From Sphagnum compactum (Eukaryota), in contig OZ234493.1 in NCBI GenBank assembly GCA_965153455.1, forward strand, positions 25,782,213 to 25,846,212: a stretch of 64,000 bases of DNA, given 5' to 3'. Positions 1 to 64,000 of the stretch are shown here, in pieces. Every line of letters begins with the position of its first letter. Position 1 is the stretch's first letter. Under the pieces are notes generated by a model. That model ran no database searches and had not been told where the DNA came from. It was given only the letters and a program-made list of their open reading frames with translations. Position numbers and translations under genes: made by a program.

Positions 1-1369
1 AAGAGTTTTTAGTATATAATTTATAACAAAGAGATCCCATACAAAGGAAGTAACATAACATTAATCTTATTATATTTCATATGTAATTGAACATAATGAA
101 TATATAATGAATATAAATTGTATATTTTATCCAGAAATGTTTCATAATATTTTCATTTTGTGTGACGTTTAACATTAAATAGTTGAATTCAATTTTTAAA
201 TTAATCCTTACATTTTCATATGAGGATTTATGCATTACATCCCATTGAATTTGGACTTTTAAAATTATTTTTGCATGGACGATTTCTTTTATTTTAATTA
301 ATTAAATAAAAAGATACATAATCATTTTTTACCCCAACCATGAATATACGATAGATGGAATCCATGCCTTACCCATCTACCAAAAACCATAAATTTTTTA
401 TACCCGGACCTGAACTTAATGGAAAAAAAATGTTAATATATCCTAACTTTTCAGGTAAATAATTGAAAATTTTAATATATTTTAACCCTTAGATTTATTA
501 AAAACAATATATCCACACAACACTAGTTTTAACTTATTACGTTGTTATTTGTTACCTAATGGAACTATTTATTTACTGAACTATATTGCATAGGTTCACC
601 TACTTACTTACCTACTTATTTACATATTTATTGAATCGATTTATTATTCGTTTTGAATGTCATTTTGATTTTTCTTGTTGGACAAATCAATTAATCAAAA
701 CAATTATTAGAAAAATCATATTTATTTAATTATAAATATTATTTAAAATAAATAAATGTCGCATTTAATTAAAAAACATTTATTAGATGTGTCCATTTTT
801 TTGTTTTATTTGACTAAATGTCACATTTTATCAAATAATTTTAAAAGTCCATTTAGTCAATTGAATTATTCAAAACTAACATTTTCATTTTAACAATTAG
901 AGTTTTTAATTAAGTTAAACAATTTGAAAATTTATGATTTGTAGTTATGTTATGATTAAAAAACATATAAAATTAACCATTAATTCCACCTTAGGTAGGT
1001 TGTGGTAACATGTTTGCCCTCATAAATATTTGAAGTTTTGTTATTTAAAAAACATTGAAATTCAAAATCCATGACCTTTTTCCATTGTAATGAATTTTCA
1101 CTACTTTTAAAGCCTTCATAAAATACGTTGATTAATGTTGGATTTTTTTTCCATCTATTAAGGAATTATTCCATTTGCTTTCTTTGGATATTGATTTAGA
1201 ATTATATGTTGAAAAACAAATTCACCCTTCATTTTTTTTTCAATTAAAAACCATATATTTTGATTGAAAATCCAAATTTGAAACAGTGTTTTTTTATAAA
1301 AAATTTCGATTCATAAAAAATAATATCATGATTATATTAACATATTAGTTCACAAGTTGTATGACTTCT

Positions 1370-3103
1370 ATTTTTGAATCATTTCATTATAACCAATGGA
1401 TATGCATTTGACACTTTGGAACTCAATTTTGTCCTTGTTTTTGTGCCACATGAACAAATGAAACATGATAAAAAACATGCAAATGATAAATGGAAGGTTC
1501 ATTAACACATAAAACATTTTTGTGTCATGTTTGAATTGATTTTGGAAAGAATTTGATTTTGAACATATGTTATAGTTGCCACTGCTTCCATCCAAAAGCA
1601 ACATGGTTAACTTCATGTGTTGCAAGTTATAGCATGCATCACATTTTCAACAAATTTCTGATTTATTCTTTTACATATTCCATTTTGATCTAGAATGTAT
1701 GGAATGATTGATTGTTTTACTATGTTATTTTCCTTTTAAAACATATTAAATTTTTCAAAGATATGTTCTCCACCTTTATCGCATTTGATTACTTGGCACT
1801 CGTTTTTAGTTTGAATTTTCATCAAAACTTTAATATCCTTGAACATATCAAACACATCAAATTTAGTTTCCATGATGTAAAAGTATGTTTTTAAAAAAAA
1901 ATCATCAATGAAAAATAAATAAAAATCCATTCAAGAAATGTTGTTAACACAATATCACATAACTCATGATCAATTCATGTTTTGAACAAGGTTATTCATA
2001 ACTATATAAGATTATTAAACCTTGCATAGAAATGTGTCCAAATTCGTAATATTATAAATCATTTTTATTTAGTTTGGTGTTATAATTTATAACCAAAGAT
2101 TAAATAGTTTTAATCAATTTGTATAACCTTAATTTTTGAACAACTTCAATAACCATTTTGATTCAATTAGAACATTTCAATCAACATTTATTAATTTCAG
2201 ATTCTAATTTTTTTATTCTATTAATTTATAATACATATTTTGCCAACTTTGAGACATATGAAATTAAATTATCAACATTTGCAAATTTATCATCAATCAT
2301 TAAAAGTTTTGAATGCAAACCTGTGATGGCTTCCTCCATTTTAAAATTGTAAATTTTTTTATGTAATTGTAATGTATTATCAACACATCAAATGTTGCAC
2401 ATAAGTTGTTTCAAACTTATGTTTTACTTTTTGTATGTGCTACATGATGCAATAAAAATTAACTATGTTTAGGAATATTGTCCTATGAGCCAACTTGTTT
2501 TTTCACAAACATACAATGTTCACGAGTATCTCCAAGAAAAATTTCTTTAAACTCAATCGTTGGTGGTAATACCTTTTTTGAAATGATTTTTTAATAAAAT
2601 ATTTTGTGCGAGAAAATCTTTATCTTCATTTTCCAAGTATGAATATTATTTCCATTACATTTCTCAATGCTTCATTTAACATTAGAGATAGATGCCATGA
2701 TTATCATTACAACAATATAAAAAAAAAACAAAATGTTCAAAACTTCAAAACTTTTGAATGAACAATTATGGGGTGAAACACAAATTCTCCTTTTCTTCAT
2801 CAACAACCAAGTTTTGATACCATGTTGAAAATTGATTATGGATCAATGAGAGATTGGATCAATGGAAGTATAGAAATGAAAAAAAAACATAATTTACAAT
2901 AAGTTCTTCACACAATAAATTTTATAATTCATTCTTGAACTTCAATTTATTAAACAATTCCCACATCTAAACGTTACCTTCCATAATATTGCATGCACAA
3001 ACACAAGCACCAATATCCAACCTTAATTTAAATACTCTTGTAGTTTCAAAAAGTTAAGTGCATAAGCATAAATATCATAAAAACAACTTGATATGTATTA
3101 ACA
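1370..3103 (-). mobile_element. Degenerate Ty1/copia LTR retrotransposon relic (5' LTR, PBS, gag/integrase remnants)
   Basis: Minus-strand integrase remnants: KFDVFDMFKDIK...IKCDKGGEH (1736-1930, compare RSDNGGEY) and WMEAVATITYVQNQ (~1555-1595, compare FWAEAVxTAxY). tRNA-Met-type PBS TGGTATCAAAAC at 2822-2811 abuts a TG...CA LTR-like segment at ~2823-3103. Many stops and frameshifts. Confidence 0.75.
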
Positions 3104-4383
3104 TGTAACGAAATGACTCTAACAAGATTTTGGTCGCTTTCCATTACCTTGGTCTCACCACAATGTTTGATGTGCAATTCTGAAAATCACAAGCTAATGA
3201 AAAAAAACCCTTTTAAAAGATTTTTTCATCCATAGCCTAGTTGTGAACCCTCCTACTTCCCCCTTCCCTTCATAGGTAGTTTTACCAACTTTGTGTAATT
3301 CTCTACTTTCAAAGAAAGAATTGGTGCACAACAATTGGGTTCATGCACCTTTTATTGGCAATTCTCAAAAACTGGAAAATAATTCCTATTTTGACCTACC
3401 ACCATGAGTCCCAAACAAAAATCATAGAATCGATCAAAGAACCTACCTTCAATTGTGGCTCTTTATTCCTACATGAAACTTGTTAATTCTTTTGAAAATT
3501 GTCAGAAACCCAAAATCAACAATTATTTTATTCTGAATTTTTTCAAAAACCCAAGACCACAAGTTATAACAAAATCAAAGAACCACCCAAACCCGATAAC
3601 CGCTTATATAAGTGGGTAAAAATCACAATTAAATAGGTAGGTAATGTAATCAGTGGTTGCTTTATAGGTAGGCAAGTAGGTAAGGCACTTGGTAGGTAGA
3701 TGCATGTGGATGTGTAGTACATAATAGGCACATAGTATACTCATGTGGTTAGTGATAGGACATAAAGTACAAACAAACAAATGTTCCATGTCCACACAAG
3801 ATCAAGCAGTGGTTCACTCTGACCCTAATTAACAACATTGACATTTCAGTTCTCTAATGTATCTAGAGGTGCCCTGCAGAGCATAAAGCTCTGCAGCCAC
3901 CAAGCTTTTCAAAAATGGAAAGTTACATTCCAGTGGGCATTCTGTTTTGGTAAAGCCCAACGTCATACTTTCTCCATGTGACCTCTGCATCGGGAATAAA
4001 CCTACATAGGATGTAGGAACCCAACCTAACATATATGCAGATTACACAACACACGATATGTAAACTTCTCATGTGCTTCTAAGGCTGGCAATAAGTTTGC
4101 AAAATTCTTCTAAAGTTAGTCCCGTACAAACAATCATATCCAAAAACATGAAGATAACAAGAAAACAATTTCATAAGAGTCAAGTGGCCTCTCATTTAGA
4201 AAATTTCCTTGCTACACAAAAATGCAAGGACAAGTCAAGACATGCTGTGTCACACACAGACCACTCCACTACTCCAATTAGATCTGACAGGAACATTTTG
4301 ATCTCATCAGACAGTGAATGAATGTCAAGAAGAGATGGAGTATACCTGTACGGATGACCATCTCTGTGCCCTATGATCTCGGT

Positions 4384-6511
4384 CTATCTGACAGGCTGTT
4401 GGTTGTAGTGAGTCTTCTCTTTTTTCTTTGCTGCAGCAAGCCTAACTGCCCGAGCAGCTGCTTCACTTGCTGCTGCCTTCGCTGCTGCATCTGCATCTTT
4501 CATGGACTTTTTCTTCTTCAGGGTTGCTAACCGCCGCAGTACTTCTTTGGGATCAGTTGTAACAGCATCACCCAGGTCTGCTACTGAACTATCTTCTTCT
4601 CTTATTCCTGCTTCACTACTTGGCGTCAAAGGAACATCAGCATCCTTGAATGACTTTTCCTTCTTTGCCTTTCGCCTCTTTGAGCTCTTACTTCCCACTG
4701 GTGAAGGACATTCCCCTCCAGTCTGTTTATTCTCAGGTTCTTCATTATTTTCGTCAAAAATCTCATCCCCCTTCTTTGGATAGGCAGTAGGGGTAGAACC
4801 TGCACAGCTCATAATCATTCATCAACATGTGAGAACTTGTAACAGATTGATTTAGGAGTTTCTCCAAAATTTAGGTCATTCCCTGTTCCTAGACCTCTGA
4901 CAACCATGTTTTGGAATTGAAGCAATGATGCAGCCTGCTCATGAGGAGCAATGACAGCACCTCTACAGACAAACAAAGCACAGAAGACAAAAGAATTCTA
5001 TGTCAGAATCTTGCAAATATGCAAATCGTCAGAGAACTGATGTCACATGTGTACCATTCTCATCTGTTCGTGAGAGGCCAAACTCAGCAAGCACTGCTTC
5101 AAGCTCAGCAAGCCCCTTTTTCTTCAACTCCTTCTTTGAAAGCTGTCGGTCTGGCTTCTTTTCTAGTGCAGGCATCTCCATGTTTCCTGCACTAGTCCCT
5201 GATAACTCTCCATTCTCCTCACTCTCCTTGTCATTGTCAAGGTCGTCTTCAAATCCTTGTTCTTCCTCCTCACCTTCATCATCTTCACTTCCCTGCTATG
5301 GCAACAATTAACAGTGAAACACTATATGAGCAAGCTAAACCCTAAACCCTTACTCCATGGTGCAAACATAAGCTAAAGATTGACATTCAAAACCAACCAA
5401 ATACAGACCAAAATTTTCTCCGCAAGATGCAAAACTCCTAACAGCTTCTATAAGAGAGATATGGATGGAACAGAGATTACAGGAAAACACAACCAGGTGC
5501 AGGATTCAGAGCTCTGAAGCCTTGCAAATGAGATATGATAAATTCAGAAAAGAGATCAGTGCTGCAATTGCAATCTTGTCCATTCTAAGTACACTGTCAA
5601 AGTGCAGATGGCTGTAACTAGCAGCAGCTTCACAGAAAAAACAATTTGTGATACACTAGGTGAACTGCTGATGCATCTGCAGCCACAAGAGCCAAGCCAA
5701 CATGACTCTTCTCCCTACTATCACAATCAAGCAAAGACGAGCAATGGTGGCACACGAAATTCTGAAATGAATTTAGGATATAGTCTAAGATTGTGGCGGG
5801 TGAATCAGATGCCATTTATGTTTCTGGTTACCTAGTTCTTGCAGATTCTTCTATTTTCTAAGGCCCAGAACCATGTCAAAACCTCCAACCACATATAGCA
5901 GCAAACCCACAATCTGCATGGCGAATTCTATCTGCAGCAATTTTTCACAATTCAGTTCAGGGTACAAAATAGATAGCGTCAAAATCAAATGTTATCCAGG
6001 AGGAAATCCTTGCATTCGGAAGAGCTCTCTATGATGTCTTTCTGGAAAGCTTAGAAGCTTATCGTGTCTCTGAGAGATGATGTCATTCTGGAAGCTTGGA
6101 AGCTTATCCTGTCTCTGTGTCATGTTAATAGGGAAGCTGTAACGAAGAGGAATAGCGTACCTCTTCTTGGTTCAATCTGATTTCAGGATCTGTATGAGTG
6201 AGCTCGGGGGAGTGTTCTTCGGGAGGGGGCGCAGTAGTGGCGTAATAATCCTCGTCGTCGTCGTCGCAATCTGCCCAGGACTTCACCGTCACTTGAGACG
6301 GCGCCCAAAACTGCACGGGCTCGGTAATAAGATTCTCCGGCTCGCTCTTGCTAGCGGGCTGCTTCTCCTTTGACTCGTCCTTCTTCTTCTTACTGGACTT
6401 GCTGCTACGGCGGCGGCTTTCGAGCGCAGCAAAGATGTTAGTAGTGCTCAGAAGAGCCGCCGACGATCCATCGTCTCCTCTTCTCGTCCCTCCTCCTCCT
6501 CCTCCGACCAT
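4384..6511 (-). CDS. Conserved plant acidic/lysine-rich protein of unknown function (resembles the Arabidopsis At4g32610-type family); CDS exons 6511-6161, 5292-5055, 4799-4384
   Basis: Motifs MVGGGG..R.D.GS, TNIFAALESRR, QFWAPSQVTVKSWADCDDDDEDYYATTAPP, DRQLSKKELKKKGLAELEAVLAEFG and a C-terminal AAAKKKEKTHYNQQPVR*. GT-AG junctions are phase-compatible (0, 1). Confidence 0.85.
6031..6117. repeat. Two-copy ~45-bp tandem duplication in intron 1
   Basis: atgatgtc(t/a)ttctgg(a)aagctt(a/g)gaagcttatc(g/c)tgtctctg occurs twice in tandem. Confidence 0.8.
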
Positions 6512-7451
6512 CCCTATATCCTCCACAACGTTAACAATTTCCCCCCGATCTTGCTTATCTGCAATAGGCCTCCTTACCACAAAAGCGCCTTCCCTGACAG
6601 ATAAAGACCTACCAGATCCACGATACTGCGTGCTTCAAACAGGTATCAAAGCTCAGACACCGATCCAGCAATCTCCGTGTTCACATCAAAAGCACGATTA
6701 CTAGTCTGTGTGTGTGGATCTCTCTCTCTTTCTCTCTCTCGCTGGTTTTTCCGACGTGCCGAAATCTCTGAACAAAAACAGAGTGAAGAAGCAAAGCTCT
6801 CCGACAATTCAATGTTTCTTGGGACGAGTAGGCTACTTGGAATGGCCGGCGACAAGTATCTTGAACCAGAGACAAACGGCTGGAATCCTCAATGAACAGG
6901 GGAGAGAGAAGAGAGATTCTTCGCTGCTGTCGAACAGATGGAGATTCTACGACCTACGCGTAAACCTTGGCAGCAGCAGGACGGAAGGAAGCAGCCACGG
7001 CGCCGGCCGTCAATGGGACGGCGAAAGACGACGGCGCACAGGGACGAAGACCATGCGTAGCGCGGTCGAGAACTCTTTCTGGGAGTCAGGACAGACGCGC
7101 GTTCATAATTGGGCAACGCGATTAGCCGTCCAATGGAAACAGACGGTTCAGGATCAGGAAAAAAACTGACGCGGGAGCGTGGTTTGGGGTGGGCGGGGTG
7201 TGCACTTCTCTGGCAACCCCGCGGGAATCTGCGCGGGTGCAGTGACGCCTTCTCTCTCGTTGGCTATCTATATTCAGATTGTGATAGATAACGGAGCTTT
7301 TATTATTATTATTATTATTGTTTACTTTTCTTTTCTTTTTTTAAAAAAACCCTGTCAAACTTCATAAAAAGAAAGCACCCAAGAAAGGGAGAGAAAAAGA
7401 AACAAAGCTATTTTACTTTTATGGAATTTGTTTCTGATAATTAAAGTGGCC

Positions 7452-8102
7452 GACCAGAGTGAACCAGTCCCCCACCGGCTGTAGTGTGCAGAATGGATGA
7501 TGTGTGGATGGAATAGGAAACATTTTTTTCATTGTATTCCTGGACCATTAGCTACCCACGGTGGTTAACTAATGCATCAACCATCTACTTGACCCTAGTA
7601 GTGTAGGGTGAGTGAGTAAGTATGTAACAAAAAAGAATGGGAAGCAACTGTCCCCAACTCACAATGTCCATTACCATAATCAGGTTGTATAGAACTATAG
7701 CACCAGTGAGCACCTTACTATGTATCAAACTATAGCACCAGTAAGCACCTTAATATCTTCTGCACCTTAGTATTAAGAAGATGACAATAATGTAATATCC
7801 CCATGTCACAAAAATCATATATATTAATTTAGTAAGTCTATCTGTGACGGAGGTTTTGGGGGGTGGGGGAGGGAGAGGCCGGTGAAGCAGCGGGTGACAG
7901 GGCTTGGTAATGAGGCGAAGGGGGGGGCCAGCACGGGGCGGGAAGTTAATTATATATAATAGGGGAACGGGGGGGATCATCGGAGTGGAAAATGCGAAGG
8001 AGGGGGGAGGGGTCAAGGGGGTAAAGAACCAGAGTGGGCAATGGGAAGGACTGGGCGGGGGGGAGCTCAACGGGTGCATTATGCACCGGGTTCACACTAG
8101 TC
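7452..8102. mobile_element. Non-autonomous TIR element of the 'ccagagtgaacc...ggttcactctgg' family
   Basis: gaccagagtgaacc at 7452 versus the inverted gactagtgtgaacc ending at 8102 (12/14). The same terminus occurs at ~3811, 55776 and 59800. No TSD seen. Confidence 0.4.
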
Positions 8103-8199
8103 CAGATCGATGGCTGGAACCATCGTAGGGGAGACAAAAAGGGAAGGCCAAAAATAGGTCAAAAGACGCACAACACACAAGAACCAAAAAAAAGGGAGA

Positions 8200-9840
8200 G
8201 CTAGTCGCTCTTGGTGTAGGAAGCTATTTCACCCATAGCCCTTCTAATGTCACCTTCATGCAAATCGTGATATCTAATAGTAATGGGAGATTTAGAACAA
8301 GCATCATCCACCAATGTAATCTTCCTTTCTATAGTAAAAACTAAAACACACTGAAGAGCAATATTAACATGTTGCTTAAAAACTGAATGTAAAAAAAAAA
8401 GGATAAATGACTTTTTGATTGTCTATCGTGGAAAAGACATGCACGTTCCCTAATGAAACGATTCATATCACACCCAGGTACACGATGCACCTCCATGGCC
8501 ATCGAAATAAAGTGGTGCCTTTCATAAGCCTTCTATACTTGCAAATTTTTATGATGGCACTAAGTTTCACAGCTGCACTTGCTAGTCAACTAATGACACT
8601 TGCAACCACCATTTCTTACATCAGTTCAATAACCCTCACATTGGCAACGAAAACCTGGTCCTCTCGAACCATGTAAAGATCGGCTCGAAGTGAAAATCCT
8701 AACACAAAGGCATACCACCATTATCTCCATACAATGTGCACACTCTTTCAAACAAAAACATACATGATGTCTTAGATGGCGTCATGTGTGGCTATCCGTT
8801 GACCTCCAAATGGGCAATGAATTAAGTGTGTGTGAGATGTGTCCAACTCGTGTCCACATTCACATGATGCCGAAAGCTGAATCAAATCAAAACGAAAATG
8901 CAACGCTAGGGTGAAAGTAAAGTGTGTGATACAAAATGAACGTTTAGATGGCTTAGTAACCAACCATAACCTTGTTCCCTTTCTCGAATAAAAACGAATG
9001 CGCCAATAATTGCCAGACTTTCAAAAGAAGGGTGCATCTCCCTAACTATAGGAAGAAAGCCATCTTGCGTTACATGTAAACATGACTAAAGTAGGTGTGG
9101 GCCCCCTTAACCTAAAACACATACTCCTCCAAAATAGGTCTATCAAAAATACGAAACCTAAAACACAAATACAGAGCCACCAAAACCCAACTCCTTAGAA
9201 AAACATATGTGGCACAATCTTCCATAGAGAGAGGGCCTATACCACCAAAAGATATCAATAGTCAAGCTTGACACCTTGCTAAAGGGCCCTGAAAAGACTC
9301 TCACAACCCTGGACCCATAATGTCCCCACATACCTACATAACTCTCTTGTCAAAACCCGTTAAAAGAGATAGGAAGGAAGGAGGTATTGTTCATGTGAGA
9401 TAAAAAGGTTGATGAGCTACACATGAAGACAAAATGTCCAAAGCAACTTGGGTGTTTCCTAGGAGAGGAAGATCATTGATATGTGCCATGTCTTGAAATA
9501 AAACCTCATTCAAAAAATGCGTGGTAAAGTCTTGAGAACCCATTGGCACACCCAAAATGTGTAAACCATATGTGACCAAAGTGCAATCCTAAATAATATC
9601 TATGCTTGGAAAGAACCCCGATGGACTCCAAAGCTTGCACTTTGAAACCTTGACCTTAAGTCCAATTAAAGTTAACTGGGTCGAAAGGTGGTCAAAGGCG
9701 TAGGTAATTTCACTCATAGGCCATACGATGTGGGTATCATCCACTAGGGATGGAAATACGCAACTAAGGGTTTGTGTGATGGTCTCTAGGATAATGAACC
9801 AATTGTAAAATGCTTTAAAACTTATTGGCCCAATTATCAT
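8200..9840 (-). mobile_element. Degenerate non-LTR retrotransposon with RT and C-terminal restriction-like endonuclease (CRE/SLACS-like)
   Basis: RT remnants SLVDDTHIV (YADD-like) and GLHILGVPMGS; zinc knuckle CECGHELD...HLIHC..GGQRIATHDAI; RLE-like GFSLRADLYMVRED..FVANV near 8700-8640. Fragmented. Confidence 0.75.
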
Positions 9841-12542
9841 AAACCTATTTACTTTGCATCCAAATTACCCAATCATGTTCCAAATTACAATCATGATCAA
9901 AATACATTTTGATTTGTTTAAAATTTTCAATTCAAACTTTTTAAAAAATTACATTATAACCTTTTGTAATTTGGTTGAATCCTATATTGTAATTTGGTTG
10001 AAATTATTTTTTGTAATTTAGCTGACTTTTTAGTGACAAAGAGTATTCAAAATTCAATATCTCTTGCATCTAAGGTTTAAAATTACAAAATCTCCTCCAT
10101 AAAATTCAACTCATTTGGCACTTTCCAAGATCACCAAAAGCCATCATAGATTCCCTCTAATTTTTACTTTTGATTTTGTTGGATGTTCACTGACATCATT
10201 GTTCAACATTGTAAACAAATTACATTTCTTAATCTTTAAACATTAAATGAACCCAATATGCATTGCTTTTCAGTTTGAATTCTCATTGTCTTGAGGTTTC
10301 AGGGTTAATAGATTAAATAGGGATAGAATACTCTCCAATGTTAACACGACTTTCTTGAATGAAGGCCCTGTGCCACAGCAAGAAAAGTTGGTTCCACCAA
10401 CTTTTTCAAGACTCACATGTGAACATGTCAACCATGGAGAAATTTGTTGTTTAGGAAAGCATGTCTGCAGTGTACTTCTACCATAGAAAGTAAAATTTGG
10501 CCCACATTCTAAAGCTAACAATGAATGATGAGAAGCTTGTCTGCATGCACAAATTGATAGCATGATTAAGAAATCCAAATGCTGGGCTACACCACCAAAA
10601 ATGCATGTCTTACAAGAATGAATATCATTGCTATGACAGCTGGGTTGACAGACGGGATTGATGACATTTTACCATGCATAAAACTTCCTCTATCTGCTTT
10701 GGGGTCAGAACAGTACCCTGCATACACTTGCAGATTTTCATCACCAAAAAAAATCACTATCTTCCTCACAGGGCAGTTGCATTAGTTCTAAGGACATGGA
10801 TTTAACCAGCCCATCCTGAAACAGGGGCCAGTCAGATAAAACACATGGTAGATTCTAAAGCTTGGTGATATGGTAGCCTACAACATTGAAGGAAAGCTCC
10901 AAAACTTATGAACCACAAATACCTTGCTCGATAAGAAACATGATGAGCAAAGGTCACTATGTGCCCCAGGAATTGCCACTTGTCTCAATCCCCTGAGGAC
11001 AACTGCTGTAGATAGGATATCCTCAACAGTTGATGTGGCAGCAAAAGTCTCCTGCACCATTTGAGCGCTAATTTTAGCACATGCACAGCAACTCTTCACC
11101 CAAACTTAAGAATTTTCAGAGCCAAGTCAGGAGTGCACAAAGCAACTTTGTGTAGCACCAACTTGGCCATGTGATAGAGCCCCCATTGAACCATGCTGAA
11201 CATTAAAGAAGGAGAAACAGCTGGATGTGTTATGTGTAAGGCACTTTTTCCTGGGACAATCCACAAGTATGGCAAATGTCTTAGTGACCTAAACCTCTTC
11301 TGGGGAATCAGGACTGCAATCTACTGTAACAACTCTAAGCTCAAATGATCCCCACGACCCCCACATCCAGAACACCAACCAATGGAACTCCACATTCCCC
11401 AAAGGTAGTGTCGGCAACCCAGTAACTCTGAAAATTCATCCTCCAATTCTTGTGATTACACCCAAGTGGCCAACGTATCCCCACTTCCAATCTTAAAAGG
11501 AAGAGTAACCACAATGGATAAACTAAAAGTGAAGGTGAAGAACCTGTATCCTCAAGCACATGCATGCATGCTAGCCATAGGTTTACTTGCTTGTGTCATA
11601 CACCAACACGGCAAGAACAGTAGCGCAACAATGGCAGGAGTGAAGAGAGCAGAAACCCCATCCATCAGTAAGATGATCTCAATCACCCATCCACCGGCCA
11701 ATCATGTGTCATGACAGCTGATCAATGATTAAAGTCCCCTGAGGCTCTAAATTGATGTCCAGCAAAAAATTCATTCCTTCACTCAGAGTACCTGGATCCA
11801 TGCCTAGCCCCAAACCCCTGAAAGAGAGACACAATTTTGTCAACTTGCAGATGAGTTTCCTATTGCTAGAGTTCCCCGAGATGTATATAACCTGGTGGAG
11901 CTAAAACACCCACAAATGCATGATTGTTTCAGGACCTCCTGCCACCTGTACTGAAACTACTTCATTTTGGGCAAATGAATTAGTGTCAACAGCCCCTGTT
12001 ATCTGTGCTTAACCTATGTTTTTTCAAGGGATGACATGAACACAGAGCATGAGGAACGCTCCAATTATCAATACCAGTGTAATAGGAGATAGACAGCAGA
12101 AAGGAAAGACAATAATAACTTCACAATCTGAGCAGGAATGCCAACCTTCAGAAAACTTTCAGCAGACTATAGTAATATGCCAAAAATCAATCCACAAATA
12201 ATGAAAACCTCCCACAACTATAAGCTGTCTCATTCGCAAGTGCACAAAACACCCTAATTTTATTAACTAAAAGATACAGGATAAAAGAGCCAAAGATGGG
12301 GGCAAAGGTTGGAGTGGGTAACCGATCTTGCTTACCAAATGAGAGTCTAAGCAGGCTATACAGGAGATCACAAATATAAAAAGCCACAGAGAAACAAACA
12401 GAACAGACAGAGAGGGAGAGAAGGACCTTGCACCCTGCAGAAGGGAAGTACATAACCAGGGGCAGCCCATCACCATGGACTAGAATGGGGGGAAGACTAC
12501 ACAATATAGTATCTGGTCTAATCCTCAGATGAGATGAAGCTG

Positions 12543-14062
12543 CTAAATTTGGGAAGCAGTAGCCAGACGACTGGCAGGTCGTTGAAGCCCCTTTGAGTTG
12601 GGTGGAGACATTGGAGAGCCCTGTTTAGCCAATTGTTTCCGTTTCTCCTCTCGCTTCAATCTACGCTCCTGCTCGAGCTCCTCTTTCCAGAGCCTTTGAC
12701 GCTCACGACGAGGGCTTGGTAGCGGTTGCTGTGCGTCATTAATAAGACCTTTCCATTCATTCAACCTTTGCTGACGGAATTTCCAAAAGAGGGGAACAAT
12801 TGACACTGGGAGAAGGTGCTCCAGTTCCACTGGTGCTCCCAGAACTCACGCTCGTCTCACTCTCTTGGCTGCTTCTCATTCCAATTGACCTTCCACTGAG
12901 ACCGCCCGGTGATTTGCTGGGGCTGTGCGTTTGTTGTTTCGCAATAGCAGGGTTCAAAGGTGCAATAAAGCTCTCTGGAGGCCCAGTTGATGCAGGAATT
13001 TCTGAGCTCCTCATTGAGGTCTCATAAAGTTCCTCATAGAGTGGTGTCCGGAGCCTTTTGAGCTCCAAAGCCTTCTCATCCAAGAAGGCACGAATCTTGG
13101 ATTCTGTCACTTCATCTTCCTCCTGCTGCTGCACAGACCATCCCCTCTCCCCGAGACTATGCTCACATTCTGGGGTCCCCATGCTTGCAAGATCTCCATT
13201 AGCAACAGGTCCTCCTACAGAGAACCCTCCATTCGCTGTCAGATGAAGCCTCCAGTTGTTGCCATCCACAAATGAGGGCTCTGACACCGGGTTCTAGCTT
13301 TCATTCCAAGTATCATGTTGGATAGAATCAAACCTTACAGAGTCCAACCTCACAGAACAATTAAGGTCGTCCATGTCTGAATTCCCAACCCTTCTGGAAG
13401 CCCCAGTTGATGTTATCAGAATTCTTCACCGAGTATGGGGAGCCTCTGAAAGAAAAGGATGAACCCATCCCAAGCACCCCAGTTGGCTTCCAGCTGTCCT
13501 GGCCAACCTGTCTCCATGTACCTTTCACAGATCGCAATTCTTTGTTTCCCCTATTTGCCTGCTGCTGCTGCAAATGACCATCAGCTGCGGCTTGTTGTTG
13601 TATGTCCTCAGAATCATCTAATCCTCCTTGATTCTCACAGGTGAGAACAAAGGTATGCTTCAGAAGCTCAGTTGCACTAGGCCTCAGTGTGGGCTCCATC
13701 TGGAGACACTTGAGGAGAAAATCCTTGCCTTGATGAGAAAGATGCTTAGGGGTGAGAGGGTGTGATTTGTAGTTCCAATGTGGAACAATGCAGCTACCTC
13801 TTGGAACTGCTGGCTCCAGGGAGGTTTACCAGTCGCCATTTCAATCACAGTGCAGCCAACACTCCACATATCAGCAGCCTGCCAGTTATGAACCGTCTGA
13901 CGAATGACCTCCGGAGCCATGCAGTAAGGGGTGCCTTTCATGGACTTGGCTTCAGAAATGGTTGCAAGTTTAACCACCTTTTTGGATGCACCAAAGTCTG
14001 CAAGCTTGATATATCCCTTGTTATCAACCAGGATGTTTGCCCCTTTGATTGATGTCACGATG
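12543..14062 (-). pseudogene. 5'-truncated NPK1/ANP-type MAPKKK pseudogene (intronless)
   Basis: HRDI (14062) + extra aatc + [21 protein letters not shown]...KGTPY.MAPEVI...[26 protein letters not shown]-terminal ESKIRAFLDEKALELKRLRTPLYEE and RERQRLWKEELEQE. Frameshifts near 14050, 13766, ~13400 and ~12765; stop at 13296-13294. The kinase N-lobe is absent. Confidence 0.9.
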
Positions 14063-14546
14063 CCAATTTGCAACCCTTTGGCCAATGTTGTAGCATTTAT
14101 TAGTAACTTGGGGCCAGACAAAAAGCCAAAAATGCTCAAAGTTGGCCCCAAGTTTTTTCAGCGCTGACTCCTATTGTAATGCGGGCCTTAGACTAAATCA
14201 GGGTGTCTGAGTTCAAATTTAACATTTCTTTGATGCCTCTTGGAGTTATTATTGGGGAAAGGAAGGGCTCATTCAAGAAGGTGAATGTATCAATGTAGGT
14301 GCAGGTTCAGCCTGGCCAATAATTACAGGCTTCCCCAATTCCTTCACAAACAACAGACTTGGTTGTGGGCACCATAACACGAAGCAAGTCAGAAAACCAA
14401 AAATCAGCAAAAACTTACTGGCTTTCACTAGGCTAAGGCCTCAGATCTGGGATCCAACATCTTTGCACTTCGCACCAGATGTCAATCGTGCTGACTGTGG
14501 TTCTGCACAGTAGGAGTCAAAAGTGTCTTGCAGTAAAACACCATTA

Positions 14547-14873
14547 GGCCCACTTTAGACGAGGGTCCAGGGGTCCAATTTCCTAGGAACCAATTTGGAC
14601 TCATGAGAAGCAAATTGAATCCTTGAGTTGGAGTGTACCTGGGTCCCTAGCCTGCTTCTTGGTTCTCCAAATCAGGAGCTCTCCTTTTAGCACTGTCTTT
14701 TGGTCTGAACCAATTGATTTTCCCTCTAAAACAGGTGCCATATTAGCCTCAATTTGCCACTTTTGGTCTTGAACCCTCCTCTAAAGGCATCGGGACCAAT
14801 TTAAAGCTTTCGACCAATAAGATTGCTTGAATTCATTGGTCCCTGGACCTTGGACCCTCCTCTAAAGTCGCCC
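14547..14873. mobile_element. PIF/Harbinger (Tourist-like) MITE
   Basis: TIR ggcccactttagacgagggtcca versus inverted gggcgactttagaggagggtcca; TTA TSD at 14544-46 and 14874-76. Confidence 0.85.
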
Positions 14874-15314
14874 TTAGTTTCACAACATGTTTTTCCATAT
14901 TTTATTTAGGGCGCACACATATATACCTCTGTACCAGTGTTTTTTTTCCTTTCCTTCTTTTTTCAATTTTGTGGTTTGTAAACTTTGTCGATTTTTTCCA
15001 TTTTATTTGCATTTTCTTCTCAGATTCACACTATTAAAACGAATTTTCCCAATTTCTTCAAATTTTCTTTGTAGCCACAGTGCCAAAATTCACCAAGAAA
15101 AATCACTCCTCTCTGTACAGAATTTCTTTTGTTTTTCCACTCTGGATTTATGTGCTATGACCGTCCGTGTAATTTTTCCTTCTCCACCCAGGCTGCTCCA
15201 ATCATAGCCACTGGCCAGGGCGAACCGGCACCTACACTGGTACACTCACCTTCTTGAGTGAGGCCTTCTCGTAGAGGCTGTCTTTGTCGATTTAGAGACC
15301 CTGATTTTGTCTAA

Positions 15315-15607
15315 GATCATCTCCACCCCAAAAACTACAAAAAACTGCTTTATGTTAAAATAGAATAGTGTTTAATGATCACTGTCCCCACCCACAAACG
15401 TCATAAAAGTCCCTTTAAACACTCAAAGACCATTATGTCTTTACATCTGCACCAGTAATAGTCACCGTCCAAATCCATGCTAGCTTTTAAAGGGGTTAAA
15501 ATGACCACTGCAAATTGACATAAATACTGGAGAGGAGCATGAGTTACGCTACCCCACTCCAAGACTTAATGAATATGGGTGTTTGCAGGTGTGGGGTGGA
15601 GATGCTC
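15315..15607. mobile_element. Tourist-like MITE
   Basis: TIR ga(t/g)catctccacccca on both ends; TAA TSD at 15312-14 and 15608-10. Confidence 0.85.
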
Positions 15608-15700
15608 TAAGGACGCTACATGTATCTGTAATGTTTTGAAGCTGCCCCCAAAAACTTTGGGATTGTCACGGTGGTTCTATTGTAGGCCAAGTTCATCCAA

Positions 15701-15913
15701 CCAAGGCAACTTGACCCCCCACATTGGGATCATGGTAAAAGCCACAATGCTCATTTAAATTGCTCGTAAATAGTCTAAATATTTCTAGATATCATTTCCC
15801 TAGACTAAGTCAGGGTCCCAAAGTCCTATAAATTTTTGAGGCCTAATACGGCCAATTAAATGGGTTTTGGGGGTTTTTACAGTGATCCCAATGTGGGGCT
15901 CAATTCATCCTGG
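15701..15913. repeat. Inverted-repeat element with ~40-bp arms (probable MITE remnant)
   Basis: ttgaccccccacattgggatcatggtaaaagcc pairs with ggtttttacagtgatcccaatgtggggctcaa. TSD not resolved. Confidence 0.6.
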
Positions 15914-16928
15914 CCGGTCCGCCCAAGGCCCAATGAATCATGCATTGCCCGCAACATTAGCTCTGGCAGAGCGCTTCAATAATGCACTGGGTGAAATCAG
16001 CCAACAGTAGGAAACGTGTGGATGAATAATTGTTTGGGTCAATTTTGAGATATAGCCAAAGTGCCTATCATCGGTAGGAAGATTAGTCAGATTAAGCTAT
16101 GAGCTAAATATGGCATTAGAAAATTTGAAACATATTTCTCTTATTTTTGGCTACCTACTTGAAAACCATGTAAGGAAATCTGACGATTTTTCTTTCAATT
16201 TGGATGAATTTTGGCTATTCAGAATCTCGAAAAGCATTCGATTTTAGCATTTTTTAGATTTATGACTTAGCTTTTTTTCAGCTTTAGTTTTTTGGTAAAA
16301 GAAAGGTTAGTGTGTGGATGTGAACAAAAGTCATGATGATAATAATGGAGGAGGCCAGAGGGAAAACGTAAAGCGCGTTTGACAAGTCTAAAGCTGACAT
16401 TGCATGTTCCATCCTCAATTATGAGTAGAAAATAGAGAGACGTGTTCCAGAAAAGAAAGTAATGAACTGTTCAGTGGCCAAGAAGAAATCGGTAAAGCGC
16501 GTATGCTAGAGTCTGAAGAGTCACGGCAAAACCCTTCTAGAAGTTTCTGGGCGAGGAGAAATTGAAGAAGAAGAAACATCTGCAAGAAAGGTCGAAAAGG
16601 AGTGAGAGAAGAAGTGTGAGAATTCCAGAGAGATCGTGAAGAGGAAAGGGGTGATGTTTTCTGGGGAGATCTAGTGGAAAGATCAGCTTAGCTTGCGGGA
16701 ATTTGTGATGTGAGGGACACCTATCATACCCTGTGTATGGTAATGGGATGGCAAAAGATTCGTAGCAGGTTTTATGGGACCAAAAGGTTAAGAGAAAAAT
16801 ATTTATGAGAGCAGTGAGCAAAAGAAATTTCAATAGTGCGAAATATGGGAAATTCAGATGACCTCAAGGGAAAAGGAGTTGATCTTTCACGAGGGCCACC
16901 AAAAAGAAAGAGAGATGTTGGGCGGATC

Positions 16929-17192
16929 CCTGCTGCGACTGAGACACCTTCGGTCCCCGCTGAAAATGCTCCTTCAAGCTCTGGATGGCACAGCAATGTG
17001 GTGCTTCTTCTTAATTTTATGATGAGCTTTCTTTGCACAGTTTTTTCTTGGGCTTTCTCATGTAAAGATATTGTGCAGATACCTGCTGCGATTGAGACAC
17101 CTTTGGTCCCTTCTGAAAATGCTCCTTCAAGCTCTGGATGGCACGGCAATGTGATGCTTTTTCTTACTCTTATGATGAGCTTTCTTTGCACA
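16929..17192 (+). repeat. 153-bp-period in-frame duplication in NLR exon 1
   Basis: PAATETPSVPAENAPSSSGWHSNVVLLLNFMMSFLCT is repeated as PAAIETPLVPSENAPSSSGWHGNVMLFLTLMMSFLCT. Confidence 0.85.
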
Positions 17193-20100
17193 CTTCCTTC
17201 TTCGGCTTCCCAAGTTACATGTTGAAGTTTGATTTTTCTTTGCTTTTTTAATTTTGTTTGGGTGTTGACAATTTTTCGTGACCCATACAACCACCATAGC
17301 TTATTGTCCTCACAAAGCATCAGGAGAAGGAGGTCTAGTTCAGATTTGAACTCCCAGCCAACAGCTTCGCAACCATACCCTTTAGCCATTAGGGTACCTG
17401 AATGTCCTCAATCATTTACATGTTTTCCTTGTCATACATTTTTACTTTGCTTACTTTCCAGTCTGGTTGTTTAGATAAAACAATATGAAATGATGTTTAA
17501 AAGAATGGAGTGATCATTTGGTCGGCAGCTCATTTGCTATAACAAGTAGAATTGGTGAAAGGGAAATTTGTCAAAATTTGGCATTAATTAAGAATATATT
17601 GAACTTGTAAGGATTGGAACTTTCATTATAGATTATGAGTTAAATTCAATGTGTACTCTTAATCCAACAACCTAAAGCAAATTATTAAAATGCTCTTGGA
17701 CATTCTAATTGGGTTTGTGTCCCAATTCCTTAGCCATCAAAGGCCTTAGAGGCCCAATTGTTGGGGAACATGTCATGAAATACAAGTGAACCAAACTAGA
17801 TGGCTCAGTTAATCAACCCAAACTTGAAAGAATCCAATTCTTAGCATTAACCTTTATTGTTTGGCATGCGTTCCACTTACTATGTAACAACATTTACTTA
17901 TTGAACTATGTTTTGAAGCTTTGAGGTCTATGACAAGAGAATGATCTTCATTTGTTAGTTATACAAAATAGATTTGGTATTCGCTGATTCATCTATTATT
18001 GTCATCTTGTTAAACTTAATCTCTTCAACTAATTATTGCCTTTATCTAACTACTATAATTTGTATATTGCATTTCTCTTATTTCATGTATAGTCAAATAA
18101 TTTCCAAGAAACATATGAAGCATTGTGTTGATTCGTTTTCATTTTCTTTGCAGAAATATCTAGTGCATGATTTAAATCCCACTTGTAATTCCAATAATCC
18201 AAACTTGACCATCGTTTTTTTTCATGGGATTGCTTTTGGCACGAATGATGAATGGAAGGAAACATGGACAACACGCCCCACCAACGATAGAGAAGAGTGC
18301 ATATGTTGGCCAGAAAAGTGGCTACCCGAAGACTTAAACAACAATGTTCCAATTTTATCATTGTCCTATGATTCTAACATTGTGGGAAGTGTTCACAATG
18401 ATGTGACTGAAATTGGTAAAAACCTCATTCAAAGTTTGTTTGCAAATTCAAGGTGTGACAATCTCCTCTATTAATGGACACATTAATTACTACTCCTTGT
18501 GTACATTAAAGCTAATTTTTTACACCTTTAAAAAAATTTACATGTTTTGCACAAGTTAATTGTTCATGTGTACTAGTATTGTGATACACACTAACAAGTT
18601 TCAATTTATTTGAATTGTTAGGTTCATGTAAGAGAACATAAAATGGGGCTTAAATGCAAATGTTTTTGTTTAAAAATAATAGCAAAGTCTATGTTCATAT
18701 TATAAGTTCATGGTACAACTAGTTTAGTTTTTATGACAATTTTTAGTTCGTGTTTTTTGAAGCTTTATCTTTGATAATGCAATTGAATTGAATTGAATTG
18801 AATTAATACATGTGTAGATAATTTTCATCCATTTCATTGCAAAAAAAAATTATTTGAAAAAATAGGGTATATATATATATTATTTTTAAAAATTTCAACT
18901 ATATTTCCAACGTAACACATAGAAGATGAGTTGTACATTAACAAAAAAGTGTACACACCTACATACTTGTGCATAATAATCGTTTTACCAAAACATGGTT
19001 GTCACATTTTCTAGGTAGATTAATGGAGTCAATAAACGAAAAATGACATAGGACAAGCAAATCAATTATGAACTTATGGCTTTGGTCATGTGTGAATTGG
19101 AAAATTGCCCCCAAGTATAATAGGATAACATTGTACATGCTAATACAATGTTGATAATGGAATTTTGGTGCATTGTTGAATATTTTGTAGATATCAATCC
19201 CTTTGGGATGGACCGGTGGCATTAGTTGCTTATAGTTTTGGAGGTCTTGTACTCAAAAGTTTAGTGGTTGAAGCTTACAAACATGTATATCAACGGCCAA
19301 AAAATGGTTTGGATGATGAAATACACAAATGTTGTAAAACATTTTTGAACAATGTCAAAGGTGTAATATTTTATGGTGTACCACATTCTGGTGGTACCCA
19401 AAATTTGTCAGAATATTTCAATTGGCAATATCAACAAATCAACACATTCAACAAATATTCTACCCAACCTAGTTTTTCAAGAAATATAGAACCTTTCAAC
19501 CAACAAATGGAATACCTCTCAAAGGCATTTAAAGATGCCGTTCATGAAGACCTCAACATTTATGCATTTGGCGAAGGATTACCACTCGACGAGAATTGGG
19601 TAAGATTTTCATTTCACCACATTGAAAGTTATCCAACAAGGTTCATTAGTTGAACATTTTTTGTATTGTCAAAACTTGTGTGGGATTATGTACTCAATAC
19701 TTCTGAATGTATTAATGTGGTGAATGGGTCATGTGTTTTATGAACTGTGTTTCATGAATTACTATTGATGGAAAGGAAATTTGATTGATCTCAAACATCA
19801 AGAAATAGGTTTAAATTTTCCCTTCATCAAATCAATTACATATAAATATTTTAAATGAAAATCATAACATCGTTAAAACATGTAAGATTCATGAGATTAA
19901 AAACCAATAACTTTGTGATGTATTTATATAAGTTGCTTACCAAAGGGTTGAAGGAAATTACGTGTACACAATATTTCATTTTATTCAAAGATCAATAGTT
20001 ATTAAGCTATAGTTTCCACCACCATTTAGCTTATAAGTTAAAGCATAAGTGACGAAACAAATCAATGAGTTCCGTTAACTTAATCTTTTGCACATGCAGG

Positions 20101-21889
20101 GAATTTTAGTGCCATATGTCTCAGCTATTCAGTTGTCAAACAACAACCATTACAAAATGGAGGATGCTAATCACTTGACAATCTGCAAGCCACCAAACAA
20201 AGTTCATCCAAGTTATTCTTTATTGTTAAATTGTTTGAGAATATGTATGAAGGTAAAAACATCAAATCTAATTCTTTTCACTTCATATATGTTCATGTAA
20301 TTTGATACACATTAGGTCATAACACACTTGATGTGTATAACATATGCAATGTCAGATATATTGGTTATCAAATACGAAAGATAACATATAAATGACCTAT
20401 ATTTTATGAATTTTGACAGAAAAATATATTGCTGCCACCGTTACCATGTCATGAGGTGGCGTTGATTGACAAAGCACAAGACATAAACATCTTGTTACAA
20501 CAGAAATCTATTGTTGGTTTGGTTGGAATGGGTGGGATTAGGAAGACGACTTTGAGCAACAAATTCTATCATATGTTCCACAACCAATATGATAAGTCTA
20601 GTTTTTTGGAGGATGTGAATTCAAAGGACAATATCAATGATGTCATAAAACAACTCCTACATGATTTGTGTGGCAAAAGGTTATGCAAAGATGAAAATGT
20701 GAATAAAGAAGACCTTGACAAAATTAGGCAATGTATGATATCAAAGAAAGTGTTGGTGGTGGTGGATAATGTTGGTAAGGAGGAGAACCTTACATCTTTG
20801 CCAATTTTCATTGATAAGGCTGCAAAAAATCCAATTTCTAAAAGCAGAGTACTTGTGAATTGTCGAAATTGGCAAAGTTTGGAATCTCATGTAAGTGAGG
20901 ATGGAAAAGTGGACATGAAACCTTTGGAGGAAAAGCAAGCAAGGGAACTATTTATGTTCCATGCATTGGGTAATGGAAATCATGTTCCAAGAAAAGATTT
21001 CAATGATATATGTATGAAGATTATAAAAGCTTGCGGGGGGCTCCCTTTAAGTCTTAAAGTATTGGGTTCTTTTTTGTGCAATACTAAAAATTTAAATCTG
21101 TGGGAAGGTGCATTGAACAAATTGAAAAGTGGGCAAAGTCTCACTGGGGGCAATGATAATGAAAAGCTTTGGAGTGTATTAAGGATTTCTTATGACCATT
21201 TGGATAAGCAACTTCAAGACATGTTTTTGGATATTGCTTGTTTTTTTGGTGGTTTGAAAATAAGTACAATTTGTCGAGCGTGGACGGGAAATTATGAATA
21301 CCCAAAGTTTGATTTACAAAATTTACAAGATAGATCTTTAATCCAATGGAAAGAAGGTGGATTCTTATACATACATGAACAATTACGAGACATGGGTCAG
21401 AGTATTGCAATGGAACCACCAATTATGAATCGATTTATATGGAAATCACATCAGTCAAATTATTTTTTGCAAAAGGATAAGGTTGTCATTATACTATTTC
21501 AATCCTATAATTTTATTTCAGTTTCCTATGATTTTTTGTTATGTCCGAAACCAAATGTTTTAGCTTTGAATTTTGATTTTATAAATATATGTTTTTTTTT
21601 TATAAAATTTGGCATTATGATGAAATGTTCTTTTACATTGATAATCCTTTTTGTTTTCATTTCATGTGATAGGTGGTGAAAAATTTAGAGGGCATTTCAT
21701 TGAAAAAATGTCTCAATTTGCCCCAAATCGACTCAAAGGGATTTCGCAACCTTAGGTTGGTTGACCTAACAGAGGCTTCACCAACTATTGTGGAAAATTG
21801 CATCCAAGGGCGAAATTTGAATAATGTTAAATGGTTATGCCTAAAAAACTGCATGATTCAAAAGTTGCCAAATAATTTATTTTATTGTT

Positions 21890-24800
21890 TACAATTACAA
21901 GTACTTGATTTGGCACAATGCCAAAGTTTGGAAGAAATACCTTCATCTATTGGCCAATTGAATGCACTCCAAGAGCTTGATTTGCGAAGGTGTTCCAACT
22001 TGAAAGAACTACCTTCATCTATTGACCAATTAAATGCACTCCAAGAGCTTAATTTGCGAGGGTGTTCCAACTTGAAAGAACTACCTTCATCTATTGGCCA
22101 ATTGAATGCACTCCAAAAATTTGATTTATCAGGGTGTTCCAATTTGAAAAAACTACCTTCATCTATTGGCCAATTGAATGCACTCCAAGGGCTTTATCTC
22201 TCACAGTGTTCCAATTTGAAAGAATTACCTTCATCTATTGGCCAATTGAATGCACTCCAAAAGCTTGATTTATGGGGGTGTTCCGAGTTGAAGGAACTAC
22301 CTTCATCTATTGGCCAATTAAATGCACTCCCAAAGCTTGATTTGCGAAAGTGCTCTAAGTTGAAAGAATTACCTTCATCTATTGGCCAATTGAATACACT
22401 TCAAAAGCTTAATTTGTGGAAATGTTCCGAGTTGAAAGAACTACCTTCATCTATTGGTCAATTGAATGCACTCCAAGAGCTTGATTTGCGCGGGTGTTCC
22501 GAGTTGAAAGAACTACCTTCATCTATTAGCCAATTGAATGCACTCCAAGGGCTTTATTTCTCACAGTGTTCCAATTTGAAAGAATTACCTTCATCTATTG
22601 GCCGATTGAATGCACTCCAAAAGCTTGATTTGTGGGGGTGTTCCAAGTTGAAAGAACTACCTTCATCTATTGGCCAATTAAATGCACTCCTAGAGCTTGA
22701 TTTGCGCGGGTGTTCCGAGTTGAAAGAACTACCTTCATCTATTGGCCAATTGAATGCATTTCGAAAGCTTGATTTGCGAAGGTGCTCTAAGTTGAAAGAA
22801 CTACCTTCATCTATTGACCAATTGAATGCACTTCAAAAGCTTGATTTGTGCGGGTGTTCCGAGTTGAAAAAACTACCTTCAACTATTGGCCAATTGAATG
22901 CACTCCAAAAGCTTGATTTGTCATGGTGTTGCAACTTGAAAGAACTACCTTCATCTATTGGCCAATTGAATGCACTCCAAGAGCTTGTTTTGGACGAGTG
23001 TTCCGAATTGAAAGAACTACCTTCATCTATTGGCCAATTGAATGCACTCCAAGAGCTTATTTTGCCCAGGTGTTCCAAGTTCAAAGAATTACCTTCATCT
23101 ATTGGCCAATTAAATGCACTTCAAAAGCTTAATTTGGGTTGGTGTTGCGAGTTGAAAGAATTACCTTCATCTATTGGCCAATTGAATGCACTTCAAAAGC
23201 TTGATTTGCACAGGTGTTCCAAGTTGAAAAAACTACCTTCATCTATTGGCCAATTGAATGCACTCCAAAAGCTTGATTTGCGCGGGTGTTCTGAGTTGAA
23301 AGAACTACCTCCATCTATTGGCCAATTGAATACACTCCAAGGGTTTTATTTGTCAGAGTGTTCTAATTTGAAAGAATTACCTTCATCTATTGGCCAATTG
23401 AATGCACTTCAAAAGCTTGATTTGTGGGGGTGTTCCAAGTTGAAAGAACTACCTTCATCTATTGGCCAATTGAATGCACTACAAAAGCTTGATTTGCACA
23501 GGTGTTCCGAGTTGAAAAAACTACCTTCATCTATTGGCCAATTGAATGCACTCCAAAAGCTTGATTTGCGCGGATGTTTCGAGTTGAAAGAATTACCTTC
23601 ATCTATTGGCCAATTGAATGCACTCCAAGGGCTTTATTTGTCATAGTGTTTTAATTTGAAAGAATTACCTTCATCTATTGGCCAATTGAATGCACTCCAA
23701 AAGCTTGATTTGTGGGGGTGTTCCGAGTTGAAAGAACTACCTTCATCTATTGGCTAATTAAATGCACTCCCAGAGCTTGATTTGCGAAGGTGTTCCAAGT
23801 TGAAAGAACTACATTCATCTATTGGCCAATTGAATGCACTCCAAGGGCTTTATTTGTCAAAGTGTTCCACTTTGAAAGAATTACCTTCATCTGTTGGCCA
23901 ATAGAATGCACTCCAGAAGTTTGATTTGTGTGAGTGTTCCGAGTTGAAAGAATTACCTTCATCTATTGGCTAATTAAATGCACTCCTAGAATCTGATTTG
24001 CGAAGGTGTTCCGAGTTGAAAGAACTACCTTCATCTATTGGCCAATTGAATGCATTTCGAAAGCTTGATTTGTGGGGGTGTTTCGAGTTGAAAAAACTAC
24101 CTTCATTTATTGGTCAATTGAATGCGTTCAAAAGCTTGATTTGGGTTGGTGTTCCGAGTTGAAAGAACTACCTTCATCTATTGGCCAATCGAATGCACTC
24201 CAAAAGCTTATTTTGCAGAGGTGTTTCGAGTTGAAAGAACTACCTTCATCTATTGGCCAACTGAATGCACTCCAAGAGCTTGTTTTGCAAAGGTGTTCCA
24301 AGTTGAAAAAACTACCTTCATCTATTGGCCAATTGAATGCACTTCAAAAGCTTGATTTGTGGGGGTGTTCCGAGTTCAAAGAATTACCTTCATCTATTGG
24401 CCAATTGAATGCATTCTAAGAGCTTGTTTTGCGCGGGTGTTCCAACTTGAAAGAAGTACTTTCATCTATTACCCAATTGAATGTACTCCAAAAGCTTGAT
24501 TTGTCAAGGTGTTCCGATTTGAAAAAACTACCTTTATGTATTGGCCAATTGAATGCACTCCGAAAGTTTGATTTACGAAGGTGTTCTGAGTTGAAAAAAC
24601 TACCTTCATCTATTGGCCAATTGAATGCACTCCAAGGGCTTTATTTGTCACGGTGTTCCAATTTGAAAGAATTACCTTCATTTGTTGCCCAATTAAATGT
24701 ACTCCAAAAGCTTGATTTGTGGGGGTGTTCTAAATTAAAAGAACTACCTTCATCTATTGGCCGATTGAATACACTCCAAAAGTTTGATTTGCGAAGGTGT

Positions 24801-25620
24801 TCCAAGTTGAAAGAAATACCTTCATCTATTGGCCAATTGAATGCACTCCGAAAGCTTTATTTGGTAGGGTGTTCCAAGTTGAAAAAACTACTTTCATTTA
24901 TTGGCCAATTGAATGCACTCCAAGGGCTTTATTTGTCACGGTGCTCCAATATGAAAGAATTACCTTCATCTATTGGCCAATTGAATGCACTCCAAAAAAT
25001 TTATTTAGTAGGGTGTTCCAACTTGGAAGAACTACCTTCATCTATTGGCCAATTGAATGCACTCCAAAATCTTTATTTGGTAGGGTGTTCCAAGTTGAAA
25101 GAACTACCTTCATTTATTGGCCAATTGAATGCACTTCAAGAGCTTAATTTGTCAGGGTGTTCTAACTATCTTCATTTATTGGCTAATTGAATGCGCTCCA
25201 AAAGTTTTATTTGTCAAAGCGTTGCAACTTGAAACAACTACCTTCATCTATTGGCCAATTGAATGCAATCCAAATTTTTATTTGTAAGACTTCTATTTGA
25301 AAGCATCGTGAAAAAAATACATTCATCTATGAATGAATTGAATGCACTCAAAGTGTTTCATTTGTCAAGGTGTTTCAATTTGAAATAATTAGTTTCATCT
25401 ATTGGTCATTGAGTGCACTTATCTATCTTGATTTGTGTAAATGCTTCAATTTGCAAGAATTACTTACATGTACATTGGCCAATTAAATGCACTCCAAAAG
25501 TTTTAGTTGTGAGAGCTTAATTTGTATGAGCTTATAAGAATTATTTACGTTTATTCGCTAATTTAATGCATTCAACGAACTTAATTTGTTAGGGTGTTTC
25601 AATTTGAGATAATTACTTTC
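21890..25620 (+). repeat. 72-bp tandem LRR array, ~47 clear units plus a few degenerate ones
   Basis: Unit LQxLxLxxCSxLKELPSSIGQLNA; the core ccttcatctattggccaattgaatgcactccaa recurs every 72 nt. Confidence 0.97.
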
Positions 25621-28600
25621 AGCATCCATTGTCAACTATATCACTAATAGAAAACCCTTTTTATTCAACCAACTCGCTTTCAACTTGATGACATCTTTGA
25701 CTACATTTCAATTGTAATTTTTGAATATTTAAAAAAATTATTGATAATTTCCAAGTAAATTGAACTGCCTATTCTTTTGGTGGACAAATGAAAGTGAATC
25801 CCAAATATTTTGGAGCTCATGGAATATTCTTAACACCCCATGGTCTACAATTGAATTCTAGTTAAAATGTTGACTTAAAAATTTACATAGTCTATAGTCA
25901 AACCTCTCGGGGTGATGTGTCCCATGTTCAACTACTTTGGTCAATTACAAAACATAGTGATGGATGAATCACACATGGATGGATGACATTGAGATTGGGA
26001 TTAATGTCTTCGTTGCAAGTGCATAGCAAGATTATCTCTCGACTATGACTATAAGTTGAAAGGCAAAAAATGAATGTTGAGCAGTCTTACATATTTTATG
26101 TCGACACCTCAATTGCAAATGCTACGTAGTAAACATGACAACAACCATTGTGTCATGCTCTACAAACATTGGTATATAGGCATGGTTCTAGTTTTAAGAA
26201 ACAAATATTTATTGAGGTTGTCAAAGCCAACAAAGTCATAATGATGAAAATATGTTTTTTCTTTTTGAAAAACCCCAACAGCTAGATTTTGAAAACTATC
26301 AAGTTATTTGATGACTTGTCAAAAACATTCAAATCCTAGATTCTGCGATAGATGGTGGGCAAAAATGATTCAGCATCCAAGAAAACATTATTCACATCAG
26401 GATGTGACCTTTCACCCAGCTCTTTATTAAAAGACATTTGGCATTGAGAAAAATTTAACATAATAAAACTAGTTTTCTCTATACTTCAATGCATGAGAAA
26501 ATATATATGGACAAGGATAGCTTGATGCCCAAGAAAAGAAAGGATCTTTTCATCAATAGAAACATTGTCACTAGTAGAAAAAGGCTAAAACATAACCAAA
26601 TGATTTGTGATTACATGCGACTAATTGTCATTTACAACTAACATTGGTTACATTTGTTACTGAAAATCATATCACACATTTTTGGTCACATTTATGACTA
26701 TGTTGCAACTATTTATAGGTTTTTCATTCTTCCAATGAGATGATTTTTCATGTTGTTTTCCTCTTAGAAGGCCTTCGTATGGCGCATTAGTTACAAAAGT
26801 GACCAAAAAATGATAATTAATATTTATTTATACATTAAGTTATGTATGTTACTAATTTTGTATAGGGTAAGTCGTGTTTTATGTCATGGTAACTAACAAT
26901 TATGTATAATAAACCTTATGTATACATTATGTACTCCAGAATCATAATGATATATATATATGTATTATTCTCGTGGATTAATTAGGCATGGTTTGAAAAA
27001 TATATATTTTTTTATTACCTCATATTAGGGTATATGTAAAGATGACGATACATCAATCATCCATAGGTGTATAAAAAACAAATACAATAACTATCATAGA
27101 ATTATTGTGATTAAATTAATTGCCAAAAAAAAATAAAAAAAATATTTAGAACTTAAAGTCTAAAATTAAAATTCATTTAAATCTTTTTACATTAAATTAA
27201 TGTCATTATCATCATTATTGTCAAATAATATATCTATTATTTTTAATTACTTATTACAATAAATCATTATTCTTCCAACATAAAAATTTGGAAATTTGAT
27301 TATTGAAATTTACAAATGTTAAAAATTAACTAAAAATTATATATAACATGTAATTGCACTTAGTAATAATATTGATAATTGATAATTTTAATTAACATTT
27401 TCAATTCTAATGGTAATTATACTATAATGTGAATAATTAACATATTTATTGTAATTAAAGTAATTGAATAATAATAAGTTATTGCTATGTAGAACCTATA
27501 ATGTTTTATTTAAAGTGAATAGTTATTATTACAACAATAATTTTTACATTAAAATTTTAATACTTTTACACAATTATAAAAATTATAAAAATGATAGTAA
27601 CTTGATTTTAATCAAATTAATTATTGTAAAAAAATTATTTAATTATTTAAGAGTATTCTAATAAATAATCGTATAATATTTAAACTACTTATACGTTAGA
27701 AATTATAATTAAATTGGATCTAAATTTTTTTAATAATTATATTGTAATTAGAGTAATGAATGTAATTATTGTAAATTATTGTGTTTCTAGCTTAAAATTA
27801 CTTATTTATGGTTAACAATTATTAGCATTACAAAATATTCACATTTTTACAATAATAAAAATTAATTACTACAATTGTAATAATTTAATGAAAGTTCATC
27901 ATTATATGTTTGGTGCATATTTTTTGAATTTCATCTTTATGTGCATATTCTTATTCAAATTAGCAATTTCAATTTCTATATGTTTTTGTCACGTTGATGG
28001 TTTCACCATATGTTTATGACATTTGAATATAATACAATATGTAGAAAATAAAATGTGATGAGAAAATGAACCACCCTATCTTAAAACTACCCCACATGTC
28101 ATCTTTGTGAATTGTCATTTAGTTGCAATAATTTATTGACAATCTCTTTCGAGCATACTTATGACCCTTGGTGTATAGGAGAATACACACAACTTTGTCC
28201 GGTTGTGTTGTTCCTTTTTGTGACGCCATCCTTATTACAAATTGGTGTGCAACTTGGGGTTTAAAGTTAGATTCCAAAGATGTTCAAGGAAGGGTGGGCA
28301 TGAAAATGGAAGCGAATATGGTATAATCACTCCCAATGGAAACACCCAACATTTCGTTTCAAACATATGAAACATACTTTTGGATACATTTTGTTGTTTA
28401 CATGTTTATGTTATTTATTTGCATTCATTTGTGTGCCTTATTTCAAGATCTATGGTTTTCAAGAATCAAATTTCCATTGTTCTTTCTTAGTCTTTAATCT
28501 TGATGCACATGAATTAGTCTAGTTCAGTGAGTCTTAGTTTCTTGTTAAATATCATCCTTGATGAATTTCTTACATACACGTGGTCAAGATCAATTAGTGC

Positions 28601-30354
28601 ACCTTCATACTTTTTGTCACAAGAGGTGTCAAACCACTAGCTTTTTTAAGAACCAAGGTGTGGTTGCAAGAATTAATAATCTTCAATAAGTCTTAGTACA
28701 AGACCTTATAATTTTTCAAAATATAGGAAAATTTGGAAGGAAATGAATAAAATCATTTTGGATTGGGAATATGAGTCCTTGATTTGTAGGAACATTTACT
28801 ACCTAATAGTTCTTAAAAAATTGGATCCATTATCTAGGATCCTCAATTCTTCATTAAGACATGCAATCTTGTGTTAGGAATTGGATTCTTGGGTTACAAC
28901 TCCATTTTTGTTTTATGAAATCCAATCTTGCATATTGAGCTTAATTAAGTTTTATATTCATTTCTCAATCCTACTTAAAGAGTGTGGATTTTAAACTAAC
29001 AATATTATGTCCTATATTGAGGAAAATTCATTCCATTTGTTATCATTGTATTGGTAGGGAAAGTAAGAAACATCATTGGAAATACAATAGGGAGTTTTGG
29101 CATTAAAAATGTTTCACTATTTGTCTTCAAGGTTCTACAAGACTTGACCAACATCTTGCTAAAACAAAGCACAACAATTCATGGTAGAAAAAAGAATGGT
29201 AGGGTAATGTTTCATGAACTTTTACCACATTCATTCCAATTGGCATAAACATAAGAAATCATGACAAGCTTTCCAATGTCGCATGTGAGTATGCTTCAAC
29301 AAACAAATGATATTTTTTGAACCCTTGCACATGGAGCAATGAACACACCCATTTCAACTATTAAATCATGTGATCATTTACCAAATCAAACCCAGTTTAT
29401 TGGCCCAAATGCCCCAATAATGCATACATTGGTTATATTTCATCTAAAATTTGGTGTGTAATGTGTATGTGGAGTTTCTATAATAAAAGGTTTCACCCTA
29501 AAAAGTGAAGGTGCCAATATGTACTATGTAGGTGATGGTCATTGTTCCTTTTAAAGAATTTTTATTTGTAATAAAAATAACTATCATCCCTAAGAAGATT
29601 TAGCCAAATTTAATTGGTTAGAAACCAAATATGAACTACAAATCTTTAATCATCTTTTTATATTTTTGATTACACACATAAAATCAAATATTAGAATGGT
29701 GATTTTTATTAAGTTTTTTCTTCACTTATAGTCTTTGAAAACCTCTAATATTTATCTATGAAAGAGGGTAGGTTATTTGATTTGTTTTTCACATTGAAAT
29801 ATCCCAAACCATGGTGTGTGTTGCCATGCTCTTGGTGTCGTTGGAAAGTTTTCAATGAATAAGGGTGTATCAAGTTGGTTTCATAATGTTTCAACTTATA
29901 GTGAAGAAGGCATTGAAAACAAAATTTTCATTAAAATTCATTTAAATGAAACAAATTAATGGAATTTGGGCACACTCTTGGTATTGTTAGAAAAATTTTG
30001 ATTCATAGGATTTCATGAAGGTGTTTGGATTTGCAAAAGTCTAATGATTTGTGAAAAATATTGAATTTTGAATAGTTTTTTCTATTTAAAATTCAACTAC
30101 ATTACCAAAAAATGGTTTTGGAAGGAAAAAATGCATAACCAATTCACATTTAGGCCAATGACATAGGCTACATTAGTACATTTGAGTTATAGTCTTTCAT
30201 CAACAATCATTGTGGAAGAAGCACTAGCAAAACTTCTCATAAAATCTAGGTATGAAAAATGAGACTACTTTAGGAAGGGGAATGGAACCTCGGGACTTAA
30301 AAGTAACATATTTTTATGTTATTAAAGTTTTGCCTTCATTTTACATGTAGAGGG

Positions 30355-30500
30355 TGTCGGTGGCATTGTAGCGAGCATAGGCAACTTTTATTTTGAGGTG
30401 TGTTGTTATTATAGGTGAAGGTTCGTTTAGGCTAGGCATTCTTTCAAGTGTTCCCCACCTCTCTTTATTTAATATGCTTTTTGCAATGGGGGGGGGGGGG
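30355..30500 (+). mobile_element. Short 3'-end fragment of a probable non-LTR element
   Basis: Reads roughly RVSVAL*RA*ATFILRCVVIIGEGSFRLGILS, which is similar in style to the C-terminal tail of the element at 8200-8400 (HVNIALQCVLVFTIERK). Weak. Confidence 0.35.
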
Positions 30501-32432
30501 AGGATTCAAGTACTTGATTTCTTTTCGTTCCCCTTGCGATCTGCCTTCTTTGGAATATTCTTAGTTTGCCAGGACGTGTCCTTCCATCTTGTACCTTTTC
30601 CTCCCCCTTTGTTGGGCTCTTTGTTTTACTGATAATTGACAAGTTTTCATCATTTTTGAACCCTTTCACATGATGTAATAGTGAAACCTAGACATGCAAC
30701 CTATTAAAAATTTATGTAGTCTTTTATGTCATGCAATCATGCACACATTAATTTCAAGTTTCAACCCAAAAAAGATGGAGCCTTTATTATTATTTTCTCA
30801 AGTCTTTTGCTTAGAAAGCTAGGGTATTGTGAATTTAAAGTAAAAAAGTTTATTGTGACATATTTATCACGTCTTTTGCAGGAAAAACAAAGCTATCCAA
30901 AATCCAGAAAGATACTCAATTATGAAATGTCATTGGTGTATGGAAAGTCACTATGATGATCATAAATTAAGATGCAACATATAAGATCATCAATTAAAAT
31001 CCAACATAATGATCATCAATTTAAAATCAAATTAAACATTGCAAGTTAAAAACATATAAGCAAATTCAATTTTGCATTAGTAACGACTAGGTATGACATG
31101 GAAAAGCCTTTTTTTCTACATTGTAGCAAAGGGATTCAAGGCCATTGTAAAGGTTAATAACATTCTATGATTGTGACCTTTGGATGCAAGAAAATCATCA
31201 CAAGTGGGAATAGATTTGTCAACCTTTTATTGCACCAAAAAATCATTGGATAAGTTTTCAAATTTTCATAAAAAAAACATCTTCATCACCATTTTCAACC
31301 TTCATCCTTGATGGACCAACTTTCTAATCCACTTGATATAACATCTACCAACAATCATATAACTCAAATTTTAATGAAAAAAATTCAAGTAATATTATGG
31401 GCAAGTGTGGACGTTTTTGGCCCTTGAAGGCCTCTATGATAACTACTCGATGAATGCATTACCTAATGTACTCAACTCACAATGGGAATATTTCATTGCA
31501 AGTCATGGTTACAATGGTTGCCCAAAATAATATTCTATTGATGGTTCTAATAATAAACAACTAGTGGTATCTTCTTTTCAGAAATTGAAATCAATAAACA
31601 CCATTAACAAGCCCATGAAACAACCAAACAACATTGATGTGATATCAAAAAGGGGAATATGTTAGCTTAACAACTTTGGAATCCTTGAGGTTTTATAAAA
31701 AGGATTTTGACATACTAGAATATGAACAATGCGTGCCAATTTTGCAAGAGCCACTGAAAGTTTAGTGTGTCCATTTTACACTTGTAGACGACCCGCATTT
31801 TCAATGCACAAAAAGATGTGGCTTGGGGTATGAAACTCCTCACCAAATAGCTTAGTTGCTTCTTTTCTATCAACTTCATTTTTGAAGTTCACAACCTCTT
31901 ACCAAAGCTTTGCAAGGCGGTGACATGTGAAAATTCTCTCCACATTAAGAGCACCAGTTTTCAAGTTCATGTGATCAAACGAAAATCTAACTGAACATGT
32001 ATTAGTACAAAATGCGTCTTAATTCACTCTAAGTTTCACTAGATTTTGAGTGAATTTGGACATTTTTACCTGGTGAAATTATTTAACCCCTTACTGAACG
32101 AAGACCAATTCCTACAGACAATGAATTGTTTCACTAGTACCTTGTGAAACAAGGTTACTCTCAAGTGAAATATAAATTTACCCAACCATTCACTTGCTAG
32201 TTAATTAACTAACCAACATGGAAATCAATTAAAGTTTAATAATTTAATATATAATATTATTGATAATTTCATGATTTTTTAAACTTATGATTTATTAACA
32301 CGTGTCATTACTTAGGCTAGGTTTTTAACCTAGCCTAAATAGGTAGGCCATGTAATCAACCTAGGCACCTATTCTAGGAATTAGATAGGAGAAAATATTC
32401 GGTCAACATACCATTATTGACCACACACAACA

Positions 32433-33250
32433 TGTCGCAACCCCACTTTGTCCAAGTGTGGGGGTGAAGCCCAACACTTGGAAAAGTTGGAGGTTTGGAG
32501 TCCTCCGGGACTCCCGAATGTTTAGAGCTCAACAGCAAGGCTCAAAACACCTTGAATTGGGGTGTTCTTGGTGTCATTAGAAAGGTCTTGAAACGTAGAT
32601 ATCGAAAATGGCCTCGCATTGGCCATTTGGACATCTGAAGCCCAAGTTATGGGCAAAAGAAGGGCCGGGAGTCAAACTGGCAGTTTGACTCCCGACCACT
32701 AAAAGTCGGGAATCGACCCTTTCCCGATGTTGCCTCAGGGAATGCGACATGGCGTTGAAAAGATCTCGACAAGGGCTACAACTTTGGTCAGACCTCGTTG
32801 CGATCGGACTTCGGAATCGGGAGTTATGACCGTTCAAAGTCCCGAGAGTCCCGCCGGGACAGTTTCGGGACTCCATTTCGAGAGTCCCAACAAAATGTGC
32901 CATTTGGATGTAGCCTCCGTGGTGAGCTGCAGAGATAACTATAAGGGGAAGGTGATGGCTTCCCCCAAGTCCGGGCCGTGGTGAGTCAAGTAGTCCAAAG
33001 TGCCCGTGGCTTGTCCCAACACCCAAGGGTGTTCCCGAATGTGAACTAACCCATTTGTGGTTGGTTTTGGATGCAGATTCGTGCTTGATCTACTAGCCCA
33101 TCTTCCTAGTCTAATCCCGGGGCTTCCAACTCGACCCTCTACCCCTTTCTAGAGTTGGAAGTCGGGAGCGTGCCCTTCGGTCCCCATTTTCCGCAACTTC
33201 ACATTGGTGAACCCTCAAGTGGGTTCACTTCGGGACCAAGGAGCGCGTCA
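32433..33250. mobile_element. Solo LTR (818 bp)
   Basis: Starts TGTCGCAAC and ends GCGCGTCA. Perfect 5-bp TSD CAACA at 32428-32 and 33251-55. GC-richer than its flanks, with no internal coding region. Confidence 0.9.
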
Positions 33251-33659
33251 CAACACCACTCATGAAGTTTATCCTTTAACCTTTGGATTGGATGCAAACA
33301 CCCTTACCATTAAGCCACCCCACTTATTGTGATAATATGTTACATTACATTCTATTTATCAAATATTTCATTTTAAACATTACAAAAACATAAACTTTAA
33401 AAATTCATATCTTATTAAAATTTTGTTATAATGAAATGATTTGAATTTAATTTTTTTTAATTTCAATAATGTACATAATTACATTTATTTCCTTTTGAAA
33501 GTTCAAAATCATTTGAACAATTTTTTTTTTCAATATCATCATTCAATAACATTTCAATGACCATTCTTTTGAAAAAAAAAAGTTTAATAAATGGATAAGA
33601 TTTTTGTTAATATATTAATACTACCTATGTTAAGCTACCTTCAAGTATTATATGACTAT

Positions 33660-35190
33660 TTTTCATTAATTTAAACTATTTCACCCTACATTATTTACGG
33701 CTATTTATGGCTATTCTCAATTACTTTTGGTCATTTTTTGCTATTTCACCCTAGACTACTTTTGGTTATTTTAAGTTATTTTTGGCTATTTTAGCTTATT
33801 TCACCTTAGGCTATTTTCGGCTATTATAAGTTTTTGTGGCTATTTTATGTTTTTTTTGCTATTGTAAATTATTTTAATTTAAGCTATTTATAGCTATTAT
33901 AAGTTATTTTTGGCTATTGAAGGCTATTTCACCTTAAGTTATTTTTGTCTATTATAAATTATTTCACCCTATATTATTTTTGGCAATCCTAAACATTTCT
34001 AATATATGGCTATTGGTTATTCTTTTATTAGGGTTATTGGATATTATTTTATTGATGGCTATTAATGCCTATTAGTGGTTATTCTATTAATAATTATTGA
34101 TTGCTCTTTTATTATTGGCCATTGTTAATTATTCTATTGGTGGCTATTGGTGCTATTCTATTAATGGCTATTGGTGGTTATTCTATTGGTGGCCATTGGT
34201 GGTTATTCTATTGGTGGTTATTCTATTGGTGGCTATCGGTGGCTATTCTATTAATGGCTATTGGTGGTTATTCTATTGGTGGCTATCGGTGGCTATTCTA
34301 TTAATGGCTATTGGTGGTTATTCTATTGGTGACTATTGGTGGCTATTCTATTAATGACTATTGGTGGCTACTCTATTAATGGCTATTGATGGATATTCTA
34401 TTGATGAATATTGATGCTTATTAATGGTTACTATATTAGTGACTATTGGTGGTTATTCTATTGGTGGATATTGGTGCTTATTAATGGTTATTATATTAGT
34501 GACTATTGGTGGTTATTTTATTGATGGGTATTAATTGGTATTATATTAATGGTTATTGGTGGCTATTATATTAATGGCTATTAGTGGATATTTTGTTATT
34601 GGATATTTTGTTATTGGATATTGGTGGTTATTAATGGTTATCGTATTAGTAGCTATTGGTGGCTATTTTATTAATGGCTATTAGTGAATATTTTATTGTG
34701 GATATTGGTGGTTATTAATGTTATTATAATAGTGGCTATTGGTGAATATTCTATTGTGGATATTGGTGGTTATTAATGTTATTATATTAGTGGCTATTGG
34801 TGATTATTAATGTTATTATATTAGTGGCTATTGGTGGCTATTAATGTTATCATATTAATGGCTATTAGTGGTTATTATCTTAATGGTTATTGATGGATAT
34901 TTTATTGGTGGATATTGGTGGTTATTAATGTTATTATATAAATGGCTATTGGTGGTTATTAGCAGTTATTCCATTGTAAGCTATTGGTGGTTATTTTATT
35001 GGTGGTTATTGATGGCTATTTTATTAATGCTAATTAATGGTTATTATATTATAAATTATTATTGGTTATTATATGTTATATTATAATTATTGGTGATTAT
35101 TGTATTATAAATTATTGTTGGATATTCTATGTTATAATATCATAGGCTATTGGTAGCTATTATATTGTAAGGTATTTTAAATTATTTTTC
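33660..35190. repeat. Degenerate minisatellite / low-complexity array (ggctatt / ggtggttattctattaat motifs)
   Basis: ctattt-caccct subunits (33660-33990) grade into ggctattggtggttattctatt subunits (34000-35190). The overlapping W/Y/G-rich ORFs are artefacts. Confidence 0.9.
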
Positions 35191-38100
35191 ATAGTTTATT
35201 ATTTCTATTCTAACTTTTTAAGAGTTTAAACAACACAAGGCATCCATTTTTATTTTGATCTAGCACATAACCTTAACCTCCCATATGATAATTGTTCTTA
35301 GAGAGATAAATTGAAACATGGCCCAAACATATTGAAGCTAGTTGGACAAAAAGAAATGATGAACTAGATAGATTGTCAATAGAGGTCCCTTTAGCAAACC
35401 AAATGTTTAAAAACCAAATGTCGTAACAACTTCAAATTTACCATTTGATTGCTCTTGAAGTCCTTAAAAGGTTTCATCTCTTCCTTCCTTTACTTTGACC
35501 CTTAAACATTATTGGTACTTTTATTTTTGTTTCCCTGAAACTTATGGCACAATGAAATAACATGATTCTAGAGGCAAAATATCAACAACAATAAGGCAAT
35601 CATACCACATTGTTCCACTAATCCCTTAAACTTTAACTAGTGATTTCAATGACCAAGATGACACACACACAATCAATGAAAAAATAAAAGTTGCTTAATT
35701 TTATTTACTAATCCACATTTGCACAACTATACATATATTGTGAACACCACATCCATAATGCACATCTTCCAAAACTAGTGCAACAATTCAAACCCATTTA
35801 AAAATCAACACATCAAAACCAACTTAACATAAACCATTGCCAAGTGCCATTGAAATACCAAATCACCATTATAGTGCCATCTCCCATAACCTACAAAAAA
35901 CAAATCAAAGAAAAACAAAACAAACTATCCATAAAAAATTTCTCCTTTCGTCATCAACTACCACAACTTTTGTCCTTTTCTACTTTTAGTGGTTAATAAC
36001 ATTATTACATCTAGTTAAGGTTTCATCAACCTAATATTGTGTTTAAGTACTCAGTTTGGAAAATTAGAATCATTGGTTTTTGTTTTGATTAATAAAAACT
36101 ATTTTTGGAATTGATTCCAAAATTAAAATTGGATTTTTTAATGGAAGAACAAAATTAACAACTAGAGTCTTGGTTCCATTTTTATGTGAAATTGAACCAA
36201 GATTTTTTGAAAAATATAAACATTAAATTGGGCGCTAATTAAAAGTTAATCAATAGTTAACCACTAGTTTTAATCTAGGGACTTGAAATTGGGTTTAATT
36301 TTCATAACTGAAACCAAAAACAAAATCAAAATTACTTTTTTGAAAGATCAAACCTAAAATCAAATTCTCCATTCCCATTTATGTGTGGAATTGTGATGAG
36401 AACCAAATCAATTATGATTTTTTTTATAAATCTAAAACTTGAGGTTTTTCATGAAACTAAAGAACCATTCAACATTTGATCTACCTATTACCTACCAAGT
36501 GACTTACTTCCTAAATAGTAACCACATACATTCCTCCACCAACTTAGTTACAGTAGTTACCCACTTACATAGGTGGTTAACTAGGCAGTGTGCAAAGAAA
36601 GATGGTTTATAAAATATATTAACAAGGTGGATCCTTGTTGATTCAATTATGGTTCATCCAAGTTGTAGTTCATCCACAACAAAAGTCATAACAAGTTACC
36701 AATGGATTGATGGTGCGTTCATATTAAAAAATTTGGTTTTTCAAATGGTTCAAATTGACTAACTAGTCATTATTTACTAATGAAAATGTCCATTTTAACT
36801 AGAGGCCCAAAATATGTATTTGTTGACTAATCAGTTTGACTAAAGTCACGTATTTGACCAATGCATTCAATCAAGTTAAACAACATTAATTAAAATGGCC
36901 AATGGGTTTTAATCAAATGAGACATTTTATGTTTATTACATACATACCTCCTAATTCCCACCTACAATCAAACAACCAACCAACCCACCTACCTAGATGT
37001 AATATTTACCTACCTACCTACCCACCCACCTACATACATATTACCTACCAGTTACCCACCTACCTAGGCATACCCACCCACCCGCCCACCTACTGAACTA
37101 TGGTGAACCAACTTAATTGTTTTAATGTAGTTCCAATGGATGGTGCATTGGTTGATGTTGGTTCATTTTGGCCAATATTGAGCCTAACAATTTTCTTGAA
37201 ACATGGGCATTCATATGATCCAACACTCACCAACCATTAGTAAAATTCTTAGTTTTAACTAGCAAATCTTAATAAAAAAAATTCCAATTTGTATAGGCAT
37301 CAAAAAATCACCACCCACCCACCCACCTACCCACCTACCTAAGTTGGTTCACCATAATTTAGTAGGTAGGTAGGCGTTTCATGAATTCATGTGGTCCGTA
37401 TGTCATGAATTAATAACATATTTTACTAGTGACAATTCACTATTCATAAACATAACCTAGCTTAACCTATGTTAGGTGGAAAACTTAGGCCTAGTTTATA
37501 GGTCAGCTTACCTATCCTACCTTACCCTACCTTACTTTATTATACTTCTTAACTTGATTACTTACCTTATTTTAGGTTTACTTACCTACCACACATGATT
37601 AATTAATAATTATTACCTATTATCACAGACACCAATTGTTAAACCGTGGAATTTGACAACTTAGTTACCATCAAGGAAAAAGGTTGCCAAATAAAAAAAG
37701 GAATAAGAAAAAAAAACACATGATAATAAGACTTGTTTATTCTCAACCTACCATCATGCTGATACTACCGTCTTGCAAAAATTACTATCCGTTGAAAGTT
37801 GAAAAAAGACCCACAGTAGCCTATAAACCTCTTGTAGTTACTGCCTACCATTTATAGTGCCTATAGACCCTTTGTGGCTACTACCTACCATCTGCAGTGC
37901 ATGTAGATCGTTTGTAATTGTTGCTATTGTTTGGAAAGCCTACAAACCTTTTGTGGCCGTTGCCTACCATTACAACAATGTTACTTTCTCTGCAAGCCTC
38001 AAATTTCATGTCTACCTCCTTGTTGTTACATTTGAACAACAAGTACTATCTTGTGGCAAAAGGTACTTTCTACTCTAAATATTAAAAAATAAAGAAAAAA

Positions 38101-41100
38101 ATTGTATTGTTCTTGTAGAAGAAACATAAAACTACTACACAAAACATAATAAAACATTATGCAAACTTAATGTGTATTATCTTCCCTTAGTATCTGACAT
38201 TTTCCAAGTAGAATAAAATAAAAACAATATGATATAGTTTCAACCATTTTCCATAACAAGAATCAAAGTACAAGATATTTCCATATTTTCCACCTTTATC
38301 ACCAATGTCACAAACACACTTCTTCCCCAAGAAAACTTTCCTAGCCACATTCAATTTATAATCGTACAAAGGAATGATCCATAATCTTCTTTCTCAAAGG
38401 ATAAGTAAGGAACCCAAAAAGGATATTGACCACACGAGGGTTGAATCTTTATCATCCTAAATTTCCTTACCCTTCTATATCTCCTTATTCTAATCCTTTC
38501 CACACATCCTAGTTAAGGGAAATCTATCCATCCCCTATCCATTTAGACTAATTAACTTAGATGGTGTCACCCCTTAATAAATAAAAAATGGTAAGTAGGA
38601 TATTTACCATTAGTAATTAAATAGTTATTAGGATGCCTTATTAAGTGAATTAAACTAGGATATTATTTATAATAACTAATATTATTTTTATTAGAATTCC
38701 TCTTAGAATTAGTTTCTGATTACTCTACCCCATGAAGGAAGTTCATTATATTAACGATACTATCATTTCTTAACGCCCATGGTGTTTTTTAACCAACATA
38801 ATACAATTTTCGACCTTGAACATTAGTTTCAGATGATGAATGGAATCCATTTATATATATGTATGTTCATTCATGATTCATAGTTAATTTTTAGTTCACT
38901 TTTAAGTAACTTTTAATTTATTTATAATTAATTTATAGTTCATTTCTAATTAATTCATAATTCACTTCTAATCCATGTTCAATTAACTCTTAATTTACTT
39001 TCACTTTCATAGTTCACTCTCAGTTACTTCTTTATAGTTAATTTGTAATTCACTTATAATTAAAAAGTCTCTTAATAAGTTTCTTTAATTAAACACATAT
39101 AATCCTTCATGGAAACTTCCTTGAGTTATTTCCCAAAGGCTTATAAATAGAAGTAAGACCTCTCATTACCTTTAGTTTGTTCAACATTAAAATGAAGTAC
39201 GATTTTGTTTTATAATTTTGTTATGTTATTTTTATGTTTATATTTTCATGTTTTATCACAATAAAGATATTTTTTCACTTTTGGTTGTACATTTCATGTT
39301 ATTATTTTTAAACTTTATGATTTTTTTTTCTTAATTCTATGTTTTGTGTCTAGATTTAAGTTTAGGTTTTTTTTCATCATTTCTCTTCATAGTTTTCATG
39401 CCCATGACACTTATTCAACTACCTATCTTACCCACCTACTATATTTTACCTACCTACATATATTTACCAACTACATATACCTACTTACCTACCTACCTGC
39501 CTTGAATTATTTAATCACACAATGAAATGTAGTTGGAATTGGAATAATTGTAAATTCATTTGTGTCAATTTGTTAATGATTTGTGCTTTCCAGAAAAAAT
39601 TTAAAATTCATTTGAACATTTAAAAAGAAATTTATTTAATTAAATATATCTCTAAATAAACTTCAGCATCATGTATTTATTTGTTTCATTTGAATAATAT
39701 TTGAGATTAAAAAAAGGTGTATCAATTTAAGAGCTTTTAACAATTTCACAATTTACAAGATTAAAAAAAATGTTGCACACCTTAAATTAATAAAAAGTTG
39801 TGTAACTTGATGGCAAAGGCATTGGTGTGCTTCCATAAAACCTTGGGTTCAAACCGGCAAATCACATTTATAAAATTTGTATATGGTGAGGCATATGATG
39901 TATGTGTACAATGTACATTGTAAACATATAATCATAGGTGGAATATACATAGCTACCTAGAAGCCTACCATTTTATAACATGTATAATGCCACGTCACCT
40001 TCCAAGATGTAACATAATGATGACATGTGGTTTAAATTTTACCATAGATAATGATGGATTAATTTACTAGTGGTCAAATTGATAATTGGTCATTTTGACT
40101 AGTCAAAACATCTTCAAACCCTTGGTCAAAAAGACATTAGTCAAAACATATAGGTTTCAATTGTCAAAAAAATGGCACTTTGCTCAATTTGGACCAAGGG
40201 GGAGGGGGGCAGGGGGGCGGTTGGGGGGGCAAAATGAGTCTTTTTGACCAAATTTTCTAGTAAAAAAGGTCATGAATTCTTGTAATGTAACAAAAAAATT
40301 GACAATGAATTCATGAATAATAAACATATTTTTTTATATTATGATGATGTTGAGGGTAAAGGTTTATTTCTTCCAATAAATGATGAAGATATTAAAATCA
40401 TTAATGAAGGTGGATGGAATAAGAGCAAAAAATTTTATTGATGATTTTCAACATGTTTCAAAAATTGACAGGTTTATACATGTTTTCACCTTTCTATTAA
40501 ACTATACAAGATTTGTCATTTAAAGTTTTTAGTCAAGGTTTGATTTGCTTTATACTATTTCTCAACAAATTGAATGGTAGTAACTATTTTAGTGCCAATC
40601 TTGCACACACGTTTTGTGTTTATGGTCGCATGATTCATCATGCTCAATTTTATTTTTTTTGGTAATATAATTGCTAATGAACTAGTTGTGTTCATACAAA
40701 ACCATAAATACTTTTGAAAAAACTCATTATGTGCTTGTAATTGTTGTGAATAAAAACATCCAAGTTGGAGCTAATAAATGTAAAATGAAATTTGAACCTA
40801 TTAAGTGGAAGATGTTAAAACATGTTTAATAGATCTGGATCATTCTATCCATCATCCTATTGGTTTAAAAAACGATGGGCCTTATACTGTCTTGGGAGGT
40901 TCTTCATATATAGTGGCATTGAATTTTTAAAGTTTCTTTGTATTGATTTCAACTTCTACAAAGATCTTCATGGAAAATTGGTTTGATAAATATTTGTTTT
41001 ATAATTGTGAACATTTATGTTTATGTTGCAATCAACTTGGATATATACTATTAACAGATAAATTACAAGTTTCCAATAAGTACTAGACATTATTCTTAGA

Positions 41101-43499
41101 TGAGGTTTAATGTGCAAGGTGACATTTAGTGACAATGGAAACTTTGCCAATTTTCTATTTTTTGGGTAGTTTTTTTACAATTCTAATAAAGTTTTCAAAA
41201 AATTTCACCATTTAAATTAAATCTTTTGTGGGATCATTGCCATTCATGCTAAATTTTTGATGAAATGATTGCCATTCATGACACATCACAATTTTTATTG
41301 TCTTTATCATTGTTTGTTTTTTCACGACATTATTTTGTTGTTCCATTAATTAATAAAGTTTCAGTTATGTTTCATGTTAATAATTTCCAATAGTAAACCA
41401 AAAAAAAAAATTGGTCCAAAAGTTATTAATTATATTTTTCAAGTTGCATCGATTCAAGGTGAATTTGATTTTGTTCCAAATGTTTCAATGTAGAAACTAG
41501 TTATGTTAATGGACAACTTGTTCTTAAGATGACTACATCAACCTTAATGTCAATGAGATTTTGAAGGATTGACCAAAAGGTTCAAAATATGAGTTGTAGA
41601 ATTTATCAAATGAGTATTACACAATATTAGGCAACAATTTACAAACAACTTCAATAATTACAAAATTGGTTTTTGTGTTGACTTTATGTTATTTGAAAAC
41701 TTGATTGCAAATAAACATGCTTGAAGATTGACCAAATTGAAGATGAAAAATATAAAAAATTGTCACAATATATGCAAATACTATGAGAAGGTAATTGAAT
41801 AAATTTTGAATTGAGACAAATATAGTTGATTTGTAACTAGTAAATTTGTAAAATTGAACTTCTTGATGCTAGATAATAATAGACATACTATTTTTTGCAT
41901 TCATTAACAATGATCAACATCATTTGTTTCCAAATTATACATGTTATAATCACATTTTTTTTTTCAATTTTCATGTGTTTGATTTAATGTTGATTTTTGG
42001 GCCAAAAATCACCAAATTTTTCAAAAAATTTAAGGCTAGCCCCTTTCAAGCTTGGATTTCAAGGGTGAAATCCTGAAATTCGGAACTTTTCACCTAAAAG
42101 CATCATGATGTCCTAAAAGGTCACCAAAAATGTACACAACTTAGAAACTTTTTGCGTTTCTATTGAGTGCATAGCGATGGTTAGTTGCCAAATTGCCCAA
42201 AAAGGAACCCTACATTTGCCTATGTGTTTACCTTGACCATTAGATCATCACAACTTTGTCCTCCTTCAATCTAGGCCATTTGCCAAATCTTTCCCCTTTT
42301 GCCTTAAAAATTTCACCACTATTCCTCCTATTTACTTTTCAAATTCAATAGAAGTTTAGAGGTTCACATGTTATAAACTTACATTTTGTGACTTTGGAAC
42401 CTTCCCAAAATTTGGATCTTGATGTTAAAACTTACATTTCATCATGTGTTTACAAGCAAATTGCATTGAATGGTTTCATAAGTCTTGATTTTGTATACAT
42501 TATCTTTATGTTGCAACTTGCAACTTGCAGCTATCCTTGAGCTTTCAAGATTTAGGGTTTTGTGCTCTTGACTCTTAAATGAGTGCTCAAGCCTCACTTG
42601 TAGTTAATAGTAGTAGCTTGAGAAACTCGAGATGACAATTGCAACATTCTTTTTTTTTGTAAGTGTTCGAAATATCATAGAATCATGATCATGATTTATG
42701 GTGATGGACTTGCAAACAACACTAAATCATCTTGAGATTGGAAAATGTAGCTTGGAAGTTCAATGGTTGACATTGATGCAACACAATAGATGCAATTTTT
42801 TTCATTGCTTTTAATTTTAGGTTTGTATTTATGCTTAATCATTTGCATATGGTGTAGCATTCTAATTTGTAAATCAAATGTAAATTCACTATTGCTTTCA
42901 AGGTTTTTATGTTTTTGCAAGTTTTTTGTTGTTGACGTAGTTCTTCCACTTTTGTGATTCTTTTGTTTTTATAAATTTTTTGAAATTTTTTGGTTCAAAG
43001 GTTCTTTTGCCTTCAAGGTTCTTTTGCTACTATCAAGGTTCTTCTTGTTTTGTGATTATTTTCCTTTTGTCAAGGTTCTTTTGCTTCTGTGGTTTTATAA
43101 CACATTGCGCATTTGTTTGTTGCGTTGTTTATTTTTGTGATTTCACTATGTTTTTGTGTAGCTTCTATTTAGATCGCACTATGGAGTTGTTGTGAACCTT
43201 AGTGTGTCTGGACTATTTGTTTGAAGATGCTTCCCCGTAAGTCGCCCCAAATTTCAATTTCAAATATTTTTACACCTTTTGCAACCCTAGCAATGGCATC
43301 CCTTTTGATAACTCTAATGTGGCTTGCAGTAGTAGAAGTGAGATTTAGTTCAAATGTGAGCTTGCTACCTCAAAAGGTAATCAAGTTGTCATTGAATATG
43401 TGTTTGTGATTTGTTTATATTTAGATTTTCTTGTAGATAGTCCAAGTCCTGGCATTGATTTAATAGAAGGGCCTTAAGTTTCAATAGAGGTCTTGGAGC

Positions 43500-46380
43500 A
43501 TAAAGTTAACAAAACACATGAATATGAGTCAAGGAGGAAATTTCAAGTGGGTCAAAGGATGGTTGGGGTACCCAAAAGGACTATCTCATTTTATATTCAT
43601 TGGACCTCTTCATTTAAACTCGTCATTGAAATTTAATGACACATTCATATTGAAAGTTTGATTTTTTTCATAGATAAATACATTACAAAGGTATTATACT
43701 ATGCATAGAATGTTAAATTTGAACAAGTTTAAGGATTCCTACCAAGTCCTTGAAAAAAATCCGAAACTTTGTCTCATGAGAAAGAAAAAGTTCAAGGATT
43801 CATAAGGAATGTTTAAACAATTTTTTTTGGCCCAAGATTTTTACAACAAACACCTTATGTGTTAATGTGTATAAAATGTATGAATGTGACAATAACTAAA
43901 TGCCCTATTGTAATGTAAAAAGTTTTAAAAAATCAAATTCTTGGGAAGTTTGGGCCATTGATATAATATGGCCCACATTGGACAAATTTTACTATTCTCA
44001 CTTTCACAAATGAAAGCAATAGATACTTTAGAGGTTTATATAAAATTTGGAACAAAATTATTTTATTTGACATGAGAAAAAATGGTAAAATGTAAGACAT
44101 CTCATGGAAAAGTGAAGAAAAAAAGAATTCGGGAGCCTAGGAGTGAGAGGGTTCAAATGTGTACCCCAATCATTTTTGGACCCAAGTTTCCTGGGTAGCC
44201 AAGCTACCTTGGGTTGAATTATAGATGGGTGTTGATGGTTGTTTACACCTTATGAAATGCAAAGTATGTTTAGAGGTTGAACATAAATATAAGTTGTTGG
44301 CTCCAAATTGGATTCACTCCAAAAACATGCCGGTTGGAGGAAGGCTGAAAGAAATATGAAAGGGGTGAAGAAAGGTAAGTGGTATACCAGTAATGACTAT
44401 AAGCACAATAAAAACATAACTAATTATGCTTGCGAAGGGAGTGAGTCCATTTTGCAGCAGGTTGTTACTAGGTTGGCTAGTGAAAAATGTAGGAAACTAG
44501 TTCAGTTTGCCACATTATTCCACACATTGAAGCATGGTCGGCCAATGCTCGAGTACAAGGTTCACAAATAATTGTTTGATTATTTGAGCTTTGAGGAGAA
44601 CCCTAAAATGCATTGGATAGATTTAGTAGGTTGGCTTATGGTCCAACACATGCATGGCATTGTTTTGGAGGCCACCAAATTTGTTGTTAGAGTAGCCCAA
44701 TTCATTTCATTTGTGATGCGGTTAATACCCCATTGACAATTAGAGTTGGCTTTTAGTTCATGCTTATGTGGTTCATAATTGGTTGCGGGTACCAATCCTT
44801 GTTTCTTTTGAACATGTGGTGGTGGGATTAGGTGTTGATAACTTCACTCAAATCCTCATGCAAGCCTTGATGCATGAAGGAGGTTTAACAAAAGATTTGA
44901 TCAGTAAAAAGTTGATGACATTTAGTGGAGATGGGGTTTTTATTTTTCAAGGCACTAGGTCGGGTGTTGTTCAACAAATTTTAAGAGGTGCTCCACATTC
45001 CATGGGGGTTCACTACATGGCTCATATAACCAATTTGGCAATTCAAACTTTGTCGCATTTGTAGATGGTGAACAAAATTGAGGGATTACTCCAAACCTTG
45101 TACAATTACTTCTTTAAAAGGCATTTGGAATTTACGAAGACTGCAGAACTTATGGAAATGAAGGGGGCAAAGATTTGAAGAATGTGAAAATTCATCAAAT
45201 ATCTAGTATGTTGTCCTTTGCTGGACGTGTGATGGTGGAGTGCAAAACTTTGTTGATGAAGATGGCCCTTGATGGTCCTACCTTGATGGTCTTACCAATG
45301 ACAAAGCCAAGGCAAATTTTGAACTTCTTTGCGATATGCAGATTTTATTAAGACTTACCATTCTGCTAAGTTGTCCACAACTTAATTAAGTTCAATTAGT
45401 TGTGTGATGTTTTTGTCTACGATTTTGTGGCAACAACAAAGGTATGTCATGGGGAGATCTACACACATATCAAAACACGAGGTTTAAGTCTATGCATTTG
45501 TAGGTTACAATGTTATATTGGCTTCTACACATTATTCTATAATCATGTGCTGGATGCCAAATTTGAACTATAGTGTGGAACATTTGGCTTTTGATGTGAA
45601 TTAGTAGCACATCTGGGTTACTCATCTTGATTTGTAGACTAGTGTGGTTTCATATCTAACCAGAGAGGTGTATGTTACAACCATCATGCAGGTGGAAGTA
45701 AATTGTGTAGTTGTAACCTTAACCCTAATTTTTTTTTTTTTTTTTCACTTTGTCTATTTGGAATTTGGAAAGGGGAAGTTATTTGGTGGTTATTTGGGTT
45801 ATAAGGGCTATTGATTGCCTTGTTGCAAAATTGGAAAGGAGATTCCTTACTCGTGATGTCATGGAAAGTTTGGGTGTGATATACCCACAATATTGGTTAT
45901 AGTATGATGTAAACGAAAGTTTCAACAATCATTTGATGTGATTAAAGTTGCATTTTGCAGCCCCAAAAAGCTATTCGGTAATGATGTATGGGTTCCTGAG
46001 GTTTTATTAGCATTTGACATTGAACAATCTATGTTCAAGCTGGCCCTGAAATCAAATGCATGTTCTGTAATGACTAAGCTAATTGATGTGAATCCTTTGA
46101 TGCATTTTTGGCGCATTCTTTTGGCATCCAGATTATTTGCTTATTCTTTTTTGGAATACACCAAATTGGCAGAGATTGCCATGGTACAAGTCCTTGGTAA
46201 TGTCAAAGATGAGCGATGCTTTAGTTCCTTGGAATTATGCAAATTCAAGCTACGCAATTGCAACTAACAACCAACTTGGGATTGGTGGTGGTTAGAATGT
46301 TTTCCCAAAAGTTTTACACTTTGCAAATTTTTCCATATGCAAAAGCATTCGAGCACTAGTGGCGGGTAGAATGTCTTTGA
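43500..46380 (+). mobile_element. Degenerate hAT-superfamily transposase relic (ZNF862/KIAA1586-like)
   Basis: RKFQ/VSWVAKLPWV...MKCKVC...LDSLQKHAG (zinc finger); KLVQFATLFHTLKHGRPM; FSGDGVFIFQG; GVHYMAHITNLA (CxxH-derived); KLAEIAMVQVLGNVKDERCFSSL (hAT dimerisation). Many stops and frameshifts. Element ends not firmly identified. Confidence 0.8.
43549..44183. mobile_element. 635-bp non-autonomous TIR element with 4-bp TSD (AAGT), nested in the hAT relic
   Basis: TIR gggtcaaaggatggttggggtac versus inverted gggtccaaaaatgattggggtac (19/23); AAGT at 43545-48 and 44184-87. Confidence 0.85.
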
Positions 46381-47105
46381 TATGGTGTGGGAGCTTAGGC
46401 TTTCAATTCATTAGTTTACGAACGCAAAAGTTGGAAGTTGGAACTATACCTGGGTTTTGGCAACCTTGCAAGTTGCAATTTGCAAAGGTTTGTTGGTTTT
46501 TTTTGTATGGGAGTTGGTGCATCCATAATGGACGCTAGGGACCATGGACTCATAATTTATAACTATCCCTTTTGTGTTCATTTGTTTGCGGACTTTGGAC
46601 AATTTTTGGGTTTTTGTGTAAGTGAAATGGTGATCCCAAATGGATACCACTTCTTATTCAACCTTCTATTTCCAAGTCTTATTATGTTTTGAAAGTTGAA
46701 GGTGGTTTTGTATTGAACTAATGTATTTGTTTTTGTAGGTAGGCCACTTGTGCTACAATGGGTAGTTTAAAGGGTTCAATCCCCTCATAGGTGATTACTA
46801 ATTAGATTCTTATTCTCCATGTTTTAATAGAAGGTAGCTTAGATTTCTCCTTGTGAGAATTGACAATATCCAAAATTCTTACAATAATTGAACGCTGATA
46901 GCCAAAAATAGCCACATTAAAACAAATTAAATTGCTTAATGAAACTCCATTCCCTTTTGACTTGTAGCCAAAAAATCCATTACAAAAAATAATTATAGCC
47001 TGTTGGGCTCCAACTCATTCCAACCAGTGGCCCAGCCTAGCAACACAAGGGCTTAAACAATAGCCAAATGTCATATTTTTCCAAAACAAGAAAAAAAACA
47101 CTGGT

Positions 47106-47240
47106 TTAATTACAATTGTATTTTTGAGCTATAATCAAGTTTTTATTTCAATTTTCATACGTTTGATTACAATTGTGTTTATAAGCTATAATCACATTTT
47201 TATTTCAATTTTCATACATTTGATTACAATTGTGTTTATA
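47106..47240. repeat. ~57-bp tandem repeat, ~2.4 copies, upstream of APC2
   Basis: tt(a/g)attacaattgt...gctataatca...tttttatttcaattttcatac is repeated. Confidence 0.8.
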
Positions 47241-47333
47241 CAAAAAAATGTTTTGCAAGTTAATGTTAAAAAAATGTTGTTCTAAAAGCATTTGAGAAAA
47301 AGAAATCTTCCTTATGATGTTAGATGTCTTCTT

Positions 47334-47350
47334 TGGGTTTAGGGTTTAGG
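47334..47350 (+). promoter_or_regulatory. Telo-box (AAACCCTA, reverse orientation) in the APC2 5' region; further copies at 47912-47930 (intron 1) and 52503-52525
   Basis: gggtttagggtttagg ~130 bp upstream of the ATG; site II-like TGGGCY elements at ~47004 and ~47029. Function is inferred. Confidence 0.45.
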
Positions 47351-47475
47351 ATGACGAAGAAGCGGTTTCGCCATTGCAGAACAAGCACGAGGGTTTTTTC
47401 AGTGTGCGATGGTGCTAAGCTGCCGCTCGAGCGGCATGTAATAGTAGCATTGGAGCATTGAGAGGAGGGGAAGCG

Positions 47476-50400
47476 ATGGCTAAAAGGGGTAGTATGCTGG
47501 CAGCTGTGGCGCAGGCATGGCATGCCTACGCTCTGCAGGCCACAATTGCAATAAACTCTTCTGTAATCGTGTCATCATCATCGGGCAGCGAGAAGCATGG
47601 ATCTGGGTTAGAGAGCATGGAGTTTGCAACTAGTGTGCGAGTGCTGTGCGACCAAGGCTTGGCTCATCTGGTTCTAAGTTACTTCCTCGACGCCCTGGAG
47701 GTATATGTTATATATATCATTCGGAAAGATTGTCTGAATGGGTATCACGAAAGCTCCGAGAACCGAACCCTAAAGGAGATATATGGTTATATGATTATGC
47801 AAGCGATAATCTTTTGCACAATCTTTTGCTAGTGTATGGTAGCTTTAGAAGCAGTTGCTGCAGCAGAGAAACCAAAGGCTAGACCTGTGCTCTTTGCATT
47901 GTGCATACATGTAGGGTTTAGGGTTTAGGGACATTCTGACTGAGAATCTCTGGGGCCTCTGGCAAAATGTCTTGGGGGGGGGGTGTTTGGGGTTGGGGAT
48001 TTGCAGAGGACGTTCAAGCAGCAGCAGGTGTCCAAGCTGTGGCAACAATTGGATCCTTATTTTGTATTGAACCAAGATGATGCGGCCAGCAATGCTAAAG
48101 CAAGTGCGCTGAGTCTTTTTTCTGAATTTCATATCTCCTAGCAACAACAGAAATATGACACAAATGTGGAAGAATGTGGCATCCATCTTGGTGCAGGATG
48201 GTTCTTAACATCAGAGGCATGTTGTTTTGTAAAATATACATATGTATGTCTATGTGATTATTTCACTGCACTTTCAATTCTTTACCTCATGTTGCACGTA
48301 TCTGGTGATGGATGGACAAATGTCTCTGTCCAGCCAGGTTAAATTGTGTGAAACCAAGATGCATGAAGGATGCTACTTCAAAACTGTTCTGTCATCTTAC
48401 AAATGTTGTAGGTCAAGAGTAGTGTGAGAAGTTGTAAGTCAGGATTATTCTGTAGATTCAACATTGCCACATTTTCAAGTGTTTTAACTTGCGGTTTAGA
48501 CCTAGTGGTTATATTAGACTTCAAATTCCCAGAGGACTGTTGTATGAAGTGCAAGTTTTGCTCTTCCGGTTTCAACAAAGAAGTTTGTTCCAGTTTTTTT
48601 CAAAAATGTAGTCACATTCTTGTCAAAGCTATGGTTGCTTTGCCTCTGAATGAGGTTTGTTCACAGCTCTTTATATGTCGTAGAATTCAGAGTTGTTGGA
48701 TTGGAAGGGGTGAAGAGGAATTTGCCCAGTGATCTGCTTGTTTCAAAGCTTGATGGACCTTGGAATGGTGTAGGGTTTTGCCATACAGCCTTTTGGCTCA
48801 TGAATGGCAGGATGGAAATTGATGGGACCCTTTGGCGTGATGCAGCTGAATGACTGGGTGCAAGCTACACTTCCCAAAGTGCTGGCAGAGGTATCTGAAG
48901 CCAAGCTTGCACAAGAGACGCTTCTGGCAACACTGGCTGGAATTATACATCGAGGTGGTAATGGAGTGGCCTGTGATGCTGAAGGCTTGCTTTCAAGATA
49001 CCACACTGCTGTTAGTGCGCTCCTCCTCACCAGTGCCCCACATCATTTCTCAGGTGACATTGTTTTGGCCTCAGCTCTCTTCTGCCCCCATGTGCCACTA
49101 TCAGCTGTCACCTACAGGGACACCCTGTCTTGTATTTGAAGAGTAGTTTTCTTGTTCCTCATTTCTCTGGTTTCTTTGGACATGCAGAGGTTTTGAATCT
49201 CTACTTCAAGGGGCAATTGGACGAGTTCAGCAAGGTCGTGAAGCAACGCAACCACAGTCCACAGGGTAGCTATGTGACTGATGAAAATGCAGATGGTTCC
49301 AATGCAAGCCCTGATTACAGCAGTGGGGAAGATGATGAAATGGATGTTGCCCTCAGCAGTCATCACACATCTGTGTATGCTGATGAGATGGATATCAATG
49401 GGAGTTCACATGGCAGTCGAAGGGCTATGAACTTGAATGATTCAGATGGAGTTCGAGACATGGAACTCACTGATTATGTGACAAACAGTGAGTTGAAGCT
49501 CAGTGTGGGTGCAGCAAGCATTTATGAGGTGGTAACTGTTGCAGGTGAAGATTGGGTGGCTGGTGTGGGTTCTGTTGTCAATCACCTTCGCCATCTTGGG
49601 TTTGCTGCCATGAGTGAGGAGGGATATGCTTCTGCTATCTACTCCCTTTTGAAGGTGTGTCTTCTTGTATCACTTTGTAGCGCTTGTAGTAGTGTTGAGT
49701 ATTATGTAGCTGGCATCAGTTTTTGTACATGATCAGGTCTAGATTGCAGTCATCATGCAGCTCTGCACAGTTGAGGAGCTACCTGGCTGTTGCTTGCAAG
49801 GTAATTCTGGTACTGGTTGTGTCACTTTGTGTTTGAGAAGGTGGCACAAAAGTCACAGTTGGGTAAAGGCTTTGAACTTGTCTTGTTATGCAGGTGAAAA
49901 TCCATGGTATAGCAAACAAGCGCTATGAAAAGCCTGTGCTTGGTCCCATTCGGCGCTGGATTGAGGTCAGTCTAGTTTACTCTAACTATCTGGTCACTCT
50001 ATATTCAGGGGCTGCCTAAATCCTTAGTATCTTCCAAATCGACTGTACTAGGATTTGCATGGATGTTATTGAAATGTATTAAATTTTGCACATATTGGCG
50101 ATGGGAGAGTTGTATTTGTTGTCCTGTGTTGTTTGATGGAGGTTGGTCACTCCACATGGTTTCTCCTCCAAAGAGCTTGCTCTTAAAGTTCTGTATCTTG
50201 TTGCTCTGTCTTTCTTCCTTCCTTGTTTGGGGTCTTCTTCCTCTCTTTTAGATTTTGTTGAGCTAGCCTGCATTACGGCTGAGTTTTCCTATCACTGCCA
50301 CTCTTGTGACAGAAAGTCAGTATGTTGGAAAATATCATGGCAAGTATCAAGTATCTAGTATCAAGACAGTAGTGGTTTTGTGAACAGGCTGTTCCACTGC

Positions 50401-53400
50401 AGTTTCTGTCTGTCATGCTGGCAGCTTCAGGAACTCCGTCTCATTTCACCAAGACTTCTCCATCTGCATTTCCCTCACCCCTGACTTCAACACCAGTACT
50501 TGCTTCTGGAGCTGATAAAACTGTCGCAGAAAGAGTTATCAGGTGGCGATTACGGCTGCAGTTTTTTGCTTATGAGACCCTTGGTGACTTACGGATTAGT
50601 GAGCTTTTTGACATTATTGTTGACTACCCAGAGAGGTGAACTCTTTGTTCTTGTAGATGGTATCTTGTTACTTGAACCTGCAGTATAGGGTTCCAATATT
50701 GCTGATTAGGTAAGAACAGATAGGTTTGTCTCAAATTTCAGGAATGTTGAGGGCAACAGCATTCAGAGTTTTGCTCCTGTTAGATATATCGGTGGTTCTA
50801 GATATGAAACCACCAAATTGCAAAGGCAGTACATGGTTTTTCATGTCTACATGTTCAGCCTTCCATTATGTGAGATCCTTGAACTTGGATGTGTATGGTG
50901 CAGCATAGCAGCAATAGAGGACTTGCGGCAGTGTTTGGCTAATACAGGCCACCATGCTAAGCTGGTGGAGTCATTTCGTACAGCACTGCGGCAACGGCTA
51001 CTGACAGCAGGAGCAGCAACCACAGACATTTTACTGCAGTACGTTTCAACCATCAAAGCTCTGCGAACAATGGATCCCACAGGTGTGGTCTTGGAAGCTG
51101 TAGCAGAGCCCATCAAAGAATATCTACGGGGCCGCAAGGACACAATACGGTGCATTGTGACAATGTTGACCGATGACACAGGTGTGAGTGGGTCGTCAGG
51201 ACTGGGTGGAGCAGGTGAGAGCCTTTTTGAAGAACTAAGCCGTGGTGTAACTGCACTTGAGAATGCTGACAGTGATGAGGATGGTGATGGAGATGGTGAT
51301 GAGGCTTGGGCTGCTGCTGAGCGGTATGTACCTTTCTCCTTTTGACTGTGTGGTAACCATTTTTTCCAACTTATTTTCTCACTCCCTTGTTTCTCTTTGT
51401 TTGCTAATTTGGAATCGCTTATATAGTATAACACTGGATCTCCTTGTTGTTGTGATCAGCTGACCTTGTGACATCCAGCTTCTCTTGTGATTCAGATGGG
51501 AACCTGACCCTGTGGAAGCAGATCCATCACGCACAAGTAAGAGTCGAAGGTTAATGGATATCATAAGCATGCTTGTTGGTATCTATGGTTCAAAGGAGCT
51601 GTTTGTAAATGAGTATCGAGTTATGCTGGCTGAGAAGCTGCTGAACAAGTCAGACTATGATACTGACCGTGATATTCGCACGCTGGAACTGCTCAAGGTC
51701 AATAAAAGCATTCTTCTTTTCTTCTGCATGGTTTGTTGTCTAAGTTGTAGAGAACATCACTGTTGATATGCGCAATTGAAATTTTCTTCTTTGCTGATAT
51801 TTTTGGAGACAAAATCTAGCGATGGTGTGATATAGGATTGATAGATTCAAGGTTGCAGGTTGTACATATCTTTATGTTGTGTTGTACATATTCTTGGAAG
51901 TTCTTACCCATATGCTTGCTATGACAAAATCAGCTGCGATTTGGTGAGAGCAATATGCATGGATGTGAAATCATGTTGAAGGATGTGGCAGACTCCAAGC
52001 GCATTAACTCCAATATCAAGGCCTCAGCTGCAGCAGCTGGTCTTAATCAACGTGCTCCTTTTCCTGCCCCTGCACTTCCTGCTACTACAGGTGCTGCTGC
52101 ATTTCTTGGGGCAGCCCCTGCTATTGCAACAAACAACTCTTCTCCAGTTCTGCCATTGAGAGTCACTGAGACTTCATGGACCACAGCCATGCAAGGCCTT
52201 AGACCACAGAGTGTTGATGCAGCTATATCAAAAGGAGACCAGCAACTACCCCTGGAGGTCTTGGATGCAACTATTATTTCATCTCTCTTTTGGCCTCCAT
52301 TCCAGGTGACTCCTCATGAAATTTTCACCCAAACTTCTATGGGGGTGGGGACCAAGCTACTGCAAAAATTGTCTCAGCTGGGGCAGTGGAAAATCTGTGG
52401 AATAGTGGTACCTCTGGAAAGATCAGCCTACACTTGGGACCCAGCAGTCCAGTCCAGTCGGTCAATTTGGTGTATAAGATGGATCAATTATGGGAGTGCC
52501 ATAAACCCTAAACCCTAAACCCTAATCTGTTGGTTTCTGGCGCTCTATCAGCAGGAAGTTTGAAACAGTTCTAAAGTCCAGAATGCCTCACTTTATGACT
52601 GTGGATGTAGCTGTGCTTTCCATTCTCAAGTAGACATGATGTTATCCTTGGATTTACTTTGCTCACAAAGCTTGGATGTGGTACAGGCAGAGACACTGAA
52701 GGTTCCTGCAGTGGTCGAGCAGTTACTGGATGATTATGCTCAGCGTTATCATGCACTGAAAGCACCTCGCAAGCTTCAGTGGCGGAAACACTTGGGAACT
52801 GTTAAGGTCTTTTTGCTAACCTTCCTCTCATCTGCCTCCAACAAAAGGCTCCTGAAAGGAAAAGCAATTGATTTCTCAGAAGAATGGACTGGGCAACTAC
52901 ATTTATTCTGCCTTGAGATATTGCTCCAGGATGTCATTGTGGTACTTCTGTTGTCATCTGCTCCATACCCCTCATTGCTTACCGTGTGAATGGCTCTCTT
53001 GTACAATGTGCGTTGGTTAGCTGGAGCTACAATTTGAGGATCGGTCAGCTCAATTTGTGGTATCACCAATGCATGCAGCGATTATCATGCAGTTTGAAGC
53101 TCAGCCAAGGTGTGTTCCTTGCTCTTTTACCTTGTGCTGGTTCTGGACATCTTGCATCTTGTGTCAGTTCCAGACATGTTCCAGACATAGATGAATCTGT
53201 GATTAAATTTCAGGATTGTGTTTGTCAATTACCCACAGTGTTGCTTCATGAGAATGCTTGGTTGGTCTGGCTGATGCACGTTGTGGTTGTGAGAACCATA
53301 TGTGTTGGTTGTGGAGTGACTGCAAAGGTAGTTGAATTGTGACAATTTTTGAACTGTGTCATAGATGGACAGCAGCAGAGCTAGCAGAAGCAGTTGGTGT

Positions 53401-54666
53401 ACCTATCCTTACGCTTCGCAGGCGCATCATGCTTTGGGTGAACCAGGTACAGGAGTACATGTACATCTGAATACCTCTTGTTTTAGTAGTGAGGCTGGAA
53501 GATTTTTCTGTTTGAACTATTGTTAGTGAATATTGACACTTGACAGGCAAGGCAGAGCAAATAACTTTTCCTGCAAAATTAGTCTGTAGGGGATCTCACT
53601 GGAAATCCTGATGTGATAGGGTATCTTACTCTGTTCATTTGAAGTCGTACATCATACTGGTGCTGGACTCCCTAAAATGTTAGGATGATCATGTAGGACA
53701 CTGGTCTTCTATCTGGTAGCTCATATGCCAGTGGACATCTGCACAATATATACTGTAGGTTTCTATTTTTTTCTTATTGGAAGTTCAGACAGTTTTTTGG
53801 TTGAGTAGCCATTTGTGCATGGCAGGGTGTTTTGCGGGAGTCACATACCATAAGTGATGGGGAGATAGTGTATACCATAGTAGAGACCATGGGTGATGCA
53901 GGAGGTCGAACGTCAGGTGGAACGATGGCTGCAAATGATGCTGCTGTTCCTTTGCTGAGTGAAGAGGATGGAGAGAGTGCAGTAGCTTCCATGGAAGACC
54001 AGTGGCAACAAGAGATGAGTGTCTATGAGGTTTGTCTTCTCTTCCAACACTTGTGATCCAAGGGATTTCTCAAGTGATCTGTCTTCAGGAAAAAAACAAA
54101 ATAGTGAAGGTTAACTTTTGGTGTTGGATAAGGAGATTGAGTGTTGTTGGGGATTAGTTTTGTTGGTCTCCTGCAAGGTGATCTTTGGTCAATCCATCAT
54201 TTGTCCTCTCCTTATTTTATTGCACGACTGTTGTTGCATTTACTACTAGTCTGTTAACTGGAGTCATTGGTGGCATTGCAGTCATATGTGGTGGGCATGC
54301 TAACGAATTTTGACTCATTGCCACTTGATCGCATTCACAACATGCTCAAAGTACAATCCATATCACAGATCACCATTGCTTTCAGTTTTTTCATGGCTTT
54401 TTTACTCTATTTTGGTTCTGCTGAATATTGAGCCCTTCCTTGAAAGTCTGAAGAGGGAAAATGATCTGATCTTGCTACTCCACGATGAATTGACTGAACA
54501 TGCCATTCTGTGGGATGGGGTGTTGGGGGCGAGGGTATCATAGATGTTTGTATCAGACCCACCATATGATAAGACACTACAGCAATTACAAGGGTTCCTT
54601 GGACGATTGATCTCTGAGGAGAAGCTGGAGGTTCGGGATGGGCTTTATCGCCGGAGACAATTGTAG
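47476..54666 (+). CDS. APC2: Anaphase-promoting complex subunit 2 (cullin-like); exons 47476-47700, 48007-48099/48103, 48846/48811-49053, 49188-49654, 49894-49965, 50388-50635, 50904-51323, 51496-51697, 51934-52305, 52687-52806, 53021-53109, 53365-53446, 53826-54029, 54282-54350, 54544-54666
   Basis: LRISELFDIIVDYPES..AIEDLRQCL, RLLTAGAATTDILLQYVSTIKAL, YLRGRKDTIRCIV, WEPDPVEADP, FVNEYRVMLAEKLL, LKLRFGE..MHGCEIMLKDVADSKRIN, ISSLFWP, KAPRKLQW..HLGTVKLEL, GMLTNFDSLPLDRIHNMLKMF. All junctions are phase-consistent with no internal stops. Confidence 0.96.
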
Positions 54667-55775
54667 GGTTGGCACATTGTTCGGAATGATTTGTTAGTGA
54701 CTTGGAAAACATGTTTCTTGTAGGTTCGCTGGGTCAGTCTTTTGGTTCCCATGAGTGGTTTGGTTTTGCTTCTAGGCTGCAAATTATGCTCATAGAGTGA
54801 TGAGCTTTCCACTTTTCTTAGCTGATAAAAGAATGTACTCTACATCTACTTTCCAGATCTCAATGTAGGACTAATTAATTTGCACACATGATGATCTAAG
54901 CTTGTATAGCAATTATTAGTCCTTCCCTTAGTCCCTTCCTTTATTGTACAGAAATGAGAGAATCTTACACATGATGTGCTATCCTATGAAACAGTGAGGT
55001 ATTTCAAAGGGTGTGATTGGGTACAGGTGAAGAGGAGGTGCTGCAGCTGTGCTGGGATTCTTTACACACTTACATGCACATGGCCAATTCACAGTAAGAT
55101 CTGGGACACTTCAAAGGATTCATTTCCTTAATTGTGCTCGGTGGGAGTTCATAAGACACAGATGTCCAGATTTTCTGACCAGACAATGACTGCAGGGTTC
55201 CAATGGATATTGCCAATGAAGTGTCTTTCTGCAGCTCCATGGTATGAACAGTATCTCTTGCTTGTCCTCTGATGCCAACCATGATGATGAAGGAAAGAAC
55301 GCTCCCCAGCTGATGATTTGCTACTAAACAGAGCTACATTTTTGCACAACTGTAGAATTATAAGATGAGTTGTCATTTAATGGCAATGCACTCTGTGCAG
55401 TGGCCCTTTGATCACTTGTAATCATTGGGCATGGAAGACGAACCTGTGAATCCATTTTCTTGTCCAAGAACCTATTGAGGGCCAAGGCAATAAGCCTTCC
55501 CCATCATATAACATGCAAAATATTTGTTGATCCGCCTTGCAATGTGGAACTCGTCTTTGTTGCATGGAATTGTCCTATCCACAAAAGGCATACCCTAGCT
55601 GAGTTTCATGGAGATTGGTTTTTTGTTTCAAAAGTGTCGATCCGTTAATGAAGAAAGAATCCAGAAGTGCATCCAAAATGAGTTCAGTACACCACTATTG
55701 AATAGAGGCTACTGGTTGTAATTGTAAGTAGAAATCTGTTCTCAATAGATATGTCACCTTGAGGTACAATCTATG

Positions 55776-58700
55776 GGCTTGAGTGAACCAGCACCCACCA
55801 TTGCACTAGTTGTGGATGAGACTGTTTTGGCTGTTTTGGGATGAACCCAAACCATTTAACCTAAACCAAACCAAAGATTGAAGTGAGATATTTTTTTCAT
55901 TTCAGCGGCCCAACCGTCGTTGAGATTTCAAAAAAATTTCCCCCTTCTTTTCCCTCCTCCTCCTTCTGCTTCTCCTCTTTTGTTCTTTCTTTCTTCTTCT
56001 TCTCTTTGTTCTTTCTTTGTTCTTATTTTCTTCCACCATCATCTTGTCTTCCACTATTGTTGTTGTAGCTTTTTCTTCATCATTTTTTTCCCTCTTGTTT
56101 TTATTGCTATTGTTACTATTAGTTTTTCTTTTCTTTGGTTTGTGCTATAGATTTTTTTTCTTTCATTTTTGTTGCTACTTCAAATTTTTTATTTACAATC
56201 TTTTGTTTCTTTGTTTTCCTTTATTGTTATAACTTTTTCATCATTTCCTTTTTTTTTTTTTTTTTGGTTTTCTTTCTCTCTTCAAGCATTTTCTTTCTTT
56301 TTCATGACATCGTTGCGCTTGTTGCATCATCATTAGGTATACATATCACGCAAGATATGCTTTTATCCTTTTCCTTGTTTTTTTTGTTTTGGTTTGAAAG
56401 TAAAGCAAAAAGGAAAAGTAAGAAAAAGAAAAAGAAGAGGACAATAGTAAAAGAGAAGGAAATGGAAATAAAAAAATAAAGACAATGAAAAGAAAAAAAA
56501 TAGAAGACAAAGACTATTTTTGTATTTTTCCTTGTTTTTCTGTTTTTTTCTACTTTTAAAATTTTAGAAGAAGTTTGTTTTTGTTTTTTTTTCCTTTTTT
56601 TGTTTTTTCTTGAAGATTTTTTTTTCTTCTTATTGTTAATTCAAGAAGAAAAATTCTAGTTTTTGTTTCATGTTCATTGTTTTGTTTTCCTTTTTCTTTT
56701 TTTGTTTATTTAAGAATAAAAGATTTTTCAGGTTTTTTGCTTTATTTTTCCATTTTTTCTGTTTTCGAAATGTTAAGAGATTTTTTTTCTTTTACTATGT
56801 TTGTCCTAAATATTTCTTTTGTTTTCACCCTACTTTTCCATTCCTTTTGGTCTTCAAAATTCCAAAAAACGAAGTTTGTTTTTATATTTCCTTTATTTCT
56901 TATTTTCAATTCTTTTTCCAATTTTTCTTTAAATTTTTTTTCAGTAGACTTATATGTTCATACCCATGTAATTTTTTGGGGTTTGGTTTATATTTATCAA
57001 ATTTGCATAATAATGTGTATTATGTGTTTAAAGTAAACTTTGAATAACTATGAAATACCAATTTGTAACCAATACATTCAATTCCAATTGTATCACTATC
57101 AACTTTACATTCATCAACATGTTATTAAAATGGTTATAACAACAAGAATTTATCGATGTACACATGATATGGTGGGTAATGAAAGTAGGTTTACAAATGT
57201 GTCTCTTAAGGTTAGAAAGTAGCATGCATATCTTAAGTTTTTTTGCAATAAACAAGAACATGGAATTCATGTTTTTCATTTTTTGGGCATTTAAAAAAGT
57301 TTTGATAATGTGAAACTTGCATCAATAGATACAAGTTTTGTTTTATTGCAATTGTAACTTCATGTTTGTATTATGTTTGCATGCTTTGAATGTGAGCATT
57401 GCATTAATATTTTGTTAAAATTTTCCTTAAAAATACGAGTTTGAAATATATGACAATGTTGCATTATTGCATTAAAAGAACTTCAAAAATATAAAGTTCA
57501 ATGTGAAATACTTCCATAAGGGTCACAAAATAAACATTAGTTTTGTTAGAATGATTTTATAATATTCACATTTGAAGCATAAAATGTTAGTTGGTTTTTT
57601 TGGATGTTTGTGCAATACCCAAATGTTGGGCATAATATGCATGTTCAATCAAAAAAATGATTATGATAAAAAAAATAGAAAAGATGAAAAAAAAAAAATA
57701 ATTGTGATAAATAAAAGAAGAAAGTAATTTAGAATTTTTTTTAAAAAGAAGAAGGAATTAAAAAAATTAGAAAAAAAAGACATAGAAAAATAATTAAAAA
57801 AATCCAAAATCCGAAAGAAAAAAGAATGTTTACATTTTGGTCACAAACATAATTATTGAGGTGTATTGTATTTGAAATGACATTGTTTTCATATGTGGGT
57901 ATTGTATTTTGTGATTAGATTTTCAGCTATTTTAACTTTTAAATATTAACCACCAAAATATGCAACACCTATGTGTGGGTCATAAAAGTTGATCGAATGT
58001 GCAATACTTGCATTTAGGGTTACCTTTTATTGACATCAAGGGGCCAATTTATGATTAAATTGGTTGCTAGTTCATTTAACGCAATACCATCATATTTTGT
58101 ATATCATACATTGACAAACATTAACATCATGTAAATGATAGGTAGGTAGGTGAGTGGGGGTGGTAGGTAAATAAATATGTAAGTAGGTTGGTGGCTAAGT
58201 AGGTAGGTATGTACACAAATAAAAAATAAGTTAAGTCAAATAATGTAATTATGTCAATAAAATGGTTAGGTCAATAGGGTAACCAAAAGTTTTAAAAAAA
58301 GATTTTGTTGAAAAAGTAATCTTTAAGTTGATTAAAAAAAAAGGTTAAAAAAAAAAAATTAACCAAGAAAAGATAGAGTTTTTGCCAACAAGTAGAAGTT
58401 TAGCAATGAAGAGATGGAAGTTTTGCCAAAAGATATAGGTTTAGCTAATAAAAATTCAAAGTTTTTTCCAATTTGTAAAGGTTTAACCAAGAAGAGATGG
58501 AGGTTTACTAAGAGGTAAAAGTTCTTCCAATTTGTAAAGGTTTAACCAAGAAGAGATGGAGGTTTACTAAGAGGTAAAAGTTCTTCCAATTTGTAAAGGT
58601 TTAACCAAGAAGAGATGGAGGTTTACTAAGAGGTAAAAGTTCTTTCAATTTGTAAAGCTTTAACCAAGAAGAAATGGAGGTTTACTAAGAGGTAAAAGTT

Positions 58701-59800
58701 CTTCCAATTTGTAAAGGTTTAACCAAGAAGAGATGGAGGTTTACTAAGAGGTAAAAGTTTTTTCCAATTTGTAAAGGTTTAACCAAGAAGAGATGGAGGT
58801 TTACTAAGAGGTAAAAGTTTTTTCCAATTTGTAAAGGTTTAACCAAGAAGAGATGGAGGTTTTACTAAGAGATAAAAGTTAGTCCAAAATAGATAAAGTT
58901 TTGTTAAGAAGTAGAGGTTTAATTAGGAATAGTTCAAAGTTTTTAGGTTAGAAAATATAAAGGTTTTGTTGAAAGGTAAAAATTTAGCTGAGATGAAGTT
59001 AAGGTTTTATCAAGAGATAAAAGTTTAATAAAAAATAAATAGAATTGTTGTCAACATGTAATGGTTTAGCCATGAAGAGATGGAGGTTTTGTCAAAAGAT
59101 ATAGGTTTAGCCAAAAATAGTTTGAATTTTTGCCAAAAGATAGAGGTTTAACTAAAAAAAAAAGGTTTTGTTGAAAAGTAAAGGTTTTGCCAAGAGATAG
59201 ACATTTAGCTAAAAAGATATAAAGAGTTTGTCAACAAGCAAACATTTAGCCATGAAGAGATAGAGGTTTAGCCAAGGAGAGTTAGAAGTTGTGCAAAAAA
59301 AAAAAGGTTTAGCCAAAAGATATAAATTTAGCCAAGAATAATTAAAAGTTGTGCCAAAAGGAAAAGGTTTAGTCAAGAAATATAGGTTTAGCCAAGAAGA
59401 GTTAAAAGTTATGCCAAAAGGAAAAAGGTTTAACCAAAAAAAATTAAAAGTTGTGCCAAAAGATAAAAGTTTAGCCAAGAAATATAAGTTTAGCCATGAA
59501 AAAATAGAAAGCACGTAGGTAAGGGGTTGGTAGGTAGAGCCAAGATGCACGTGAATAATGTAGTTAGGTTAGAAGGGTAGCTAGGGAACTAGGGTGATTA
59601 GGTTGGATGGTAGTATGGTCAGGGTTAAGAAAAAAAAACCCAAAAAATAAAAAGGGTGAAAGGTCAGCAGTCCAAAAAGGTTGACTGTGGTACAATGTTG
59701 GGTTAACACAGGGCCAGGAACCGGATGAAGAAATGCAGCCCATCCCATGGACAGAACGGCCAACTGGTGCACTGGTGGTGGGTGCTGGTTCACTCTGGCC
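55776..59800. mobile_element. Putative ~4-kb non-autonomous TIR element filled with low-complexity DNA
   Basis: ggcttgagtgaaccagcacccacca at 55776 versus the inverted ggccagagtgaaccagcacccacca ending at 59800; ATG flanks both sides (possible 3-bp TSD). Confidence 0.55.
58466..58879. repeat. 59-60-bp minisatellite, ~7 near-identical copies, inside a wider degenerate ~20-bp array (58290-59500)
   Basis: ttccaatttgtaaaggtttaaccaagaagagatggaggtttactaagaggtaaaagtt(c/t) in tandem. Confidence 0.95.
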
Positions 59801-59803
59801 ATG

Positions 59804-59953
59804 CCAGAATAAGGGCTCCCGCAAGGCCGACCAAGCGCAGGCCTGAATCCAGCAAAGTCCACTGGCAAGGGGCTTTACCAGAATAAGGGCTTGCGCAAGG
59901 CCGAGCCAGGCGCAGGCCTTAATCCAGCAAAGCCCGCTGTCAAGGGGCTTTGC
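59804..59953 (+). repeat. Two-copy ~74-bp GC-rich tandem repeat ending in a hairpin
   Basis: ccagaataagggct..cgcaaggccga.c..gcgcaggcct.aatccagcaaag...caaggggcttt occurs twice; gcaaagccc...gggctttgc forms a stem. Confidence 0.8.
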
Positions 59954-60373
59954 CTACTGTAAAGACCTGCTCCAAATTTTTACTTTATTTTCTTGTGATA
60001 CTTGGCGGGTACCCGCTGGGTCTGATGGGGGAAAAGGAGGGCTGACATTTTTGAAAAAATGAAATACCCACCCACAGGATGTTTTTTCAAAATGCCTGCT
60101 CTTCATGGATGAAAAGTTATGCATCATCCATCCAAAACCCGGTATATAATTCACTTGTGCTGAACTATTATAACCGAGTTTCCCAAGTTGATATTTTAGT
60201 ACCAAATATAAATAGAAATATAAATTATTATTTATTTGGCGGCAAATTTAAATTATTTTTGGGAATGTCAAATTTTTAAAGGAATGTACAGGTTTTAAAC
60301 GTCAAAATTTTTAAGGACATTATTATTGTGTGTGTCCATGGATGTCAATTTTTTGGGTATTGGACCAATTTTA

Positions 60374-61216
60374 TGTTGTGGGGGAGGTTCCTTTACGAGT
60401 GTGTTCTCCTAAGGGAGGGGCACCTGAGGGTGTGAGCACTAGGGTGTTCTTGAATCTTTAGGAGAATGCACGAGAATGAAAACCTCACCTTATGCAAACA
60501 AACAACTTGCTTTTGATTTCCTCGCTTCCTTTCCAGTTTCATAGAAAAGAAATATTTCCATGGGAACATATAAAATTGGGTAGCTACCCCGGCATAACAC
60601 CCTAGGGTTCTTCTGCTTGGGGAGATCCCTCAAAATACACATAGAAAATAAAAAGGGAGTTGTTAACGAGGTGCCTAAATTCTCTATTACCTCCCTTGAC
60701 TTTGTTTCGTTTCATAGTGATTAGGGTTTGGGGGTTGCAAGTGTGATTTCTTGTATGAAAGAGGGACTCATACAAGAAAGTCTCATTCTGTTTAGAGGTT
60801 TAGAGTCCAAAGAGCATACCCAAGAAGTTGCCTATATTTAGGTCAAAAATTCCAAAAATTCATAATTTTTTCTAATTGCCAAGTGGGTTTTGGAAAATAA
60901 AATAATTATTCAACACTCCAGGGGTGAACTTCAAAAGATTACCACACAAACAACTCCCTTTTTATTTTCTATGTGTATTTTGAGGGATCTCCCCCAGCAG
61001 AAGAACAAACCCTATGGTGTTATGCAAGGGGAGGTCCCCCAATTTTATATGTTCCCACGTTCCCACGGAAATATTTCTTTTCGACAAAAGGGGAAAAAAG
61101 TGAGGAAATAAAAAGAGAGTTGTTTCCATAAGGGGAGGTTCAATACTTGTGCGTTCTCCTGAGGTTTGGGAACACCCTCCCTCAAGAGAACACACTCGGG
61201 AACCTCCCCCACAACA
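60374..61216. mobile_element. Foldback-type element with ~270-290-bp imperfect terminal inverted repeats
   Basis: Arms ~60374-60663 and ~60949-61216 are reverse complements (e.g. ggggagatccctcaaaatacacatagaaaataaaaagggagttg / caactccctttttattttctatgtgtattttgagggatctcccc). Flanked by TA. Confidence 0.9.
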
Positions 61217-61439
61217 TAACCTATATGTCCCCCATATTGCCTTTCTACTCCCCCCTCACACACTAGTTATGTAAAGTGGGTATGTATCATACCTAAGCAT
61301 GTAAGTGGTTACTGTGTAATTAGGTGAAGGCAGTTAGTGACTACTACTATGTAAGTAGATGTATAATGGATGGTTAGTACATAGCTACTATTAAGATGGA
61401 CAAGAACAATTAAAAATGCTTAAATGATGTGATTTCGAG

Positions 61440-62480
61440 ATTTTGAATTGCTTTAGAGTTCAGAAAAATTTAGGAAAAATTGTCAAACTTTTTTTACATG
61501 TTTTCAAGTAGGTTGGCCAAAAATATAGTAGGATGTTTTAACTTTTTTACTTTCATATCTTGGTGATAACCAAATTTGGCTAAATCTTACTATGGAAAAT
61601 TGCTAATTAGGCTATGTTATAAAATTGACAACCCCCCGAAAAAAAACACTGCTCCCCATGCACCCCTTTTTAAACTTGAACCTTCTCCACCCTCCCCTTT
61701 CCTCAAATAGTTGACCTCCCATCAATGTTTTTTATTTTGGTGAAATTTTGCCAAATATTGACATGAATTGTGACCTATACACACATTTTTTCATGAAAAC
61801 ATTTGGCCAAATTTCGAAGGAAAACAAATTCCAAATTGCCATAAAGATTTTCATGATAAGTTCCAGTAGGTAGCCAAGAATATAAAAGGATTCTGTTTTT
61901 TTCTTCTACTTTCATATGTAGTATGTGGCCAAATCTGGCTAAATCATCTTATTGATGATAGCCACTTCAGCTACATCACAAAATTGAGGGAAAAAAAAAA
62001 ACCCTGCCTCCCATGCAACAACTAATTGTCGGTTCTCCCTGTACATATATTGTGTACATTTGTTGACTTTGTCATTATACAAATTGGCGTCAAATTTGCG
62101 CATATAATTTTGAGTCAAACTTGACCCAATGAGTGTTTTTATGAAGGGGTTTTTTTTTTTCTGTAAATTTTTTAATTTTTTTTTTAATGCAGCCAAGTCA
62201 TCATCTATTGGAAGATGGTAGAAAAGTGGCAACCATCCCCCAGGCATATTTAGCCAAATCTGGCTACCAATAAACCAGATAGATACGAAGTACAAATCTC
62301 TAATTATCCTTCTATATTTTTGGCTACATACTGAAAACCCAAATATAGAAGACGTGGCAAATTTTCCAACTTTTTCTGACTTCTCTTCCAGGATTGAAGT
62401 CACCCAAAAAATGACTTACATGAATTTGGAACTTGGAATTTGGAATTCCTCTTTACAACAAAATTTCACTAGTAAAGAAA
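61440..62480. repeat. Cluster of dispersed 'atttagccaaatttggcta' family repeats (related copies at ~16030-16270 and ~29590-29740)
   Basis: Recurring motifs tagccaaa(t/a)(c/t)tggcta, ttttggctac, agtaggtagccaa. Confidence 0.55.
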
Positions 62481-62790
62481 AGGCTGGACCCAATTGTGCA
62501 GGTGACATCTAGAGTATTATCTGTGCATATGTTGGACGGGCTTGTTCCACAGAAGTGCATGTGTCTAAATGAGAAGTTCTTGATTGAGTGAAGAAAGTTT
62601 TTAGTAAAGAAAACGCTGGACGCAAGTGTGCAGGTGACATCTAGATTACTACTATCGGTGCAGATGTTGGATGGGCTTCTTCCATAGAAGTGCATGCATC
62701 TAAAAATGAGAAGTTCTTAGTTGGTGCAGATGTTGGATGGGCTTCTTCCATAGAAGTGCATGCATCTAAAAATGAGAAGTTCTTAGTTGA
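62474..62790. repeat. Nested tandem duplication (three copies of a ~67-bp core)
   Basis: gtgca(g/t)atgttgga(t/c)gggctt(c/g)ttcca(t/c)agaagtgcatg...ctaaa..tgagaagttctt at ~62524, 62658 and 62724. Confidence 0.85.
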
Positions 62791-64000
62791 GTAAAGGGAA
62801 GTTTTTAGTTTGAAGTTTGAACCTGCAATAAAGGGCAGAATCATTATGTGATGAAATGCTTGTTTTGATCGCCAGGTGCGATAATTTGACATCTTAAAGA
62901 AAAGAGAGCAAGTTTGGCACTGGTATCAAAGAATCAACTGTGACATCGAGGGCTGCTTGCCTCCTTCCTTCCCCCCCCCACCCCACCGTTGTACCTCCTA
63001 AAAGTTTGTGTTTGTTTGACCTCTCCACATGGAAGGCTTCTGTTATTAATACTTTAGTTGCAGTTTGGTTGACAGCCAGCACCGACCAGCCAGACTTCCC
63101 AAACTTCATAAGAAGAAGAAGCAGAAGCAGAAGAACAAAAAAAAAGAAGAGTGACAGAAAACAAAATAGATCATTGTGGAGAGCAGTATGGCATTGAAGG
63201 TGATTTATGACAATTTTGCAGAGCAAACTTGTGTGAAGGTCCATTATGAAGTAGGGTTTTTAAAAAATTAAAATTAAAATTAAGAAAAAAAGAAGAAGTC
63301 TCGGGTTCTCTAAAGACTTAAAAAAACCAGTGTTGAGCGAGTACTTGATTTTGTTAATAGGTAGCCACTGGGTTGGTCGGGTTTGTTTTTGGAGCATTTC
63401 AAAATCAGAGAACTGCTCATTCAAGACATTTGATATAGTGGAATAACAGAACTGCTAGGATTCATGGAAACCCGCAGGAAAAGAACCGTCGGTTATTTGA
63501 CTTTAAATCAAAAGGAATCATGCCTTCCTATCAGAAACCGGTTCCTTGATGTTTTGAGAACCATGGCCATGAATCCCAAGAGCCGTTGTGATAACCGAAA
63601 AGAAGGATTCCTGTTTCTGATAACAGCGCTTGGGTTGGTGCAGGTTCTGATACCCGCCGAACACCGGTGTAAAACCCATCAAAAGGGCTTGGCGTGATCC
63701 GGTAGTAGTAGGTGCTCTCTCGCACTTAAGAGCGCCGCGACGGCGGGCATCTCGCGTTTAGTGCTCAAGTGTGGCAGGGAAGGCTGCTATTTATAAGATG
63801 AGGTGGGGATCTTTAAACACGACCCCTTCTTCTTCTCTCCCGACGTCACCACTTTGTCCGATTCCTTTGGTACCCAGTTAAAGAATCGTATAATCAGGAG
63901 CAGAGAGAGAGAGAGAGAGAGGCCCACATTCTTGGCAGACTCCGCAGCAGTTCACTTTTGTCCTCAACTGACTGTCATTCTTGTATCAAATTGCTCCAGT

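Follow-up and report, generated by a model that had tools for sequence, protein, structure and literature searches.

A 64,000-nucleotide stretch of the Sphagnum compactum genome, here called the window, carries a tandem array of 72-bp units that makes up the leucine-rich repeat (LRR) exon in a hydrolase-NB-ARC-LRR gene of Sphagnum. The array is a real feature, confirmed in the sequence. It is likely that it represents the sensor domain of a hydrolase-NLR belonging to an expanded family, in which the LRR arrays evolve like coding minisatellites. The family consists of repeat-shuffled NLRs of high internal conservation and is unusual in the length of its arrays and in its number of genes.

Regular LRR units in the window

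We traced the units by alignment walking and obtained 47 in-register units between positions 21895 and 25267, in agreement with the roughly 47 units of 72 bp that a first-pass annotation of the sequence had proposed and with Tandem Repeats Finder (period 72, 46.6 copies, score 4346). Of these, 45 measured 72 bp, whereas unit 32 had 71 bp and unit 46 had 62 bp. Coding units had the consensus LQKLDLRGCSELKELPSSIGQLNA. Nucleotide identity among units 2 to 24 averaged 0.865 (range, 0.764 to 0.972). The annotation had called the units nearly identical even at synonymous sites; this was true of codons 16 to 19, 21, 23, and 24, and the 3′ third of the unit was almost invariant, but it was not true of the framework overall, where pS was 0.15.

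Entropy among units 2 to 24 peaked at position 7 (2.54 bits), followed by positions 8 (2.23), 5 (1.56), 11 (1.55), and 3 (1.32), and was at most 0.77 bits at every other position. These maxima coincide with the five variable residues, x1 to x5, recognized at first reading, and the 26 residue pairs then listed for positions 7 and 8 were matched exactly. Their proposed placement on or next to the exposed face is consistent with the motif: positions 3, 5, 7, and 8 are classical xxLxLxx sites, for which diversifying selection is standard among plant R genes (PMC3113787), and the pair at positions 7 and 8 is the last xx of that motif. A single-sequence structural model of the N-terminal cap and 14 units (pLDDT 94) placed a strand at positions 3 to 5 and a helix at the invariant positions 17 to 21. 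A fold search returned ordinary LRR solenoids only, RPP1 among them. By established LRR geometry, positions 3, 5, 7, 8, and 11 would form one continuous stripe running from the concave face to the flank.

Table 1. Features of the window gene and its array
Feature	Positions	Strand	Basis
Coding exon, first part found of the alpha/beta-hydrolase domain	18154..18452	+	AG/GT boundaries, open frame
Coding exon, hydrolase core with AYSFGG motif	19191..19599	+	78% identity to P0004 residues 152-285
Coding exon, end of hydrolase domain	20100..20252	+	Open frame; upstream intron spliced in RNA contigs
Exon with NB-ARC and ROQ1-like winged helix	20420..21481	+	PF00931 E 1.3e-29, PF23282 E 8.7e-11
P-loop codon AGG (Arg), Gly in the family	20540..20542	+	GIRKTT in 1/60 core loci
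Irregular N-terminal LRR cap, start of LRR exon	21673..21894	+	AG boundary, frame; model of 21823-22902
Array, coding part: units 1-24, 72 bp/24 aa each, lesion-free	21895..23622	+	0.57 framework amino acid changes per unit
Array, noncoding tail: units 25-47	23623..25267	+	First stop TAG 23644-23646; further lesions
Four strongly decayed terminal units	25268..25570 (end approximate)	+	Similar irregular ends common to closest paralogs

The gene carrying the array

Five exons with GT-AG boundaries gave a continuous open frame, 1298 residues long, up to the stop in unit 25 (Table 1). The frame is counted from exon 18154..18452, the first found; a start codon or upstream exon was not located. Single hydrolase exons, searched alone, gave no Pfam match. 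The related Sphagnum protein P0004 matched the Pfam DUF676 serine esterase family at residues 118 to 246, above the curated cut-off, and similarity to P0004 predicts for the window gene the N-terminal alpha/beta-hydrolase domain that characterizes HNL/Hyd-NLR proteins. We take the AYSFGG motif of exon 19191..19599 to be the nucleophile elbow. The NB-ARC domain is followed by LRRs, as in that class, and for a relative of the window gene, P0072, ROQ1 was the nearest among solved structures. The named close homologues were Sphagnum proteins from several species, so that the window gene can be regarded as a peat-moss hydrolase-NLR.

In RNA contigs from members of the family, the intron after exon 18154..18452 was skipped. 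The GT-AG intron at 19600-20099 was skipped in RNA contigs from two studies and retained in both DNA runs. Because the first two introns were skipped in RNA but not in DNA, the gene family is transcribed and spliced; the RNA contigs pile up across paralogs, so this evidence applies to the family and is not assignable to the window copy.

Bryophyte hydrolase-NLRs, including Sphagnum members, have been described before (PMC3352924, PMC11218826). The window gene shares with them the order hydrolase-NB-ARC-LRR and may also share a phase-0 intron between hydrolase and NB and an intron behind the NB. At least two introns interrupt its hydrolase domain; the pattern given in PMC3352924 places a single phase-0 intron in the hydrolase, a second, also of phase 0, ahead of the NB, and a third behind it. 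The phases in the window gene, derived from exon lengths only and unaligned to the Marchantia genes, were 2 and 0 within the hydrolase, 0 before the NB, and 0 behind it. The available portions of both accounts, which concern N-terminal domains and introns, do not mention homogenized LRR arrays, nor does the available portion of a review of moss-pathogen interactions (PMC11850516).

An expanded family with polar lesions

A search of the S. compactum genome with the NB-ARC domain yielded 124 matches. We examined 79 of them: every near-full match at 75% or more but a single broken one, and a sample of the others. Arrays of this type were present at 77 of 80 loci, the window included, and this is a lower bound given that 79 of the 124 matches were examined. 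No array of this type was found at L108 to L110, which are NB-ARC relatives at 38 to 41%, or in the extension L090. The arrays, at least 77 in number, held 3,126 units, with 9 to 109 units per gene (median, 40). Spacings of 71 bp recurred in many arrays, and some of these may be base-calling errors.

Lesions were common and were distributed along a gradient. The share of units affected rose from 2.6% in the first decile of the array to 59% in the last, and 61 of the 77 arrays had a lesion ahead of their last 4 units. The median number of units before the first lesion was 19 per array, and the longest intact leads comprised 57, 60, 70, and 89 units. With the last 4 units excluded, the lesion-free lead was 20.7 units, compared with 12.6 in shuffles. 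In 28 of the 77 arrays, at least two interior units had an identical stop codon in the same place.

Among the 95 best database relatives, 48 had runs of at least five regular units with the same variable sites; some of the 95 probably come from this same genome and are not independent. The longest regular run, of 20 units, was in an S. fallax model, and standard gene models probably miss most arrays of this family.

An assembly artefact in the length, lesions, or unit order of the array has a very slight probability. Although the reads analyzed formed short-read contigs, none spanning the array, and the recurrent 71-bp spacings may partly reflect base-calling errors, no two units were identical (0 of 1,128 pairs among the first 48 units compared), which makes assembly expansion unlikely. 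Further arguments against an artefact are the clean frame over 24 units, the polarity of the lesions, and the finding that annotated proteins from other Sphagnum species share this consensus and its variable sites, in runs of up to 20 units.

Damage in the window copy

The first-pass annotation had marked one stop, in unit 25. That stop is present, but it is followed by others in units 26, 28, 29, 36, and 46, by a 1-bp deletion in unit 32, and by a 10-bp deletion in unit 46, so that only 24 of the 47 units are coding. Were seven lesions scattered randomly over 47 units, the probability of finding none before unit 25 would be 0.004 (0.012 by a stricter count). Framework amino acid changes numbered 0.57 per unit in the front and 1.57 in units 25 to 45. 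The contrast between front and tail in both lesions and framework suggests that selection continued to act on the front once it had been lifted from the tail.

The P-loop of the window copy reads GMGGIRKTT, compared with GMGGIGKTT in 51 of the 60 core-clade loci. Every short-read contig covering position 20540 (four runs) had the family base G, and the private bases of the window copy were absent at the best-supported listed sites in contigs of 4 of the 24 listed runs. The copy thus lacks the combination of an intact P-loop, GxxxxGK, and a full-length LRR frame. The stop in unit 25 and the P-loop substitution indicate that it is most likely recently disabled or noncanonical. It would have been cut to 24 repeats, with a front that was probably selected for some time.

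Amino acid change is favored at exposed positions

We tested for selection in the 35 of 60 core loci with at least 10 coding units, excluding 25 shorter ones and always omitting unit 1. Neutral rates were taken from framework synonymous sites, and one event was counted per changed codon along spanning trees of the units, which approximate their history. The a priori xxLxLxx set comprised unit positions 2, 3, 5, 7, and 8. Across the pooled core arrays, amino acid change at these positions was 2.10 times the expectation corrected for the mutation spectrum, and the ratio of observed to expected change exceeded 1 in all 35 arrays (range, 1.16 to 6.47). In the window copy, 36 changes were observed versus 17.5 expected; 16 arrays of the sister clade gave a pooled ratio of 1.95. 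By site, the ratio was 2.77 at positions 3 and 5, 1.85 at positions 7 and 8, and 1.75 at position 11, while framework amino acid change was 0.56 of expectation. Because paralogs share ancestry, the 35 arrays are not independent and Poisson P values are overstated.

Synonymous change at the xxLxLxx codons was 0.67 of expectation. A local mutation hotspot, which we considered, was ruled out, since synonymous change at the variable codons was not raised. At the five variable codons, plain pairwise ratios came to about 1.1; in the framework, they were 0.3 to 0.5. Such Nei-Gojobori ratios are too weak because codon differences of several bases inflate pS and because mutation rates depend on context, with a spread of about 20-fold (C>T at CG, 0.13; A>C, 0.006). 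Noncoding tails had a comparable excess at positions 7 and 8 (ratio 1.55 versus 1.45); this excess is probably inherited, yet it is a caution for the reading of selection.

These values bear on an alternative that we regard as unlikely, in which the arrays, lengthened through slippage and conversion, are mostly neutral coding minisatellites of a dying family whose exposed sites tolerate change and have little role in recognition. Such an account fits the lesions in most copies (a median of 19 coding units against a median of 40), the recurrence of stops inside the tails of 28 of the 77 arrays, the pairwise ratios of only about 1.1 at variable codons, and the P-loop change in the window copy. 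Tolerance alone, however, predicts a ratio near 1, and neutral simulations of conversion at 0.80 to 0.92 unit identity gave 0.78 to 1.06 in all 16 runs, as against the 2.1 observed. A spectrum consisting only of neutral C>T and G>A changes, which the first-pass annotation had named as evidence against its own proposal, was not found either: single changes of these kinds accounted for 299 of the 1,454 changes at the five variable codons. Purification of the framework (0.56), the polarity of lesions (2.6% to 59%, with leads of 20.7 units versus 12.6 in shuffles), and intact leads of up to 57 to 89 units likewise speak against a neutral origin. Statistically, the data show that amino acid change is favored at the exposed positions 3, 5, 7, 8, and 11, and that it is selected against in the core and on the helix side. 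The family has, in other words, the few hypervariable positions under diversifying selection that define high-internal-conservation NLRs.

Units are reshuffled within genes

We compared unit number and order across paralogs, a comparison suggested in the first-pass annotation, and both proved to change quickly. The three closest paralogs, with 96.6 to 97.3% DNA identity in the NB-ARC, had 64, 39, and 31 units and were colinear with the window gene only over units 1 to 3 and, in two of them, over the last few units. Unit number was unequal in all 16 reciprocal-nearest paralog pairs, and 15 of these pairs were colinear for no more than five units from the 5′ end. The pair L047 and L051, with flanks 99.6% identical, had units 1 to 17 and the last 3 in common, while the block between them had been replaced; units 18 to 21 of L047 are a copy of its own units 5 to 8. 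Within genes, we found 74 near-identical blocks of several units in 29 of 77 arrays, at offsets of 1 to 76 units. These comparisons showed misaligned copying within genes, by which blocks of units are duplicated, lost, or overwritten. Shuffling, along with the gain and loss of repeats, is a further defining feature of high-internal-conservation NLRs and occurs both between paralogs and within genes.

Colinear near-identical blocks between distant paralogs were not found. All 14 between-gene blocks joined close genes, closeness being judged by NB-ARC identity for 9 of the 14 and by flanks or clade for the others (identity was calculated except where the NB-ARC match was partial). Among the units examined, identical single units were shared only between the close neighbors L047, L051, and L087.

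The repeated identical stops within arrays indicate that copying probably continues in the tails. They suggest that it goes on there without a coding purpose, with recurrent mutation as the alternative. In 16 of 23 arrays, there were unit pairs differing by at most 1 nucleotide whose members lay on opposite sides of the first lesion (96 of 11,392 pairs). Such lead-tail pairs were rarer than lead-lead pairs (0.8% versus 1.7%) and were absent in the window copy. Within units, the number of arrays positive in the four-gamete test ranged with the site pair from 6 of 33 to 22 of 29, a result that recurrent mutation could also produce.

TAL effectors combine near-identical tandem repeats and adjacent variable residues with a small closed RVD alphabet that constitutes a DNA code. 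The Sphagnum array resembles them in its near-identical tandem repeats and adjacent variable residues, a likeness on which the first-pass annotation had remarked. It is very unlikely, in our estimation, that the array is a code of the TALE or PPR type in which residues 7 and 8 of every unit recognize a single element of a polymeric ligand and units behind the first stop serve as donors for conversion of the coding front, possibly somatically. The near-invariant scaffold, the very long arrays, the near-identical lead-tail pairs of 16 of the 23 arrays, and the recombination of variable sites within units would suit such a code. However, the fold is that of an ordinary LRR solenoid, unlike that of TAL effectors, and the alphabet is open: the pair at positions 7 and 8 took 127 states in 1,005 units, the top four making up 39%. 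Four to five positions vary jointly, at least five being variable in all, and the excess at positions 3 and 5 is no smaller than that at positions 7 and 8, so that the comparison with RVDs does not hold. The tails also carry more framework damage than the leads in most arrays, and lead-tail pairs are rarer than lead-lead pairs, although this would be expected if the stop were recent.

A related and distinctly improbable possibility is a quasi-adaptive repertoire in which conversion rewrites the stripe within a few generations, stops tune its length, and silent units donate sequence. If this were true, Sphagnum would possess dozens of hydrolase-NLRs with LRR arrays of up to about 90 coding units whose stripe is rewritten, perhaps even between shoots of one clone.

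Under the reading that we favor, a hydrolase-NLR sensor evolving like a coding minisatellite, the copying engine would be ordinary unequal crossing-over or gene conversion. Copying of blocks keeps the scaffold uniform and scrambles the middle units, while the end units stay anchored. The variable stripe may bind microbial proteins or other non-self ligands, each rearrangement of the array thereby trying a new binding surface, and binding would switch the NB-ARC, which would in turn activate the N-terminal hydrolase. The price of such copying is frequent truncation and gene death.

Comparison with known repeat-shuffled receptors

The fungal high-internal-conservation NLRs are the closest working model. 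Fungal NLRs of this design have near-identical repeats with four hypervariable positions and undergo repeat shuffling, and the design is stated to occur in plants too, the main text naming no moss example (PMC13449251). Podospora HET-E, HET-D, and NWD proteins share with the Sphagnum family highly similar sensor repeats with few diversifying positions, repeat gain, loss, and shuffling, and many pseudogenes (PMC4986451, PMC13449251). The Sphagnum family differs in having LRRs rather than WD40, ANK, or TPR repeats, an NB-ARC with a hydrolase effector, and at least 77 loci with up to 109 units. Podospora, moreover, is reported to exchange repeats between distant paralogs (PMC4986451, PMC13449251), whereas among the Sphagnum loci compared we found no multi-unit block shared in this way. 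Mean identity to the consensus over units 1 to 24, a proxy for repeat similarity obtained without T-REKS, was 0.847, which passes the Psim threshold of at least 0.7 (PMC13449251) and is borderline for that of 0.85 (PMC4986451).

In plants, the tomato Cf-2/Cf-5 (Hcr2) proteins have 25 to 38 LRRs of 24 residues and undergo intragenic recombination (PMC7468133, PMC10515242). Like the Sphagnum proteins, they are plant immune receptors with variable numbers of 24-residue LRRs and repetition at the nucleotide level; unlike them, they are extracellular receptor-like proteins of a small family with proven specificities. Repeat-shuffled receptors are thus already known from fungi and tomato, and what sets the Sphagnum family apart is its scale. 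In the literature searched, whose coverage was limited and did not extend to the supplement of PMC13449251, we found no account of the Sphagnum arrays.

Seed-plant TIR-NLRs and Ceratodon NLRs have repeats of the form LxxLxLxxCxxLxxLPxSIGxL with variable sites at positions 3, 5, 7, and 8, as in Sphagnum. Regular runs occurred in proteins of Eucalyptus (P0174, 11 units at 80%), Cryptomeria (P0130, 9 units at 79%), and Arabidopsis (P0173, 12 units at 67%); the Vitis protein P0122, named RUN1, reached 96% at a 71-residue period, and Ceratodon P0113 had 23 units and 89% at a 48-residue period. Seed-plant and Ceratodon runs are shorter and often built of two- or three-repeat blocks, while the Sphagnum arrays are 72-bp monomers on a far larger scale. 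Regular 24-residue arrays are therefore not exclusive to bryophytes, and the contrast drawn at first with angiosperms is one of degree. The interpretation offered in the first-pass annotation is partly supported: its core, a recombination-diversified, internally conserved LRR domain with an amino acid excess on the exposed face, is upheld.

Implications for plant NLR specificity

The window gene is a damaged copy whose main value is as an entry point to its family. The specificity of plant NLRs has usually been studied in irregular LRRs, whose repeats are not comparable with one another. Thousands of in-register units on one scaffold amount to a natural library that allows sequence, selection, and rearrangement to be measured for each repeat, and swaps of repeats can readily be designed on this scaffold. 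The Sphagnum family extends the fungal model of high internal conservation to a clade of plant NLRs, and on a large scale.

Sequence context of the window NLR gene

The 153-bp duplication listed in the table precedes the first exon found for the hydrolase-NB-ARC-LRR gene by about 1 kb. Because the loose end of an RNA contig at position 18153 is similar to the sequence of this duplication, a missing upstream exon of the NLR gene may lie within it. Farther upstream, the kinase domain of a protein-kinase gene remnant, which may resemble the NPK1/ANP MAPKKKs, is divided between two overlapping frames (13361-13825 and 13684-14157), and this split suggests a frameshifted, intron-poor copy. Downstream of the NLR gene, the kilobase at 27001-28000 is very AT rich (16.6% GC), and the strand-skewed satellite, where the GC skew is +0.55 at 34 to 35 kb, is probably repeat or transposon-end DNA.

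Features of the window and array loci elsewhere in the S. compactum genome (G000)
Feature	Position	Strand	Details
Protein-kinase gene remnant	window 12757-14157	-	Pkinase match
153-bp duplication	window 16913-17208	+	1.9 copies, 88%
Strand-skewed satellite	window 33700-35150		periods 15/25/50 bp
Exons of APC2-like gene (anaphase-promoting complex subunit 2)	window 49058-52518	+	TPR_ANAPC2 match 50710-51342
59-bp tandem array, then degenerate 19-20-bp array	window 58458-59501		59-bp array 7.2 copies, 95%
Exact 66-bp duplication	window 62657-62789
L059 array	L059:1525-9450 (G000:C8:18039700-18049699)		109 units
L066 array	L066:1507-8782 (G000:C1:36943700-36953699)		100 units

Giant arrays and related moss proteins

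The Sphagnum protein model P0001 contains two NB-ARC and two winged-helix stretches, a double set produced either by a tandem fusion or by the merging of gene models.

Among the arrays found, the one at the paralogous locus L059 was the longest; it contains large internal block duplications, and unit 23 carries one stop, behind which about 80 units are free of lesions such as stops or deletions. At the paralogous locus L066, 89 units were free of such lesions, and this locus is the most promising candidate for a giant LRR receptor that is still intact. Four Ceratodon NLRs (P0113, P0116, P0119, and P0120) carry runs of 14 to 23 units with a 48-residue (two-repeat) period and 81 to 90% conservation, a design parallel to that of the Sphagnum arrays in a different moss lineage.
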